Shown: one piece after another, positions 1 through 64,000 of the stretch
How the letters are laid out: every line of letters starts with the position of its first letter
How positions within the stretch are numbered: position 1 is the stretch's first letter
Assembly: GCA_965116495.1 (NCBI GenBank)
Contig: OZ220696.1
Coordinates: 1 to 64,000 of the forward strand
Length of the DNA stretch: 64,000 nt
Source: Gammaproteobacteria bacterium
GTDB lineage: Bacteria; Pseudomonadota; Gammaproteobacteria; Eutrophobiales; Eutrophobiaceae
Direction of reading: 5' to 3'
Program-made: the position numbers and the translations under genes
The notes under the pieces: model-generated
What the model was told of the DNA's origin: nothing
The model's database searches: none
What the model saw: only the letters and a program-made list of their open reading frames with translations

Positions 1-2056
1 TCCACTTGTGGAAGGCACTGCCAGTATCTCCCTGAAAGCGGCGAAGTTGATTAGTCAGAAAATGTCTGAGGAGATGATGAATCAACCTGATGCTGTAGAG
101 GCCGTCGCTGAAGAACATAATGACTTTATCAATCCCTTTACGCGCACACGGGAAGGCAAGCTGTTGCCATACCTACCTTACTATGGTGAGTTGTTTCAGG
201 ATGGGAGACACATCATACCGGGAGACAGGAGGCCTGAGGACAGGGATGATGATTTGAAGTTTTTCGGAGGTGTTACCAACCCGACGGTGCATATCGCGTT
301 GAACCAAATCAGGCAAGTAGTGAACGAGTTGATTGATCGTTACGGTCATCCTTACTCCGTGGCTGTTGAACTGGGGAGAAATTTACCGGCTGGACAGGAA
401 GAACGCCGCGAAATCGAGAATGCTCAAAAGAAAAATCAGGAAGAGAATGAGCGACTGGATAACATCCTTCGTGAAACCGGACAAATACCTAATCGTGACA
501 ATCGGTTGCGTTTACTTCTATGGGAAGAACTGGATACAAAAGATCCTGCTGGCCGTTGCTGTCCCTTCTCAGGGGAAATAATCGGCATTACCGATTTGTT
601 CAACGGCAGGGCTGAAATTGAACATTTGATACCGTTCAGCGTTTCTCTGGATGACAGCAGAGCCAATAAAGTGCTTTGTACCAGGCAGGCCAATCGCGAC
701 AAAGGTAGCAGGACGCCGTTTGCAGCATTCGGAGACAGCCGGGATGGTTATACCTGGGAGGATATTGCCGCACGAGCACAACGCCTGCCTAAACCGAAAC
801 AATGGCGCTTCCAGGAGGATGCCTTGGAAATCTGGTATCGGGACTGTGCAGATTTCTCTGAGCGCCACTTGAATGATACGCGCTATATCGGACGATTAAC
901 CAAGGAGTACCTTGAGAGTATCTGTCCGTTCAATAAGATTGACGTCATAACAGGACGTCTTACTGCCCTGTTGCGCGGTCATTGGGGATTAAACGGCATT
1001 TACCGGAATCACAACGCTGCCGGGGACGAGCCGAAAAATAAATCCCGCGATGATCATCGTCACCATGCCGTTGACGCCATTGTGGTCGGTATGACAACGC
1101 GTTCGATGTTGCAGAAAGTTGCAACGGCGGCCGGTCGGGCGGAAGAATTGAACCTTGAACGCCTGTTTGAGAAAAAGAATAATGGCAGGTCTCCAATTGA
1201 ACCATGGGGCAGTTTTCGTGATGAGGTTGCTGAGGTCACACAAAGCATCACGGTATCGCATAAGCCACGAAGAAAAAAGCTGGTGCCTGGCACAACTACG
1301 ACTGACGGACAGTTACACAATGACACGGCCTATGGGATAATTTCCGGCCCGGATAAAAACGGTCTCTGTGAAGTTGTCGTGCGCTGGCCGGTCACCAAGT
1401 TCAAGAAAAGGAAAGACCTGGAAGATAAGGAGCAGGGTGTCCGTGACCCGCGTTTGAGGCTGGAGTTTTTGCAAGCCTTCGATAAGGCAGTGAATTGCGG
1501 CGAAGATGGAAGCAAAGCCATTATTAATCTTGCCGAAAAGAAAGGGATTCGGAGCCTTCGCCGCACGGAAAAATTAAAAGTCATCCGTGTCAAAGATCAA
1601 TTGGGCAATGTCTATAAAGCTTATAAGGGAGACAGTAATTGGGGGATGGAGATTTATCAGTATCCGAATACCCATAAAAAATCCGATAAGTGGGAAGGCG
1701 TTGTAATTTCCCGCTTTGATGCGAACCAGCCGGGCTTCATGCCGGGTGAAAGCCATAAACCCCATCCGGCTGCCCGGTTGATCATGCGTTTGCAAAGGGA
1801 CGACTGCATTGAGATTGAGAATGGGAATAAAAAACAAATTATGCGTTTACAACTAATGAGTCAGAATGGACAATTAGTATTAGCTCCGTTGCATGAGGCT
1901 AATGTCGATGCCAGAGACCGCGACAAAGATGATCCTTTCAAGTACGTGCGAAAACAGGCCAATGCACTTAAATCTGTGAATGCCCGTAAAGTACATATTA
2001 GCCCTACAGGCTTGGTAAATTATGAAAATCGCCCAAAACCTGATGATAATCAATAG
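1..2056 (+). CDS. cas9: Type II-C CRISPR-associated endonuclease Cas9, 5'-truncated by the window edge
   Basis: RuvC-II (VAVELGR), HNH (EIEHLIPFSVSLDDSRANKVLC..NRDK), RHLNDTRY, RuvC-III (DDHRHHAVDAIVV); directly followed by cas1 and cas2 with no csn2 or cas4. Confidence 0.97.
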   Translation, partial: PLVEGTASISLKAAKLISQKMSEEMMNQPDAVEAVAEEHNDFINPFTRTREGKLLPYLPYYGELFQDGRHIIPGDRRPEDRDDDLKFFGGVTNPTVHIALNQIRQVVNELIDRYGHPYSVAVELGRNLPAGQEERREIENAQKKNQEENERLDNILRETGQIPNRDNRLRLLLWEELDTKDPAGRCCPFSGEIIGITDLFNGRAEIEHLIPFSVSLDDSRANKVLCTRQANRDKGSRTPFAAFGDSRDGYTWEDIAARAQRLPKPKQWRFQEDALEIWYRDCADFSERHLNDTRYIGRLTKEYLESICPFNKIDVITGRLTALLRGHWGLNGIYRNHNAAGDEPKNKSRDDHRHHAVDAIVVGMTTRSMLQKVATAAGRAEELNLERLFEKKNNGRSPIEPWGSFRDEVAEVTQSITVSHKPRRKKLVPGTTTTDGQLHNDTAYGIISGPDKNGLCEVVVRWPVTKFKKRKDLEDKEQGVRDPRLRLEFLQAFDKAVNCGEDGSKAIINLAEKKGIRSLRRTEKLKVIRVKDQLGNVYKAYKGDSNWGMEIYQYPNTHKKSDKWEGVVISRFDANQPGFMPGESHKPHPAARLIMRLQRDDCIEIENGNKKQIMRLQLMSQNGQLVLAPLHEANVDARDRDKDDPFKYVRKQANALKSVNARKVHISPTGLVNYENRPKPDDNQ

Positions 2057-2059
2057 GTC

Positions 2060-2971
2060 TTGATGAGGGGGCAGGTTGTTGAAATTACCCAGCCCGGTTA
2101 CGCGCTCAACAAGTCACGCGGCTTTTTGGAAGTAAGACACGAGTGGGAACCGATAGGGCAGGTCTCGCTTGATGACATTGCCGCCGTAATAATTTCTGTT
2201 CCGGGGTGCTTGATTTCAAGCGTTCTGATAGACCATCTTTGCAGACAGAACATACCGCTTGTGATATGCGGCAAGAATTACATGCCTACCAGTATCACTT
2301 TACCGCTTGAGGGATATGGACGGCAATTTCATGTAATGCGGTCTCAAGTCAAGCTATCAGAACCGCGCCGCAAACGAGCATGGCAGCATATTGTCAGAGC
2401 CAAAATAAAAAACCAGGCTGAAGTGCTGGTCCGCGCAGGTGAAAATAATCAGCATTTACTGCGTCTTGCCGACAAAACTAAGTCGGGCGACAAGGATAAC
2501 TGTGAAGCGCAGGCTTCACGGTTCTATTGGCCACGGCTGCTCGGTGAAGATTTCCGTCGCAATCAGGATGCACCCGGCATTAATGCGGTGCTGAATTATA
2601 TTTATGCGATAGTCCGCGCTTGCGTTGCTCGTGGTATCAGCAGCGCAGGATTACACCCGAGTTTCAGTCTGCACCACAAAAATCCACAAAACCCGCTCAA
2701 TTTGGTTGATGACCTAATGGAACCGTTCCGACCCATCGCCGATTATATGTTATGGCATAGCGGGGTAGAACAATTTGATGAACTGTCACCCGGAACGAAA
2801 AAACAATTGGCAGCAATTACGACTCTTGTGATTCCCCTTGGTGAGGATGCTTCACCATTATCTTTGGCGGCAAGCAGAATGGCTAGATCTTTCGCAACAT
2901 ACTGTCTCGGAGAAGCAGATACATTTTTGTGTCCAGGTTTGCCTTATCCTATTGATATGCCAGTGTTATAA
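2060..2971 (+). CDS. cas1: Type II CRISPR-associated integrase Cas1
   Basis: DNCEAQASRFYW, INAVLNYIYAIVR, LHH..NPLNLVDDLMEPFRP motifs; position between cas9 and cas2. Confidence 0.96.
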   Translation: MMRGQVVEITQPGYALNKSRGFLEVRHEWEPIGQVSLDDIAAVIISVPGCLISSVLIDHLCRQNIPLVICGKNYMPTSITLPLEGYGRQFHVMRSQVKLSEPRRKRAWQHIVRAKIKNQAEVLVRAGENNQHLLRLADKTKSGDKDNCEAQASRFYWPRLLGEDFRRNQDAPGINAVLNYIYAIVRACVARGISSAGLHPSFSLHHKNPQNPLNLVDDLMEPFRPIADYMLWHSGVEQFDELSPGTKKQLAAITTLVIPLGEDASPLSLAASRMARSFATYCLGEADTFLCPGLPYPIDMPVL

Positions 2972-3309
2972 TGCGGCACATACCGCTCAGCCCCTACCGC
3001 ATAATGTGGCTATTTGTTATGTTCGATCTGCCTGTGGGTACGAAGAAGGAAAGAAAGCAGGCTACGGCTTTCCGTAGCCACCTGTTGGACCTTGGGTTTG
3101 AAATGTCACAATTTTCAGTTTATCTCAAATACTGTATTTCCGGTGAGAAGGCTGAATCAGTCGGAAACCAGATTCAGCGCGAGTTACCTCCTGGCGGAAA
3201 AGTCGATATTCTTACGATCACTGACAAGCAATTTATGAATATGCGCCGATTTTATGCCAAAGCGCAAATAAAAAATGATGGGAAACTTCCTCAATTACGC
3301 CTGTTTTGA
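2971..3309 (+). CDS. cas2: CRISPR-associated Cas2
   Basis: YRIMWLFVMFDLPV...GFEMSQFSVY...ITDKQF; start overlaps the cas1 stop (TAATG). Confidence 0.96.
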   Translation: MRHIPLSPYRIMWLFVMFDLPVGTKKERKQATAFRSHLLDLGFEMSQFSVYLKYCISGEKAESVGNQIQRELPPGGKVDILTITDKQFMNMRRFYAKAQIKNDGKLPQLRLF

Positions 3310-3344
3310 TATATTTTTCCCGCCAGAGACGGGAAAAATATATC
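3308..3344. terminator. Perfect 15-bp stem hairpin between cas2 and the array; probable terminator for cas and/or convergent crRNA transcripts
   Basis: GATATATTTTTCCCG-ccagaga-CGGGAAAAATATATC. Confidence 0.6.
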
Positions 3345-3348
3345 GTCA

Positions 3349-3361
3349 AAACAACAAGTTG
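3349..3361 (+). promoter_or_regulatory. IHF-like site in the short CRISPR leader
   Basis: AAACAA-CAAG-TTG versus consensus WATCAANNNNTTR (1 mismatch), ending 10 bp before repeat 1. Confidence 0.4.
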
Positions 3362-3371
3362 GCTCAGCCCT

Positions 3372-4001
3372 ATTCTTGCACTTGGGAATAAGTGGTGCAA
3401 GGACAACGGCAGGCCCACACAGGCGCTTAGAGCGGCTATTCTTGCACTTGGGAATAAGTGGTGCAAGGACAACGTTGATGCTGGACAGGTCGAGCGTGTC
3501 GGAATTCTTGCACTTGGGAATAAGTGGTGCAAGGACAACTGATACGGCGATCACTTGCAATAGCCTTCGATTCTTGCACTTGGGAATAAGTGGTGCAAGG
3601 ACAACGTCAGCGTGTCACTATTTGGGTGTTATTCTATTCTTGCACTTGGGAATAAGTGGTGCAAGGACAACTCATACAGCTTGTCCATGGCCGCGTCCCG
3701 CATTCTTGCACTTGGGAATAAGTGGTGCAAGGACAACTCTTCGATGGTCTCCATCGCGGCCTCCATAATTCTTGCACTTGGGAATAAGTGGTGCAAGGAC
3801 AACATGAGCGACATCGCCAATACTGTGATATCCATTCTTGCACTTGGGAATAAGTGGTGCAAGGACAACCAGTCGGGCTTGGACGCGCAGGCCGGGTGCA
3901 TTCTTGCACTTGGGAATAAGTGGTGCAAGGACAACCAAGGCGCGGTCTGCACAAACTGGCAAATGATTCTTGCACTTGGGAATAAGTGGTGCAAGGACAA
4001 C
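3372..4001 (-). CRISPR. Type II-C CRISPR array: 10 identical 36-bp repeats and 9 spacers of 30 bp
   Basis: Repeat ATTCTTGCACTTGGGAATAAGTGGTGCAAGGACAAC at 3372, 3438, 3504, 3570, 3636, 3702, 3768, 3834, 3900 and 3966 (66-bp period); the minus-strand form begins GTTGT and ends AAT like other II-C repeats (strand is inferred). Confidence 0.99.
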
Positions 4002-4153
4002 CTATCAACTTCAGCAAGGCGTGCCAGAATCTTCTTGTCCCACTCTTCGGCAGCATTCGCATCGGCAGGCACATTCAAGCTGCTGACCAGGGTATACGCC
4101 AGTTCGGCGCGAGCCGATTCAGGTAGCATTAATACTTGGGAACGAAGCTGGAA
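4002..4153 (-). pseudogene. Fragment of a putative addiction-module antitoxin (TIGR02574-like), cut by the terminal CRISPR repeat
   Basis: Minus-strand translation FQLRSQVLMLPESARAELAYTLVSSLNVPADANAAEEWDKKILARLAEVDR resembles the family pattern LP..ERAELA..L..SL...D..A...W..EI.RR...; no C-terminus present. Confidence 0.7.
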
Positions 4154-4456
4154 TTACTGGGTAACTCCGGGGGTCAACATAATTTGAATGAGCAGTCCGA
4201 CGCCGGCGATGACAATACCCGCAAACAGGAATCCGCAGCCGGCCACCCATTTCAGCAGCCGGGTTTCCAGGTTTGCCATATTGGTTTCCAGCCTTGCAAT
4301 ATCGCTTTTCAGATCGGCTTTTGTGGCCACCAGATCGGTCTTTGTCGCCAGTTGCGGTAGCTGTGACACTTGAATGACATCCTCCGCCGCCTTGGTAGCG
4401 CTGTCTTCCGATGCGCCGACTTCAATAAACGCCTTGTAAAGTGCAGTACTGCTCAT
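4154..4456 (-). CDS. Small coiled-coil protein with a C-terminal membrane anchor (DUF1640/CCDC90-like)
   Basis: LYKAFIEVGA..., LATKTDL..ATKADL heptads, LLKW followed by a hydrophobic helix; SD GGAGG upstream. Confidence 0.7.
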   Translation of the reverse strand: MSSTALYKAFIEVGASEDSATKAAEDVIQVSQLPQLATKTDLVATKADLKSDIARLETNMANLETRLLKWVAGCGFLFAGIVIAGVGLLIQIMLTPGVTQ

Positions 4457-4610
4457 ACGGGTTACCTCCCTGTAAATGCAAAGTTACGTTCCAGGTCTGA
4501 AAGCTGCTTCACTTCCGCCCATACCTGCAATTTATGGTCATTAGCCTGGGTTGTCAACTTCTTCTAACAACACACTCGCTCACACTCACCCACCTACTCA
4601 CAGAAACAAT

Positions 4611-4640
4611 CTTTACAAATTCACTTAAAGTAAAGAAAAT
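4611..4640 (+). promoter_or_regulatory. Candidate promoter/operator of the TA operon
   Basis: TTTACA-17-GAAAAT overlapped by the inverted repeat CTTTAC...GTAAAG. Confidence 0.35.
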
Positions 4641-4682
4641 GGTAACATGAACCAGTTTTACAAGTCATGAGGATCATAATTT

Positions 4683-4898
4683 ATGCCGAAAGTCAGCGCA
4701 AAGAGACAGATCACACTTCCTGTTGAGCACTGTAATGAAGTGGGGATACAACCGGGCGATGAGTACCGGAGCTTCGTCGCTAATGGTCACATCACGATTG
4801 TCAGGAAGGTTTCAAGGGCAGCGAAAGGTTGTCTTCACCATGTAAAAGGCGATTCAACCATGAGCGACGAAGAGTCTCGTCAGAGCGCCCTGGACTGA
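4683..4898 (+). CDS. AbrB/MazE/SpoVT-family antitoxin
   Basis: MPKVSAKRQITLP...GIQPGD pattern; directly upstream of a PIN toxin. Confidence 0.85.
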   Translation: MPKVSAKRQITLPVEHCNEVGIQPGDEYRSFVANGHITIVRKVSRAAKGCLHHVKGDSTMSDEESRQSALD

Positions 4899-4908
4899 GT
4901 CGGAACCC

Positions 4909-5343
4909 GTGATTGCCGTTGATACCAATGTCTTGCTCAGGTATTTGCTGGGAGATGATGAAAAGCAGGCCCAAAAGGCGGATGTCCTCATCAATGGCGA
5001 TGAATTGGCGCTAATCACCGATGTCGTGCTGGTGGAGGTGGTTTGGACACTGGCTGGGCGCAAGTACCAACTGGGCAAGGAAGATATTATCAACACGATA
5101 GAAGCGCTGTTCAAAGAGCCCAACTTTCATTTTGAGGATGACCAGGTCGTGTGGCGCGCGCTTCACGCGTACCGTAATGCAAAGCCGGTGAAAGTTGGCA
5201 GGCGCAAGAAGGAGGTTGACTTCGCAGACGCCCTGGTTGTCTGCAAGGCGCAAAAAATTGCTACCGCGCGCAGCGACCGGTTGCAAGCTGTTTACACGTT
5301 TGACACAGCAGCAAGTCAGTTACCGTATACCCGGCTTCCGTGA
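4909..5343 (+). CDS. vapC: VapC-family PIN-domain toxin
   Basis: MIAVDTNVLLRYL, VLVEVVW, DFADAL, VYTFD motifs. Confidence 0.9.
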   Translation: MIAVDTNVLLRYLLGDDEKQAQKADVLINGDELALITDVVLVEVVWTLAGRKYQLGKEDIINTIEALFKEPNFHFEDDQVVWRALHAYRNAKPVKVGRRKKEVDFADALVVCKAQKIATARSDRLQAVYTFDTAASQLPYTRLP

Positions 5344-5398
5344 GAAACCTGAACAGTTTTCTCGATCCGATGATCAAAACATATCGGTTATGTGTTAA

Positions 5399-9250
<3,852 letters not shown>

Positions 9251-9262
9251 ACCCCGGGTGAG

Positions 9263-9598
9263 ATGAAGCCCTTAATCATCATCCTGCTGGTAGTACTGGC
9301 ATTGTTGCAATACCGCCTCTGGTTCAGCCCCGGCGGGTTTCCGGACGTCGGCGAACTCAACCAGGCCAAACAGGAACTGGTCGAGGAGAATGAACGGCTC
9401 CAGGAGAGAAATGACGCCCTGGCTGCAGAGGTTATCGACCTCAAACACGGTCTGGAAGCAGTGGAGGAGCGCGCCAGGAGTGAGATCGGCATGATCAAAT
9501 CCGATGAGGTGTTCTACCAGATTATCGAAAGCTCGGATCAGGCACACCGGGACGTACTGCCCGAAACGCCGCTTGAAGAACCGCTTGCTGCGCCATGA
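9263..9598 (+). CDS. ftsB: Cell division protein FtsB
   Basis: N-terminal TM, LQYRLWF, coiled coil, EERARSEIGMIK; eno-ftsB-ispD synteny. Confidence 0.95.
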   Translation: MKPLIIILLVVLALLQYRLWFSPGGFPDVGELNQAKQELVEENERLQERNDALAAEVIDLKHGLEAVEERARSEIGMIKSDEVFYQIIESSDQAHRDVLPETPLEEPLAAP

Positions 9599-10317
9599 CC
9601 GGTGAGTCGAATTTCTGGGCAGTTATCCCGGCGGGTGGCAGCGGCCGGCGTATGGCAGCGGACAGGCCCAAGCAATACCTGAAGCTGTTGCAGCGGACTG
9701 TTCTCGAACACAGCCTGCTGCCTTTTTGCGAGCATCCGCTGATCAGGGGTATTGCCGTCGTTGTGGCGGATGATGATGAATACTGGCCGACCCTGGCAGT
9801 GTCCGGTCATGCCAGGATCATTACGGCGTCCGGCGGCGTGGAACGCTGTCATTCCGTGTTGAACGGTCTCAGGCGCATCGGGGAAATTGCCGGTGACAAT
9901 GACTGGGTGCTGGTGCACGATGCGGCCAGGCCCTGTGTAACGGCAGCCGACATCGACCGGCTCATTGCCGGACTCAGGTCTCATCCCGTAGGCGGTATCC
10001 TGGCACTGCCGGTCAGGGATACGGTGAAACAGGCAGGGCAGGATCATGAAATCCAGGCGACGCTTGAGCGTGAACGGTTGTGGCGGGCTCTGACACCGCA
10101 GATGTTCCGGCTGGGCCTGTTGCGGAAAGCGATTGCCCTGGCCGTAGCCGACGACCTGCTTGTTACGGATGAAGCCCAGGCCCTGGAATACAGGGGTTAC
10201 CGGCCGGGAATAGTGCAGGGCGGTCCTCACAATATCAAGGTATCCTTGACGGAGGACCTGGCCCTGGCAGAATTTTATTTGACAAGATATTTGAACCCAG
10301 GCCGGGGACAGAACTAA
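9595..10317 (+). CDS. ispD: MEP cytidylyltransferase
   Basis: IPAGGSGRRM..PKQYL, VLVHDAARP, TPQMF, TDEA. Confidence 0.97.
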   Translation: MTGESNFWAVIPAGGSGRRMAADRPKQYLKLLQRTVLEHSLLPFCEHPLIRGIAVVVADDDEYWPTLAVSGHARIITASGGVERCHSVLNGLRRIGEIAGDNDWVLVHDAARPCVTAADIDRLIAGLRSHPVGGILALPVRDTVKQAGQDHEIQATLERERLWRALTPQMFRLGLLRKAIALAVADDLLVTDEAQALEYRGYRPGIVQGGPHNIKVSLTEDLALAEFYLTRYLNPGRGQN

Positions 10318-10326
10318 TTCTGTCCC
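10305..10326. repeat. GGGACAG-type REP-like palindrome (copy 1), overlapping the ispD stop
   Basis: GGGACAGAA-CTAA-TTCTGTCCC; related copies at 20160 and 54552. Confidence 0.7.
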
Positions 10327-10353
10327 TTAAATTTTTTATCGAGGCAGAAAACA

Positions 10354-10821
10354 GTGAGAATTGGCCACGGTTACGATACCCACCGGTTTGTGGGCGGGCG
10401 TCCGCTGATGCTGGGCGGCGTCAACGTGCCCCATGACAAGGGCCTGCTGGCGCACTCCGATGGCGATGTTGTTATCCACGCGTTATGCGATGCCTTGCTG
10501 GGCGCCGCCGCGCTGGGCGACATCGGCGCGCATTTCCCGGATACCAGCAAGGATTTTGAAGACATTGACAGCAGGATACTGTTGCGGCAGGTACGTGCAC
10601 TGCTGGCGCAAAAAGCTTTTACGCTGGTCAATGCCGACATCACCATCATCGCGGAAGCACCCAGGATGGCTCCCCATATCGGCACCATGAGAGACAACCT
10701 CGCCGCCGACCTGGCCGTGGCCGGAGACGCCATTAACATTAAGGCGACCACCAATGAGAAAATGGGCCATCTCGGCCAGCGGGAAGGCATCGCCGTTCAT
10801 GCCGTCGTACTGATCGGATAA
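10354..10821 (+). CDS. ispF: MECDP synthase
   Basis: [31 protein letters not shown]. Confidence 0.98.
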
Positions 10822-10920
10822 GAAACACACTTCGCAATGAAATTACCCGGCGTGATTTTCCCGGCGGGGTGTTTGCCGGTTCCGGCATGGCGGGCTATGC
10901 AGCTATTGTTCTGATGTAGT

Positions 10921-10933
10921 TGTAACAGTTACA
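10921..10933. promoter_or_regulatory. Candidate repressor operator upstream of TonB-dependent receptor 1
   Basis: Perfect 6-1-6 palindrome TGTAAC-A-GTTACA about 40 bp upstream of the start. Confidence 0.35.
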
Positions 10934-10973
10934 CTTGCCGTGACCACTATGCCACTTCATGGGAGAACGACAA

Positions 10974-13361
10974 ATGTTCGATGCGGTCCGTACCAAGTCG
11001 GTTGCATTCCTGGCAATTGCCATTGCTGTACAGGGACCCCGGATATTTGCCGAAGAGCCTGATGACCACGCCCACGACCGAGCCGGTCATGAACACACCG
11101 AGACCGACCATGACCACACTTATACACCGGCCAGCCGGGTGCTTGCAAAGCCCGGCCATGAACATACTCCGGCCGGATATGAGCATATAGAGGAGATTGT
11201 CGTTACTGCCGATCCGTTGGGCGACGTCGATTCCCACCTCATGATGCCTGTCCAGGTGCTCGGCAGAGACGAATTGACGACCCGGAGTATCCGGAATATC
11301 GGTGAAGCGGTTGCCAATGAACTGGGTGTAACCACCAGTGATTTCGGCACCGCCGTAGGACGACCCGTGATCCGCGGTCTGGCCGGTAGCCGGGTCGCCG
11401 TGCTCGAAAACGGCACAAGCACGATGGACGTGTCGAATATCGGCGCTGACCATGCAGTTCCCACAGAACCGGCATTTGCGCGCCAGGTTGAAATTTTTCG
11501 CGGTCCCGCAACCCTGCTGTTCGGCAGTGGAGCCAGCGGCGGCGTGGTCAACGTCGTAAACGACCGCATCCTCAAGTATATCCCGGACACCCTGGAGGGT
11601 GATATATCACTGCAATACGAAACCGTTTCAGACGGTGTGAACGGCGCCGGCAGCTTCAATTTCAGTACGGGTGATTTTGCCGTCCACCTGGATGGCATGA
11701 AGCGCTATACAAAGGATTATAAAATTCCCGGATACGCCGAGTTGAACAGGGACCCCGGGGATGAAATGGAGAAAGGCGTCCTGGAAAACAGCAGTATTGA
11801 ATCGGAAAGTGTCGCCATGGGGGTATCCTGGATCGGTGAACGCGGGTTCGTCGGTTTTTCCGTGAGCCGGTTTGACAGCGACTACGGCATTGTGGGTGGC
11901 CACCATCATGGTGAAGAAGATCTGTTTGAGGAAATGGACCTTCATATGGAAGATGACCATCATGATGATGAAGAGCATCATGATGATGAAGAGCATCACG
12001 AAGATGAAGAGGACCACGAGGGCGAAGACGGCCATGATGACGAAGACGGCCATGATGACGAGGGCGGCCACGATGACGAGGACGGCCATGGTCATGGTGA
12101 AGAAGGTCATGCAGAGGAAGGCGAATCCCGGATAGACATGGGAGTAACCCGTTACGACTTTGAAGCGTCGTTATACGATCCTGTCGGTGCCATACACCGG
12201 ATCAAGACTCGTTGGACTTTTACCGACTACACCCACCATGAAATAGAAGGAAACGGCGATATCGCGGTAACGTTCTTGAATGAGGAGGTGGGAGGCCGCG
12301 TCGAGTTTGTACATCATCCCCTGGGAGGCTGGCAGGGAGCTTTCGGTATCCAGTATCACTACAAGGATTTTTCCGCGTCAGGGGAAGAGGAATTTGTCCC
12401 GCCTTCGGAACTGGAATCCGTTGCTGCGTTCCTGCTGGAAAAAAACGACTTCGGCAAGTGGCATACTGAATTCAGCGCCAGGTACGAACACCAGGAAACC
12501 AGCTCTGAAACCGGTCAGGAAACAGGCCATGACCTGTTCAGCCTGTCCGGTGGTTTGAACTGGAGCTATCACGAGGGCTATGAACTGGGTCTGATCGTTA
12601 CTCATGCCCAACGCGCCCCATCCCTGGAAGAATTATATTCGGCCGGCCCCCATCTCGCGACAGTCACGTTTGAATACGGCGATGCCGAACTGGGCAAGGA
12701 AAAGTCAACCAATTTTGATCTCTACTGGCGCAAGACGACAGGCACGCTTACGCTGACCGCCAATTTATTCTATAACCGGATCAGTGATTTCATATTCCTG
12801 AAAGAACAGGACCTGAACGGGGATGGTATCGCGGACTGGGTGCGTGATGACTTTGCCGGCGACCCTGCAGACATCCTGCAACCCGGGGTGGACGGCACGC
12901 ATTTACTTGTAGCGCAAGTGCAGGAAAAAGTGGATTTCATGGGTTTTGAAGTGGAAGGTGTCGTACATGCCCTGCATGGTGACTACGGCGCCATGGACGT
13001 GCGCCTGTGGGCGGACTATGTTGAAGGTGAGCGTAGCGATAATGTCAACCTGCCACGCATAACCCCCTGGCGTTACGGCGCTGGCATGACATATTTTCGC
13101 GGCCCCTGGTATGCGGCAGTGAACTACACCCGTGTGAATAAACAGAATGACACCGCTCCGTTCGAAACCTCTACCAGGGGCTACGATGACCTGAACCTTT
13201 ATGCCAGCTATCGCATCAGTCATGCCGGCAATGACGTCACCCTGTTTGCCAGCGCCAGCAACCTGCTGGATGAAGAAATACGCCGTCATACTTCTTTTGT
13301 AAAACACCTGGCGCCAATGCCGGGACGTTCGGGCATTTTCGGCGTTCGCGTTTCATTTTAG
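10974..13361 (+). CDS. ZnuD-like TonB-dependent receptor 1 with a His-rich N-terminus and a ~73-aa His/acidic insert
   Basis: Signal peptide, TonB box (EEIVVTA), plug motifs RPVIRGL and VEIFRGPATLLFGSGASGGVVN, C-terminal RVSF; SD GGAGA supports the start at 10974. Confidence 0.9.
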   Translation: MFDAVRTKSVAFLAIAIAVQGPRIFAEEPDDHAHDRAGHEHTETDHDHTYTPASRVLAKPGHEHTPAGYEHIEEIVVTADPLGDVDSHLMMPVQVLGRDELTTRSIRNIGEAVANELGVTTSDFGTAVGRPVIRGLAGSRVAVLENGTSTMDVSNIGADHAVPTEPAFARQVEIFRGPATLLFGSGASGGVVNVVNDRILKYIPDTLEGDISLQYETVSDGVNGAGSFNFSTGDFAVHLDGMKRYTKDYKIPGYAELNRDPGDEMEKGVLENSSIESESVAMGVSWIGERGFVGFSVSRFDSDYGIVGGHHHGEEDLFEEMDLHMEDDHHDDEEHHDDEEHHEDEEDHEGEDGHDDEDGHDDEGGHDDEDGHGHGEEGHAEEGESRIDMGVTRYDFEASLYDPVGAIHRIKTRWTFTDYTHHEIEGNGDIAVTFLNEEVGGRVEFVHHPLGGWQGAFGIQYHYKDFSASGEEEFVPPSELESVAAFLLEKNDFGKWHTEFSARYEHQETSSETGQETGHDLFSLSGGLNWSYHEGYELGLIVTHAQRAPSLEELYSAGPHLATVTFEYGDAELGKEKSTNFDLYWRKTTGTLTLTANLFYNRISDFIFLKEQDLNGDGIADWVRDDFAGDPADILQPGVDGTHLLVAQVQEKVDFMGFEVEGVVHALHGDYGAMDVRLWADYVEGERSDNVNLPRITPWRYGAGMTYFRGPWYAAVNYTRVNKQNDTAPFETSTRGYDDLNLYASYRISHAGNDVTLFASASNLLDEEIRRHTSFVKHLAPMPGRSGIFGVRVSF

Positions 13362-13367
13362 GGAGTA

Positions 13368-13479
13368 AATTTGGGACACCCATAAATTGGGTTTGTGGGT
13401 GTCCTGAATTAGCTGCTCGTCCCCAATTCATGGGTGTCCCAAATTAACATTTAGTCCCAATTTATGGGTGTCCCAAATT
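13368..13479. repeat. 112-bp REP/MITE-like element bounded by perfect 24-bp inverted repeats, with two extra internal copies
   Basis: AATTTGGGACACCCATAAATTGGG (13368-13391) versus its reverse complement at 13456-13479; near-copies at 13422-13445 and 13392-13410. Confidence 0.8.
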
Positions 13480-13538
13480 AGCTTTTGTCGAGAGCAGGTG
13501 TTATTCTGGCCTCGTTCCCGGAGAGGTAGATTATTATC

Positions 13539-14384
13539 ATGTCATTGTTCGAACTCAAGGTTGTTGCAGCATTGGCGATCCTCGCGGTGGGTGTCGTCGG
13601 CGGGGTAATACCGCTCCTGGCGGCCCGGCACGATACAAGCCGCAGGTTTCTCTCTCTCGGCAATGCCCTGGCGGGTGGCATCTTTCTCGGTGCCGGGTTC
13701 ATTCACCTGTTGCCCGAAGCAGGCGAGGCCCTGGAGGGCGTGGTCGATTATCCTCTTGCACCGCTGCTGGCGGCCATCGGCGTAGTCGCGCTACTGCTCA
13801 TAGACCGGGTCCTGTTCGAAACCAGTCACGGGGTGGAATCAGGTGAAGACGGAGATGCGCGCCAGCCGATCTATCCCCTGGTACTGCTGGTGGTTTTGTC
13901 GATCCACTCAGTCATCGCCGGCATCGCCCTCGGGGTCGAGTCGGAACTGGCCGCTTCCCTGCTGGTTATGATCGCTATCCTGTCCCATAAAGGTTCGGCC
14001 GCCTTCGCCCTCATGGTCAGCGTGCAGGCTGCCGGCGCCGACCGCAGACGCCTGAGGCGGGTCCTGACTATCTTTGTGGTCATGACGCCGCTGGGTATCA
14101 TGCTCGGTGCGCTGGCCTCCGGCATCTTTGAAGGAGATGCCGCACTGCTGGTAGAAGGCAGTTTCAACGCACTGGCCGCAGGCACCTTTATCTACGTGGC
14201 TATCCTGGACGTCATCGATGCGGAAATGTCCAGGACCGACGATCGTGTTGCGCATTTCGTACGCAGTTCCCTGCTCGGGGAAGACGATGTGCCCATGCCT
14301 GAGAAGGATACTGACCGCATAGCCAAATTTGTCTTGATATTCGCCGGCCTGATGAGTATGGCCGTACTGGCCCTCTGGGTTTAA
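13539..14384 (+). CDS. ZIP-family metal importer
   Basis: GIFLGAGFIHLLPEA, LSIHSVIAGIALG, SHKG, AAGTFIYVA. Confidence 0.9.
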   Translation: MSLFELKVVAALAILAVGVVGGVIPLLAARHDTSRRFLSLGNALAGGIFLGAGFIHLLPEAGEALEGVVDYPLAPLLAAIGVVALLLIDRVLFETSHGVESGEDGDARQPIYPLVLLVVLSIHSVIAGIALGVESELAASLLVMIAILSHKGSAAFALMVSVQAAGADRRRLRRVLTIFVVMTPLGIMLGALASGIFEGDAALLVEGSFNALAAGTFIYVAILDVIDAEMSRTDDRVAHFVRSSLLGEDDVPMPEKDTDRIAKFVLIFAGLMSMAVLALWV

Positions 14385-14407
14385 GGGCTTGATTGGATGG
14401 TAATTAC

Positions 14408-15394
14408 ATGAGTCCTGCACACCACACCGGGTGCAGCCATGACCACCACCATCAAGCCGGTGCCGGACACGACCACTCCCGCGAGTTGCGCAGTGCCGGC
14501 AAGCGCAGCCTGATCGCCGCCTTTGTCCTGATCTCCGGTTTTATGTGGGTCGAGGTTATCGGCGGCATTGTGTCCGGCAGCCTGGCCCTGCTTGCCGATG
14601 CGGGGCACATGCTAACCGATGCGGCATCCATTGCCCTGGCCCTGGCCGCCATGTATTTTGCCGAGAGACCCCACTCCGTGCAACGCACCTTTGGTTATCA
14701 CCGTCTTGAGATTCTGGCTGCCCTGGTGAATGCATTGGCTCTCTGGTTGATTGTGGCCTGGGTGCTTATCGAAGCCTATGACCGCTTTACTTCAGTAACC
14801 GAAGTAAACGGCGGGCTGATGCTGGGCATAGGCGTCATCGGTCTTGCCGTCAACCTCATCGCTGCCTGGATCCTGCGTAGCTCTTCCGATCACAATGTCA
14901 ATGTCGAGGGGGCGTTTCTGCACGTTATCGCGGACTTGCTGGGATCGGTCGGTGTCGTCATTTCAGGTATCCTGATATGGACCCTGGGCTGGACTCTTGC
15001 CGACCCCATAGTCAGCGTGATCATCGCAATTCTTATACTTGTCAGCAGTTGGCGGCTGATGAAGAAGGTCGTTCACGTGCTGCTCGAGGGTACTCCGGAA
15101 CATGTTGACGTATATCAACTTTGCCGCAAACTGGAAGCGGTGGAAGGTGTTACCCTGGTCCATGACATCCATGTCTGGACACTATCTGCCGGCAACGAAG
15201 CACTTACCGCGCATATCCTGATAGATCCGGACTTCCCGGGCGACCCGGAAGACCTGCGCCTGCGTCTGCGGGGCATTATTTACAACGATTTCGGCATCGG
15301 TCACATAACCCTGCAGGTGGAAAAATCACTGGAAGGATGCTCTGAAGACCACCATTTTGATCACTTGGCGACCCCTGTGGGTTCGGCAGACTAA
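14408..15394 (+). CDS. Cation diffusion facilitator (CzcD/ZitB-like) with a His-rich N-terminus
   Basis: SLALLADAGHMLTD, TFGYHRLEIL, AFLHVIADLLGS, VHDIHVW, HITLQVE. Confidence 0.95.
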   Translation: MSPAHHTGCSHDHHHQAGAGHDHSRELRSAGKRSLIAAFVLISGFMWVEVIGGIVSGSLALLADAGHMLTDAASIALALAAMYFAERPHSVQRTFGYHRLEILAALVNALALWLIVAWVLIEAYDRFTSVTEVNGGLMLGIGVIGLAVNLIAAWILRSSSDHNVNVEGAFLHVIADLLGSVGVVISGILIWTLGWTLADPIVSVIIAILILVSSWRLMKKVVHVLLEGTPEHVDVYQLCRKLEAVEGVTLVHDIHVWTLSAGNEALTAHILIDPDFPGDPEDLRLRLRGIIYNDFGIGHITLQVEKSLEGCSEDHHFDHLATPVGSAD

Positions 15395-15416
15395 TCTGCA
15401 CCGTATCCCGTGACCA

Positions 15417-15610
15417 CAGGGCAACCGCATACTTTTGGATTCTGCCGCAAAGGACCGAAATAAGGCAGGAAAAGGCCGTCCGTCATTCCGGCGAATGCCG
15501 GAATCCAGTCAAAAAAATGATTCCTTATGGTAACAGGTTGGTTTGTTCACTGGATTCCGGCATTCGCCGGAATGACGATAGGCCGGATTCAAAAGTATGC
15601 GGTTGCCCTG
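15417..15610. mobile_element. 194-bp MITE-like element with a nested REP pair
   Basis: Terminal inverted repeats CAGGGCAACCGCATACTTTTG (21 bp perfect, 27/30 overall); CCA on both flanks; internal perfect 29-bp inverted pair at 15481-15509 and 15549-15577. Confidence 0.8.
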
Positions 15611-15640
15611 CCAGTGACCACTGGGGTGGTAGTAAACTTC

Positions 15641-15668
15641 TTGACAGTGAGTATTGGTATCCTATAGT
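15641..15668 (+). promoter_or_regulatory. Sigma70-type promoter of the leader-peptide/receptor 2 unit
   Basis: TTGACA-16 bp-TATAGT, ending 10 bp before the ATG at 15679. Confidence 0.6.
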
Positions 15669-15678
15669 CTTTGTTCAT

Positions 15679-15966
15679 ATGTCAGTCAGGTATAAACAGT
15701 TTACAGGTTGGTTTCTTGCTGCCCTGATCCTTTGCGGACAGTCGGTTGCGCTTGCCCACGAATCCGGCCATGATCTCAAGCTCACGGACGAGTATTGTGT
15801 TCAATGCCTGACACAGTCCGTATTTGACGACAACGCAGTTGTCCCGGTATCTGAATTTACCGTCCTGTCTTCTGCCGGCAATGTCCGGGTACTGGATGAA
15901 GGCAGATATCATTCCACTTATTCACGCACTAATTCCGCACGCGCCCCTCCTGTATCTCCCACATAA
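15679..15966 (+). CDS. DUF2946/CruR/CutF-like leader peptide (signal peptide, HxxxH, CxxC, C-terminal RAPP arrest motif)
   Basis: MSVRYKQFTGWFLAALILCGQSVALAHESGH...YCVQC...NSARAPPVSPT; directly upstream of a TonB-dependent receptor. Confidence 0.85.
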   Translation: MSVRYKQFTGWFLAALILCGQSVALAHESGHDLKLTDEYCVQCLTQSVFDDNAVVPVSEFTVLSSAGNVRVLDEGRYHSTYSRTNSARAPPVSPT

Positions 15967-16034
15967 CGTTTCAAGTCTGTTTATCCGGATAACGCGCCGC
16001 GTTATTCCCGAATTGGTTATGAGGAGGTATGGGA
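15948..16034 (+). promoter_or_regulatory. Predicted mRNA structure sequestering the SD and start codon of receptor 2
   Basis: 15948-15959 and 15962-15967 pair with 16023-16034 and 16016-16021 (18 bp including 3 G-U); inner hairpin 15987-16007. Confidence 0.7.
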
Positions 16035-18971
16035 ATGTACTGGTACAACCTGAAATTTATCGTCCTGTTGACTGCCGTTACGGGCATTCATGGGACGTTC
16101 GCGCTTGCCGATGAGCCGGCCGATCACGCCCACACGCAAGAAGTCGGCGAACACGCGCCTGCCGGTGGTGAGAGTATCGAGGAGATCAAGGTCACTGCCG
16201 ACCCGTTATCCGAGGTCGATGCCCATATAATCAGACCTGTCCAGGTCCTGTCGAAAGAGGAGCTGAAATCCCGCAGCATCCGCAACGTTGGTGAAACGGT
16301 TGCCAATGAACTGGGTGTCTCGTCCAGTGATTTCGGCACAGGAGTGGGCCGTCCTGTTATCCGGGGGCTGGGCGGCAGCCGCGTGCAGGTGCTGGAAAAT
16401 GGGCTCAGCACTATGGACACAGCTGCTCTCAGCGCTGATCATGGGGTGCCGTTGGAATCGGTGTTTAGCCAGCAGGTTGAGATTTTTCGCGGTCCCGCAA
16501 CGCTGCTGTTCGGCAGCGGCGCAAGCGGCGGCATTGTCAATTATGTGAACGGCCGCATACTGGATTACGTGCCTGACGACGTGGAAGCCGAGGTAGCCTT
16601 GCAATATGAAACGGTCTCGGACGGTATGACCGGCGCCGGCAGCATGAACTTCGGCGCAGGTAAGTTTGCCTTCCACATAGACGGAATGGCGCGCAATACC
16701 GGCGATTACAATATACCGGGATTTGGCGAACTGGAGCCGGGCGAGTCCCGGCGCGGCGTCCTGGAGAACAGCAGTATTGATACGGAGAATATATCGGGAG
16801 GCTTGTCCTGGATCGGGCGGCGCGGATTTGTCGGGTTTTCCGTCAGCCGCTATGAAAACAACTATGGCATACAGGGACATCACCACCATGGTGATGAGGA
16901 CGGACATCTTCACGGTATGGAAGACATGCATCTTCATGATGATGATGAACATGACCATGATGATGATGAACATCATGACGATGAGGACGATGAACACGAC
17001 CATGATGAAGAAGAGGGACATCATGACGATGAGGACGATGAACACGACCATGATGAAGAAGAGGGACATCATGATGATGAGGACGAGCATCACGACGAGG
17101 AAGAGGGACATCATGATGATGAGGACGAGCATCACGACGAGGAAGAGGGACATCATGACGATGAAGAAGAGCATCACGACGAGGAAGAGGAACATCATGA
17201 CGATGAGGAAGAGCATCACGACGAGGAAGAGGGACATCATGACGATGAAGAAGAGCATCACGACGAGGAAGAGGACCATCATGACGATGAGGAAGAGCAT
17301 CACGATGATGAAGACATGGACCATCATGACGATGAGGAAGAGCATCACGATGACGAAGACATGGACCATCATGACGATGAGGACGAGCATCACGATGATG
17401 AAGACATGGACCATCATGACGATGGGGAAGAGCATCACGATGATGAAGACATGGACCATCATGACGATGAGGACGAGCATCACGACGATGAAAACGGACA
17501 CCATGACGATGAGGACGAGCATCACGATGATGAAGACATGGACCATCATGATGATGAGGACGAACATCATGACGATGAAAACGGGCATCATGACGATGAG
17601 GAGGAGGGACACGACCATGATGAGGAAGACGGGCATCATGATGATGAGGACGATGAACACGACCATGATGAGGAAGACGGGCATCATGATGATGAGGACG
17701 ATGAACACGACCATGATGAGGAGGAAGAAGGTGGTGTACGCATCGACATGAGACAGACCCGTTACGATTTTGCCGCGGCCCTGGATGATCCGTTCCCCGG
17801 TCTGAGCCGCATCAAGATGCGCTGGGGTTTCAATGACTATAAACACGATGAAATCGAACCGAGTGGAGAGGTGGCCACAGCCTTTGACAATGAGGAGGTG
17901 GAAGGCCGCGTGGAGTTCGTCCATAACCCCATCGGCGCCTGGAACGGCGTTGTCGGCTTCCATTACCGTCACAAGGACTTCGCGGCTGTAGGCGCGGAGA
18001 GCTTTGTCCTGCCGTCGGAACTGGAGTCGGTCGGGGTATTCATCCTGGAACGGACCGATATCGGACAATGGCATATTGACCTGGGCGCAAGGTTTGAACA
18101 CCAGGACACGAGCGCAGAGACGGGTGCTGAAAACGATTACGACCTGTTCAGCGCCTCCGGCGGTTTAAACTGGGATTATGCCCCGGGCTACCAGGTCGGC
18201 CTTTCCGTGAGCCATGCCGAGAGAGCGCCGTCGATTGAAGAGTTGTATGCGCTGGGTCCACACCTGGCGACCGCGACGTTTGAGGTCGGTGATACCAACC
18301 TGGCTAAGGAAAAGTCCAATAACGTTGATATCTACTGGCGTAAAACGACGGGTAAATTCACTTTTACAGCCAACTTCTTCTATAACCGGATTGATGATTA
18401 CGTCTACAAGCAGGAACAGGACCTGAACGGGGACGGTTTCGCCGACCGGGTGGCGGAAAATTTTGACGGCAACCCGGCAAATATCCTGGACCCGGATGAC
18501 GACGAGGAACCCTTACTGGTTTACCTGAGTCAGGACGATGCGGAATTTCTGGGATTTGAAGCGGAAACCAGGGTGCGGCTTATTGATAATGACCGCGACA
18601 GGATGAATTTGCGTTTATGGGGAGACTACGTGGAAGGTGAGCGCAGCAACGGTATCGACCTGCCGCGTATCACACCCTGGCGCTTCGGTTCCGGTCTTAC
18701 CTACTCCCGCGGGGCCATGTCTGCATCCGTCAACTATACCCGCGTGAATGAACAGGACAATACCGCGCCGCTGGAGACGGAGACAGGCGGCTATCACCTG
18801 CTGGATATCCATGCCGATTACACGTTCAGGCTGGGCGGCAACACGGTATCACTGTTTGCCCGTGCTTCCAACCTGCTGGATGAAGAGATACGCCGGCATA
18901 TCTCTTTCGTGAAAGAGCAGGCGCCGCTGCCGGGGCGTTCCGGCATATTCGGCCTGCGTTTGTCGTACTAG
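16029..18971 (+). CDS. ZnuD-like TonB-dependent receptor 2 with a ~284-aa His/Asp/Glu repeat insert
   Basis: Signal peptide, EEIKVTA, RPVIRGLGG, VEIFRGPATLLFGSGASGG, C-terminal RLSY; paralogue of 10974-13361. Confidence 0.92.
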   Translation: MGMYWYNLKFIVLLTAVTGIHGTFALADEPADHAHTQEVGEHAPAGGESIEEIKVTADPLSEVDAHIIRPVQVLSKEELKSRSIRNVGETVANELGVSSSDFGTGVGRPVIRGLGGSRVQVLENGLSTMDTAALSADHGVPLESVFSQQVEIFRGPATLLFGSGASGGIVNYVNGRILDYVPDDVEAEVALQYETVSDGMTGAGSMNFGAGKFAFHIDGMARNTGDYNIPGFGELEPGESRRGVLENSSIDTENISGGLSWIGRRGFVGFSVSRYENNYGIQGHHHHGDEDGHLHGMEDMHLHDDDEHDHDDDEHHDDEDDEHDHDEEEGHHDDEDDEHDHDEEEGHHDDEDEHHDEEEGHHDDEDEHHDEEEGHHDDEEEHHDEEEEHHDDEEEHHDEEEGHHDDEEEHHDEEEDHHDDEEEHHDDEDMDHHDDEEEHHDDEDMDHHDDEDEHHDDEDMDHHDDGEEHHDDEDMDHHDDEDEHHDDENGHHDDEDEHHDDEDMDHHDDEDEHHDDENGHHDDEEEGHDHDEEDGHHDDEDDEHDHDEEDGHHDDEDDEHDHDEEEEGGVRIDMRQTRYDFAAALDDPFPGLSRIKMRWGFNDYKHDEIEPSGEVATAFDNEEVEGRVEFVHNPIGAWNGVVGFHYRHKDFAAVGAESFVLPSELESVGVFILERTDIGQWHIDLGARFEHQDTSAETGAENDYDLFSASGGLNWDYAPGYQVGLSVSHAERAPSIEELYALGPHLATATFEVGDTNLAKEKSNNVDIYWRKTTGKFTFTANFFYNRIDDYVYKQEQDLNGDGFADRVAENFDGNPANILDPDDDEEPLLVYLSQDDAEFLGFEAETRVRLIDNDRDRMNLRLWGDYVEGERSNGIDLPRITPWRFGSGLTYSRGAMSASVNYTRVNEQDNTAPLETETGGYHLLDIHADYTFRLGGNTVSLFARASNLLDEEIRRHISFVKEQAPLPGRSGIFGLRLSY
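16878..17729 (+). repeat. In-frame tandem repeat array encoding HH+acidic units of 7-9 aa
   Basis: Exact 48-bp duplication (16971-17018 and 17019-17066) and exact 42-bp duplication (17067-17108 and 17109-17150), plus many variants. Confidence 0.97.
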
Positions 18972-18983
18972 GAATTATCCGGC

Positions 18984-19502
18984 TTATTTATCCGGGAAGA
19001 GCGGGTCAGGAAGGTCATAGAATTCAATTTCTACGCTTTTCTGGCCCCCCCGGCGGGCGTCGACTTCCTGGATATTGGAATCAGGCGGCTCTTTAAATTC
19101 TCCCAGTTGCTGCATGCCTTTATTCAGTTTTGATTTTGCCGCGATCACTGTTTCATGGAGGTCCGCGGAATAAGCCAGTTTAAAAGACCTGGGCTGGGTC
19201 CGCCCCGACAGATCATCCAGGTCTTTGAGCCACAGGTAAATCATTCCCTCAGCGCCTGTCGATTTATCCGGTTGTACTATGTCCGCGCCGATCAGGCGAA
19301 AGCGTTCCGGCGGTTGTTCCCCGGTCGGCCAGCCAAGCAACGGGGGAAAGGACAGGTAAGTCACAACGTACAGGAGTGCAGTCACGATTATGGAACCGGC
19401 CTTGACTTTCCAGGACCAGTTTGAATACAGGTTGATACTCAACAGCAGCAATGCTATCAGGACGTAGGCGGCGACCAGCCCCGTTATTCCCAGTACATAC
19501 AT
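18984..19502 (-). CDS. Uncharacterised membrane protein (2 N-terminal TMs plus a soluble domain); last gene of the MotA-like module
   Basis: 172-aa ORF with SD (AGAGGAG) and a hydrophobic N-terminus; co-oriented with the module. Confidence 0.75.
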   Translation of the reverse strand: MYVLGITGLVAAYVLIALLLLSINLYSNWSWKVKAGSIIVTALLYVVTYLSFPPLLGWPTGEQPPERFRLIGADIVQPDKSTGAEGMIYLWLKDLDDLSGRTQPRSFKLAYSADLHETVIAAKSKLNKGMQQLGEFKEPPDSNIQEVDARRGGQKSVEIEFYDLPDPLFPDK

Positions 19503-19537
19503 GATAATTCTCCTCTGTGCCCTCTATTATTTTTTCT

Positions 19538-20131
19538 CTATCCGATAGAGACCAGTTGTTTGGGTAAAAAGTTGATATTTGATATTTTTCCATCGATGTT
19601 GATGCGAAACCGGAAAGCCGTTTTTTCATCTCCCGCCTTTTTCAGGGTGACCGTGTCGTAATAGACAATTTCCAGGGCAGGGTTGACTTTCACCAGACGC
19701 ACCTGTACATCGACGGGCCTGTCGGTTTCAGTGGCATAATAATGCAGGTTGACGATGTACTCGCCTTTTACGACGCCCCGGATCGTTACTACTTCCTGGT
19801 TGAGGGGATTTTGCAGCTCTTCACCATTAACCACAATCGTATCGTTGATCAATCCCCTGTCATCACGGTCCAGGTGCAGCAGCCCGGCTTCCGGGTTGCG
19901 GAACCAGATCACCCTGCCGTCGGGGTCTTCCACCCAGACGTCAATGTCATCGGGGCTGTCATCTTCCCAGGTAACGGTAAGGATATATTCTGCCTTGGGG
20001 TCGATGATTCCTGACTTGGCCTCGGGGTTCATGAACATGATTGCCACGAGGAACAGAAATGTAAAACCCAGTAGTGCATTGAACAGCAAGTCCGTGAATG
20101 GGTCCGACTGGTAGCGTCTGTAGTTGTTCAC
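19538..20131 (-). CDS. ExbD/MotB-like single-TM protein with a YfaP/DUF2135-like periplasmic domain
   Basis: DPFTDLLFNALLGFTFLFLVAI helix with Asp; TW...DIDVWVEDP...LDRDD pattern. Confidence 0.65.
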   Translation of the reverse strand: MNNYRRYQSDPFTDLLFNALLGFTFLFLVAIMFMNPEAKSGIIDPKAEYILTVTWEDDSPDDIDVWVEDPDGRVIWFRNPEAGLLHLDRDDRGLINDTIVVNGEELQNPLNQEVVTIRGVVKGEYIVNLHYYATETDRPVDVQVRLVKVNPALEIVYYDTVTLKKAGDEKTAFRFRINIDGKISNINFLPKQLVSIG

Positions 20132-20159
20132 GGGAGGACTTCAGCCACACGAAGCTATC

Positions 20160-20183
20160 GGGGACAGATTTAAATCTGTCCCC
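20160..20183. repeat. GGGGACAG-type REP-like palindrome (copy 2)
   Basis: Perfect 24-bp palindrome GGGGACAGATTTAAATCTGTCCCC. Confidence 0.8.
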
Positions 20184-20211
20184 TTTTTCCGCTGTGGCAA
20201 CGTTAAATGGA

Positions 20212-20955
20212 TCATAACCTGGGTAGGATATGGACCTGGGTCAGGTGTTTCGTGCCGTCAACAAGTTCATCGGCAGCCTGGTCCAGTAGATGCAACTGGG
20301 CCGCCGTCAATATACTGCATACGAGTCCGGCAAACGTCGTATACAGGGCTGTGCCCATGCCTGAACTCATCTGTTTCAGAATGTTCTGCATGGTAGTGAC
20401 GTCAAAATCAGTCACGTTCACCACGGAACCGAGCATGAGTACAAAACCGATAATCGTACCCAGCAGGCCCAGTTTGATCATGATATCCGTAAAGAACCAG
20501 CCCAGGTTATGGGGGTTCTTGAGTCTTGCTTCAAAAACTTCGATCAGTTCCTGGTTGTTTGTCTTAACCGGGTTATTGTCAGACTGCACGTCTCCCGGAG
20601 GTGCCGACTTTGACTGGTAAAACAAGTCCAGCAGGTAACGCGTCAACAGGCAGTCGGGGAGTCGTTCTGTGTTATCCATATAGATATCACCGTCCCTGAC
20701 TGAAAGTTCATGGCGCCGGACCAGCGTATTTACCTTCTCGGAGATATTCAGTTCACGGGAGATAAACCAGACCCGGCGGGCACAATAAATTGTGATAATT
20801 ACAAACAGCAAGGTGATGACCCAGGATAATTTACTGTTATCACCCAGGTACAGCAACAGGAGCACCTTCTCGTGCAGGGCTATGAACAGTGCGAAACTGA
20901 TCAGGCTGATCAGCATCAACCACACCAGCAATAAATGATGTTCGCCTTTTTTCAT
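20212..20955 (-). CDS. MotA/TolQ/ExbB proton-channel family protein
   Basis: LGLLGTIIGF...MSSGMGTALYTTFAGL C-terminal TM pair. Confidence 0.88.
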   Translation of the reverse strand: MKKGEHHLLLVWLMLISLISFALFIALHEKVLLLLYLGDNSKLSWVITLLFVIITIYCARRVWFISRELNISEKVNTLVRRHELSVRDGDIYMDNTERLPDCLLTRYLLDLFYQSKSAPPGDVQSDNNPVKTNNQELIEVFEARLKNPHNLGWFFTDIMIKLGLLGTIIGFVLMLGSVVNVTDFDVTTMQNILKQMSSGMGTALYTTFAGLVCSILTAAQLHLLDQAADELVDGTKHLTQVHILPRL

Positions 20956-20957
20956 TG

Positions 20958-21503
20958 TTACTCCCGAATTACTACCCTGGTTCCCAGGGTGATATATTTT
21001 TTCAGTTCGTTTATCTCTTCGTTTCTGACGGCAACACAGCCCTCCGTCCAGTTGTGCGCCTCGTGTATCCGGCTCTTCTCGTCAGTGGTCCAGCCAATTC
21101 CGTGGATGCCGATATATCCACCCAGTCCGGTGTTCTGCGGCGGCAGGCTGTTCCTCTTGTATGCCTGGATAATCTGTTTGAATTCGGCAGCGGAAATGAC
21201 CTCATTCCGGTAGCCGCGCCAGGCGTCGAGCGGGTTAGGATAATTTAATTGTATGAAAAAATGAAATTTACTGTTGGTTTTAAAATTGATCGCGCGATAT
21301 GTACCGATAGGAGTCTTCTTATCTCCTGAGCGTATCTTGTTGCCTTTTCCGCCTCTCCCATGGGATATGTTGTATTTTTTGATGATTTGTTCGTTTTGTT
21401 TGACTTCCAGGATACGTTGGGACTTGCTGATCTCGATAGTATACGGTGCAGCGACTGCTACCTGGCAAAGCGCGTAAAGAAGAATTGGAAATAAGTATTT
21501 CAT
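20958..21503 (-). CDS. L,D-transpeptidase (YkuD) family protein
   Basis: Signal peptide, GDKKTPIGTY, LNYPN, IGIHG...WTEGCVAV catalytic His/Cys. Confidence 0.9.
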   Translation of the reverse strand: MKYLFPILLYALCQVAVAAPYTIEISKSQRILEVKQNEQIIKKYNISHGRGGKGNKIRSGDKKTPIGTYRAINFKTNSKFHFFIQLNYPNPLDAWRGYRNEVISAAEFKQIIQAYKRNSLPPQNTGLGGYIGIHGIGWTTDEKSRIHEAHNWTEGCVAVRNEEINELKKYITLGTRVVIRE

Positions 21504-21591
21504 GGATATCTGGTGTTCCGGTTATTTTTAAGGTTTCGATGAAGGAAATCAACTGGTTCATATCAACCACGATAGGGTATACTGCAAACCC

Positions 21592-23064
21592 ATGGCCCGC
21601 GCGCATAAACGATCTCTCAGTCACTTGTTGCTGGTGCATGAAGTCGCCTTCCTGTTCCTGGTTGCCGTAACCGGCCTGCTCAGCGGCTTGTCAGCGTATT
21701 TCTGGCAGAAAACGTCCACGGAGTCCGTGCGCATCAATAATTCCATTTATCTAAGCGAACAGTTACGCGGAGAGTTATACCGGCAATTACAGGAGGTCCC
21801 GAGAGCGAGGTGGTCGGGTAATGAAAATGCGCTTGAAGTGTATTATGAATATTCAAGACGCATCGGCCGCCATTTCAACCAGTTGCGGCGCGCATCGTTG
21901 ACCCGGGATGAAGATGAGGTAATCCAGGGATTACAACTGGCTTACCGCAAGATCCAGATAGACATTTATAAAATCTTTGACAATCCTGAAACCCCGGATC
22001 GGGGCGCGAGACCGGACATTCTGGATTTGCGCAATGCCCAGGCGATGTTCAATGAATTCGAGGAGAATTACCTGGACTTGAAGGCGTTGTATACACAACA
22101 ATTGCGGGAACTGGAACAAACCATTGAGCTGTGGACCAGCTACGCCCCGGTCCTCATTCCCATCGTGTTCCTGGTGGCCGTCATCATTGTCATATTTACC
22201 AGCCGGATTATCCGCAACAGCTTCGTCCGGCCTATGGCAACGATCATGGCCGGCGCTACGGAAATCAGCCGCGGCGGCCTCAACCATAAGATTCCGGAGC
22301 AGGGTGTGAATGAGGTCGCGGAACTGGCCGGTTCGATCAATCGCATGGCGAGTGAACTGAAAACCAGCCGGGACGCTCTGGTCGAGCACGAGAGACAGGC
22401 CGCCCTGGGCAGCCTGGTCCCCGTTGTTGCGCATAACATCCGCAATCCCCTGGCCAGTATCAGGGCTACCGCACAGGTACTGGACGATGTCGAAAACGAG
22501 GAAGAGTTGCGGGAAGGCAAACAAGCCATCGTCGACACCATAGACCGCCTGGGGCGCTGGGTAAATGCGCTGGTGTCTTACCTGCATCCGCTGAAACCGG
22601 TGTTTGCAGACATCAGTATCGTTTCCCTGCTGGATGCCGCCCTGGAGTTGTTACAGGGGAAACTCGCCGAGAAAGAGATGGTCGTCAGACGGGATTACCA
22701 GGATCTGTCAACCACCCTCAAGGTTGATCCCGACCTGATGGAGCAGGCAATTTACGGACTGATGGCTAATGCGATCGAGGCGTCGCCGGATGGGGCTGAA
22801 CTGCTCATCAGCGCGGCCGAGGATGAGAATAGCATCACCATCGGTATCCGGGACTACGGTCCGGGCCTGCCGTTCCGCCCCGAACCGGGCAACCTGGAAC
22901 CCGGCCCGTCCACCAAGCGTTTCGGCACCGGGCTGGGAATACCTATTGCGTATAAAATCTGCCAGAGTCACGGCTGGAACCTGGTTTTTGAAGTAATGGA
23001 AAATGCGGGCACCCTGGTTAAAATTACTGCCCCTCGTGAGTCAATTCCTAATTCAATAATGTGA
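21592..23064 (+). CDS. Membrane sensor histidine kinase (2 TM, HAMP)
   Basis: VAHNIRNPL H-box, NAIEA N-box, DYGPG, STKRFGTGLG. Confidence 0.95.
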   Translation: MARAHKRSLSHLLLVHEVAFLFLVAVTGLLSGLSAYFWQKTSTESVRINNSIYLSEQLRGELYRQLQEVPRARWSGNENALEVYYEYSRRIGRHFNQLRRASLTRDEDEVIQGLQLAYRKIQIDIYKIFDNPETPDRGARPDILDLRNAQAMFNEFEENYLDLKALYTQQLRELEQTIELWTSYAPVLIPIVFLVAVIIVIFTSRIIRNSFVRPMATIMAGATEISRGGLNHKIPEQGVNEVAELAGSINRMASELKTSRDALVEHERQAALGSLVPVVAHNIRNPLASIRATAQVLDDVENEEELREGKQAIVDTIDRLGRWVNALVSYLHPLKPVFADISIVSLLDAALELLQGKLAEKEMVVRRDYQDLSTTLKVDPDLMEQAIYGLMANAIEASPDGAELLISAAEDENSITIGIRDYGPGLPFRPEPGNLEPGPSTKRFGTGLGIPIAYKICQSHGWNLVFEVMENAGTLVKITAPRESIPNSIM

Positions 23065-23085
23065 CATCGGCGTATAATAGCCCGT

Positions 23086-24486
23086 ATGATAATGCACAGC
23101 AGTCCACTGGTCACCGAAACCGAGGTGCCCATACTTGAAAAGCACATATTGATCATCGAAGATGAGTCCGTGTTTGCCGCGGCGGTGCGTAAGAGACTGA
23201 GGCGCAGCGGGTATAACGCCGAGATTGCCGGTACGCTCGCCGAAGGCGCATCCAGGATCAATGAGAAAACGCCTGACCTGTTGCTGCTGGACATGCGCCT
23301 GCCCGACGGCTCGGGCCTGGACTTTCTGGCCAGACTGCAGAATGACAACAATACATTCCCGGTGCTGGTAATGTCCGCCTACGGTGAGATTGAAGATGCG
23401 GTTTCGGCAATGAAATCAGGCGCGTCGGACTACCTGAAAAAGCCTATCGACCTTGATGAGTTAATGATCAACGTTGAAAAAGTGCTGGAAAAGGATGAAC
23501 TGTCACAAAAGCTGACCTATTCCAGCAAGCGCGAACAACATGCCCATGAAGGCGCGGAGTTTCTGGGTAACAGTCCCGCCATCGCCGCCATCAGGCAGCA
23601 GATTCTACGCCTGCAACAACTGACCGGCGCCAGTATCCCTCCTACCATACTGATACTGGGAGAAACCGGCACCGGCAAGGACGTAGTAGCCCGGATGCTG
23701 CATGCAAACAGCGCCCGCAGGGACAGACCTTTCGTACACGTTGATTGCGCCAGCCTGCCCAAGGATTTGATCGAGGCCGAGTTGTTCGGTCATGAAAAAG
23801 GCGCGTTCACCAGTGCCCATGCTGCCCGGACGGGCCTGATCGAAGCTGCGGAAGACGGAGTGCTGTTCATGGATGAAATCGGTGAATTGCCAATGGATTT
23901 ACAGGCAAAATTACTTGCTGTCCTGGAACGCAGGACCCTGAGGAAAGTCGGCACCACAAAGGAACGATCCGTGGCAGCCTGGATTATAGCCGCCACTAAC
24001 CGCGACATAGCGGAACTGGTGACACAGGGTGAATTCCGTTCCGATTTGTATTACCGGCTGAATGTGCTGTCGATACCGATCGCGCCATTGCGGGAGCGGG
24101 GTGACGACATATTGCTGCTGGCCGTACATTTCATACGGCAAAGCGCCAAACGCTACGGTATAGAATCCGTTACTCTCTCGGCGCAGGCTGAACAGGCTCT
24201 CAGGTCGTATCACTGGCCGGGTAACATACGCGAGTTGAAGCACATGATTGAAAGGGCCGTATTACTGTCCGGCGAGGGCGAATTATCGCCGGAGAGTCTG
24301 TCCCTGACCGGTCCCGGGCCGGCAGAAGCCCCGATCAACCCTGATTTAACCCTGGATAATGCAGAACTGATGCTAATCAGGAACGCCCTGGAAAAGTGCA
24401 GCGGCAATGTTTCGAAAGCAGCCCGGGAACTGGGCATCACCCGCATGGCGCTGCGTTACCGCATAAAAAAACATAACCTTGAGTAA
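23086..24486 (+). CDS. NtrC-family response regulator (REC-AAA+-Fis HTH)
   Basis: IIEDE, LLLDMRLPD, GETGTGKD, ELFGHEKGAFTSA, WPGNIRELK, C-terminal HTH. Confidence 0.96.
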   Translation: MIMHSSPLVTETEVPILEKHILIIEDESVFAAAVRKRLRRSGYNAEIAGTLAEGASRINEKTPDLLLLDMRLPDGSGLDFLARLQNDNNTFPVLVMSAYGEIEDAVSAMKSGASDYLKKPIDLDELMINVEKVLEKDELSQKLTYSSKREQHAHEGAEFLGNSPAIAAIRQQILRLQQLTGASIPPTILILGETGTGKDVVARMLHANSARRDRPFVHVDCASLPKDLIEAELFGHEKGAFTSAHAARTGLIEAAEDGVLFMDEIGELPMDLQAKLLAVLERRTLRKVGTTKERSVAAWIIAATNRDIAELVTQGEFRSDLYYRLNVLSIPIAPLRERGDDILLLAVHFIRQSAKRYGIESVTLSAQAEQALRSYHWPGNIRELKHMIERAVLLSGEGELSPESLSLTGPGPAEAPINPDLTLDNAELMLIRNALEKCSGNVSKAARELGITRMALRYRIKKHNLE

Positions 24487-24498
24487 CAGGAGATAACT

Positions 24499-24801
24499 AT
24501 GAACGACGACACAAAACAGGCAGTCGAGGCAGCCACGTTTCGGCATCTTGTCGATTACCTGCGGCAACATACGGATGTGCAGAACATAGACCTGATGAAC
24601 CTGGCCGGTTTTTGCCGTAACTGCCTGTCCAAATGGTACCGCGCAGCCGCCGGGGAACGGGGTGTGGAACTGGACTATGAGCAGGCCCGGGAAATCATCT
24701 ACGGAATGCCCTACGGGGAATGGAAAGATAAACACCAGCAAGAGGCAAGCAAGGAGCAGAAAGATGCCTACGCCGCCCGCCAGGCGGCACAGAATGAGTA
24801 G
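24499..24801 (+). CDS. DUF1244-family protein
   Basis: DVQNIDLMNLAGFCRNCLSKWY...YGMPY.EWK..HQ. Confidence 0.9.
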   Translation: MNDDTKQAVEAATFRHLVDYLRQHTDVQNIDLMNLAGFCRNCLSKWYRAAAGERGVELDYEQAREIIYGMPYGEWKDKHQQEASKEQKDAYAARQAAQNE

Positions 24802-24828
24802 CGGGAGAAGGCCTGAAACCTGTATTTG

Positions 24829-25329
24829 CTACTTCGGATGCTGTTCCCTCAGTTCCTCTACGGATTCCTTGATCTTTGCCAGCATCCCTGTGAACATGTC
24901 GCTGTCATCCAGGGACAGGTCGTTAAACAACTTGTCCAGCAACTCTTCATATTCAAGTTCCATTTCCTTGTATGCTTCTCTCCCTTTGTCGGTCAGGGTG
25001 ACCACAAAGGAGCGGCGGTCCGTAGGGGTGGGCTCACGTACGACAAAACCGTCTTCCGATAATCTTTCCGCAATCCCGGTCACATTCCCTTTGGATACCA
25101 TCAGCCAGCGCGACAGTTCACCCATGGTCAGGCCATCCGGGACCCGGTCCAGGGCTGACAATAACTCAAAGCGGGGCAGGGTCATATCGAACTTTTCCCG
25201 CAGCATGGTCCGAATCTCCTGTTCGACCATCTGTGTGCACGATACAATCCTCAACCATAACCTTAACCCCTCTTTTTCATGAGGGATGTGTTCCAGTCTT
25301 TGTTCGACGATGTGTAAATGATTAGCCAT
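24829..25329 (-). CDS. MarR-family transcriptional regulator
   Basis: LRLWLR...TLPRFELL...GLTMGELSRWLMVSKGNVTG...DRRS.V.LT.KG. Confidence 0.93.
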   Translation of the reverse strand: MANHLHIVEQRLEHIPHEKEGLRLWLRIVSCTQMVEQEIRTMLREKFDMTLPRFELLSALDRVPDGLTMGELSRWLMVSKGNVTGIAERLSEDGFVVREPTPTDRRSFVVTLTDKGREAYKEMELEYEELLDKLFNDLSLDDSDMFTGMLAKIKESVEELREQHPK

Positions 25330-26346
25330 AACAACACATTATATCAGTTTCTCTACCTGGCAGGCATGATATTGCTGCTTCATTCCGCTCTGACTCCCGT
25401 TCTTGCCGGGACGCTGGAAGAGGTCAGGGAAAGGGGCAAATTACGTTGCGGCATTGTTGAAAGCAGCCCGGGTTTCAGCAGTATAGATGATTCCGGGCGG
25501 AGAATCGGCTTCGACATCGACCATTGCAAGACCATATCGGCTGCCGTATTCGGTGAGATCAGGATCGAATATGTCCCGGTAACACCTCACACTGTTTTTA
25601 CACTGTTGCAGTCAGGCGGTATTGATATTTTTCCCGATGGCGCCACCTGGTCCTTCGTGCGGGATGTATCGCTGGGCCTTGACTATACTGGGGTCTACCT
25701 GTACGCCGGGCAGGGGTTTGTGGTGCGCAAGGACACAGGGGTGGAATCGGTGAGAGACCTGGACGGTGCGACCATCTGTATCGCCCAGGGCACGACCCTG
25801 GAGCAGAACATCGCCGACTACTTTGCCGGTAACGGAATGGCTTATACTCCGGTCACCTTTGCGGACATAGACAAGGGATTGCAGGCCTATTATGCCAATC
25901 GTTGTGACACATTCACCAATGAGCGCCTTTCTACAGCAGGCCGTATCGCCAACTGGCCGGATCGTGACGATCACCTGATCCTGGACGAGGTTATCTCGAA
26001 AGAACCCTTCGCCGCACTGGTGCGCCAGGACGACCCGCGCTGGCGTGATATCGCTCTCTGGTCTTTCAATGTTCGCTTTGCCGCCGAGGAATTGGGCATC
26101 AGCCAGGACAATGTCGATGCCGTCCGGAAAAATTCGCAGAATGCCGAAATTCAGCGCTTGCTGGGGTTACACGGCGGGTTTGGAGAGAAACTCGGACTGT
26201 CCAATGATTGGGCTTACCACATCATCAAACTTGTGGGGAACTACAATGATCTGTGGGAAAGAAACTTTACCCCGCTGGGTCTGAAGAGGGGATTAAATGC
26301 AAGCTGGAAGGACGGGGGTCTGCATTCGGCGCTGCCGTTCAGGTGA
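25318..26346 (+). CDS. AapJ/BztA-like amino-acid ABC substrate-binding protein (copy 1; start may be 25366)
   Basis: RGKLRCG, GFDIDHC, GTTLEQN, ISKEP, VGNY, RGLNA.W..GGL..PFR. Confidence 0.9.
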   Translation: MISHNNTLYQFLYLAGMILLLHSALTPVLAGTLEEVRERGKLRCGIVESSPGFSSIDDSGRRIGFDIDHCKTISAAVFGEIRIEYVPVTPHTVFTLLQSGGIDIFPDGATWSFVRDVSLGLDYTGVYLYAGQGFVVRKDTGVESVRDLDGATICIAQGTTLEQNIADYFAGNGMAYTPVTFADIDKGLQAYYANRCDTFTNERLSTAGRIANWPDRDDHLILDEVISKEPFAALVRQDDPRWRDIALWSFNVRFAAEELGISQDNVDAVRKNSQNAEIQRLLGLHGGFGEKLGLSNDWAYHIIKLVGNYNDLWERNFTPLGLKRGLNASWKDGGLHSALPFR

Positions 26347-26378
26347 CAGGCAGCAGATGACACAGGACAGGGGATGCA

Positions 26379-27530
26379 ATGGTTAAACAGGATATTGTTT
26401 ATCAGGTCGTTCTGCTGGCCGTCATTGCTGCTGTCGTCTACCTGATCGCGGCGACAACGCAGGAAAACCTTACCCGCCTCGGGGTGGATTCCGGCATCGA
26501 TTTCCTGTGGAAGCGGGCCGGGTTCGAGATCGGGCAGAAACTGATCCCTTACGATGCCAATTCCACTATTGCGCACGCGTTTGTCGTTGCCCTGCTCAAT
26601 ACCTTGCTGCTGGCCGCGGTTTCGATTGTCTGCGCCAGTATCCTGGGGATGGTCATCGGCCTGGCCCGCCTTTCCGACAACTGGTTGGTATCCCGTCTGG
26701 CCACTGCCTATATCGAAACATTCCGCAATATTCCCTCCCTGGTACAGATATTCTTCTGGTATTTTGTCGTGCTGCGCACCCTGCCGCGCAGCGATGAGAG
26801 TATTGAGTTCTTCAATTGCATCTTTCTCAATAATCGCGGGCTGTTCGTGCCCGCGGTCAGCTTCGGGCAAGGCTGGGTCTGGATAGCGGCGGTATTACTC
26901 TTTGCCTGGGCCATGGTGTATTTGCTGCGCAGACAGGAACGGCAGCGGGCCATTGTCCCCGATCGGGTTCAACCTGGAGCCCGCAAGACCAACCTGTTGA
27001 CGTCATGGAACCTGTTGATCCTGGCTGCCATTGCCGGCGTTTTCGTGTTGCTTGCCGGCGCGCAGGTGGAGATTCCCCGGGAGACCCGTTTCGGCTACCG
27101 CGGCGGCATTGTCATGATGCCGGAATTCCTGTCCCTGGTGGTGGGCTTGTCCATGTATAACGCGACCTATATCGGCGAGATCGTCCGTTCGGGATTTGTC
27201 TCCATCCCGCGCGGGCAGACTGAGGCCGCCGCTTCACTGGGGCTGTCCCGTTATCACACCATCAGGCTGGTCCTGTTCCCCCAGGCACTGCGCGTCATTA
27301 TCCCGCCGCTGACCACGGTTTACCTGAACCTGTTCAAGAGCACGTCGCTGGCCGCGGCCATTGCCTATCCCGAGGTGGTGTCTGTGTTTGTAGGAACGGT
27401 CAACAACCTGGTGGGGCAACCGGTGTATATCATGGCGATTACCATGACGGTTTACGTGTTTATCTCCCTGTGCATTTCCCTGTTCCTGAACTGGTACAAC
27501 AGGAAGATCGCCCTGACGGTGGTGTCATGA
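26379..27530 (+). CDS. AapQ-like ABC permease
   Basis: AGFEIGQKLIPY, YIETFRNIP, EIVRSG..SIPRGQTEAA.SLG. Confidence 0.92.
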   Translation: MVKQDIVYQVVLLAVIAAVVYLIAATTQENLTRLGVDSGIDFLWKRAGFEIGQKLIPYDANSTIAHAFVVALLNTLLLAAVSIVCASILGMVIGLARLSDNWLVSRLATAYIETFRNIPSLVQIFFWYFVVLRTLPRSDESIEFFNCIFLNNRGLFVPAVSFGQGWVWIAAVLLFAWAMVYLLRRQERQRAIVPDRVQPGARKTNLLTSWNLLILAAIAGVFVLLAGAQVEIPRETRFGYRGGIVMMPEFLSLVVGLSMYNATYIGEIVRSGFVSIPRGQTEAAASLGLSRYHTIRLVLFPQALRVIIPPLTTVYLNLFKSTSLAAAIAYPEVVSVFVGTVNNLVGQPVYIMAITMTVYVFISLCISLFLNWYNRKIALTVVS

Positions 27531-28582
27531 GCATGAACTGGTTGCGGAATAACCTGTTTTCATCGCCGCTGAATGGCGTACTGACCCTGGCCTGCGTGTG
27601 CCTGGTTGTCACGATTGGCGTCCCCCTGGTGAACTGGCTGTTTATTGACGCCTACTGGTCCGGGACCACGCCGGCGGACTGTCCCGACAAGACCGCGGCC
27701 TGCTGGCCGTTTATCCGGGTGCGGTTTGACCAGTTCATGTACGGCCTGTATCCGGAGGCGGAACGCTGGCGCATCAACCTCGGTCTGGGTCTGATCATCC
27801 TGTCGGCCTTGCCGTTGCTTATTCCCCGGCTCCCCGGTAAACGCTGGTTGATCCCGGTTTTGATTGTTGCCTACCCCTTGATAGGCGTGGGACTGTTCCT
27901 GGGTGGGAATTTCGGCCTGGCATATGTCGAGACCGGCAAATGGGGCGGCTTTTTTCTCACCGTGATCACGGCCCTGTTCGTGCTGTCCACTTCCCTGCCG
28001 ATAGCCGTGTTGCTTGCCCTGGGCAGATGTTCCGCCATCCCCCTGGTACGGGTCTGTTGTGCAACCTGGATTGAGTTATGGCGCAGCGTGCCGGCGCTGG
28101 TAGTCCTGTTTGTGGCGATAATCATGTTCCCCCTGTTCATGCCGGAAGGTCTGAAAATAGACAAACTGCTGCGTGCGCTCGGCGCGCTGACCATATTGAT
28201 GTCCTGTTACATGGCCGAGGCGATACGCGGCGCACTGCAGTCCATCCCTAAAGGGCAGTTTGAGGCTGCAGAAGCGCTGGGGCTGGGATATTGGCGGCGT
28301 ACCTTCCTGGTAATCCTGCCCCAGGCCTTTCCCGTGGCGCTGCCGCAGATCACGAGCAACTTCATCGGTTTGTTTAAGGAAACTACCGTTTTGTTGATCA
28401 TCGGCCTGTTTGACCTCTTGGGAATGGTGCAGAATGCCGCTTCCGACCCTGCCTGGTTAAGTCCGGGTGTCAGCGCCACGGGTTACCTGTTTGTGGCCTT
28501 GTTTTTCTGGCTGTTCTGCTTCAGTCTGTCGAGGTACAGCGCCTGGCTCGAAAAGAGGTCATTACTCTACAAAACTCAATGA
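27527..28582 (+). CDS. AapM-like ABC permease
   Basis: WLRNNLFSS, ACWPFI, GLYP...RWR, YMAEAIRGALQSIPKGQFEAA; ATGA overlap with the upstream gene. Confidence 0.92.
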   Translation: MSMNWLRNNLFSSPLNGVLTLACVCLVVTIGVPLVNWLFIDAYWSGTTPADCPDKTAACWPFIRVRFDQFMYGLYPEAERWRINLGLGLIILSALPLLIPRLPGKRWLIPVLIVAYPLIGVGLFLGGNFGLAYVETGKWGGFFLTVITALFVLSTSLPIAVLLALGRCSAIPLVRVCCATWIELWRSVPALVVLFVAIIMFPLFMPEGLKIDKLLRALGALTILMSCYMAEAIRGALQSIPKGQFEAAEALGLGYWRRTFLVILPQAFPVALPQITSNFIGLFKETTVLLIIGLFDLLGMVQNAASDPAWLSPGVSATGYLFVALFFWLFCFSLSRYSAWLEKRSLLYKTQ

Positions 28583-29685
28583 ACAGTGAACGTAAACTAC
28601 CATTTCCCAGGTCATCCGTCGCCTCGATGCCCCCGGCCAGACCGGGCAAAATCCCGCCGGACAGGTCTGACGGATTGATAAGGCTGTCTCATAACGAATC
28701 CTCCTACGGTCCAAGTCCGCAGGCAGTGGCGGCTTACCGGTCTGCCGGCGGGCAACTGAACCGTTATCCGGACGGCGCCCAGCACGGGTTACGCCAGGCC
28801 CTGGCAGAAGCCCATAAGCTGGATATCGGCAGGATTATCTGCGGAAACGGTTCGGAAGAACTGCTTGGGTTGCTTATACGCGCCTACCTGGCAGAAGGGG
28901 ATGATCTGCTGTTGACGGAAGATCATTTCAGCATGTGTTCGATTTACGGCAGGACGCAGGGAGTGAACATTATCCCGGTCCCCGTGAATGATTACCGGAT
29001 CGACATTGCAACGGTCCTGGAGCGGATTTCAGCCGGCACCCGGATGGTCATCATCGCCAATCCCAATGTGCCCGCGGGTACCTGCCTGAGGGGGGAGGAA
29101 GTCCGGGAACTCCATAGCGGACTGCCCGGAGACGTCCTGCTGGTCATTGATGGCGCTTACATGGAATACGCTGCGCCTGCTGTCGCCGCTGCCTGTATGG
29201 ACCTGGTTGGCGCATCTGAAAACGTTGTAATGACCCGGACGTTTTCGAAGATTTACGGCCTTGCCGGGCTAAGGATCGGCTGGGCCTATTGTCCGATGCA
29301 CGTGATTGATGTCCTGCAGCGTATCCGCTCACCGTTCAATACCAATGCTGCAGCGCTTGCCGCAGCCACCGCCGCCATCCGTGACGTCGAATATATCAAT
29401 ACCCTGCGCGACAGGAATGCCGGCTCACTCAGACAGATTAGCGCAGCATTGGCTGACGCGGGACTTCGGGTTATCCCCGGTGTCGCCAATTTCTATCTTG
29501 CAGATTTTACCGGCAGTGAAAGTAAAAATGCCGCCGATGCCGCCGATTACCTTCAGTCAAGAAATATCATGCCAAGACCGGTCGACCGAACTGACACCAG
29601 GGATGTCCTGCGTGTTACGGTAGGGAACGACATTGAAAATGATGCAGTCATTACAGCCTTGATTGAATATATGTCAAAACCGTAA
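28579..29685 (+). CDS. HisC/aromatic aminotransferase-family PLP enzyme
   Basis: LSHNESSYGPS, RYPD, GNGSEE, DGAY.EY, RTFSKIYGLAGLRIGW. Confidence 0.9.
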   Translation: MNSERKLPFPRSSVASMPPARPGKIPPDRSDGLIRLSHNESSYGPSPQAVAAYRSAGGQLNRYPDGAQHGLRQALAEAHKLDIGRIICGNGSEELLGLLIRAYLAEGDDLLLTEDHFSMCSIYGRTQGVNIIPVPVNDYRIDIATVLERISAGTRMVIIANPNVPAGTCLRGEEVRELHSGLPGDVLLVIDGAYMEYAAPAVAAACMDLVGASENVVMTRTFSKIYGLAGLRIGWAYCPMHVIDVLQRIRSPFNTNAAALAAATAAIRDVEYINTLRDRNAGSLRQISAALADAGLRVIPGVANFYLADFTGSESKNAADAADYLQSRNIMPRPVDRTDTRDVLRVTVGNDIENDAVITALIEYMSKP

Positions 29686-29707
29686 CCGGCTTGATTTATA
29701 TGCAATA

Positions 29708-29784
29708 CCATTCCTGCGGAAGCAGGAATCCACAAAGGGGGTTCCTGCTTCCGCAGGAACGACGGGTGGTCGCAGGAACGACGG
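29708..29784. repeat. GTCATTCC-family REP inverted pair between convergent genes
   Basis: CATTCCTGCGGAAGCAGGAATCCA...GGTTCCTGCTTCCGCAGGAACGACG, plus a partial duplicate. Confidence 0.75.
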
Positions 29785-29792
29785 CGAAGGGA

Positions 29793-31424
29793 TCACAAAC
29801 CCCTGTTGCGGGGCAGCAGGATATAGGGCCAGGGGCTAGGCATTCCGGCGCTGGGCATTTCGATCAACACGGGGCCGGTCTCTTTGAATGCCTGTTGCAG
29901 GGCCTTTCGTAACTGCTCCGGCGTTTCCGCACGGAAACCCGGGGCGCCGAAGCTTTCCGCAAAGCGCACGAAATCCGGATTACATAAATCCGAACCGATG
30001 ACGTTTCCTCCGAATTGTTGCTGCTGGGCCCGTTGAACGTTGCCGTAGGAATGGTTGTTGAATACGATATTGACCAGGTTCAACCGGTATTTCACCGCGG
30101 TCGCCATTTCTGTTGCCTGGTACATAAAACCGCCGTCCCCGCCCAGTACCACCACTTTCCTGTCGGGGTGGGCTACCTGCACTCCCAGGGCGGTCGCATA
30201 GCCGTACCCCAGGTTCCCCTGGTAGCCGCTGCTGATGAAATGCCGGGGCCGGTACACCGGGAAACCGTACCACGAAGCATATCCCACCTGCGTGACCTCA
30301 TCCACCAGGAAGCCGTCCTCCGGCAATTCCTCCCGGATTACTTTTAAAATCTGCATTTGCGGCCCCACGTCCCGCTCGAAATTATCGAACATGCGCGCTT
30401 TCAGGCCGGTCAGTTCCTCCTTGCGTGATCGCCTGGCAACACCATGGCGCTCAAGGGCCGCAGCCAGGTTCGCCAGGGCAGATTTTGCATCTGCAACAAT
30501 GCCGATTTCCGGCCTGGCAATTTGCGCTATCTGCGCGGCATCGATATCGACACGGATGATTTTCAATTCACCGTCAAGCCCCCATTGCAGTTGCGGATTG
30601 TCCAGTCTCGTTCCAGCGGCCAGGACCACGTCAGCGTTGGCCCAGAGCTGGTGTCCGGCGCTATAGGGCTGGCTGAGATAATGCCGGTCATCCATGATTC
30701 CCTTGCCGCTCCACAGGGTAGAGCAGGGCGCTTGCAGGATTTCTGCCACCTGTTTCAGCTCCGTGCCGGCATCCACGCAACCATGGCCGATTATGATTAA
30801 CGGATTCTTTGCCTTGCCGAGCAGGCGGGCTGCCGCCTCGATCAGGTCGGGGTCGGCCCGGGGAGGTTCCGGGTCAGGGGACGGGGGAAGCAGTTCCATG
30901 TCCTGCTGCATACCCATGATATCCGGCGCCATCTCCAGGGCGACGGGACGCGGGCGCCCGGAGTTCATCTCCCGGAATGCCTTGTTGACCAGGCGCGGGG
31001 CATCGGCCGGTTTTTCTATGCGTTCCGCCCATTTTGTCAGGTGCCCCAGGAGACCCAGCTGGTCCGGTATCTCGTGCAGAAAGCCGACACCCTTGTCTAT
31101 CCAGGCCGAGGGAATTTGGCCGGCCAGGCACAGCACCCGTTCATTCCCTGCATAAGCCGTGCACAGGGCAGATGTAGTATTGAGGATGCCCGGGCCCGGC
31201 ACCACGGTGTAAACGCCCACCCTGCCGCTGGAGCGCGCATAGCCGTAAGCCATGTAGGCAATGCCCTGTTCGTGGCGAGAGTTGATAATCCTGAGGGAGT
31301 CGCCTTCGTTATATATGGCATCGAACAGGTGGTAGGTTTGTCCCCCCGGCAGGCCGAAGACTGTATCGACATCGTACCGGCGTACGGATTTGATAAGCGC
31401 TTCGGCGCCGGTCATCTTGCTCAT
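29793..31424 (-). CDS. Thiamine-diphosphate-dependent enzyme (acetolactate synthase/2-oxo-acid decarboxylase superfamily)
   Basis: VFGLPG, RHEQG, PGPG..N, GDGGFMY...FNN..YG. Confidence 0.93.
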   Translation of the reverse strand: MSKMTGAEALIKSVRRYDVDTVFGLPGGQTYHLFDAIYNEGDSLRIINSRHEQGIAYMAYGYARSSGRVGVYTVVPGPGILNTTSALCTAYAGNERVLCLAGQIPSAWIDKGVGFLHEIPDQLGLLGHLTKWAERIEKPADAPRLVNKAFREMNSGRPRPVALEMAPDIMGMQQDMELLPPSPDPEPPRADPDLIEAAARLLGKAKNPLIIIGHGCVDAGTELKQVAEILQAPCSTLWSGKGIMDDRHYLSQPYSAGHQLWANADVVLAAGTRLDNPQLQWGLDGELKIIRVDIDAAQIAQIARPEIGIVADAKSALANLAAALERHGVARRSRKEELTGLKARMFDNFERDVGPQMQILKVIREELPEDGFLVDEVTQVGYASWYGFPVYRPRHFISSGYQGNLGYGYATALGVQVAHPDRKVVVLGGDGGFMYQATEMATAVKYRLNLVNIVFNNHSYGNVQRAQQQQFGGNVIGSDLCNPDFVRFAESFGAPGFRAETPEQLRKALQQAFKETGPVLIEMPSAGMPSPWPYILLPRNRGL

Positions 31425-31544
31425 TTAATATTTCTCCTTATATCGTTTTTATAATTCGTTTTGTTGCTAATGATACGGCAGTGGTTTATAAATTTCCTGT
31501 TTAGCCGCTTTATCAAACTCTTTACTGAAACGGGAGGAGAGAAT

Positions 31545-32402
31545 ATGTCCGTAATTCTGATCACAGGCGCCAGTAGTGGATTCGGCAGGTTAACCGCATT
31601 AGCGTTCGCCCGCCAGGGTGATGCGGTATATGCAACAATGCGTGATCCTGAACAAGGACATGGGCTGCAGGATGCGGCCTCGGCAAACAACCTCCGGATG
31701 AACCTGCTTAAACTTGATGTGACCGACACCCAGACAATCCACGCTGTCGTAAAACATGTCCTGGCAGCGGAAGGAGGTATAGACGTGCTGGTGAATAATG
31801 CGGGAATTCATATTCCGGGTGCTCTGGAAGATATGCCTGAAGCCGATTTGCGTCGTGTGATGGATACCAATTTTTTTGGCGTAATCAATGTGACACGCGC
31901 GGTATTACCCGCGATGCGTAAAAAAAATTCAGGCCGGATAATCATGATGTCATCTGTAGGTGGAATGATAAGCCGTGCTACAGATTCGATATATTGTGCC
32001 AGTAAGTGGGCCCTGGAAGGGATGTCGGAAGGGTTGCGTTATGAAGTGGCGAGATTCGGGATCAGTGTATCCGTGATTGAACCCGGCGTATTCCGTACGG
32101 AAATAGGAAGCAAATACAAGGTGTCGCCTGATTATCCGCAGGCCTCGCCTTACTCCAAGTTACTTGAATTTCGTGTCGGCAAGGTGGTTGAGGACTGCAA
32201 AAACGGCGATGATCCGCAACTGGTAGCCGATTTGATCGTCAGTGTTGCAAAACAGGACAACCCGGAATTTCGTTATGTCGCCGGACAACAGGCAGAAAAA
32301 TTCCTGCCGGAATTAAAACACATGGATGCATATGAACGGCATGACTTAATACGGAGTGCGGCAGCTATAGACTGGTGGCTGGAGGGTAGGGCCCCACCCT
32401 GA
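31545..32402 (+). CDS. Short-chain dehydrogenase/reductase (copy 1)
   Basis: ITGASSGFG, LVNNAG, YCASK; SD GGAGGA supports the start at 31545. Confidence 0.93.
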   Translation: MSVILITGASSGFGRLTALAFARQGDAVYATMRDPEQGHGLQDAASANNLRMNLLKLDVTDTQTIHAVVKHVLAAEGGIDVLVNNAGIHIPGALEDMPEADLRRVMDTNFFGVINVTRAVLPAMRKKNSGRIIMMSSVGGMISRATDSIYCASKWALEGMSEGLRYEVARFGISVSVIEPGVFRTEIGSKYKVSPDYPQASPYSKLLEFRVGKVVEDCKNGDDPQLVADLIVSVAKQDNPEFRYVAGQQAEKFLPELKHMDAYERHDLIRSAAAIDWWLEGRAPP

Positions 32403-32422
32403 AACGGCTGAATGATATTTAA

Positions 32423-32503
32423 GGAAGCTCTGATCAAGTCCGTCCGGGACTTGTCAGAGCACATCCCTGTACCGTAGGAACCTCTGACTTAATCAGAGGT
32501 TCC
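32423..32503. mobile_element. 81-bp IS5-like miniature element
   Basis: 18-bp terminal inverted repeats (GGAAGCTCTGATCAAGTC / GGAACCTCTGATTAAGTC, 2 mismatches) flanked on both sides by TTAA. Confidence 0.7.
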
Positions 32504-32507
32504 TTAA

Positions 32508-33995
32508 TTACAGTGCGGTTATCACCGATTTCAGTTCGGTATATTGCTCAATTCCTTCCCAGCCGAGTTCCCGGCCCCAGCCGGATTGTTTATAACCGCC
32601 GAACGGAACGGACGGGTCCGGGATTCCATGGGCATTAATCCACAATAGCCCTGCTTTAATGTCTGCGGCGAGCCGGTGAGCCCGGTTTATGTCTTTAGTC
32701 CAGATACTGGCTGCAAGACCATAACTGGTATCATTGGCCAGGTTTTTCAAATCTGAAAGATCATCGACGCGCATCACCGATAGCACAGGACCGAATATTT
32801 CCTCCCGGAGAATTTTCATTTCATGTGAAGTATTTGCAAAGACAGTGGGTTCGAGAAAATAGCCCTGTGTGCCGATTCGTTTGCCTCCGGTCACCAGTTC
32901 ACCCCCTTCCTTGCAACCGCTGTCAATATAACGACTGACACGGTCCAGTTGCTTTGCAGAGATCAATGGTCCCATATCCGTATCAGGTGACATACCCGGA
33001 CCGACCTGGATGTTTTCAGCGAAATCGACAATACCCTGTAAAACACGATCATAAATTGCTTTTTCCACGTAAAGGCGTGAACCGGCAATGCATACCTGGC
33101 CGGCATTATTGAATATCGCCTGTGCAGTGCCTGGTACGGTATGTTCGAGATCTGCATCGGCAAATACAAACATGGGGGACTTGCCGCCAAGCTCCAGTGA
33201 TACTTTTTTCAGGTTGCCCGCGGCGGACTGGAGAATTTTTCTGCCGACCTCGGTTGAGCCGGTAAATGCAATCTTGTCGATACCGCTATGACGACTGATT
33301 GCCTCACCGGCACTTTCTCCCAGGCCGGGGACAATATTGACCACACCCGCCGGCAGGCCGGCTTCGAGAAACAGTTCACCAAGTTTCAATGCGGTCAACG
33401 GTGTTTCTTCGGACGGCTTGAAAACGGAGGTACATCCGGCTGCCAATGCGGGTGCAAGTTTCCAGGAAGCCGCTGTTACGGGACCGTTCCATGGGACTAT
33501 CTGGCCTACAACTCCTACCGGCTCATATTGTGTGTAGGCGTGAAACTGCCTCCCTGCCACTGATAATTGCGGTGTTTTGCCTTCGATTTTGTTACTCCAA
33601 CCGCCATAGTATCGAAAGGTCCTGGCGGCAAAAGGTATATCACCGTTTTTCGCGGCAAGATAGGGCTTGCCGTTTTCCAGGGTAGTCAATTCAGCCAGCG
33701 TGTCGGTGTTCTGTTCGATCAGATCGGCAATTCGCCAAAGCAGTTGCCCGCGCTCCGTCGGTGTCATGCCATTCCATTCCGGACTTTCAAACGCCGCGCG
33801 CGCCGCTGCAACGGCACGATCTATATCATCAGCAGCGGCCACAAAAACCCTGGCAAAAGGCCGGCCGGTCGCGGGATTAATTACGTCGAGAACGTCTTTA
33901 TTGGTCGACTCGACCCAGTTTCCCCCGATCAGCATAGGCCGGGCTGTCTGCAGAAACTGATTAACTTCCTCGTTTGGCGAGAATATGCCGGCCAT
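32508..33995 (-). CDS. Aldehyde dehydrogenase (aromatic-aldehyde-like)
   Basis: IVPWN, FTGSTEVG, LELGGKSP, GQVCIAGSR, EEIFGPV, PFGGYKQSG. Confidence 0.96.
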   Translation of the reverse strand: MAGIFSPNEEVNQFLQTARPMLIGGNWVESTNKDVLDVINPATGRPFARVFVAAADDIDRAVAAARAAFESPEWNGMTPTERGQLLWRIADLIEQNTDTLAELTTLENGKPYLAAKNGDIPFAARTFRYYGGWSNKIEGKTPQLSVAGRQFHAYTQYEPVGVVGQIVPWNGPVTAASWKLAPALAAGCTSVFKPSEETPLTALKLGELFLEAGLPAGVVNIVPGLGESAGEAISRHSGIDKIAFTGSTEVGRKILQSAAGNLKKVSLELGGKSPMFVFADADLEHTVPGTAQAIFNNAGQVCIAGSRLYVEKAIYDRVLQGIVDFAENIQVGPGMSPDTDMGPLISAKQLDRVSRYIDSGCKEGGELVTGGKRIGTQGYFLEPTVFANTSHEMKILREEIFGPVLSVMRVDDLSDLKNLANDTSYGLAASIWTKDINRAHRLAADIKAGLLWINAHGIPDPSVPFGGYKQSGWGRELGWEGIEQYTELKSVITAL

Positions 33996-35569
33996 CACAG
34001 TTCATCTTCCGCCAGGCCAAAATCTTCCAGCATGACATTGGCGGTTACCATACCCATTGCCGTTATGCCTCCGCCGGGATGGCAGGACGCGCCGGTCATA
34101 TACAGGTTTTTGATCGGCGAACGGTATTGGGAGTATCCTGGTACCGGCCTGAAATAACCGGATTGCGCCAGCGTCCTTTCTCCACCATTAGTAGTGCCGC
34201 CGACAAGGCAGGGATTCGCCATCTCGATTGTTTCAGGTGTGTCAATGTAGTAGCCAAGAATATTGCTGTCATCCATATTGCCGGTATATTGTCTGAACCT
34301 GGTGAGTAATGTATCGGCAAAACTCTCCTTTATCTCGTCCCATTGCCGACCCTCGGCCAGTTTATTTGGCACGAAGGTATCGAGAATCAGGGTATGTTTT
34401 CCATCCGGGGCACGGCCTGGATCGAGTATAGTCCAGCATGCCGCCCAGACAAACGGGTTAGCGGGCGGTAACCCCAGGGCAATGTCGGAATACTGATCCT
34501 GCAGCGCATCCGTTGACAAAAAGATCCTTTGAAAAGACGTTTTTTCCATTTCCATGCCATTCAGGAATTCCGGCGCTGCATTAATCGCATAGTGCACGCG
34601 GAATACGCCGATGTTACCGAAGGAAAACCCTTTGACCATGGATATAAAGTCACTGTGAAGTATCCCGTCATCAACCAGGTGTAAAAAACTTTGCCTTGGG
34701 TCAAGTGACGTTACCGTGGCCATTCCAGCCAGAATTTCACTGCCGTCTTCCAGCTTCAAGCCTTTGGCTTCATTGTTGCGGACAATAAATTTATCTACCG
34801 GCGCATCGACTGCTACCCTGCCGCCATGTGCTTTAACGTATCGGGCAAGGGCTTCGGCCAGCACCTGGCTGCCACCTTCAGGAATTGACTGACCATAGAC
34901 ATGGATGCCGGGGATCATAATATAAAAAGTCTGCCCAACTGCCTCCTGTTCCGGTGTAATCTGCGGAGCTATTGCCCAACCGAGAATAAAATTCCGTACA
35001 TGAGGGTTTTCAAAATTTTCCGATACGTATGCCTTCGCACTGAGATTGTAATTTCTCAGCATCTTCAATCCTTCCGGACTGTTCTCCATTACCGCCGGCA
35101 GAAAGCTCGGCGGAGACGGCGGAGAAAACATCCCCTTGATAAAACCATCCTTTATTTCAATAAAACCATCGAATATCTCGCGGTAACGCCGTGCATCTTT
35201 CTTTGAATATTCTGCGATACTGTCACAGGTCTTGTTGATATCCTTGTACACAATAATACCCGGGCCGTCTTTATTGGGATGTCCGGTGATGTGGTCGGAC
35301 GCATAGATATATTTCAGGCCATACTGCGCAAGTTCAGGTTCCAGTTTTTTAAAATAAGGGTTGGCATGAATCCAGACATGGCTTGACCCGAACAGGTCGT
35401 GCTTGAATCCGGGCAATGTGACTTCTTTTGTCATGGTGGCGCCACCGACACAGTGATTCCTTTCTGCAACAAAAACCTTCAAACCGGCTTTTGACAATTG
35501 CGCGGCACAGGCCAGGGCATTATGACCCCCGCCTGCGATCGCTACATCGAAGTCATATGTATCAGTCAT
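33995..35569 (-). CDS. Phytoene-dehydrogenase-like (COG1233) FAD oxidoreductase, paralogue A
   Basis: GGGHNAL, ER..VGGA, APDGKHT, LYMTGASCHPGGG. Confidence 0.9.
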   Translation of the reverse strand: MTDTYDFDVAIAGGGHNALACAAQLSKAGLKVFVAERNHCVGGATMTKEVTLPGFKHDLFGSSHVWIHANPYFKKLEPELAQYGLKYIYASDHITGHPNKDGPGIIVYKDINKTCDSIAEYSKKDARRYREIFDGFIEIKDGFIKGMFSPPSPPSFLPAVMENSPEGLKMLRNYNLSAKAYVSENFENPHVRNFILGWAIAPQITPEQEAVGQTFYIMIPGIHVYGQSIPEGGSQVLAEALARYVKAHGGRVAVDAPVDKFIVRNNEAKGLKLEDGSEILAGMATVTSLDPRQSFLHLVDDGILHSDFISMVKGFSFGNIGVFRVHYAINAAPEFLNGMEMEKTSFQRIFLSTDALQDQYSDIALGLPPANPFVWAACWTILDPGRAPDGKHTLILDTFVPNKLAEGRQWDEIKESFADTLLTRFRQYTGNMDDSNILGYYIDTPETIEMANPCLVGGTTNGGERTLAQSGYFRPVPGYSQYRSPIKNLYMTGASCHPGGGITAMGMVTANVMLEDFGLAEDEL

Positions 35570-35643
35570 TGTTTAATATAATGATAATAATCACTAATTT
35601 GCCTGTATTATGGCTATAGTTTTGCTGACAGGGCAACCATTGT

Positions 35644-37209
35644 ATGTCTGAGTATGACATTGTACTAGTGGGGGGTGGCCACAATTCGCTGGCCTGTGCT
35701 GCAGTATTGTCAAAGGCAGGACTCAAGGTGCTGGTTGCTGAACGTAATGCATGGCTGGGCGGCGGCGCAGTCACACAGGAGCTTACCCTTCCCGGATTTA
35801 AATCTGATTTATTCGGGTCAAACCACGTCTGGATCCACGCAAATCCGCAAATCAGTGATTTACTGCCGGAGTTGGAGCAGTATGGGCTCAAGTACCTGTG
35901 GGCGGATGACGAAATCATGGGCCATCCCATGCAGGAAGGTCCGGGTATCGTTGTATTCAGGGACGTGGACAAAACCTGCGATAGTATTGCTGAGTATTCC
36001 AGGAAAGACGCAGCTCGATATCGCGATATACACGACGGATTCGTCGAGATTAAAGATGGATTTGTAAAAAATATGTTCTCGCCACCTGTTCCCCCAAGTT
36101 ACATGCCGGCAAGCATGGAGAAAAATCCTGACGGGCTGAAAATGTTACGTAACTACAACCTCAGCGCCAGGGCATTTGTCATGGAAAACTTTGAAAACCC
36201 GAATGTTCAGGCCTTTTTAATCAGTTGGGCGCTCGGGCCAAATATCAAACCAACCCAGCAAGGGGCGGGTTCGATTTTTTATATCATGATTCCGGCTATT
36301 CATGTTTACGGACAGGCAATTCCTGAAGGTGGAAGTATGGAACTGCCCAAAGCACTGGCCAGGTATGTCGAAGCCCATGGTGGCAACGTCCTGACCAACT
36401 CTCCCGTATCCCGGATCATCATTCGTGACGGACAGGCAAAAGCGATACGACTCGAAGATAATACCGAGATTCATGCAAGGAAGGCAGTGGTTACCACGCT
36501 GGAGCCTAAACAGACTTTTCTGCGCCTGGTCGACAGGGCACACCTGGAAGATGATTTTATCCGTATGGTGGAAAATTTTGCATTTGGCGACGTGGCCTCA
36601 TTTCGCGTCCACTTTGCGCTGCGTGAAGCGCCGGAATTTATTGGTGATGAATTATTGAGCAAGGCCCCGTTTCAACGAACAATTGTGCCTCTTCAGGAAA
36701 TAGACAGGCATTTTGCAAACATCTCGGTCGGTGCGGCGCCCGCTGGTCCGCCGGTCCACTGTCATTGCTGGACACTGCGTGACCCGACGCGTGCGCCGGA
36801 AGGAAAACACACATTTATGATTGATACATTCGTGCCGAGTAAACTGCGCGACAGAGACTGGTCAGATTACAAATCGGAATATTCGGAAGAGTTGCTCAAA
36901 ACGCTGCGCAGGTTTTCAACCAATATGTCAGATGGCAATATCATGGCGCAATATCCGCATTCGCCTGATGATATGGAGGCGCTTAATCCGTGTTTTGTCG
37001 GTGGAGTGCCCTCCGGCGGAGAACGGACGATTGCGCAACTTGGTTATTTCCGCCCGTTTCCGGGATATTCTCAATATCGCTCACCAATCAGGAACCTGTA
37101 CATGGCCGGACCCTCCTGTCATCCAGGTGGCGGTATCAGCGGTATGGGAGTAATCACTGCCAATATCATGTTAAAAGATTTCGGACTGGTTGATGACGAT
37201 GATCTTTAA
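35644..37209 (+). CDS. Phytoene-dehydrogenase-like (COG1233) FAD oxidoreductase, paralogue B
   Basis: GGGHNSL, ER..LGGG, APEGKHT, LYMAGPSCHPGGG. Confidence 0.9.
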   Translation: MSEYDIVLVGGGHNSLACAAVLSKAGLKVLVAERNAWLGGGAVTQELTLPGFKSDLFGSNHVWIHANPQISDLLPELEQYGLKYLWADDEIMGHPMQEGPGIVVFRDVDKTCDSIAEYSRKDAARYRDIHDGFVEIKDGFVKNMFSPPVPPSYMPASMEKNPDGLKMLRNYNLSARAFVMENFENPNVQAFLISWALGPNIKPTQQGAGSIFYIMIPAIHVYGQAIPEGGSMELPKALARYVEAHGGNVLTNSPVSRIIIRDGQAKAIRLEDNTEIHARKAVVTTLEPKQTFLRLVDRAHLEDDFIRMVENFAFGDVASFRVHFALREAPEFIGDELLSKAPFQRTIVPLQEIDRHFANISVGAAPAGPPVHCHCWTLRDPTRAPEGKHTFMIDTFVPSKLRDRDWSDYKSEYSEELLKTLRRFSTNMSDGNIMAQYPHSPDDMEALNPCFVGGVPSGGERTIAQLGYFRPFPGYSQYRSPIRNLYMAGPSCHPGGGISGMGVITANIMLKDFGLVDDDDL

Positions 37210-38224
37210 TGGAAAGCTCTCAATAAAACATCTGACCGGTATGTTGCTGTCAATCAGTGTGTTTATGAATTACGCCCATGCCGCAGACACGTTGAATGAA
37301 ATCTTGTCCCGGGGCTATCTGCGTTGCGGTATTACCGAATCAGGCCCCGGCTTCAGTTATATCAATGACGATGGAGAGCGTGTTGGTTTTGAAATTGACC
37401 ATTGCAAGACAATGGCAGCGGCGGTATTTGGAAAACTTGAACTTGAGTATGTAATTGTCACACCGCAAACCGCGTTTACCTTGTTACAATCCGGTGGTAT
37501 TGATATTTTTCCTGCAGGCGCAACGCTCTCTTTTTTGCGTGATACCAGGATGGGGCTGGATTTTGCCGGTGTGTACTATTATGGCGGACAGGGATTTATG
37601 GTCAGAAAAGATAGTGGCGTCAACAACGTGGTTGAACTGGAGAATGCTACAATTTGCATTACCCAGGGCACTACCCTGGAACAAAATACGGCAGATTATT
37701 TCGGTGCGCGCCGGTTAAAATATGAGCCGGTCACATTTACCAGTGTCGAAAAGGCAATGGAGGCATACCATACCGACCGGTGTGACGCGGTTACCATGCA
37801 GCGGGCGGCGCTCGCCGCCCGTTTGGCATCGATGCCGGACCGAAACGAACATGTCATTCTGTCCGAAATGATATCCAAAGAACCGCAAGGCGCCCTGGTG
37901 CGTCAGGGTGACCCGCGCTGGCGGGATATTTCTTTCTGGTCCTTCAACGTTCGCCTTGCCGCAGAGGAACTGGGCATTAACCAGGAGAATGTGACGGAAA
38001 TCAGGGAGAATTCAGAAAATCCGGAAGTACAGAGGTTGTTGGGCGTATATGATAATTTTGGTGAGACCCTCGGCCTCAATAATGATTGGGCCTATAACAT
38101 TATCTACCTGGTGGGAAATTACCAGGATATCTGGCAACGTAACCTGGCACCCGTCGGTCTTGAGCGGGGACCAAATGCATTGTGGGCGGATGGCGGGATA
38201 ATGATCGCTTTACCATTCAGGTGA
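37190..38224 (+). CDS. AapJ-like substrate-binding protein (copy 2; start uncertain)
   Basis: Same motifs as 25318-26346 (LRCGI, IDHCKT, GTTLEQN, ISKEP, LPFR end). Confidence 0.9.
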   Translation: MMTMIFNGKLSIKHLTGMLLSISVFMNYAHAADTLNEILSRGYLRCGITESGPGFSYINDDGERVGFEIDHCKTMAAAVFGKLELEYVIVTPQTAFTLLQSGGIDIFPAGATLSFLRDTRMGLDFAGVYYYGGQGFMVRKDSGVNNVVELENATICITQGTTLEQNTADYFGARRLKYEPVTFTSVEKAMEAYHTDRCDAVTMQRAALAARLASMPDRNEHVILSEMISKEPQGALVRQGDPRWRDISFWSFNVRLAAEELGINQENVTEIRENSENPEVQRLLGVYDNFGETLGLNNDWAYNIIYLVGNYQDIWQRNLAPVGLERGPNALWADGGIMIALPFR

Positions 38225-38375
38225 ACGCAGCATGAAACTATACGGTACGGCTGCATCACCGTTTGTTGCCCGGGTGCGGATCCAGATATACAGAAAGAAA
38301 TTGCCGGTTGAAATTCTGGCGGAAATGGAAACGGCGATACGGGCACGATAGGCGCTTCATTCTTATGAAAAAATC

Positions 38376-39674
38376 ATGACCAGGATTACCGGGGCCAGAA
38401 CCGTAGATTTGAGGTTCCCCACTTCGCGTCATGCGGACGGCTCTGATGCGATGAACCCGGACCCGGATTATTCAGCGGCCTATGTGGTTCTGGAAACGGA
38501 CCAGGCCGGCCTGGAAGGGTGCGGGATGACCTTTACCATCGGCCGCGGCACTGATCTCTGCGTTGCCGCGATCGATTTGTTGTTGCCGCGTGTCGTCGGA
38601 AAAAAGCTGGATGCCATCACCGGCGACATGGCTGGGTTTTGGCGTGAGATCACGGGAGATAGCCACCTGCGCTGGTTGGGCCCGGAAAAAGGCATCATTC
38701 ATATGAGTACCGCGGCTGTTGTAAACGCCGTCTGGGACCTTTGGGCAAAGGCTGAGAACAAACCGTTATGGAAACTGCTCTCGGACATGAGTTCGGAGCA
38801 ACTTGTGTCATGTATCGATTTTCGCTATATCACGGATGCTCTGACCCCGGAACAGGCGCTGGCTATCCTGGATGACAATAACGAGGGGCGCGCCCGGCGG
38901 GAAGCGTTTCTGTTGAGGAACGGTTATCCGGCCTACACGACTTCCGCCGGCTGGCTGGGTTATGTTGATGACAAGCTCAGGGCGTTGTGCCGCCAATGTG
39001 TCGAGCAGGGCTGGTCGTACATGAAATTCAAGGTGGGAGGAGACCTTGACGATGACCGGCGCAGGCTTGCCATTGTCAGGGAAACTGTTGGTGATGGTAT
39101 GCATATCATGATTGATGCAAACCAGGTATGGGACGTTGAGCAGGCTATCCGGTGGGTGAATGAACTCGCGGAATTTCGACCGTTATTTATTGAAGAACCG
39201 ACCAACCCGGACGATGTGCTCGGCCACAGGAAGATACGGGAGAACGTCAGGCCGACAGGCGTCGCAACGGGAGAAAATTGCCATAACCGGGTTATGTTCA
39301 AGCAGTTTTTCCAGGCACAGGCAATTGATTACTGTCAACTGGACAGTTGCCGCCTGGGAGGGGTAAACGAGGTGCTGGCAGTACTGCTGCTGGCGGCGAA
39401 ATACCAGGTGCCGGTCTGGCCGCATGCCGGGGGGGTCGGTCTGTGCGAATACGTCCAACACCTGTCCATGGTCGATTTTCTACGCATATCCGGCACCATG
39501 GAGAACCGGGTGATTGAATACGTCGATCACCTGCATGAACATTTTTTGCATCCCTGTATCATCCGGGAAGGGAACTACGTGGCGCCTGCCGCGCCGGGTT
39601 ACAGCATACAGGTGCACAGCAAAAGCCTGGAAGATTATGCGTACCCGTACGGAAAAATGTGGAATTTGTCGTGA
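38376..39674 (+). CDS. L-fuconate dehydratase-like enolase-superfamily enzyme
   Basis: DLRFPTS..DGSDAMNPDPDYSAAY, FTIGRG, WLGPEKG, IEEPT, PHAGGVGLCE. Confidence 0.9.
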   Translation: MTRITGARTVDLRFPTSRHADGSDAMNPDPDYSAAYVVLETDQAGLEGCGMTFTIGRGTDLCVAAIDLLLPRVVGKKLDAITGDMAGFWREITGDSHLRWLGPEKGIIHMSTAAVVNAVWDLWAKAENKPLWKLLSDMSSEQLVSCIDFRYITDALTPEQALAILDDNNEGRARREAFLLRNGYPAYTTSAGWLGYVDDKLRALCRQCVEQGWSYMKFKVGGDLDDDRRRLAIVRETVGDGMHIMIDANQVWDVEQAIRWVNELAEFRPLFIEEPTNPDDVLGHRKIRENVRPTGVATGENCHNRVMFKQFFQAQAIDYCQLDSCRLGGVNEVLAVLLLAAKYQVPVWPHAGGVGLCEYVQHLSMVDFLRISGTMENRVIEYVDHLHEHFLHPCIIREGNYVAPAAPGYSIQVHSKSLEDYAYPYGKMWNLS

Positions 39675-39679
39675 ATCGG

Positions 39680-40445
39680 CTAATGGCGCAGGATCTGGCT
39701 CAGGAACTCTTTGAGCCGCGCTGACGAGGGGTTGTTAAAGAAGCTTTCCGGGTTGTTTACCTCTATAATCCGGCCTTCATCCATAAAGATTATCCGGTTT
39801 GCCACCTGGCGGGCAAAGCCCATTTCATGGGTTACGCATAACATGGTCATGCCGGAGGCAGCCAGTCCCGTCATGGTCTCCAGCACCTCGCCGATCATTT
39901 CCGGGTCCAGTGCGGACGTAGGTTCATCGAAGAGCATGATCTTGGGCTTCATGCACAGCGCCCGGGCGATAGCTACCCGCTGTTGCTGGCCGCCTGACAA
40001 CTGTGCCGGGAATTTGTCGGTGTATTCCTGCATCTTGACCCTGCCCAGGTAATGCATGGCCGTTTCATGCGCCTCTTTTTCACTGAGATTCCGTACCCGG
40101 ACGGGGGGCCAGGACCAGGTTTTCCATTACGGTCAAATGAGGGAACAGGTTGAACTGCTGGAATACCATGCCTACATCTTCCCGCACGGCGCGGGTATCC
40201 TTGTTGTCGTTCAGGGTTGTGCCCTGGACCGCCAGCGAGCCTGACTGGTAGCTTTCCAACGCGTTGATACAGCGGATAAGGGTGGATTTGCCGGAACCGG
40301 ACGGCCCGCAGATGACGATCTTCTCGCCGGCCCTGACCTGCAGGCTGATGTCTTTCAGCACGTGGAATTCGCCGTACCACTTGTTCAGGTTATCGATATG
40401 GATAATATCGGCAACAACGCCGGGTTTGGTGTCGGTCGTTTTCAT
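39680..40445 (-). pseudogene. AapP/GlnQ-type ABC ATPase split by one extra base in a G6 run
   Basis: Walker A (GPSGSGKS) lies in 40080-40445; LSGGQQQR and FDEPT lie in 39680-40057; deleting one base at 40103-40108 restores LAPVRVRNLSEKEAHETAMHYL. Confidence 0.9.
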
Positions 40446-40581
40446 TGGTCATACCGGAACATAATGTATACTCAACTCAACTGGTCCCGGGAGATGGCTT
40501 AAATCATACTCCCAATATCGATCGAATAGCAAAAGAAGGAGCAATCTTCTGGACACAGCCGGACTGGTAGTGCGTCAGGTG

Positions 40582-41445
40582 TTATCCTTTTTCACTCCAC
40601 CATTCGGTGCCGGATACCTGACGCAAAAAAGCATCCCGTTCAGAATCAGTTTGCCCAAGCATCGTGTTGAGAACTTTTTTTGCAACATCGCCCGCCGGCC
40701 AACGGAGCTGTGTCCCGTCTGAATTAACAATATCGACTAACAGCTTTCCTATGGTTTCCGGGTCCGGTGCAGTCGGGATACGATCCTTTAACGCCTGGTG
40801 TCTGTATTCAACAAGTTGGCGATAGGGTGAAGCGTGCGGGTAATAATCCGGTAATAAGGATTTTTCCGGTATGCTGCTTGAAAAAATTCCGGTGGCGTAC
40901 AAGCCTGCTTCAACCAGGGCCAGTTTAATACCCCAACGATCAACTTCATGCCGTAATGCTTCAGTTGCTCCTTCCAGGCCAAATTTACTGGCGCTGTAGA
41001 CGACATCACCCGGCAAACCTGCAATACCTGAAAGCGAGCTGATCATGATGATATAGCCGTTTTTTTGTTTCCGCATATACGGGAGCACGGCGCGGGTCAG
41101 CAAAAGTGGGCCGAACAGATTTGTTTCAATAACTTCACGGAGCATCTCTTCAGACAAATCTTCAAGTGCTCCGGCGCGCAAAATACCCGCATTATTTACC
41201 AGGACGTCTATGGATCCTGTTTCGTCCAGAATTTCTTCAAAAAGAGATGTAAAAAAAACCGGCTGAGTAACATCCAGTTGTCTGATACGTATTTTGAGTC
41301 CTTCGTGTTCAGCAGCATTCCGCAACGCTTCAGCCTTGTCCAGGTTTCTCATGGTGGCATACACGGTATCCCCGTTCCGGGCAAATGCCAGTGCCCCTTC
41401 CAGACCAAAACCACTACTACTGCCTGTCAGTATAATTGTAGACAT
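40582..41445 (-). CDS. Short-chain dehydrogenase/reductase (copy 2)
   Basis: LTGSSSGFG, LVNNAG, YSASK. Confidence 0.93.
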   Translation of the reverse strand: MSTIILTGSSSGFGLEGALAFARNGDTVYATMRNLDKAEALRNAAEHEGLKIRIRQLDVTQPVFFTSLFEEILDETGSIDVLVNNAGILRAGALEDLSEEMLREVIETNLFGPLLLTRAVLPYMRKQKNGYIIMISSLSGIAGLPGDVVYSASKFGLEGATEALRHEVDRWGIKLALVEAGLYATGIFSSSIPEKSLLPDYYPHASPYRQLVEYRHQALKDRIPTAPDPETIGKLLVDIVNSDGTQLRWPAGDVAKKVLNTMLGQTDSERDAFLRQVSGTEWWSEKG

Positions 41446-41578
41446 ATATCAGTCCTGGTTAATGTACGGTGTAAGTAAGCAATTTCTTGTACAAAATTGT
41501 GCTTTTCCAGGTCAGCTTCCATTTATTATAAATTGTTGTAAAACTGTGACATTCAATATTACTGTAGTCAACAAAGCC

Positions 41579-41607
41579 TTGACAGAAATATAATTTATGC
41601 TTAAAGT
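41579..41607 (+). promoter_or_regulatory. Sigma70-type promoter of TonB-dependent receptor 3
   Basis: TTGACA-17-TAAAGT in an AT-rich intergenic region. Confidence 0.5.
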
Positions 41608-41710
41608 AATCTAACGGTTTTATCAGCCACATTCGATTGTGAGAATGGAGGCTGGTAGCGTTGAAAAAACATGCATTAACAATAAGTATGAATCTTTCAA
41701 GAGGGTCCAG

Positions 41711-44281
41711 ATGAAAATCAAAAATTGTTTATTTGCCGCGCTGGCAGCATCCATTGCTATCCCCGTCTACTCCCAGGGAACGTTGGAGGAAATTGTTGTA
41801 ACGGCACAACGCAGGGAACAGAGTCTCCAGGATGTACCTGTCAGTGTTACTGCATTCACCGGGGATACACTCGAAAACCTGAAGATTACTGAAGCTTCCC
41901 AGTATTTACAGATGACGCCGAACGTCAGTTACACCGAGGATGGGCAAGTCGGCGCCCGCGGTATCAGTATCGCAATGCGCGGTGTGAGTAACGTCAACAC
42001 GGACGAAAGCGCGTTCATCCAGTCGATCGGCGTTTACCTGGACGAGTTCAGTATATCGGCAGTTGCCAATGGAACGGCGAACCCGCAATTGCTGGACCTC
42101 GAACGGGTGGAAGTGCTGCGCGGGCCACAGGGTACTTATTTCGGTCGTAACTCGGTAGGGGGCGCACTGAATATTCAAACCAAACGGCCAGGTGACGAAT
42201 TCGGCTATAAAATCTTAGCCGGCGGGCATGGTTATGAGACGACAGGCTCCCAGTGGAATGCCGGAGCGATCGTGAACGTGCCCTTCAGCGACAATTTCAA
42301 GGCGAGAGCGGTGCTCTTTTATGAGGATAATTCCGGCATTGTGAAAAACATCGTCCCCGATGGCGGAGATAGTGGTCATGACTTTGTGATGGGCCGTATT
42401 AATGCCGAATTTACCCCTTCGGATGCGACGAGTATAAATGTCACGTTCATGCGCACGGTTGAAGAACAAGGCCTTGATGAAACGGTACCGGCCGGCGTCT
42501 GGGATACCGATACGGTCGCCACTTTCGGTCTTAACAGGCCGGACGGGGCAACTTTCAACACCGCCCAGGATGACGGCACGGGTTTCTGGCCCCATAACCG
42601 TGACAAGGTGGCGCATTCGGCAATCGGCGAGCGCAACGACAACAGTTCAACTATCAGCATTATCAATGTATCCCATCAATTAACGGATGAAATCACCATC
42701 AAGTCGATTACCGGTCGAATCGATACAGAAAATGAAAAGATATTCGACAATGACCTGGTGCCTGAAGACCTGGTGAATCGTTACCAGTCAAGGGAAGCCG
42801 AGTCCTGGAGTACCGAGTTGAGGGTTGAGTTTTCCAATGAACAGTTCGACTGGGTTAGCGGATTTCTGTACGCGGAGGACAGGATAGAGGATGTCCCGCT
42901 GGAGGGCACTCCCGGTGGTGGTATCGGCGTTGTTACCGGTGTGACTACGGCCGTGGACGGTGGTGAATTTCTCGGACCGGTACCGGGTGGAAACCCCAAT
43001 GCGCCAATAGTAATGCCGGGTGTGGTGGATTTTGCTCTGACGGGAGCGCTTCCACCTTTGTTTGATTTATCTGGTGGCGCAGTTCCGGGAGGTCTTCATC
43101 TCTGGCATTTCGTAGGTGGTGGCACACCTGACGGGCAACCACCGCTTTGCTTGGGTTGTGGTCTGAGGAAATTGCACAATGACAGTTGGTCAATATTCTC
43201 CGATATCACCTGGCATGCCACCGAACAACTGGACCTGACGGTTGGTTTTCGTTACACGGAAGATGACATATCGGCAAGCACCAGGAGGATTGGATTGGTC
43301 CGGAAACCGAGACTTGCGGATATGCCGGTATTTTCAAATGGCGACACCTTCGATGATTTTACCCCGCGCTTCTCCGTCGGCTGGCAGGCGACCGACGATA
43401 TGAGGTTGTATGGCACCGTGTCGAGAGGCTACAAGGCAGGGGGGTATACGCTTGATTTCAATTCGGCCGACGGGGCGCCCAACAGAGGAATAGTCAATGA
43501 GAAATTTGACGAAGAGACACTCTGGAATTACGAGATAGGTCTCAGGTCGGAATGGCTGGACCGCAGACTGAGGCTGAATATTTCAGCATTTTATCTCGAA
43601 TGGGATAACCTGCAGTTACAGACATTTTTCTTCACGGTACCTGGTGACGCCACATCAAATATTCAGAAGACCATCAACGTGGGTGAAGCGGAGGCAAAAG
43701 GCTTCGAAGTGGAACTGGCCGCTGCCCCTGCTGAACGCTTCCTGATCACCGCAGGGCTGGGTTACGCCGATACGGAAATAAACAGTGATGACTATGCAAG
43801 TATCAGCGGGAACCTGAGGGTATCTCTGAAAGACCATCCCTTGCCCCGTTCCCCAGAGTGGACCTGGAATATGGCGGCGGAATACAGTTGGCCCTGGGAC
43901 GGTAACGAGATGTATATCCGCGGTGAGTGGATTTACCGGGACAGCCAGTTCTCCACTATCGAAGATGTCACTTATCGTCAGACCAGCGGCGTGGCCGTGC
44001 CTGGTAACCCGTTATTGCCGGCTACCGGAGATAACGTCATAGCAGTTATACCGGATCGTTCGGACGGTTTTCCGTTTCGTTCACCGGATTATCACCTGGT
44101 CAATATCAGGGCCGGAGCTATCATCAATGAAACCTGGGAGTTCAACGTCTACGTGAATAACGTATTTGACGAGGAATATTATACGGGTACGGGCGAGAAC
44201 TTCGGGTTGAGCGGATTCCGGTTGCGTCCGCATCCGCGCTATTTCGGCGGCGGTGTCAGTTACAGTTTTGGCGGTATCTGA
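41711..44281 (+). CDS. TonB-dependent receptor 3 (organic-substrate type)
   Basis: LEEIVVTAQRREQSLQDVP, VEVLRGPQGTYFGRN..GG, SRGYKAGG; ATG at 41711 gives a signal peptide. Confidence 0.94.
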   Translation: MKIKNCLFAALAASIAIPVYSQGTLEEIVVTAQRREQSLQDVPVSVTAFTGDTLENLKITEASQYLQMTPNVSYTEDGQVGARGISIAMRGVSNVNTDESAFIQSIGVYLDEFSISAVANGTANPQLLDLERVEVLRGPQGTYFGRNSVGGALNIQTKRPGDEFGYKILAGGHGYETTGSQWNAGAIVNVPFSDNFKARAVLFYEDNSGIVKNIVPDGGDSGHDFVMGRINAEFTPSDATSINVTFMRTVEEQGLDETVPAGVWDTDTVATFGLNRPDGATFNTAQDDGTGFWPHNRDKVAHSAIGERNDNSSTISIINVSHQLTDEITIKSITGRIDTENEKIFDNDLVPEDLVNRYQSREAESWSTELRVEFSNEQFDWVSGFLYAEDRIEDVPLEGTPGGGIGVVTGVTTAVDGGEFLGPVPGGNPNAPIVMPGVVDFALTGALPPLFDLSGGAVPGGLHLWHFVGGGTPDGQPPLCLGCGLRKLHNDSWSIFSDITWHATEQLDLTVGFRYTEDDISASTRRIGLVRKPRLADMPVFSNGDTFDDFTPRFSVGWQATDDMRLYGTVSRGYKAGGYTLDFNSADGAPNRGIVNEKFDEETLWNYEIGLRSEWLDRRLRLNISAFYLEWDNLQLQTFFFTVPGDATSNIQKTINVGEAEAKGFEVELAAAPAERFLITAGLGYADTEINSDDYASISGNLRVSLKDHPLPRSPEWTWNMAAEYSWPWDGNEMYIRGEWIYRDSQFSTIEDVTYRQTSGVAVPGNPLLPATGDNVIAVIPDRSDGFPFRSPDYHLVNIRAGAIINETWEFNVYVNNVFDEEYYTGTGENFGLSGFRLRPHPRYFGGGVSYSFGGI

Positions 44282-44304
44282 TACCTGCGCATCGTTTAAT
44301 ATTC

Positions 44305-44341
44305 AGCCCTTACCGGCATGACGGCCGGTAAGGGTTTTTTT
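44305..44341 (+). terminator. Rho-independent terminator
   Basis: CCCTTACCGGC-atgacg-GCCGGTAAGGG followed by T7. Confidence 0.9.
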
Positions 44342-44386
44342 CGCGGCTATGGAAGCTGAGACCATTATTTCATCCCGGAGAATTCA

Positions 44387-44896
44387 ATGAATAGAATAAT
44401 CGCGACATTGGTTTTCCTGTGTATGCCGCACGTATTCTGTATTGCTCAGGAACGATCAAACATGAACACTGAAATTGATCAACACTCTTATCGTTTAGGC
44501 GGCCTGTCAACCTTCGCGGAAATGGTCAGAGTCGGCGTCAAAACCCTCGCCCTGAGCGCGGCCATGACGCCCGATGAAATGAATGATTTCGTGGGTGGTG
44601 CAGAGCGCATCGCTCAGGAAGAAGGCGTAATGCTCTATCGCGAGACGGATTTGATCGTCACCGACCTGTTCCCTGCCGACGTCGCTGAAGGCAAGCATGT
44701 GCTGTTGATCTACCAAGGCACAACCCTGGATGAGTACCTGGCGCTTAAGAAGAGAATATCTGAATTAGTGGAAACAGGTTCTTATGCGGGTGAGGCGCGC
44801 CGGGACATAGCCAGAGAGTTCGGGAAACTGCTCAGTTATCCCGATGCTGTTGTCGAAAAGATGATAGATAAAAACCTCGGGACGTCCACGCGCTGA
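44387..44896 (+). CDS. Hypothetical exported protein
   Basis: 169-aa ORF with SD GGAG and a signal-peptide-like N-terminus. Confidence 0.75.
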   Translation: MNRIIATLVFLCMPHVFCIAQERSNMNTEIDQHSYRLGGLSTFAEMVRVGVKTLALSAAMTPDEMNDFVGGAERIAQEEGVMLYRETDLIVTDLFPADVAEGKHVLLIYQGTTLDEYLALKKRISELVETGSYAGEARRDIAREFGKLLSYPDAVVEKMIDKNLGTSTR

Positions 44897-44933
44897 TAGC
44901 AGTCGTTCAACTCACTATCGGATACGTTTGCTG

Positions 44934-45416
44934 TCATGGAATCGGCAGGTACAGGGAGAACGGATTATCAGCAAAGGCAATAAATCCAAAATGCTCATAA
45001 AATGATTTTGCTTTTGTGTCCTTGGCGTCTGCGATCAGGGCGTATGCGGCCACTTCTCGTCTTGCCCGCAGACAGCGGTCTACCGCGCAACCCAGTAAGC
45101 GTTTCCCCATACCCCGGCCCTGGATATTTTGTCGAAGCGCGAACCGTCCCATACGAAAACAAGGGACAGGGTAGCGTGGTAGATGCTTTCTTTCCGGCTC
45201 TGATATCTGGTCTATCTCAATATGGGCAGCGCTCAGCGTGTAATAGCCGAGGACCTCGGCCGGCTTATCGGTATCAACCAGAACATAGAGTTGAGATAGA
45301 TTACGCCTGCGGTCCTGAGTCGCATATCGCGTAAGATAATCGTTCAGTTGGGGCGTTCCACAATCAAAATCGGCACAGTTATGGAGTTGGGAATCAAGCG
45401 GCTGTTCTTCAAGCAC
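44934..45416 (-). CDS. GNAT acetyltransferase toxin (TacT/AtaT-like)
   Basis: FDCG..LNDYL, GYYTLSA, PRYPVP..MGR.A...QGRGMG, FYEHFGF. Confidence 0.9.
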   Translation of the reverse strand: MLEEQPLDSQLHNCADFDCGTPQLNDYLTRYATQDRRRNLSQLYVLVDTDKPAEVLGYYTLSAAHIEIDQISEPERKHLPRYPVPCFRMGRFALRQNIQGRGMGKRLLGCAVDRCLRARREVAAYALIADAKDTKAKSFYEHFGFIAFADNPFSLYLPIP

Positions 45417-45681
45417 GATTTACGTCCTTGCGTGCCGTAGCCAGCGCTTCCTGCAGGGGCTTGTTGGGAGTAAAAGCCTGGTTTAAAGCTGTACTGAACG
45501 CACCGAAATCCCGCCGGGTCAGAACCAGTCTGGCCTCTTGATCAATAACCTCCCGCGCTTTTTCTTTTGCGGCAGCACGCACAAATCCCGCCATAGTGGT
45601 GCCCATCAGGGTTGCAGCCTCGGCAAACATATCCTTGTCTTCTTTATCCAGTTTCAGGTCAAAGCGAGCTAACGTTGTCAT
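45409..45681 (-). CDS. DUF1778 RHH antitoxin (TacA/AtaR-like)
   Basis: ARFDLKL..EDK....AA.L.G.....FV..AA..A..VI...PN..L; overlaps the toxin start. Confidence 0.9.
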   Translation of the reverse strand: MTTLARFDLKLDKEDKDMFAEAATLMGTTMAGFVRAAAKEKAREVIDQEARLVLTRRDFGAFSTALNQAFTPNKPLQEALATARKDVNRA

Positions 45682-45723
45682 TACAATCTCCCCGGATTCG
45701 AAGTGCTGTATTTATATCTATAG

Positions 45724-45758
45724 ATACGGTATTTTACCGTATTAAAGAGGTGTGTCAA
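45724..45758 (-). promoter_or_regulatory. TA promoter with an overlapping palindromic operator
   Basis: Minus-strand TTGACA-16-TAAAAT; perfect 8-3-8 repeat ATACGGTA-TTT-TACCGTAT over the -10. Confidence 0.75.
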
Positions 45759-45767
45759 TACTCACTG

Positions 45768-46397
45768 CTACGACAACAAAGAACGTGTAATTCGTAGTAT
45801 GGTTTTTTTGAGGCATTCCCAGTCTGCAGCTTCAACCAGTTCTGCCGGTGCCAGCCAACTTCCGCCTACGCAGAACACGTTTTCCAGTTTAAGGTAATCC
45901 CCGGCATTGTCTGCATTCAGGCCGCCGGTAGGGCAGAACCTGATTTCGGGGAACAGTTCCCGGAACATGCGCAGGGCCCCGATGCCGCCTGCCGACTCTG
46001 CCGGGAAAAACTTCAGGTAACCTAATCCCATTTCCCGGGCAGCCATGACCTCTGATACGGTGCTGACACCTGGCAGATACGGCATGTCCAGTTTTCCGGC
46101 AGTATTGACCAGGCGTTCCGTCATGCCCGGGCTGACACAGAACCGGGCGCCTGCCTCCTTTGCCCGCTGCAGTTGTCCGAGAGAGGTGACCGTGCCGAAG
46201 CCCACGTGCATACCGGGGCATTCGTTGATTACGTTTTCAGCAGCCTTGAAAGCGCTTTCCGTTCGCAGGGTAATCTCGATGAAATGGATGCCGCAATCCT
46301 GTAACGTCCGGGCCAGGGACACTGCCCGGTCCGGGTTGTCTATGGTGCAGACGGGAAGAATACTGCCCGCAGGGATAATGTCCGTGATGGATGCCAT
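45768..46397 (-). CDS. eda: KDPG/KHG aldolase
   Basis: IEITLRT, G.GTV, SPG, LKFFPA, FCPTGG, VGGSWL. Confidence 0.95.
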   Translation of the reverse strand: MASITDIIPAGSILPVCTIDNPDRAVSLARTLQDCGIHFIEITLRTESAFKAAENVINECPGMHVGFGTVTSLGQLQRAKEAGARFCVSPGMTERLVNTAGKLDMPYLPGVSTVSEVMAAREMGLGYLKFFPAESAGGIGALRMFRELFPEIRFCPTGGLNADNAGDYLKLENVFCVGGSWLAPAELVEAADWECLKKTILRITRSLLS

Positions 46398-46450
46398 GTT
46401 AATCGCTTAAACTATACTGTCCTGATGATTTTAACCTATTAACGGCAAAA

Positions 46451-47413
46451 ATGATTAACTGGACAATCAGCGGACCTGCCAGGGTCGCGGCAATCGGTGA
46501 ATGCATGATCGAGCGCAGCACCGGTGCTTCCTATGAAGCCTCTGCGTTATTTTCAGGCGATACGCTCAATACGCTGACCTACGCAGCAAGATTGCTCGGC
46601 AAGGACAGGGCAGACCTGTTTTATATCACTGCGGTTGGGGAAGATGAGGACAGTAGCGCCATGCTGGCGGCCTGGGAGGCTGAAGGCATCAATACGGGGT
46701 TTGCCAGGCGTTTACGGGATAAATTACCGGGCAGCTACACCATCGCAACCGGACCGGGCGGAGAGCGCCGTTTCGATTACGACCGGGGCAGGTCCGCTGC
46801 GCGTGAGTTGTTCAGGGATGATTTTGCTGCGAGCCTGCAAGATTCCCTGAAAGCGTTTCACGTGGTTTATTTATCCGGCATATCGTTCGCCATACTCAAT
46901 AATGAATATCGGGAGATCCTGCTCGACTTATTGAAATCCTTGCGCCAGGCAGGCGTTATCATCGTGTATGATCCGAATTACAGGGCTGCATTATGGAAGT
47001 CCCCCCGGGACGCGAGGGACTGGGCCGAACGTATCTACCGCGAAGCCGATGCAGCCTTGCCCGGTTTTGACGATGAGGAAGTGCTATTCAATGATGCCAC
47101 ACCGGAACATACCTGTGCCCGCCTGGCTGACCTCGGGCTTACGGAGATCGTTGTGAAAAACGGTCCATCTCCTTGTACGGTGGCAACAGGAAAGGATATC
47201 AGCCGCTTTCCGGTAACGGGACAGAACCGGGTCGTTGACACCACTGCCGCGGGAGACTCCTTTAATGCCGGGTATATTTCGGCGCGCCTGTGCGGCAGTG
47301 ACATCGCCACCTCTGTCCGGGCAGGGCAATCACTGTCAGAACTTGTCATCCAGTATCCCGGCGCCATTATTCCCCGGGATGCCATGCCGTCATTACCTGA
47401 ACTGGTTATCTGA
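46451..47413 (+). CDS. kdgK: 2-keto-3-deoxygluconate kinase (PfkB family)
   Basis: IGECMIE, GDTLNT, DPNYR..LW, VVDTTAAGDSFNAG. Confidence 0.9.
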   Translation: MINWTISGPARVAAIGECMIERSTGASYEASALFSGDTLNTLTYAARLLGKDRADLFYITAVGEDEDSSAMLAAWEAEGINTGFARRLRDKLPGSYTIATGPGGERRFDYDRGRSAARELFRDDFAASLQDSLKAFHVVYLSGISFAILNNEYREILLDLLKSLRQAGVIIVYDPNYRAALWKSPRDARDWAERIYREADAALPGFDDEEVLFNDATPEHTCARLADLGLTEIVVKNGPSPCTVATGKDISRFPVTGQNRVVDTTAAGDSFNAGYISARLCGSDIATSVRAGQSLSELVIQYPGAIIPRDAMPSLPELVI

Positions 47414-47435
47414 AACCAAATACTGAAAACTGACG

Positions 47436-48806
47436 ATGCATTCCAGCCCACAGCCCATCAAGACTTGGTCGTCCAGGCTGACGTTCCTGTGCGCAACGGT
47501 CGGCGCGTCCATCGGCCTGGGGAATCTATGGCGTTTTCCCTACGTTGCTGGTGAAAACGGTGGCGGCGCCTTCATCATCGTATACCTGGCCATCATCCTG
47601 TTATTATGCGTGCCCCTGATCATGGTCGAACTGGCCATGGGCCGACGCGGCGGCAAAAGTCCGGTGATGACGATGGTGAGTCTGTGCAAGGAGGGTAACC
47701 ATCATGGTTTCTGGAAGATCATCGGCTGGTTGAGCGTCATCTCGCCGGTTTGCGCCCTGTGTTTTTATGCCGTCGTCGCCGGCTGGTCCCTGGATTACGC
47801 GTTCCATGCCTTGCGCGGCGTTTTTGTTTCCATCGCACCCGTGGATGCTGAAGGACAGTTTGAAAGACTGCTTGCCTCTCCTTACCGGATGACACTCTGG
47901 TATTCCATATATATTGCGGGAACTGTCTGGGTAATTGGCATGGGCGTCAAGCGCGGTATAGAGACGGTAACCACGTTCATGTTGCCGACATTATTCATCA
48001 TGATAGTCATGTTGGTTATATATGGACACATCGAAGGTTCGCCCGCCCGGGCCTGGCAATTCATGTTCACTCCGGATTTCTCCAGCCTCACCTGGAGAAG
48101 CCTGCTGATGGCCCTGGGGCAGGCCTTGTTTTCCATCACCGTCGGCACCGGCGCGCTGCTGACATATGGCGCCTATTTATCCAAAGATATCTCCCTGCCC
48201 GGACCCTCCTGGTTGATTGCAATCAGCGATACCATGGCGGCCATGTTGGCCGGGCTGGCCATTTTTCCCATTGTGTTTGCTTCCGGACTGGACCCGGCAG
48301 GCGGGCCCGGTCTGATGTTTATTACCTTGCCGGTTGCCCTCGGGGGCATGCCGGCCGGCCATTTTTTCAGCGTGATATTTTTTGTGTTGTTATTTTTTGC
48401 TGCTTTTACATCATCCCTGGCCATGCTGGAACCCTTTGTCTCATTCATGGAAGACAAGGGGTATAAACGTTTTACGATGTCGGTGATCAGCGGTTCGGTG
48501 ATCTGGCTCGTCGGCCTGACTGCCGTACTGTCATTCAACGTAATAAAGGATTTCAAGCCGCTGTCATTTATCCCTCTTTATGACGGCAAAGGCATGTTCA
48601 ATATAATTGAATTCACGGTGTCGAATATCATGCTGCCGCTGACCGCGTTGCTGATAGCATTGTTTGCCGGCTGGGTTATGTCCGGCAGGTTGTTACGGGA
48701 GGAAATGGGTATCAGGAACGATGTGGCTTTTCAAACCTGGCGCGTGCTTACCCGCTATGTTGCTCCAATCGGGGTTGGCTGCGTGCTGGTATTCGGTTTA
48801 ATGTAA
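47436..48806 (+). CDS. Sodium-dependent SNF/NSS-family transporter
   Basis: IGLGNLWRFPYVAGENGGGAF, ALGQALFS, GPGLMF. Confidence 0.95.
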   Translation: MHSSPQPIKTWSSRLTFLCATVGASIGLGNLWRFPYVAGENGGGAFIIVYLAIILLLCVPLIMVELAMGRRGGKSPVMTMVSLCKEGNHHGFWKIIGWLSVISPVCALCFYAVVAGWSLDYAFHALRGVFVSIAPVDAEGQFERLLASPYRMTLWYSIYIAGTVWVIGMGVKRGIETVTTFMLPTLFIMIVMLVIYGHIEGSPARAWQFMFTPDFSSLTWRSLLMALGQALFSITVGTGALLTYGAYLSKDISLPGPSWLIAISDTMAAMLAGLAIFPIVFASGLDPAGGPGLMFITLPVALGGMPAGHFFSVIFFVLLFFAAFTSSLAMLEPFVSFMEDKGYKRFTMSVISGSVIWLVGLTAVLSFNVIKDFKPLSFIPLYDGKGMFNIIEFTVSNIMLPLTALLIALFAGWVMSGRLLREEMGIRNDVAFQTWRVLTRYVAPIGVGCVLVFGLM

Positions 48807-48859
48807 CCCGGCCCCAGGCTGTGGAATATCCGGACTGGCTGCCGTATTACGGCGCCTGT

Positions 48860-51151
48860 TCAGAACCTGAATGTATGTCCCAACCTGATCGTGACCTGTG
48901 TCTGGTCCGGGTCAAAGTGGCCGGGAAAATTGTTGCTTTTCATATCCGCAGTCTGGCCTACCGCGACAAATACTTCGGTTTCCGGCCGGGGAAACCAGCG
49001 GTACCTGGCTGAAAAGGAAAACCGGTCCGAAATGTTGTCGTACTGCATCTGGGTATCGATCTGCATGTCGGGAGTGAAATTGATACTGCCGTCCAGCGAG
49101 CCGATATGCACCGTCAGGTTTCCCGCCGGCAATTCAAATTTTTGCATGTTGTGCTTGGCGGTCAAACGGAAATGTTTGGACAGCCTGAATTCCAGTGAAT
49201 TGTCCAGCCCCAGGTAGTCTCCATCATAGAAGCGGCAGCACGTTAGGCCGAGATAGGCGATGACTTTTCTTGATCTTGAAGATACCAGTGAAACATCAAA
49301 CTGGTTGAAATGGTAATCTCCCACAGGGACCGGAAGCTCTCCGGCTATCAGGAAGGGTTGATTGATAACCTCCCGTAAATTATTGGCTTTAACCTTGAAT
49401 TCATCTTCACTTTGATTCCGGAATGCAGTAACCAGGGTGTAGTTATGGGTTTCAATGTTATTATCCAGGTCGGTAACAACATTGCCTATCACGCCGCCTT
49501 CCCACCACATAACCCAGCTGTCCTGAAACCGTTTCCTCCTGACATAGTCCCCGTTGTAATCACGGATACTGCGGCGGTTGACAAATCCCAGGGCAGGCTC
49601 AAACCGCTCTCCTATCTCCTTGCCGCTGATAAACCAGCGTAATAAATCATTCGGATAGCCCAGGAAAAATCCGAACATATCATCATCCTTTCCCGCTGCA
49701 GGCCCATGGACATCGTTGGAAAAACTGCGCTGGTAGAAAATATCGGCAAGAAAACGGCCCCGGTTGAACATGCTGGAGTTCTGGTACTGGAAGTCGACGC
49801 CCGCCAGGGTATTATTACCCGTGCTGTCCGGATCGCCATGCGTCAAAATCGCGCCTATACGGGATTCATCAAGTATGTCTGCCGACAACCTGGCGACGCT
49901 GAGGGTCTCCGCATCGATATTGTCCGAATTATCCATTCTTACACCCAGGGCGCCCACGTTCAGGTTGCCGACCCTGCCGGATATTTTTCCACCGGCGACG
50001 AGGTCGACGATTTCATCATTCACGATACCAATCTTGCGGGTAAAGAACGGCAATCCGTTTATGGCTGTGTTCGGCGGGGTCATAGCCCTGCCCCCGAACT
50101 CGAATATTGACCTGTCCTGGAGAAAGAAATCCCTGGTCTCGGGAAAAAACAATGAAAAGCGACCCGTATTTACCTGCCGTTCATCCAGGGGGGAATCGGA
50201 AAAATCCGTGTTAAGCGTCAGGATTCCCGTCAGTGACGGCGTTATCTTGTAGTAAATATTCCCGCTCGCCTCCGGGGTAAAACTGTCATCACGGGGACGC
50301 TGCATCCAGTCCCTTTCATAATCGATCTTACCGAACGCCTGCACGTCCAGGCCAAGGCCCCGGTTGGTATCCCGTATTCCGGAAAGTCTACCTATTTCCG
50401 AAACGTTCCAGGGGGGAAGGAATTGATCGATCTGGGACCATCTTACCGTCTCGTTCTTGTGGCGCATTTGCCGCATTATCTCGAACCCCCACTCATCGAC
50501 ACCGGGGTCAAACGAGATGCTGCGAAACGGGATTGCCATCTCCGCGGTCCAGCCATCATCCGTGCGCCTGGCCTCCACGTCCCAGATCGTATCCCACTCG
50601 GGGTAAAAGTTGCTGTTGTTTTCTATCAGCAAGTCCAACTGTGTGCCCAGGGAATTGACCATGAAGGCCATTGCGTCCCTGGCGCTGTTGTACGGATCCA
50701 GGTAAATGCGAATATTATCGTCCTGCCATAATTCGCGGTCCCGCTGCATAACGGTGGCCAGGATGTTATCCGGTTGTGAATCCCGGCAGTCAAATGCGAA
50801 ATACAGGTTATTTTCATCGTACGCCATGTAAACAACCGTGAGTTCGGAAGGCTTGGCGCCCCGGACCGGTATTGTCTGGTAAAACTTGTCTATACGGGTC
50901 GCTTTCGACCAGACAGGGTCGGAGATGTCGCCGTCGATTTTCGGCGCTTCGCTGCCGGCGATTCTTGCTATTTCAGTTTTGGGTTCATACTGCTGAAAAT
51001 CAATCGGTACGTCTTCTGCCTTCAACGGCAGACTTGTGATTACCGTAAGAATTACCAACCTGCCGACGAGAAGAGATTTCAGGCGCAAAAAAGACAAGCA
51101 AGGGCGCATCAAGCGCAGTCCGTAATGTCGAAAAAGTGAGAATACTACCAT
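48860..51151 (-). CDS. CBM9-like/DUF5916 outer-membrane protein (start probably near 51109)
   Basis: PKIDG..W, YDENNLYF, GWTAEMAIPFRSI, NTDFS, RFSLFFPETRDFFL, C-terminal FRF. Confidence 0.85.
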   Translation of the reverse strand: MVVFSLFRHYGLRLMRPCLSFLRLKSLLVGRLVILTVITSLPLKAEDVPIDFQQYEPKTEIARIAGSEAPKIDGDISDPVWSKATRIDKFYQTIPVRGAKPSELTVVYMAYDENNLYFAFDCRDSQPDNILATVMQRDRELWQDDNIRIYLDPYNSARDAMAFMVNSLGTQLDLLIENNSNFYPEWDTIWDVEARRTDDGWTAEMAIPFRSISFDPGVDEWGFEIMRQMRHKNETVRWSQIDQFLPPWNVSEIGRLSGIRDTNRGLGLDVQAFGKIDYERDWMQRPRDDSFTPEASGNIYYKITPSLTGILTLNTDFSDSPLDERQVNTGRFSLFFPETRDFFLQDRSIFEFGGRAMTPPNTAINGLPFFTRKIGIVNDEIVDLVAGGKISGRVGNLNVGALGVRMDNSDNIDAETLSVARLSADILDESRIGAILTHGDPDSTGNNTLAGVDFQYQNSSMFNRGRFLADIFYQRSFSNDVHGPAAGKDDDMFGFFLGYPNDLLRWFISGKEIGERFEPALGFVNRRSIRDYNGDYVRRKRFQDSWVMWWEGGVIGNVVTDLDNNIETHNYTLVTAFRNQSEDEFKVKANNLREVINQPFLIAGELPVPVGDYHFNQFDVSLVSSRSRKVIAYLGLTCCRFYDGDYLGLDNSLEFRLSKHFRLTAKHNMQKFELPAGNLTVHIGSLDGSINFTPDMQIDTQMQYDNISDRFSFSARYRWFPRPETEVFVAVGQTADMKSNNFPGHFDPDQTQVTIRLGHTFRF

Positions 51152-51298
51152 AATCCATTGACAGCAAACCTGTTTCCGTTAGCAACAAGCGGCCTGGTGA
51201 GAAATCTGGGTTGAGGGTTGCAATAGATAACCGGTTTGCTTGTTTCAACCAACGGATGAAGATAACATAAATTCTGAAAGCGGATTGGACCGAGTTTA

Positions 51299-52507
51299 AT
51301 GAAAATTATCGAAGCCAGAGTCATTGTAACCTGCCCGGGGCGCAATTTCGTTACCCTGAAGGTGGAGACTGACGCGGGGGTTTACGGGTTGGGTGACGCC
51401 ACGCTGAACGGGCGTGAACTGGCTGTCGTTTCATACCTGCAGGACCATGTTGTGCCTTGCCTGATCGGGCGCGACCCACGCCGGTCGGAAGATATATGGC
51501 AGTTTCTTTACCGCGGGTGTTACTGGCGGCGCGGGCCGGTGACCATGACGGCTATCGGCGCGGTGGACACGGCGCTGTGGGATATCAAGGCAAAACTGGC
51601 GGAGATGCCACTTTACCAGTTGCTCGGTGGCAGCAGCCGCAACGGGGTCATGGTTTACGGGCATGCCAATGGAGAAGATATTGAGCAAACCGTTGATGAG
51701 GTGGGTCGCTATATCGATATGGGTTACAAGGCCGTACGCGCGCAATCCGGGATCCCGGGCCTTGCCTCCACCTATGGCGTGGGGAAAGACCGGCTGTTCT
51801 ACGAACCTGCGGCTGCGGATATGCCGGTAGAGAATACCTGGTCAACGGAAAAATACCTGGACCACGTACCTGTCCTGTTCGACAAGCTCCGGCAGCAATA
51901 CGGTTATCAGCCCCATTTACTGCATGACGTACACCATCGCCTGACACCGGTTGAGGCGGCGCGCCTGGGCAAATCGCTGGAAGATTACCGCCTGTTCTGG
52001 CTGGAAGACGCGGTGCCGGCCGAGAACCAGGAAGGGTTTCGATTGATTCGCCAGCATACGGTAACGCCGCTGGCAGTCGGAGAGATATTCAATACCATCT
52101 GGGATTGTAAGGACCTGATCCGGGAGCAACTGATCGATTACATACGAACGACCGTGGCACATGCAGGAGGAATCACCCACTTGCGCCGGATTGCCGACCT
52201 CGCCGCGCTGTATCACGTCCGCACCGGTTGTCATGGGGCGACGGACCTGTCGCCGGTCTGTATGGGAGCGGCCCTGCATTTCGATACCTGGGTGCCGAAC
52301 TTCGGGATCCAGGAATACATGCGTCACAGTGAAGAAACCGACCAGGTGTTTCCCCGTGCCTATACGTTCAGGGACGGATTTCTTTATCCGGGTGAGGCGC
52401 CGGGTCATGGCGTCGATATGGATGAGGAACTGGCCGCAAAATTTCCCTACCAGCGCGCCTACCTGCCGGTGAACAGGTTGGAAGACGGCACCCTATGGAA
52501 CTGGTGA
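51299..52507 (+). CDS. manD: D-mannonate dehydratase ManD/RspA
   Basis: [36 protein letters not shown]-terminal DGTLWNW. Confidence 0.95.
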
Positions 52508-52537
52508 TTTATTTTAAGTACTCGAAAGGACATTTCA

Positions 52538-52566
52538 CTGAATACCGGGTCAAGCCCGGTATGACG
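52538..52566 (-). repeat. GTCATTCC-family REP, single copy
   Basis: CTGAATACCGGGTCAAGCCCGGTATGACG. Confidence 0.7.
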
Positions 52567-52599
52567 ACGTTGTATAAACGCAGCTATGGATGACTTCTG

Positions 52600-54081
52600 A
52601 TGTCTGCTTTACCCGTGGAATTATATACTGCCGGTCAAGTACGGGAACTGGATCGAATCGCGATTGTAGAACGGGGAATTCCATCGCTTACGTTAATGGA
52701 ACGGGCAGGGGATAGTGCCTTTGGCGTGATCACCAGGCGTTATCCCGATGCAAAAAATCTTGTTGTTATCTGCGGTGGCGGAAATAATGCCGGTGACGGT
52801 TATGTGCTGGCGCTCCTTGCGAAACAGGCGGGACTTGAGGTCAGGGTGGTGGCCCTGGTCGAACCTGAACAGCTCGGGGGAGATGCCGCTACCAGTGCGC
52901 AAAAGTACCTGCGTACGGGTACTGTTGAAGATATTCAATCAATTGACGACGCCGATTTAATCGTCGACGCCATACTGGGAAGCGGTCTGAACCGTCGCGT
53001 GGATGGTGTTTATGCCCAGGCAATCGGATTGGTCAATGAAGCAGCAGCCCCGGTCCTTGCCCTGGATATCCCCTCTGGATTGAATGCAGATACGGGAGTG
53101 TGCATGGGGACGGCTGTGCGGGCCGATGCTACAGTGACGTTCATCGGGTTGAAACGGGGACTGTTTACCGGAGAAGGACCCGGTTTCTGTGGTGAGATAT
53201 TGTACAGTGACCTGGCAACACCCGCTGACATCCACGCTTCAGTCAACGCCGATGCGCAACTGATTGAACCGAAGGCCGTGTTGCAGAACCTGCACGCCCG
53301 TCCGCGCCATGCCCATAAGGGCCGCTACGGTCACGTACTCGTCATCGGCGGTGATTACGGTTACCTGGGCGCAGCCATCCTGGCCGCGTCTGCGGCGGCC
53401 AGGACCGGGGCCGGGCTGGTTACGGTGGCGACACGGGTGGAGCACGCCGGAAATATAGCGCTGTTCCGTCCCGAATTGATGACCGCGGCCGTGACCTCGG
53501 CGCGGGACCTGGACGCGGTATTAAACAGGGTAAGCGTAGTCGCGATTGGACCGGGGCTGGGCCAGTCAGACTGGGCAATATCATTGTTTGCCAAGGTGTT
53601 GCAGACACGGCTTCCGCTCGTGGTGGACGCCGATGCCCTGAACCTGCTGGCCCTTGAACACCAGCGCCGGGAAAACTGGGTGCTGACACCGCACCCGGGT
53701 GAGGCGGCCCGGTTGTTGGATGGGACGACCGGGGAGATTCAAGCGGACAGGTTTGCGTCTATCGGATTATTACAGGCTGAATATGGCGGTGTTGTCGTCC
53801 TGAAGGGAGCCGGCAGCCTGGTCATGGAAGAGTCCGGTCCGATCTACCTCAATCGTAGTGGCAATCCGGGGATGGCCGGCGGCGGAATGGGTGACGTCCT
53901 GACCGGCATCATTGCCGGCTTGATGGCCCAGGGTATGGCGCCCGGCATGGCTGCAAAATCCGGGGTTTACCTGCACGGTCATGCAGCAGACCTCTGTGCC
54001 GGCGCCGGCGAAAGAGGGATGCTGGCCGGTGATCTCCTGCCTGTCATTCGTTCTGCCGTTAATCCGAAGCGATGCGCTTGA
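52600..54081 (+). CDS. nnr: Bifunctional NAD(P)HX epimerase/dehydratase
   Basis: LMERAG, GNNAGDG, DIPSG, HKG.YG, TPHPGEAARLL, GGMGDVL. Confidence 0.97.
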   Translation: MSALPVELYTAGQVRELDRIAIVERGIPSLTLMERAGDSAFGVITRRYPDAKNLVVICGGGNNAGDGYVLALLAKQAGLEVRVVALVEPEQLGGDAATSAQKYLRTGTVEDIQSIDDADLIVDAILGSGLNRRVDGVYAQAIGLVNEAAAPVLALDIPSGLNADTGVCMGTAVRADATVTFIGLKRGLFTGEGPGFCGEILYSDLATPADIHASVNADAQLIEPKAVLQNLHARPRHAHKGRYGHVLVIGGDYGYLGAAILAASAAARTGAGLVTVATRVEHAGNIALFRPELMTAAVTSARDLDAVLNRVSVVAIGPGLGQSDWAISLFAKVLQTRLPLVVDADALNLLALEHQRRENWVLTPHPGEAARLLDGTTGEIQADRFASIGLLQAEYGGVVVLKGAGSLVMEESGPIYLNRSGNPGMAGGGMGDVLTGIIAGLMAQGMAPGMAAKSGVYLHGHAADLCAGAGERGMLAGDLLPVIRSAVNPKRCA

Positions 54082-54551
54082 CCGTTGCGGACCCGGAGGA
54101 AATGGGCCTGTTTGCGGCCTGCTGCGCCAGGTTCATCACAGGCGGTTTTAACCTGTACCTGCACGGCGAACTGGGCGCAGGCAAGACTACGTTCGTCAGG
54201 GGATTGTTGCGGGCGCTTGACTACCGGGGAGTCGTCAAGAGCCCGACCTACACCCTGGTTGAATATTACCATGCCGCTTCCTACCGTATTTTCCACTTCG
54301 ACCTTTACCGGATAACCACGCCGGAGGAGTTGATCGACATTGGTTACCGGGACTATTTTGACGGCCGCAGTATTTGCCTGGTGGAATGGCCGGAGCGGGG
54401 CAAAGGCTGCCTGCCTGACCCTGATTTAATCATTGATATCAGCATCAACCGGTCCCGGCGCGACCTGGACTGTAAGGCACATACCGCTTCAGGTGATCAA
54501 TACCTGAAACAACTCATTTCTGCCTACCCTCAAAACAGACCGGAATTGTGA
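54072..54551 (+). CDS. tsaE: tRNA t6A biosynthesis ATPase
   Basis: GELGAGKTT, VKSPTYTLVE, HFDLYR, VEWPE. Confidence 0.97.
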   Translation: MRLTVADPEEMGLFAACCARFITGGFNLYLHGELGAGKTTFVRGLLRALDYRGVVKSPTYTLVEYYHAASYRIFHFDLYRITTPEELIDIGYRDYFDGRSICLVEWPERGKGCLPDPDLIIDISINRSRRDLDCKAHTASGDQYLKQLISAYPQNRPEL

Positions 54552-54575
54552 GGGGGCGGATTTAAGTCCGTCCCC
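54552..54575. repeat. GGGGACAG-type REP-like palindrome (copy 3, diverged)
   Basis: GGGGGCGGATTTAAGTCCGTCCCC; 4 differences from copy 2, all pairing-compatible. Confidence 0.7.
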
Positions 54576-54617
54576 GGATGCGGCATCGCTGAAAGGTAAA
54601 AAAAACAGTCAGATAGG

Positions 54618-54646
54618 TTGACTTTCTAAATAAATGTTGAGATAAT
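54618..54646 (+). promoter_or_regulatory. Sigma70-type promoter upstream of the amidase gene
   Basis: TTGACT-17-GATAAT with an extended -10 TG. Confidence 0.55.
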
Positions 54647-54679
54647 TGTCTTTAGTATTGAAGCGCAAGGGTCTGGCAA

Positions 54680-55978
54680 ATGGTGCGTTTTATCTCAAGT
54701 TATTGTTTATTCCTGATTTTTTCTTTGTCTTGTAGCGCGGGTGAAGATGTCCGCCTGAAAAACATACGGATCTGGGCTGCGCCTGACAACACCCGCGTCG
54801 TATTCGATGTATCCAGCCCGGTCAAGCACGACCTGAAACTGTTGTCGGAGCCTTTTCGTGTCGTTATCGACCTCGAAAATACCGACCCGTTCTCCAACCT
54901 GCCGCAACTGGTAATGCGCGACGAATATTTACAGGGGATCAGGAGTGGGCAGCATGGCGACTTCCTGAGAATCGTCCTGGATTTGAAAAAACACGCGCAG
55001 GCAAAGAGTTTCCTGCTGGCGCCGAACCAACACTATGGTCACAGACTGGTAGTGGATATATCGGATGGAAGAGAACAGCAGGCAGTAATTGGACAGGAAG
55101 TACCGGCATCCGGTTTTCGTGACGTTGTGATCGCTATTGATGCCGGTCACGGAGGTGAAGACCCGGGAGCGATAGGGCCGCGGGGGTCCCATGAAAAGAC
55201 GGTCGTATTGCAGATTGCAAAGAAACTGGCCCATTCCATCAATATGGAGCGCGGGATGCGGGCGGTGTTGACCAGGCGTGGTGATTATTACCTGCCGTTA
55301 CGCAGGCGTGTCGAGTTGGCGCGCAAGCACAAGGCCGACCTGTTCATTTCCATACATGCCGACGCGTTCACCAATTCCAAAGTACGCGGCTCATCCGTAT
55401 ACGTCCTGTCCAGACGAGGCGCCAGTAGTGAGCATGCGCGCTGGCTGGCTGAGCGGGAAAATGCTTCCGACCTGATCGGCGGGGTAAGCCTGGACGACAA
55501 GGACGGCCTGTTGGCCTCGGTGCTGCTGGACTTGTCCCAGACGGCAAGCCTCGAGGCCAGCATCGATGCGGCCGAGAGAGTTCTCGAGGGTTTGAAAAAA
55601 GTAGGAAGGCTGCATAAGCCCGGTGTGGAATCCGCGGCTTTTGCCGTTTTGAAATCGCCGGATATTCCCTCTTTGCTGGTCGAAACCGCGTTTATTTCCA
55701 ATCCCCAGGAAGAAAAGAAACTGCTGAGTGCCGCGCACCAGCAGAAACTGGCCCGGGCGCTGGCCGTTAGTGTTAAGCGCTATTTTGAGGGTAATCCCCC
55801 GAATGGCACATTACTGGCAACCCGGTCGCACATCATAGCGCGTGGCGATACACTGACTGAGATTGCAAAGCAGTACCGCGTCAGCCTGCGCAGTCTGCGC
55901 ACGCTGAACAGATTAGCCGATGACAGTATCAAAGTAGGGCAGGTAATAGCCATCCCGGATACCATCAGCGACGGCTGA
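54680..55978 (+). CDS. amiB: N-acetylmuramoyl-L-alanine amidase (AMIN + Amidase_3 + LysM)
   Basis: IDAGHGGEDPGA, FISIHADA, LVETAFISN, C-terminal LysM; tsaE-amiB-mutL synteny. Confidence 0.9.
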   Translation: MVRFISSYCLFLIFSLSCSAGEDVRLKNIRIWAAPDNTRVVFDVSSPVKHDLKLLSEPFRVVIDLENTDPFSNLPQLVMRDEYLQGIRSGQHGDFLRIVLDLKKHAQAKSFLLAPNQHYGHRLVVDISDGREQQAVIGQEVPASGFRDVVIAIDAGHGGEDPGAIGPRGSHEKTVVLQIAKKLAHSINMERGMRAVLTRRGDYYLPLRRRVELARKHKADLFISIHADAFTNSKVRGSSVYVLSRRGASSEHARWLAERENASDLIGGVSLDDKDGLLASVLLDLSQTASLEASIDAAERVLEGLKKVGRLHKPGVESAAFAVLKSPDIPSLLVETAFISNPQEEKKLLSAAHQQKLARALAVSVKRYFEGNPPNGTLLATRSHIIARGDTLTEIAKQYRVSLRSLRTLNRLADDSIKVGQVIAIPDTISDG

Positions 55979-55987
55979 AACATCATC

Positions 55988-57712
55988 ATGAAAGTGCCCA
56001 GGATTGCCGAATTGCCCGCAACCCTGGCAAGCCAGATCGCGGCAGGGGAGGTCATTGAACGGCCGGCGGCCGTTGTCAAGGAATTACTGGATAACAGTAT
56101 TGACGCTGGCGCCGGTAAGGTGGTGGTAACGATAGCCGAGGGTGGGCACAGGCTGATTTCGGTCAGTGATGACGGCCACGGTATCCATCCCGATGATATT
56201 CAACTGGCATTGCGGCGCCACAGCACCAGCAAGCTCAATACGCAGTCCGACCTGGACTGTATCAACAGTCTGGGATTTCGCGGTGAGGCCCTGGCCAGCA
56301 TTGCAGCCGTTTCAAGGTTCTTACTTGTCTCAAGAACCGCGCAGTCAGAATCCGCCTGGTCATTGTCGTTCGATCCGGTCAGCGGCAATTCAATTCTCAA
56401 ACCGGCGGCGCAGTCCCGGGGGACCACCGTAGAGGTTGCCGATATTTTTCAGGCGACACCGGCGCGGCGCAAGTTTCTGCGTAGCCGTACAACCGAGTTC
56501 CTGCATATCAGCGAAGTATTCAAGCGCGTGGCCTGCAGTCGTTTCAACATCACTTTTATACTGGCACATAACAATAAACAGGTACTACGCTATCGCGCCT
56601 GCCGGGACGATATGACTGAAAGGGTGGCAGACGTATTCGGCCATCAGTTTGCGAGCCAGTCCATCCCTGTGGATTATGCATCCTCGGGGATGAGATTGTG
56701 GGGCTGGCTGGGAGGAAGCAGTCTCAACCGCAGCCAGTCCGATCGCCAGTTTTGTTTTGTTAACGGCCGGGTAGTCCGGGACAAGAAGATCTTTCATGCG
56801 GTTCGCTCCGCGTTCGATGATGCGCTGCCTGTGGGCCGTTTTCCGACCTACCTGCTGAACCTGGATATCGATCCGTCGGTCACCGACATCAATGTCCATC
56901 CGACAAAAAGTGAAATACGCTTCAAGGATGTGCGGGGTGTTCATGATTTTGTTCATATCAGCCTGCGGGATGCACTGAAAACCGCACAATCGCCTGCATT
57001 AAACATTACCGGCAATATGCCTGAAAGCAGGTCGGCGCCGGGTCCGGGACCCCGGTCTCACGGCCACAGGCTACAGGTCAGGGAAGCTGGCCTGTTCTAC
57101 AAAAATATCGCTCCCCGTGAGGGGCAGGATAACCTGCTCGATAAGCAGGCCGGACTTGGCGCGCCCCTGGCGGCATTCACCGGCCGGCTGGTAATGACGC
57201 AAAGAGACGAGGAATACGTGCTGTTGGACTACCAGACCGCAAGAAAGTATGTTCTGGGTTACCGGTTAAGGCAGGAATACCTGGCCGGGCCCGTCCGTCA
57301 GCGGCCGTTATTGGTTCCCGTACACGTGGAAACAGGTCCCCTGCAGGTTGAACTTGTCGAGAAGCATGCCGACCTGCTGGAAACGCTCGGACTGTCATTG
57401 AGGGCTGTTTCAACCGGTGTTATCTCCATCAAGGCTATTCCCGTACTGCTTGAGGGAGCAGATATCATGACCCTGTCGACAGCCGTATTGGAAAAGCTGC
57501 AGCGCCTGGACAAAAATCCGGCCCCGGCAGAACAGTTACTGGCTGTCATATCGCAAAGTCCGGGAAGCGCCGTGGAAACGCCGTCCGGTCCCGGGATGCA
57601 GAGTTTACTGGACGACCTGGACAGGACTGATCTTGATACTGCGCAAAGACATCACAAGGGTATGTGGCGGACGCTATCGATAGATGAACTGCGAGCTTTG
57701 ATCGATGAATGA
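55988..57712 (+). CDS. mutL: DNA mismatch repair protein MutL
   Basis: QIAAGEVIERP, TSKL, GFRGEALASI, DINVHPTK. Confidence 0.96.
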   Translation: MKVPRIAELPATLASQIAAGEVIERPAAVVKELLDNSIDAGAGKVVVTIAEGGHRLISVSDDGHGIHPDDIQLALRRHSTSKLNTQSDLDCINSLGFRGEALASIAAVSRFLLVSRTAQSESAWSLSFDPVSGNSILKPAAQSRGTTVEVADIFQATPARRKFLRSRTTEFLHISEVFKRVACSRFNITFILAHNNKQVLRYRACRDDMTERVADVFGHQFASQSIPVDYASSGMRLWGWLGGSSLNRSQSDRQFCFVNGRVVRDKKIFHAVRSAFDDALPVGRFPTYLLNLDIDPSVTDINVHPTKSEIRFKDVRGVHDFVHISLRDALKTAQSPALNITGNMPESRSAPGPGPRSHGHRLQVREAGLFYKNIAPREGQDNLLDKQAGLGAPLAAFTGRLVMTQRDEEYVLLDYQTARKYVLGYRLRQEYLAGPVRQRPLLVPVHVETGPLQVELVEKHADLLETLGLSLRAVSTGVISIKAIPVLLEGADIMTLSTAVLEKLQRLDKNPAPAEQLLAVISQSPGSAVETPSGPGMQSLLDDLDRTDLDTAQRHHKGMWRTLSIDELRALIDE

Positions 57713-58649
57713 CACGGTCATCTTTCTCATGGGACCCACGGCCAGCGGCAAGACTTCCCTGGCGGTTGAACTGGTAAAACACCTGCCCCTGGAGATAATC
57801 AGCGTTGATTCGGCCATGGTGTACCGGGGAATGGATATCGGCACGGCGAAACCAACCCGGGAAGTGCTGGAGGTCGCCCCCCACCGTCTGATTGACATAT
57901 GTGACTCGACCGAGGCTTATTCCGCCGGCAGGTTCCGGCGCGATGCCATGACGGCCATTGAAGAAATCCGGGGAAACGACCGGATACCCGTCCTGGTCGG
58001 CGGCACGGGGTTGTATTTTCGTTCCCTGGAACAGGGATTTTCCGACTTGCCATCCACGGACCCGGCATTACGGACACGCCTCACACGGATGTTGCGGGAA
58101 CGCGGTTCCCCGGCACTGCACGCAGAATTAAGCCGGGTCGATCCGGCCTCTGCCGGGCGTCTCCATCCCAATGACTCGCAGCGCATCCAACGGGCGCTGG
58201 AAGTGTATGAAATGACAAAGACGCCACTTTCCGTCCTGCTCGAAGAAGGCCGGCTAGGGGCGTTGCCCTATAAAGTTATCAAGCTGGCTCTGGCCCCGCC
58301 GGACCCGCGTATTATTCGCGAACAGGCCCGGCAGCGATTTGTCCGGATGCTGGATAACGGCCTGGTAGATGAAGTAAATGGTTTCTTCACGCGGGAAGAT
58401 ATGCACGCGGGCCTGAGTTCCATGCGCATGGTCGGGTACCGGCAGGTATGGTGTTACCTGGCAGGCCGTTTCAGTTATTCCGAGATGCTGGAACGCGCCG
58501 TTATCGCGACGCGGCAACTGGCAAAACGCCAGTTGACCTGGTTGCGAGCAGAGCAGAATACCACCTGGTTCGATAGTTCCAGGCCGGAGATTGCACGGGA
58601 AGTTACGGAGTTTTTGCGCAACAGTCCCGCGTTTTCTTCCGGTTTGTAA
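57705..58649 (+). CDS. miaA: tRNA dimethylallyltransferase
   Basis: GPTASGKT, SVDSAMVYRGMDIGTAKP, RQLAKRQLTW. Confidence 0.98.
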   Translation: MNDTVIFLMGPTASGKTSLAVELVKHLPLEIISVDSAMVYRGMDIGTAKPTREVLEVAPHRLIDICDSTEAYSAGRFRRDAMTAIEEIRGNDRIPVLVGGTGLYFRSLEQGFSDLPSTDPALRTRLTRMLRERGSPALHAELSRVDPASAGRLHPNDSQRIQRALEVYEMTKTPLSVLLEEGRLGALPYKVIKLALAPPDPRIIREQARQRFVRMLDNGLVDEVNGFFTREDMHAGLSSMRMVGYRQVWCYLAGRFSYSEMLERAVIATRQLAKRQLTWLRAEQNTTWFDSSRPEIAREVTEFLRNSPAFSSGL

Positions 58650-58759
58650 TATACTTGTATCAACCCCGCGATTAAGTCCAGCCGTTATCGGTTACAGGGA
58701 TAAACCGGAAAGGGGGTACAGACAATAATAATCAGAACAAATAGTAATGAGGTTTTATT

Positions 58760-59002
58760 ATGAGTAAGGGGCATACACTCCAGGATCCATTCCTCAACAC
58801 TTTGCGCAAGGAACGGATTCCCGTATCGATTTATCTCGCCAACGGTATCAAACTGCAAGGACATGTCGAATCATTTGACCAGTTCGTAATACTGCTGAAA
58901 AACACGGTGAGTCAACTGGTATACAAACATGCAATCTCAACGATTGTGCCTGCCAGGAACGTAAGGTTGCCACTGGCGGATGACGAGAGCAGTGAGTCCT
59001 GA
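58760..59002 (+). CDS. hfq: RNA chaperone Hfq
   Basis: [26 protein letters not shown]. Confidence 0.99.
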
Positions 59003-59019
59003 TCAGGGCCGCGACATAA

Positions 59020-60252
59020 CTATACTGTATCTTTTTGTCGTGGAGGTTTCATCGCGGCAACGAAAATAATAATGATTAACAGCAGCGCCGCGTTCAACTG
59101 GAACGCCGGGGAGAAAGTCCCCGCTTTGTCGCCGATATAGCCGGCGATGACGGGTCCCAGCATGGCCGCTGTAGTGATGAAGTTCATGGTACCCAGTAAT
59201 TCAGGATTGTCTCTCTCTCCGAAATAATTCAGCAGCAGTAAGGCGGTAGCCAGGAAGCACATACCGAAGCCAAAACCTTCGCCGACGGCAAAGAAGACAA
59301 GGGCAGCCGGGTTATCCGCAACAGAGAGAGCCAGCATACCTATCAATTCACCGATCAATGCCGCAACCAGCAGCCATTTGGGATCAATCCGGGTGGCGAT
59401 CATTCCTCCCAGGGCGCGGGACAAGGCGTTCACCGCGCCATCCGCGCTCAGTACCAGCGTGGCGAGCGCGGTTGATATGCCAAGCATGCCCAGGTGGGTA
59501 AATGCCCAGCTGTTCATGGTCAGCGTACAGAATAATGTCAGCGTCAACGCTGCAACAATCACGTAATACTGTGGTGTACGCAGCGCGTCCCGGTAGCGCC
59601 ATTCAGTCTTTGTCTTGAACACCTTGTCGGAGGTTTTCTCTTCTTTTAATGTGTTTGCATCCTTCTTCTCACCTGCCGGCCGTTTGTTTATGAACGCGAT
59701 TGCAAGCACCATGAGGGTCAGGACAGCAGCGGTCATGGACCACCAGTGTACCCGCCAGGAATCCGTGTTGCTGACGATGAAGGTGACGACAGGGGGACCG
59801 GCCACGGCGCCCAGCCCGCCCAAGGTCATATACAACCCGATAGCGAATGAACGTCTGTGGGGCAACCAGTCATTAATCAGGTGGATGCCCGGCACCGTCG
59901 CGCACAGGGCAAAGCCCAGTCCGAGCAGGCTCGTTCCGAGCCAATACTGGTACAGCCCGGTCCCGGTGGAAATCAGGACAAAGCCGCAAGCCATGGTAGC
60001 TGCACCGATAACATAGGTCGCCTTGATCCCGAAGCGCCGGATAGTCCAGGCCGGAACGGTGCCTGCCAGTCCCACCAGTAGTGCCAGCAAGGAAAAACCC
60101 GTGCCGGCCTGGGACCAGCTCCAGGAAAATTCCTCGATCATATAGGGCAGCACGACACCCAGGGAGCTGAATGTAGCAGCCGTGATAAAGAAGAAGAAAG
60201 CACTGGCCAGGGCGAACATCCACCAGCGTTTGAATTCCGGTGCTTGCATCAT
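59020..60252 (-). CDS. MFS transporter
   Basis: 410-aa multi-TM protein with an MFS-like layout. Confidence 0.85.
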   Translation of the reverse strand: MMQAPEFKRWWMFALASAFFFFITAATFSSLGVVLPYMIEEFSWSWSQAGTGFSLLALLVGLAGTVPAWTIRRFGIKATYVIGAATMACGFVLISTGTGLYQYWLGTSLLGLGFALCATVPGIHLINDWLPHRRSFAIGLYMTLGGLGAVAGPPVVTFIVSNTDSWRVHWWSMTAAVLTLMVLAIAFINKRPAGEKKDANTLKEEKTSDKVFKTKTEWRYRDALRTPQYYVIVAALTLTLFCTLTMNSWAFTHLGMLGISTALATLVLSADGAVNALSRALGGMIATRIDPKWLLVAALIGELIGMLALSVADNPAALVFFAVGEGFGFGMCFLATALLLLNYFGERDNPELLGTMNFITTAAMLGPVIAGYIGDKAGTFSPAFQLNAALLLIIIIFVAAMKPPRQKDTV

Positions 60253-60272
60253 TCCAGAGAAGCCTGGCCCCA

Positions 60273-60298
60273 GTCATACCGGCGCAAGCCGGTATCCA
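60273..60298 (+). repeat. GTCATTCC-family REP, single copy
   Basis: GTCATACCGGCGCAAGCCGGTATCCA. Confidence 0.7.
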
Positions 60299-60321
60299 TG
60301 TGCAGGGTCTGGCGGGAGTCT

Positions 60322-61140
60322 TTAATTCTCAGCATGGAACACCACACTGGTCATACTCAGTGATTTATGTACGATAAAGTCGGTTTCAATGCTGACCGTA
60401 TCTGTCTCTTCACTTGCTCCCAGGGTGTACAGCAGGGGACATAAATGCTCTGCTGAGGGCACTGCGAGTGCGGCGTCCTGGCCGAGACGTTGATATTCCC
60501 AGATACCTTGCGGGTCATTATCCAGGATATGCCCCTTAATGCTGTTATTGAACCTTACCGCCCAGTCATAAGGGGGAGATGCGGGATTCGACCAGTCCAT
60601 CAAGGCCAGGTTATGTACGATATTGCCGCTGCCCATAATCAATACGCCTTCCCGCCGTAACGGTCGCAGACACTGTCCAATCCTGTAGTGCCAGTCCAGC
60701 GGCTTATCCAGATTGAGACTGAGCTGGACTACCGGGATATCCGCGTCCGGGTGAGATTTGATTAATACTGACCAGGCGCCGTGGTCAAGTCCCCATGATT
60801 GATCCATCGTTACGGGTACCGGCGCCAGTAACTCGCGCACCCGTTCAGCCAATTCGGGTTTGCCAGGAGCAGGATATTGCAGATCGAATAACGGCGCCGG
60901 CAGAGGCCAGCCGAAATCATGGATCGTCTCCGGCGCATCCATGGCGGTGACCGCACTGCCGTGTGTGTACCAGTGCGCCGAGATACACAAAATGGCTTCG
61001 GGTCGTTCCATCCGGCCGGCAATACGATACCAGGTACGTGTTGCCTCATTATCTTCGATGGCATTGGCAGGGCTGCCATGTCCGAAGAAGATAACGGGCG
61101 TGACGGATTGAAGGGCCTCGTTACGATGGTCTGTATGCAT
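60322..61140 (-). CDS. ygiD: 4,5-DOPA extradiol dioxygenase-like protein (LigB family)
   Basis: FFGHGSP, ISAHW, TIHDF, GLDHGAW, GSGNIVHNL. Confidence 0.9.
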   Translation of the reverse strand: MHTDHRNEALQSVTPVIFFGHGSPANAIEDNEATRTWYRIAGRMERPEAILCISAHWYTHGSAVTAMDAPETIHDFGWPLPAPLFDLQYPAPGKPELAERVRELLAPVPVTMDQSWGLDHGAWSVLIKSHPDADIPVVQLSLNLDKPLDWHYRIGQCLRPLRREGVLIMGSGNIVHNLALMDWSNPASPPYDWAVRFNNSIKGHILDNDPQGIWEYQRLGQDAALAVPSAEHLCPLLYTLGASEETDTVSIETDFIVHKSLSMTSVVFHAEN

Positions 61141-61310
61141 TTCACAAAGTATAACTGAAAATGCGCCGGAAAAGCCTGATCCCGGTCGCACCCCTCACGA
61201 TATGTAAATTACCGGCTTATAGTATAACCCGTGACGTGATAGTACAATTGAATGGCAACAAATCAATTTACCGATATTTTTCTGTGACCGGAAGTGAGTG
61301 AAAGAATGAC

Positions 61311-62630
61311 ATGATTACGATTCCGCTATGGCTGCTGCTTTCCGTACCAGCCCTGATCATAGCGCTGCTGGTCGTTATACTCGGCAAATTGTCTGCGAAC
61401 AGTAAAGGGGAAACGGAAGAAATTGTGCGCGAGGAGTTTCGCACGAGCCGGCAGGAAGCCACTGGCAGCGCCCGCAGCCTGCGCGAAGAAGTAGCCAGGA
61501 TGCAAAAAGACGCCAATGACAGCGTTATCAAAGTGATCGGTGAGATGGGCAAGGCCCAGCAGACGCGCCTTGATGCGGCCGAGTTGAGGATTAAGGAGTT
61601 GAGCGACAAAAATGAAACAAGGATAGGCCAACTCAGGGACACCTTGGATACGAAAATGAAGACCTTGCAGGACGGTAATGACAGGAAACTCGAACAGATG
61701 CGGCAGACGGTGGATGAAAAACTGCAGAGCACACTGGAAAAGCGCCTGGGTGAGTCATTCAAAATAGTCAGCGAACGTCTGGAGGCGGTACAACGCGGGC
61801 TGGGAGAAATGCAGAACCTGGCAACCGGGGTGGGAGATCTCAAACGGGTATTAACCAATGTCAAGGCACGGGGCACGTGGGGAGAGGTGCAACTCGGCGC
61901 CATTCTGGAGCAGATGCTGGCCCCGGAACAGTATGAAAACAACGTCAGGGTTCGTCCCGAGTCCGCAGAGGTGGTCGAGTTTGCCATCCGGCTTCCCGGC
62001 GCCGGTCCTGACATTGACGAGAGCGTCTGGTTGCCGATCGATGCAAAATTTCCACAGGAAGATTACCAGCGCCTGCTCAACGCCACAGAAAGCGCCGATG
62101 CGGATGCAGTCGAGCAATCAATGAAGTCACTAACCCGCGCCATAGAGGTTTCTGCAAAGGACATATCGGAAAAATATATTTCGCCCCCGGCAACCACCGA
62201 CTTTGCCATCATGTTCCTGCCCACGGAGGGCCTGTATGCTGAAGTGCTCAGACAACCCGGCCTGCTTGAAAAACTCCAACATCACCACAGGGTGATTGTA
62301 GCCGGACCGACAACCCTGTCTGCGATTCTGAACAGTTTGCGCATGGGTTTCCGCACCCTTGCCATCGAAAAGCGTTCCAGCGAGGTCTGGCAGATACTGG
62401 CGGCCGTGAAGACCGAGTTCGGCAAGTTCGGAGAGGTATTGACCAGGGTCAAAAGACAGCTGGACACGGCCTCCAACACAATTGATCAGACAGGGGTACG
62501 CACCAGGGCCATGGAAAGGAAGCTCAGAGATGTAGAAGCCTTGCCCGGGGAAGAATCCGACAAACTACTGGAACTTTCCGATGAATTAGTAGATGGAGAG
62601 GATGTAGAGAACACAGAAGGTAGAGAGTAA
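61311..62630 (+). CDS. rmuC: DNA recombination protein RmuC
   Basis: TVDEKLQ.TLE.RLGESF, RGTWGE.QL, PIDAKFP, MFLPTEGLYAE. Confidence 0.95.
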   Translation: MITIPLWLLLSVPALIIALLVVILGKLSANSKGETEEIVREEFRTSRQEATGSARSLREEVARMQKDANDSVIKVIGEMGKAQQTRLDAAELRIKELSDKNETRIGQLRDTLDTKMKTLQDGNDRKLEQMRQTVDEKLQSTLEKRLGESFKIVSERLEAVQRGLGEMQNLATGVGDLKRVLTNVKARGTWGEVQLGAILEQMLAPEQYENNVRVRPESAEVVEFAIRLPGAGPDIDESVWLPIDAKFPQEDYQRLLNATESADADAVEQSMKSLTRAIEVSAKDISEKYISPPATTDFAIMFLPTEGLYAEVLRQPGLLEKLQHHHRVIVAGPTTLSAILNSLRMGFRTLAIEKRSSEVWQILAAVKTEFGKFGEVLTRVKRQLDTASNTIDQTGVRTRAMERKLRDVEALPGEESDKLLELSDELVDGEDVENTEGRE

Positions 62631-62650
62631 CGACAGGGTTTATTATCGAC

Positions 62651-64000
62651 CTAATCTGCAGATACAGCCATTCGGGTTGTTTCTTTTTCCTCAATCTCAA
62701 TAGTCAATTCGTCGTCTTCCGCCGAAACAATGACGTGGCCGCCGTGCAGCAGTTTGCCGAACAGGAGTTCCTCAGCCAGTTCTTTCTTTATCTTTTCCTG
62801 GATCAGGCGTGACATGGGCCTGGCGCCCATGATCTTGTCATAGCCGTGTCTGCACAGCCACAGCCGGGCGGCTTCGTCCACATCGATGACGACTTTCTTG
62901 TCGTCGAGTTGCGCCTGTAATTCAACCAGGAACTTATCCACTACGTTGAGGATGGTCTTGTGGTCCAGCGCATTGAATTCGATTATGGCGTTCAGGCGGT
63001 TACGGAATTCCGGGCTGAAGGTCTTGATGATGGCTTCCATGGCGTCCGAACTGTGGTCCTGCTGGGTAAATCCGACTGAAGCCCGGCTGATTCGGTCCGC
63101 CCCGGCATTGGTGGTCATGATGATGATCACGTTGCGGAAATCGACGTGACGACCGTTGGTGTCCGTGAGAGTACCATGGTCCATTACCTGCAGCATCAGG
63201 TTAAAGACATCGGGATGTGCCTTTTCCATTTCGTCCAGGAGCAGCACGCAATGGGGATGCTTGTTGATCTCATCGGTCAGGAGACCGCCCTGGTCGAAAC
63301 CCACGTATCCCGGCGGCGCGCCGATGAGGCGGGAGACCGTGTGACGTTCCATGTATTCGGACATATCAAAGCGGATCAACTGGATACCCATGGCATTGGC
63401 CAGTTGTTTGCTGATCTCCGTTTTCCCGACACCGGTTGGTCCGGCCAGCAGGAACGCGCCTATCGGCTGTTCCGGGTTACCCAGTCCCGAGCGCGCCATC
63501 TTGATGGCCGTGGCAAGGCTTTCGATGGCCTTATCCTGGCCAAAGACGACCATTTTCAGGTTGCGATCAAGGTTCTTCATGATATCCCGGTGCGATGTAG
63601 TAACCGCTTTCGGCGGAATACGGGCGACCTTGGCGACAATGTTTTCAATGTCCTGTACCCCGATGGTTTTTTTGCGTCTTGAAGGCGGCAGCAATTGCTG
63701 TGATGCGCCGGCTTCATCTATGATGTCTATGGCTTTATCGGGAAGGTGGCGGTCGGTTATATAGCGTTCCGAAAGTTCTGACGCCGATCGTAATGACTGG
63801 TTGGTATAACGCACCTGGTGGTGATCTTCAAAACGGGATTTCAATCCCTGTAATATTTTGACGGTTTCATCGATGGAAGGCTCGGTCACGTCGATTTTCT
63901 GGAAACGGCGCGCCAGGGCCCGGTCTTTCTCGAAAATACCGCGGAATTCCTGGTAGGTAGTGGAGCCTATACACTTGATGTCACCGGACGCCAGTACCGG
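62651..64000 (-). CDS. clpA: ATP-dependent Clp protease ATPase ClpA, 5'-truncated by the window edge
   Basis: LARRFQKIDV, LPDKAID, GPTGVGKTE, RFDMSEYMERHTVSRLIGAPPGYVG, MGARPM. Confidence 0.96.
   Translation of the reverse strand, partial: PVLASGDIKCIGSTTYQEFRGIFEKDRALARRFQKIDVTEPSIDETVKILQGLKSRFEDHHQVRYTNQSLRSASELSERYITDRHLPDKAIDIIDEAGASQQLLPPSRRKKTIGVQDIENIVAKVARIPPKAVTTSHRDIMKNLDRNLKMVVFGQDKAIESLATAIKMARSGLGNPEQPIGAFLLAGPTGVGKTEISKQLANAMGIQLIRFDMSEYMERHTVSRLIGAPPGYVGFDQGGLLTDEINKHPHCVLLLDEMEKAHPDVFNLMLQVMDHGTLTDTNGRHVDFRNVIIIMTTNAGADRISRASVGFTQQDHSSDAMEAIIKTFSPEFRNRLNAIIEFNALDHKTILNVVDKFLVELQAQLDDKKVVIDVDEAARLWLCRHGYDKIMGARPMSRLIQEKIKKELAEELLFGKLLHGGHVIVSAEDDELTIEIEEKETTRMAVSAD

Follow-up and report, generated by a model that had tools for sequence, protein, structure and literature searches.

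A predicted ribosome-arrest leader with a likely zinc link and a Shine-Dalgarno-sequestering stem precedes a ZnuD-like receptor gene in a gammaproteobacterium

The only metal for which post-transcriptional sensing by nascent peptides has been demonstrated is copper, through the CruR and CutF leaders. CruR (Bp2923, DUF2946/PF11162) is encoded upstream of bfrG in Bordetella pertussis and has a spacer of 45 residues between a CxxC motif and a RAPP motif (PMC9426467). Its arrest was shown in vitro in a report that describes both RAPP and RSPP as arrest-competent (PMC12992588). In Rhodobacter capsulatus, a ribosome stalled on CutF, which is encoded upstream of cutO, melts a stem that shields the downstream Shine-Dalgarno (SD) sequence (PMC9973294; 10.1101/2025.02.05.636593). 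Short open reading frames encoding RAPP upstream of TonB receptors have been listed before (PMC12992588, PMC9973294), and nickel and cobalt variants were suggested in PMC9973294; the word zinc is absent from the main texts of both papers. Roy et al. state that no riboswitch is known for zinc or copper.

The stretch of DNA analyzed here (the window) comprises the first 64,000 nt of a gammaproteobacterial genome (G000) that is assembled in one contig of 4.3 Mb and is 99.5% complete. The features described below lie on the forward strand unless stated otherwise. A reading frame of 95 codons (15679-15966), supported by homologues and profile matches, encodes a predicted arrest peptide. A sequence-only reading of the window had described it as having a signal-like N-terminus, the motifs HESGH and CVQC, and a C-terminal RAPP, all of which the translation bears out. 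Residues 1-26 (15679-15756) form a signal-peptide-like or membrane-anchor segment which, by inspection, has hydrophobic residues at positions 8-20 and ends with the site ALA. HESGH (15757-15771) follows directly, and together with CVQC (15796-15807) it makes up a predicted metal site, H27-x3-H31...C40-x2-C43 (15757-15807). The predicted arrest motif RAPP (15940-15951) lies 44 residues past C43 and is followed by VSPT and the stop codon. An AlphaFold2 (AF2) model of the leader (pLDDT 81, pTM 0.43) has a helix at residues 3-33, a turn, a second helix at residues 41-50 and an unstructured tail, and a search of the PDB for similar folds gave no match to it.

A sigma70-type promoter (TTGACA-16-TATAGT, 15641-15668) with 11 of 12 consensus matches stands immediately before the leader, with 10 nt between the end of its -10 element and the leader ATG. 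Promoter matches of at least 9/12 at 9-11 nt from the ATG recur in 17 of 33 genus leader copies. Because of this recurring placement, the mRNA that carries the leader and the receptor gene is predicted to be nearly leaderless. A longer, 149-aa version of the leader starting at ATG 15517 was rejected since both the promoter and homologue M1 favor the start at 15679. Among the 87 TonB-receptor genes of the genome, only the one downstream of the leader (receptor 2) has an upstream reading frame with CxxC and RxPP. A second reading frame in the window that encodes RAPPVSPP (53420-53689, reverse strand) serves as a chance control: it has no signal and no CxxC, and it is antisense to a real, YjeF/Nnr-like gene (52600-54081).

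Word searches retrieved 20 close homologues of the leader, and a wide profile search of 1.84 billion representatives retrieved 83 homologues. After 6 of these 83 representative hits had been dropped beforehand as partial or fused, the alignment (A5) held 78 sequences. H27, C40, R88, P90 and P91 are invariant in all 78, an invariance that is inflated because the homologues were chosen with a profile containing the motifs. Position 43 is Cys in 76 of the 78 and His in the other 2, and Q21 occurs in 70. H31 is present in 51 and absent from a third, and position 89 of the RxPP motif is A, G, S or D. The spacer between CxxC and the Arg measures 43-46 residues in 75 of 76 homologues, and between the motifs the sequence is free while the length is fixed. 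A close profile matched 20 of 23 genus genomes, with at most five matches per genome, and the wide profile matched 113 of 400 Gammaproteobacteria genomes.

The leader resembles CruR in having an N-terminal export signal or membrane helix (judged by inspection and the AF2 helix), a CxxC at almost the same distance from a C-terminal RAPP (44 residues), and a position as the first gene before a TonB-dependent importer, which metal would be expected to turn off. Unlike CruR (145 aa), it is only 95 aa long and has an additional HxxxH. The gap to the next gene is 68 nt with an SD-sequestering stem, whereas CruR has a gap of 162 nt and acts by Rho termination, and its ZnuD-like target and Zur links contrast with the association of CruR with copper. 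The proposal that the leader is of the DUF2946 type failed, as the PF11162 HMM gives no match for it. That HMM matched one of 21 close homologues (E = 0.048) and, weakly, 23 of 78 distant homologues (best E = 3.5e-4), and a single homologue within the class scored just above the cut-off (23.8 vs 23.7). As far as these profile comparisons of sequence reach, the relation of the leader to DUF2946 is one of distant kinship, not membership.

The leader shares with CutF an exported N-terminus, a Cys motif, a Pro-rich tail, and a stem over the downstream SD, the last of these by prediction and conservation. It also falls within the rules by which CutF-like leaders are described in PMC9973294, namely fewer than 150 residues, a signal peptide, PP in the last 15 residues and a same-strand neighbor within 1000 nt; here the PP is at residues 90-91. 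CutF differs in that it has, as described, a CxxxC copper motif and a PPP tail in place of CxxC and RAPP and is EF-P dependent. Moreover, copper is described as inducing the CutF stall and thereby turning on a detoxifying enzyme, whereas this leader has an importer as its target, and its stall should therefore be relieved by metal.

With respect to that target, the sequence-only reading placed the leader in the context of a ZnuD-like receptor with ZIP and CDF genes, and HMM matches support this assignment. Receptor 2 (16035-18971, 978 aa) has ZnuD as by far its best NCBIfam family (E = 2.5e-131) and ZnuD 4RDR as its sole PDB match at E<=1e-10 (E = 1e-76). Its score of 439.5 bits against NF038289 (ZnuD) is below the curated cut-off of 950 bits, a value that no receptor target reaches, and the protein is ZnuD-like rather than ZnuD proper. 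Upstream of the leader are the genes for a leaderless ZnuD-like receptor (receptor 1; 10974-13361), the only ZIP transporter of the genome (13539-14384) and a ZitB-like CDF protein (14393-15394). Receptor 2 contains a His/Asp/Glu tract of 285 residues (16875-17729; 78 His, 181 Asp plus Glu), as opposed to 76 residues in receptor 1, and the receptors of relatives vary in length between about 710 and 980 aa. The tract in receptor 2 is probably a surface metal-scavenging loop.

Within the genus, 20 of 28 leader copies precede ZnuD-like receptors (assigned by sequence likeness, two of them checked by HMM) and four precede non-ZnuD receptors, two of these with PepSY genes and one of the two also with COG0523. 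The remaining four precede CbiM-like ECF transporters with COG0523, and these CbiM-like targets suggest cobalt or nickel. Across the class, the best 89 of 116 non-self matches were taken in rank order. In the top 29 loci, HMM matches make seven targets ZnuD-like, another 19 resemble a barrel protein of the outer membrane that has no name (for 11 of 19 the next gene was checked, and it is of the ZnuA family) and three are unassigned. The next 60 loci comprise 41 barrels (37 then followed by a ZnuA-family gene), 12 ZnuD-like receptors, two ZrgA proteins, three targets without an assignment and two loci with no target. The ZnuA Pfam family also includes manganese and iron binders. Rather than heading copper-homeostasis operons as CruR does, the leaders precede genes for ZnuD-like, ZnuA-family, ZrgA, COG0523 and CbiM-like proteins. 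No next gene in the 89 class loci was identified as a copper gene, although in eight of them the next gene is missing or unassigned. The commonest target of the leader is an outer-membrane protein of about 400-480 aa with a FNPAISLIL-like motif (L137:3935-5299, L145:2864-4126 and about 60 other loci). No Pfam or NCBIfam family matched the members scanned, and the gene is followed by ZnuA-family and ABC-3 genes, which makes the protein a candidate TonB-independent metal channel.

The genome has 87 TonB-receptor plug domains and a single ZIP transporter, as well as one Fur-family gene, which lies beside bamE and encodes Fur proper. Profiles of Zur-like proteins matched nothing in the genome besides Fur, and no ZnuA was found. 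Neither component of a Zur regulon, a zur gene or a box at the promoter, was detected in this genome; the best match to the Zur motif at the leader promoter has two mismatches, and none of 34 genus leader copies has a Zur box. In searches for Fur-family genes, ZnuA and Zur boxes, the leader was the only zinc-control element found at the receptor 2 gene. A single Fur-family match is seen in 20 of 23 genus genomes, and three others (G004, G009 and G014) have a second, Zur-like gene alongside leaders. The simplest reading of these distributions is that the lineage lost zur and its box and kept the leader.

Relatives outside the genus link the leader to Zur. The proteobacterial Zur motif is GTTA-N5-TAAC (PMC4176598), and a matching site is described in PMC9817125. 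Among Zur-positive genomes, 13 of 38 have a site with at most one mismatch before the leader, compared with 4 of 51 among Zur-negative ones (p=0.002, a value that overstates the association because the genomes are kin; six loci picked for their nearness to zur are omitted). Exact matches number seven and one, respectively, and 25 of the 38 Zur-positive leaders have no box. The boxed leaders include genomes in which zur is far away, and several boxed homologues lack the second Cys. Of the 48 genomes with both a leader and zur, 11 have the two within 1.2 kb of each other, the copy in G038 being degenerate, and in G160 and G312, which belong to the same family, zur, the box, the leader and a ZnuD-like receptor gene form one block. 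We considered whether the leader replaces Zur as a class-wide rule, and rejected this because the 400 genomes (including G063 and omitting G243) divide into 48 with both, 65 with the leader only, 96 with Zur only and 191 with neither; the odds ratio of 1.47 (p=0.11) indicates no mutual exclusion. We propose that in relatives the leader forms a second layer of control under Zur.

Might the leader work as a stall-and-stem switch that senses cobalt, nickel, manganese or copper instead of zinc? The layout of CxxC, a spacer of 44-45 residues and RAPP is that of the copper-sensing CruR (PMC9426467), and His27 directly after the AxA site resembles N-terminal-His copper sites described in PMC12537917. 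The four genus copies that head CbiM-like ECF transporters point the same way, as do the Zur-negative genomes that often have the leader, the barrel and a ZnuA-family protein, a combination that does not fix the metal. However, the Zur boxes and zur adjacency in relatives, together with the ZnuD-like and ZrgA targets, favor zinc. The CbiM-like operons also carry COG0523, a common member of Zur regulons (PMC6103462), no copper neighbor was identified in the class loci as noted above, and some homologues with a Zur box do without the second Cys. We therefore consider a different metal unlikely, though it is the alternative to be taken most seriously, and the leader is likely a zinc sensor that turns the importer on when zinc is scarce.

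The sequence-only reading proposed an 18-bp stem and an inner hairpin between the leader tail and the receptor start, and RNAfold reproduces both exactly. The anti-SD arm (15948-15967) consists of the end of the Pro codons, VSPT and the stop codon, and the right arm (16016-16034) contains the SD AGGAGGT (16022-16028). The stem pairs 15948-15959 with 16023-16034 (12 pairs) and 15962-15967 with 16016-16021 (six pairs), with three G-U pairs and a 2x1 internal loop, and the inner 9-bp hairpin (15987-16007) shortens the loop. The reading also had the stem covering the SD and the receptor start codon. The first part stands and the second does not. A start codon at 16029 was rejected, since it is 1 nt past GGAGG and is replaced by ATT in the closest orthologues (L001 and L002). 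ATG 16035 is 7 nt past GGAGG and is invariant in 23 of 23 aligned copies. With ATG 16035 as the receptor start, just 3' of the stem, the stem buries the SD and the spacer, and the AUG abuts it.

Several controls indicate that the pairing is specific. Relative to shuffled sequences, the fold has a z-score of -0.7 for a wide fragment (15930-16045) and -3.0 for a tight one (15946-16037; 2/200 shuffles). The cost of opening the ribosome-binding site (RBS), 16.4 kcal/mol, is the highest of the 87 TonB-receptor genes in the genome, for which start codons were chosen automatically and the median is 6.4. Synonymous recoding of the tail lowers the cost to 9.6+-1.7, with only 2 of 200 recodings reaching the observed value. 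In the same control across the genus, at most two randomizations reached the copy's own value for 18 of 23 copies, and one copy, L068, failed (30/40). As for covariation, five stem pairs have double-sided changes among 14 aligned genus copies (9 of 23 having been dropped beforehand for long or divergent gaps) and 85% of stem cells pair vs 38-45% for slid partners, but the shuffle control within the genus is modest, with 12-40 of 500 shuffles reaching the observed values. In the inner hairpin 94% of cells are paired and there is one double-sided change; the possibility that this hairpin is a DNA operator was rejected because G-U and G-C exchanges preserve the pairing. Across the class, tails vary in sequence yet match their own SD: the duplex of tail and SD averages -16.9 for own partners vs -12.1 for swapped ones in 28 loci, and -15.1 vs -10.6 in another 49 loci; in neither set did any of 20000 permutations attain the difference (the tests omit 2/29 and 11/60 loci without a callable start or RxPP, and some loci are kin). 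Judged from these sequence comparisons, the SD-hiding stem appears to be under selection. A search of 10000-20000 against Rfam gave no family at the gathering score.

Alternatively, the main output of a zinc-responsive arrest may be Rho-dependent termination, like that of CruR, and the SD stem may be secondary. A stretch with more C than G (15880-16017; C 31-36% vs G 13-19% in 78-nt windows starting at 15880-15940) overlaps the arrest codons and the anti-SD and could be a Rho-loading site. The genome has a rho gene, no intrinsic terminator was found after the leader, and polymerase might pause at the conserved inner hairpin. Nonetheless, the C-richness is expected from the Pro codons and the anti-SD, the gap is short compared with that of CruR, and in loci across the class each tail pairs specifically with the SD of its own locus. 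Termination by Rho as the main output thus seems rather improbable.

A stalled ribosome would be expected to open the stem. We simulated its footprint by blocking those bases that a ribosome would cover when Pro90 occupies its P site, as toeprinted for CruR (PMC12992588). This footprint reduces the opening cost in 23 of 24 copies, and at this locus the cost for the SD alone falls from 9.7 to 4.2-5.8 kcal/mol. The cost for the whole RBS is still 8.9-10.7 kcal/mol, high among controls, and opening is therefore predicted to be only partial.

From the sequence, its conservation, the predicted structure and the gene context we infer arrest, metal binding, the direction of the response and the compartment as follows. 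The constitutive-looking sigma70 promoter would produce a near-leaderless leader-receptor mRNA, and the N-terminus of the leader would target it to the membrane. By analogy to the CruR toeprint, the ribosome would arrest when Pro90 occupies the P site and Pro91 the A site, and its footprint over about 15946-15960 would occupy the anti-SD arm and free the SD to the computed extent. Synthesis of an importer should be turned off by metal. As the resting stem is off and the stalled ribosome on, the arrest should persist in low metal and metal should release it. Zn2+ bound to H27, H31, C40 and C43, 44 residues from the arrest site, might fold the predicted helix-turn-helix and pull the chain free. 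The ligands are 47-63 residues from Pro90 and outside the tunnel, so folding would take place at or across the membrane. With ample zinc, the stall would be released and the stem would shut off receptor synthesis. The logic would be that of CruR, in which metal relieves arrest and the importer is turned off, combined with the SD-stem output of CutF and SecM. The earlier interpretations of an arrest leader, an SD stem and a non-copper metal gain support from the conservation, the pairing controls, the neighbors and the Zur boxes of relatives. As a regulatory cassette the locus is real; its stall-and-stem switch is well supported by the comparative and modeling evidence and the zinc link fairly supported, and for the complete zinc switch, in which low zinc stalls the ribosome and opens the SD while zinc folds the His/Cys site and closes the stem, we lean somewhat toward its being correct.

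SecM, ApdA and ApdP also have a C-terminal RAPP-like motif and a localization signal and control a downstream gene. As described (PMC12992588; PMC10987492), they differ from the leader in monitoring protein export, controlling sec genes and having no metal site. It is conceivable, though quite improbable, that the leader is such an export monitor, in which pulling by Sec releases the arrest and so couples production of the receptor to the capacity for secretion, and the His and Cys residues form a disulfide or structural element rather than a metal sensor. Its signal-like N-terminus, RAPP and SD stem reproduce the SecM/ApdP layout, and the cysteines of CutF have been proposed to act through disulfides (10.1101/2025.02.05.636593), but H27 and C40 are invariant and the targets are confined to metal-uptake genes and do not include sec genes. 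A precedent for release by zinc is the synthetic ADR1a-SecM construct, in which zinc-dependent folding of a His2Cys2 domain frees the arrest peptide (PMC4571824). The zinc switch proposed here would similarly couple the folding of a His2Cys2 site near an arrest peptide to release, although the synthetic domain is described as folding in the tunnel, 20-30 residues from the arrest site, whereas the leader site is 44-60 residues away.

A candidate relative is ZrgD (DUF2607/PF10795), whose gene opens the zrg zinc operon that Zur represses in Vibrionaceae (PMC9817125, PMC9820375). The protein has 101 aa with a single helix, and its knockout had no growth effect in the experiments reported in PMC9820375, a result that would fit the loss of an anti-SD. 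Like the leader it is about 100 aa long, with one membrane helix and a terminal position, beside zrgA, in a zinc-uptake operon, and two homologues of the leader precede zrgA. ZrgD has never been described as an arrest peptide, and the likeness comes from its description and a look-alike score in the ESM Atlas, where the leader is near a DUF2607 cluster (0.95). PF10795 gave no match for the leader or the two zrgA-linked leaders and weak matches for 4 of 78 homologues (best 4.4e-4), and genome-wide searches with PF10795 and PF10986, which gave no match anywhere, control genomes included, carry no weight either way. The nearest ESM Atlas cluster is auto-named 'ABC-type zinc uptake system zinc chaperone' (0.96), but a small periplasmic or membrane zinc chaperone that acts as a finished protein, with the stem providing plain translational coupling, is very improbable given a C-terminal half that is fixed in length, unconserved in sequence and without a folded domain in the AF2 model, a RAPP motif that ranks with the 4-mers most strongly avoided in bacterial proteomes (PMC12992588), and a gene directly before its target in nearly all loci examined.

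More tentatively, and with the chances somewhat against the statement as a whole, the leader may represent a widespread, Zur-independent zinc sensor in which a nascent HxxxH...CxxC finger, 44 residues from the RAPP arrest site, senses zinc at the membrane and gates the translation of outer-membrane zinc importers in more than a quarter of sampled Gammaproteobacteria. It would be a second tier under Zur in some, and the sole uptake switch in this lineage, where zur and its box would have been lost and the leader occurs in 4-5 copies in some genomes; the ZrgD/DUF2607 protein of Vibrio would be the same device. In the literature searched, which was mostly outside subscription journals, we found no description of a zinc-sensing arrest leader. 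New here are the zinc assignment and the Zur-less setting, and the neighbor table of PMC9973294 (File S1) or the bioRxiv supplements could already list ZnuD-like neighbors. If the proposal is true, zinc would be controlled by two routes, Zur and a fast one alongside it, which would explain how bacteria lacking Zur, this genus among them, keep from making the importer constitutively. A family present in 113 of 400 sampled Gammaproteobacteria, and possibly DUF2607/ZrgD as well, would gain a function open to testing, and the synthetic zinc-finger force assay would have a natural counterpart. At 300 nt, the cassette is small enough for direct cell-free testing.

Five copies of the leader lie within 26 kb in one genome (L083-L085; G014:C3:2.80-2.84 Mb), about 8 kb from a Zur-like gene, and head different metal-uptake units (ZnuD-like receptors, other receptors, and CbiM-like ECF transporters with COG0523), an arrangement that points to duplication of the leader as a portable regulatory cassette. 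L081 (G011:C3:2032904-2033149), a divergent paralogue that has a single Cys and ends in an RPPPTGPP tail, precedes a non-ZnuD TonB receptor. Frameshifted or truncated copies are found in G015 (L071/L080, contig C3), where the stem and receptor are kept, and in G038 (L093/L143, contig C55), where the copy is behind a Zur box and no zinc gene follows.

Metatranscriptome searches gave two assemblies that hold 6-14% of the words and a contig from a relative (15 differences) that spans 15868-16182; since contigs cannot show transcription, it was not used as support. In several relatives a leader directly follows ispF, which suggests that the control region of the receptor 1 copy was lost or exchanged. 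A perfect palindrome upstream of receptor 1 (TGTAAC-A-GTTACA, 10921-10933) is unique in the genome and is not the Zur motif. A short AT-rich, repeated and palindromic element with GGGTGTCCC units lies between the receptor 1 and ZIP genes (13364-13490). Another palindromic repeat (15480-15575), situated after the CDF gene and ahead of the leader promoter, has a sub-threshold match to the Rfam family WsnRNA46 and a 30-nt core that occurs in 95 copies in the genome at up to four mismatches.

Follow-up and report, generated by a model that had tools for sequence, protein, structure and literature searches.

The window, a stretch of 64,000 nucleotides from a gammaproteobacterium that is likely sponge-associated, contains an open reading frame at 16029-18971 (+) for a ZnuD-like TonB-dependent receptor, into which a 284-aa insert rich in histidine and acidic residues is placed in frame. 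The start codon is likely the ATG at 16035 rather than that at 16029, with a ribosome site at 16021-16027, and the gene is annotated here as 16035..18971. The database call for this receptor (P0347) is 978 aa long; residue numbers used below (P0001) are counted from the ATG at 16029. On the same strand lie a paralogous ZnuD-like receptor recognized by family search and alignment (10959..13361), a ZIP-family metal transporter that is the likely inner-membrane partner (13539..14384; Pfam Zip, E=6.5e-43), and a CDF (ZitB-like) cation efflux protein found by family searches (14393..15394), the latter two also being neighbours in related loci. A leader reading frame of 95 aa (15679..15966, +) is the first gene ahead of the metal-transport gene. 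The original prediction had not included the leader or the neighbouring ZIP and CDF genes, nor the apparent absence of both Zur and ZnuA.

Both the Pfam Plug and the TonB barrel domains were matched in the receptor, and 22 barrel strands were counted in its predicted structure. The best family was NF038289 (ZnuD), with 439.5 bits, and the paralogue reached 432.4 bits. Because the curated cut-off of this HMM, 950, is missed, we class the receptor by its sequence as ZnuD-like and not as ZnuD; the paralogue likewise falls under 950. In a PDB sequence search, 4RDR (ZnuD) was found at E=1e-76, and ZnuD was the sole match at E<=1e-10. When the receptor model was searched with Foldseek, the top four matches were ZnuD (E 1e-42 to 1e-45) and the next stood at 3e-27, while the copper transporter OprC was much more distant, with E about 1e-26 and 11% identity in the fold search. 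The buried zinc ligands of ZnuD are Asp99, His100, Glu340 and His499 (PMC4557270). In the alignment, all four are retained, as Asp137-His138 (16437..16442), Glu608 (17850..17852) and His745 (18261..18263), all on the plus strand; the chain numbering of 4RDR was equated with mature ZnuD numbering plus 14 by a hand count on the alignment. Of the 146 distant representatives that were mapped, 144 have the same four ligands. The relationship to ZnuD proposed originally is thus upheld by sequence, fold and ligands.

The insert, encoded at 16878..17729 (+), corresponds to residues 284-567 and consists of D100 E81 H78 G14 M7 L2 N2, so that 91% of it is H, D or E and it contains zero Lys, Arg or Cys. 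Its 78 histidines form 38 clusters (29 HH, 8 HxH and 1 HHHH) spaced 7-9 aa apart, and the in-frame translation confirms the tract as it had been described from the sequence. At the DNA level, units of 21-27 bp are combined with higher-order repeats. The exact 48-bp and 42-bp duplications noticed earlier are present among 13 exact repeats of at least 30 bp, which include 66 bp at 17609/17657, 57 bp at 16970/17018 and 59 bp at 17058/17100; further offsets are 45, 84, 87, 90, 126, 132, 135 and 222 bp. All of these offsets are divisible by 3. The earlier statement that the frame is always kept therefore holds in this gene, but not throughout the family, since a frame change within the repeat interrupts some database homologues (P0345/P0348, P0370, P0388 and P0057). 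Two shadow reading frames over the repeat (631 aa on the minus strand and 342 aa on the plus strand) were taken as by-products of the repeat. Among 19,460 stop-to-stop reading frames of at least 80 aa genome-wide, only two carry an H/D/E tract, those of the receptor and its paralogue, and of the 177 merged tandem arrays, the 45 longest include none with a period under 60 bp that exceeds the loop in length. The 284-aa tract is not a chance occurrence.

In the structure model, the insert lies between strand 5 (266-280) and strand 6 (571-586), with pLDDT under 50 for residues 285-567, and it aligns with the loop-3 segment of ZnuD. It is thus predicted to be a disordered extracellular loop 3, in line with the surface placement and disorder first suggested; a periplasmic position was ruled out by the strand count and the ZnuD alignment. 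The loop of the paralogue occupies the same place (about 11898-12122) and has the expected 17 His, its length being 75 aa instead of the estimated 73.

One may ask whether the loop length is an assembly artefact. This we regard as highly improbable. It is true that no contig from the mapped runs crosses the repeat and that some homologues in databases are frameshifted or gapped within it, but the genome is a single contig without N, the repeat units are diverged rather than identical, and 22 of 58 rows of the receptor's clade have loops of at least 200 aa built from different units. Moreover, contig ends in public runs, which may represent the source sample, coincide with the positions predicted by the assembled repeat. 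In the 16 of 44 mapped pieces that were examined, predicted two-copy stretches stood at 1.85-1.93x flank depth and single-copy stretches at 0.89-1.12x (ratios calculated by hand), which agrees with the assembled copy numbers. The total length is thus supported by public-run contigs, not measured, as no piece crosses the whole repeat. Cover was sparse or absent at positions 17378-17513 in these runs, which carries no evidential weight either way. A 592-base skip in one X4 contig (depth 3.6, 27-base side) is probably an artefact of the repeat and was disregarded, and the RNA runs X19 and X20 contained under 0.1 of the words.

Among 146 distant relatives, the loop has a median length of 25 aa and a maximum of 74, so that in the receptor it has expanded about tenfold. 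In one clade, made up of members of this genus and its close kin, the loops are 58-382 aa long and have up to 102 His; the 284-aa loop is therefore not unique. In a FastTree phylogeny of P0001-P0100 and genus proteins, from which rows that did not contain both anchors or whose cores were shorter than 560 aa were excluded, this clade comprises 58 rows (SH-like support 100; median 183 aa), and loops of 100 aa or more occur in 47 of the 58 rows inside it vs. 2 of 66 outside. A loop-region search with 7,988 candidates, limited by low-complexity scoring, gave no loop of at least 100 aa outside the near kin among the matches listed; the further matches listed (at least 69) had a median of 44 and a maximum of 70. 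Length variation among relatives, which had been anticipated, is pronounced: P0008 and P0014 show no aligned difference in their cores and have loops of 257 and 189 aa, and one 90% cluster combines near-identical cores with loops of 203, 219, 223, 264 and 290 aa. Several genomes carry two receptor paralogues with unequal loops. Some short values may reflect collapsed assemblies, as P0010 and P0011 lie on 4-kb contigs and two loci have N gaps inside the repeat; clade members on Mb-scale contigs have loops of 63-314 aa. Given this range and the difference of 68 aa between P0008 and P0014, the exact length is loosely constrained rather than tightly held. Literature searches, mostly of open-access sources, returned no report of giant His loops in ZnuD-like receptors, nor of such proteins in sponge symbionts.

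Composition behaves differently from length. Across 124 distinct pairs of repeat units from 20 genes, some of which share events through relatedness, 116 synonymous transitions were counted (H 25/232, D 50/347 and E 41/246.5 opportunities), while H>Y (0/232), H>R (0/232) and E>K (0/246.5) were absent. Other nonsynonymous transitions were D>N 2/347, D>G 7/347 and E>G 11/246.5. The His fraction stays at about 27% across differing units, with just 5 H/D exchanges. The receptor gene on its own, with 9 synonymous and 4 E>G changes, provides too few events. The H/D/E composition is under purifying selection, and the loss of K, R and Y could come from selection for solubility or export, not metal binding. 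Loss of mismatch repair as the driver of expansion was rejected, as MutS and MutL are both present in the genome.

The leader has a hydrophobic N-terminus, a His motif, CVQC (15796-15807), a 44-aa spacer and RAPP (15940-15951). Its homologues, 29 in 20 of 27 loci searched, all contain CxxC (29/29), with spacers of 43-45 aa and RAPP in 8 or RSPP in 21; RSPP is partly permissive for arrest. In their alignment, a conserved hydrophobic N-terminal stretch ends in an ALA-type motif. The leader gave no credible Pfam or NCBIfam family, PF11162 (DUF2946) and PF10795 (DUF2607) being unmatched, and we call it CruR-like by motif, without assigning it to the CruR/DUF2946 family. Its Atlas language-model look-alikes were an auto-named ‘zinc uptake system zinc chaperone’ cluster (0.96) and DUF2607 (0.95). 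A profile of the 29 leaders, run on the genome, matched only the leader at 15679-15966, and no leader homologue was found with it for the paralogue. Elsewhere, homologous leaders head a CbiM-type transporter with CobW (locus L036) and a siderophore-type receptor paired with PepSY_TM in CruR operon layout (L047). A promoter-like site, TTGACA-16-TATAGT (15641..15668, +), precedes the leader; it fits 11 of 12 positions and is the best of 7 consensus matches, a total equal to chance expectation.

Folding and comparison across loci predict an RNA stem (15948..16034, +) in which the leader tail (15948-15967) pairs with the ribosome-binding site of the receptor (16016-16034) around an inner hairpin (15987-16007). 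Such pairing occurs in 24 of 25 testable loci; for 4 of the 29 leaders, no start lay within range, and among the 25 that were scored, 2 relied on a doubtful start. In the covariation analysis, pairing was seen in 91% of cells and changes on both sides in 8 of 23 pairs, vs. 2.5 in shuffled alignments, while a control slid by +1 likewise gave 7 double-change pairs, and the folding z-score was just -1.95. Masking a stalled ribosome lowered the cost of opening the ribosome site from 20.1 to 11.1 kcal/mol, with the site still not freed. We infer that when metal is scarce, ribosomes would stall at RAPP and loosen the stem, and that metal bound to the CxxC and His residues would release the stall and shut off the receptor, in place of Zur. 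No Zur was found in the 99.5% complete genome, whose one Fur-family match scores as Fur, and ZnuA was not found either. With a Zur-box consensus, no box was seen in 10300-19300 among the first 40 of 131 loose matches in genome order. Of 23 genomes of the genus, 2 yielded a ZnuA and 3 a second Fur-family gene; a Pro/Ala repeat is inserted into the ZnuA of one member.

Taken together, these results make the receptor a ZnuD-like importer, likely for zinc, whose loop, predicted to be disordered, probably acts as a weak multi-site collector feeding the four-ligand site, with a length that drifts by slippage. The loop likely binds many metal ions weakly, its about 38 His pairs and flanking carboxylates serving as collector and short-term store. 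Ions would pass from it to D137/H138/E608/H745, after which TonB would open the plug, and the adjoining ZIP is proposed to carry the metal into the cytoplasm because no ZnuA was found. Length would change as units of 21-48 bp are gained or lost by slippage and by unequal exchange, while selection preserves the frame and the H/D/E make-up and has held the loop long in one clade. The polyanion concentrator of the original prediction does not fare well: at seawater salt, the calculated Debye length is 0.36 nm and such an effect is weak, so that His coordination, not charge, is the more plausible basis of metal collection. The loop adds about 40% more residues to the receptor, and by a simple diffusion estimate, enlarging the capture radius from 2 nm to 4.5 nm would only about double the diffusion limit, a small return on length.

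The same collector might chiefly handle copper, nickel or cobalt, or buffer a toxic excess at the surface. Poly-His has a higher affinity for Cu and Ni than for Zn, the leader shares CxxC, spacer and RAPP with copper-sensing CruR, its homologues head the CbiM/CobW and PepSY_TM loci, and a CDF exporter adjoins. Against this stand the complete set of ZnuD zinc ligands, the much greater distance to OprC, a loop in which Cys is absent and Met occurs 7 times in 284 residues, the zinc-linked best Atlas clusters of the leader and the neighbouring ZIP, and we consider this explanation unlikely. It is also rather unlikely that the loop expands by itself and is tolerated as an acidic spacer or as a shield from phage, proteases, cationic peptides or host cells, with the first His cluster alone serving uptake. 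A plain acidic shield would need no His, yet His is held at about 27% across units without a single change to Y or R; the genome encodes MutS and MutL, and in it a comparable tract was found only in the paralogue. For this explanation speak the length scatter among near-identical cores, relatives with 13-aa loops that retain the four ligands, the recurrence of in-frame expansions (compare the Pro/Ala repeat in ZnuA), the position of loop 3 over the pocket in ZnuD (PMC4557270) and the binding of a host protein by loop 3 of TdfJ (PMC9426574).

Repeat number could, finally, be a selected dial that matches the metal supply of host or niche and varies within populations, a tunable trait of the kind originally envisaged. 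Whole-unit changes between near-identical cores are rapid, paralogues of unequal length coexist in several genomes, and one clade has remained long while its kin stayed short; but drift produces identical scatter and some short values may be collapsed assemblies, and we find such a dial improbable. A broader proposal, tentative and rather doubtful, is a symbiont module replacing Zur/ZnuABC, in which a zinc-sensing arrest leader would unmask the ribosome site of a receptor with a metal sponge of 60-380 residues, length-matched to host supply, and served by a ZIP importer. If true, it would offer a zinc-responsive arrest peptide together with a natural length series for His-loop uptake at trace levels. 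The ‘fishing net’ role of His-rich loops in ZnuD rests on cadmium crystals and simulation; the long-loop clade is a natural titration, with near-identical barrels whose loops range from about 60 to 380 residues, with as many as 102 His, and in which capture, storage and dispensability are directly testable. It also illustrates the size of disordered acidic insert that an outer-membrane barrel can apparently carry, and hints that a translation-arrest leader may govern the response to zinc in bacteria in which neither Zur nor ZnuA was found.

Several known systems resemble parts of this locus. In phase-variable simple-sequence-repeat loci, the frame shifts when a short unit is gained or lost; the loop differs from them in that all its offsets are divisible by 3. 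The leader is close in design to CruR (DUF2946) of Bordetella pertussis, a small reading frame that likewise has CxxC, a spacer of about 45 aa, a C-terminal RAPP and a TonB-dependent receptor downstream; CruR has an export-signal-like N-terminus, to which the hydrophobic N-terminal stretch of the leader may correspond. However, CruR is a copper sensor that works through Rho-dependent termination (PMC9426467), whereas here a ribosome-site stem is predicted and the receptor is of the zinc type. Arrest of the CruR type has been demonstrated (PMC12992588). ZrgD (DUF2607), from the Vibrio zinc-starvation operon (zrg; PMC9817125), is, like the leader, a small gene in a zinc-uptake operon, but that operon is Zur-controlled, and PF10795 does not match the leader. 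The solute-binding proteins ZnuA and AztC also carry, next to their high-affinity zinc site, a flexible loop of His and acidic residues, which is interpreted as a mark of zinc specificity (PMC7463823). They are soluble periplasmic proteins, whereas the loop described here sits on an outer-membrane barrel. Their His-rich loops are also far shorter.

The closest counterpart is ZnuD/TdfJ of Neisseria (4RDR, 4RDT and 4RVW), which shares with the receptor the plug and 22-strand barrel, the four buried ligands and a loop 3 with His, Asp and Glu (PMC4557270, PMC2895646). Crystals show Cd bound to the His/Asp/Glu clusters of that loop, and in simulations these clusters collect Zn (PMC4557270). ZnuD is under the control of Zur, which, like ZnuA, was not found in this genome. 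The cysteine pair and the basic helix residues of loop 3 used for S100A7 binding are absent here (0 Cys, 0 Lys/Arg). In ZnuD, loop 3 spans residues 233-309 (about 77 in all), contains a helix, two cysteines and two short clusters, and shows strong conservation among strains (PMC4557270, PMC2895646), whereas in the receptor described here, at about 21% structural identity, it is a Cys-free tandem repeat of 284 aa and of variable length.

The His/Asp/Glu repeat occupies positions 16878-17729 (+), in frame inside the open reading frame 16029-18971 of a TonB-dependent receptor whose probable start is the ATG at 16035, seven bases 3' of the ribosome-binding site; its database version (P0347) has 978 aa. 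The original observation of about 284 H, D, and E residues with about 78 His, arranged as pairs every 7-9 residues in a constantly kept frame, agrees with the 284 encoded amino acids (D100, E81, H78, G14, M7, L2, and N2), their 38 His clusters spaced 7-9 residues apart, and offsets divisible by 3 in all 13 exact DNA repeats of at least 30 bp. For the paralogue (10959-13361), the 17 His at the same site were confirmed, while the loop has 75 residues rather than about 73. Among 19,460 ORFs of this 4.34-Mb single-contig genome, such tracts occur only in these two receptors. A non-coding array of 16-17 bp tandem units lies at 13396-13483, between the paralogue and the ZIP gene, and another part of the genome (G000:C1:1160249-1160391) has a 54-bp repeat rich in Asp/Asn/Gly/His inside an open frame of 864 aa.

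In public runs, possibly of the source sample, no contig spans the repeat, and contigs end where a de Bruijn graph, simulated on the window sequence, places the breaks for 31-mers. In these runs, depth relative to the flank was 1.85-1.93x in two-copy stretches and 0.89-1.12x in single-copy ones (16 of 44 pieces). Relatives whose loops reach at least 200 aa with other units separately support the length, and we consider an assembly artefact extremely improbable.

The receptor contains plug and barrel domains (Pfam). Its top NCBIfam family is ZnuD (439.5 bits, below the cut-off of 950), which is also its sole PDB sequence match at E<=1e-10 and fills Foldseek ranks 1-4 for an AlphaFold2 model (63-sequence alignment, pTM 0.69). 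In this model of 22 barrel strands, the insert (pLDDT <50) sits between strand 5 (266-280) and strand 6 (571-586), a position corresponding to extracellular loop 3, so that the surface exposure proposed originally is predicted here as well. In ZnuD, according to PMC4557270 and PMC2895646, this loop (approximately residues 233-309) carries two His/Asp/Glu clusters, one of which binds cadmium in the crystal while the other gathers zinc in simulation (PMC4557270). By alignment, D137, H138, E608, and H745 of the receptor correspond to the buried ZnuD ligands D99, H100, E340, and H499 described in PMC4557270.

Strong matches to the receptor (E <1e-60) are present in 21 of 22 same-genus genomes. Among further 50%-identity representatives (146 of 149 mappable), the loop has a median of 25 aa and a maximum of 74, and all four zinc ligands are kept in 144 of the 146. 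In a FastTree phylogeny of 124 loop-free cores (116 different, some rows being one gene from two sources), loop length in one 58-row clade (support 100) ranges over 58-314 aa, with a median of 183; loops of at least 100 aa occur in 47 of its 58 rows vs. 2 of the 66 others, and those of at least 200 aa in 22 vs. none. Still longer loops, of 337, 348, and 382 aa, come from cluster members; the 382-aa loop contains 102 His and belongs to a gene on a 4.7-Mb contig. The suspected length variation was borne out between relatives, with 203-290 aa inside the receptor's 90% cluster; cores without any aligned difference carry loops of 257 vs. 189 aa. Loop length changes fast, although faulty assembly may explain some of the records that are short or split. 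The genus member G010 encodes a ZnuD-like receptor with a short loop (33 aa) and a ZnuA with an insert of about 130 aa made of Pro/Ala 5-mer repeats (L057:1384-2670). The ZnuD-like gene of the 98% complete genome G015 (C3:3113-5334) gives many short matching pieces across frames and is either a pseudogene or a sequence error.

In 20 genus genes with loops of at least 85 aa and without N, H, D, and E make up 3,139 of the 3,656 loop residues, alongside one Lys, four Arg, and one Tyr. Across 124 distinct neighbouring repeat-unit pairs, 116 synonymous transitions were counted (H 25/232, D 50/347, and E 41/246.5 opportunities), together with two D>N, seven D>G, and eleven E>G changes. D/E exchange is frequent (64 events, counted without deduplication). 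Set against these synonymous transitions, the same pairs show no H>Y, no H>R, and no E>K change; loop composition is therefore under selection, the cause of which we infer, with related genes sharing events. Both MutS and MutL genes are present in the genome.

The ZIP and CDF genes located between the two receptors are found again next to receptors in relatives. Of 23 genus genomes, 2 yielded ZnuA and 3 a second Fur-family gene; a search of this genome found no ZnuA, and its one Fur-family gene is Fur. An ExbB/TolQ-like gene and two unannotated membrane-protein ORFs (18984-20955, -) may form an energising module; the group is conserved beside the receptor at many loci of the genus. Repeat proteins of the genome presumably belong to ankyrin, Sel1, and RTX types, as judged by eye. 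Named relatives are labelled APA_bin_93 and RHO3_bin_19, and one APA_bin-series genome is attributed to a sponge in PMC11706023; thus, we infer a sponge-associated life. The window also holds a likely type II-C CRISPR-Cas9 locus (8-4002), comprising the C-terminal part of Cas9 with RuvC_III and HNH (8-2056), cas1 (2060-2971), and an array (3370-4002) in which about 10 repeats follow one another with a 66-bp period.

Upstream of the receptor, a 95-aa leader ORF from the ATG at 15679 (+), preceded by a promoter match at 11 of 12 positions, has a hydrophobic N-terminus and a CVQC motif that 44 residues separate from RAPP. Of 27 loci searched, 20 hold homologues, 29 in total, and every one contains CxxC, with spacers of 43-45 and RAPP (8) or RSPP (21); median dN/dS is 0.44 (351 pairs). 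CxxC, spacer, and C-terminal RAPP characterise CruR, an arrest leader that senses copper and precedes a TonB-dependent receptor (PMC9426467); RAPP leaders are found widely ahead of such receptors, and for CruR the arrest itself is demonstrated (PMC12992588). Neither Pfam model, DUF2946 or DUF2607, matches the leader, and its Atlas look-alike clusters include 'zinc uptake system zinc chaperone' (0.96), DUF2607 (0.95), and a DUF2946-rich one (0.94). DUF2607 is ZrgD, a member of a zinc-starvation operon (PMC9817125).

Of the 25 loci that could be tested, 24 show predicted pairing between the leader tail and the ribosome-binding site that follows it. In an alignment of 20 loci, pairing holds in 91% of cells, and 8 of the 23 stem pairs have both-side changes, vs. 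2.5 in shuffles and 7 in one slid control, the structure being derived from the same sequences; the folding z-score is -1.95. Masking a ribosome cuts the computed cost of opening the site from 20.1 to 11.1 kcal/mol. Homologous leaders likewise head an island of a CbiM-type transporter, ABC ATPase, CobW/COG0523 GTPase, and WD40 protein (L036:975-6201), followed by two leader-receptor pairs, and a siderophore-type TonB-dependent receptor with a PepSY_TM gene (L047:10292-14407, -), directly preceding a leader and His-loop receptor. The latter is organised like the copper-regulated cruR-crtA operon, a copper-type arrangement described in PMC12914433. A second leader lies right behind the G014 long-loop receptor (L048, about 7584-7865, -).

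We moderately favour a joint scheme in which His pairs of the loop would capture metal weakly at many sites and hand it over to the buried site in the barrel, TonB would power entry, ZIP would take up the metal, and the leader would control the module. That the metal is other than zinc seems unlikely. Slightly less likely still is a loop serving as a spacer or shield, for which loop 3 of the Neisseria homologue TdfJ, binding a host protein (PMC9426574), offers a precedent. By rough estimates, local His inside the coil reaches 50-160 mM, a capture radius growing from 2 to 4.5 nm raises the diffusion limit only about twofold, and seawater salt screens charge within 0.36 nm. Given this gain and screening, the loop could as plausibly be a store or competitive sink as a means of faster capture, and its exact length need not be tuned; we rate a tuned length lower than both preceding rivals.

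The receptor of the joint scheme would work like ZnuD, but it lies below the family cut-off, no Zur was found for it in this genome, and the cysteine and helix features of ZnuD's loop 3 are missing; it is therefore classed as ZnuD-like. A literature search of main texts found no paper describing such a loop. His/acid loops next to zinc sites are known in ZnuD and ZnuA/AztC (PMC7463823); new here are how large a single loop becomes, its restriction to one clade, the test for selection on its composition, and a genome in which Zur and ZnuA are apparently missing.
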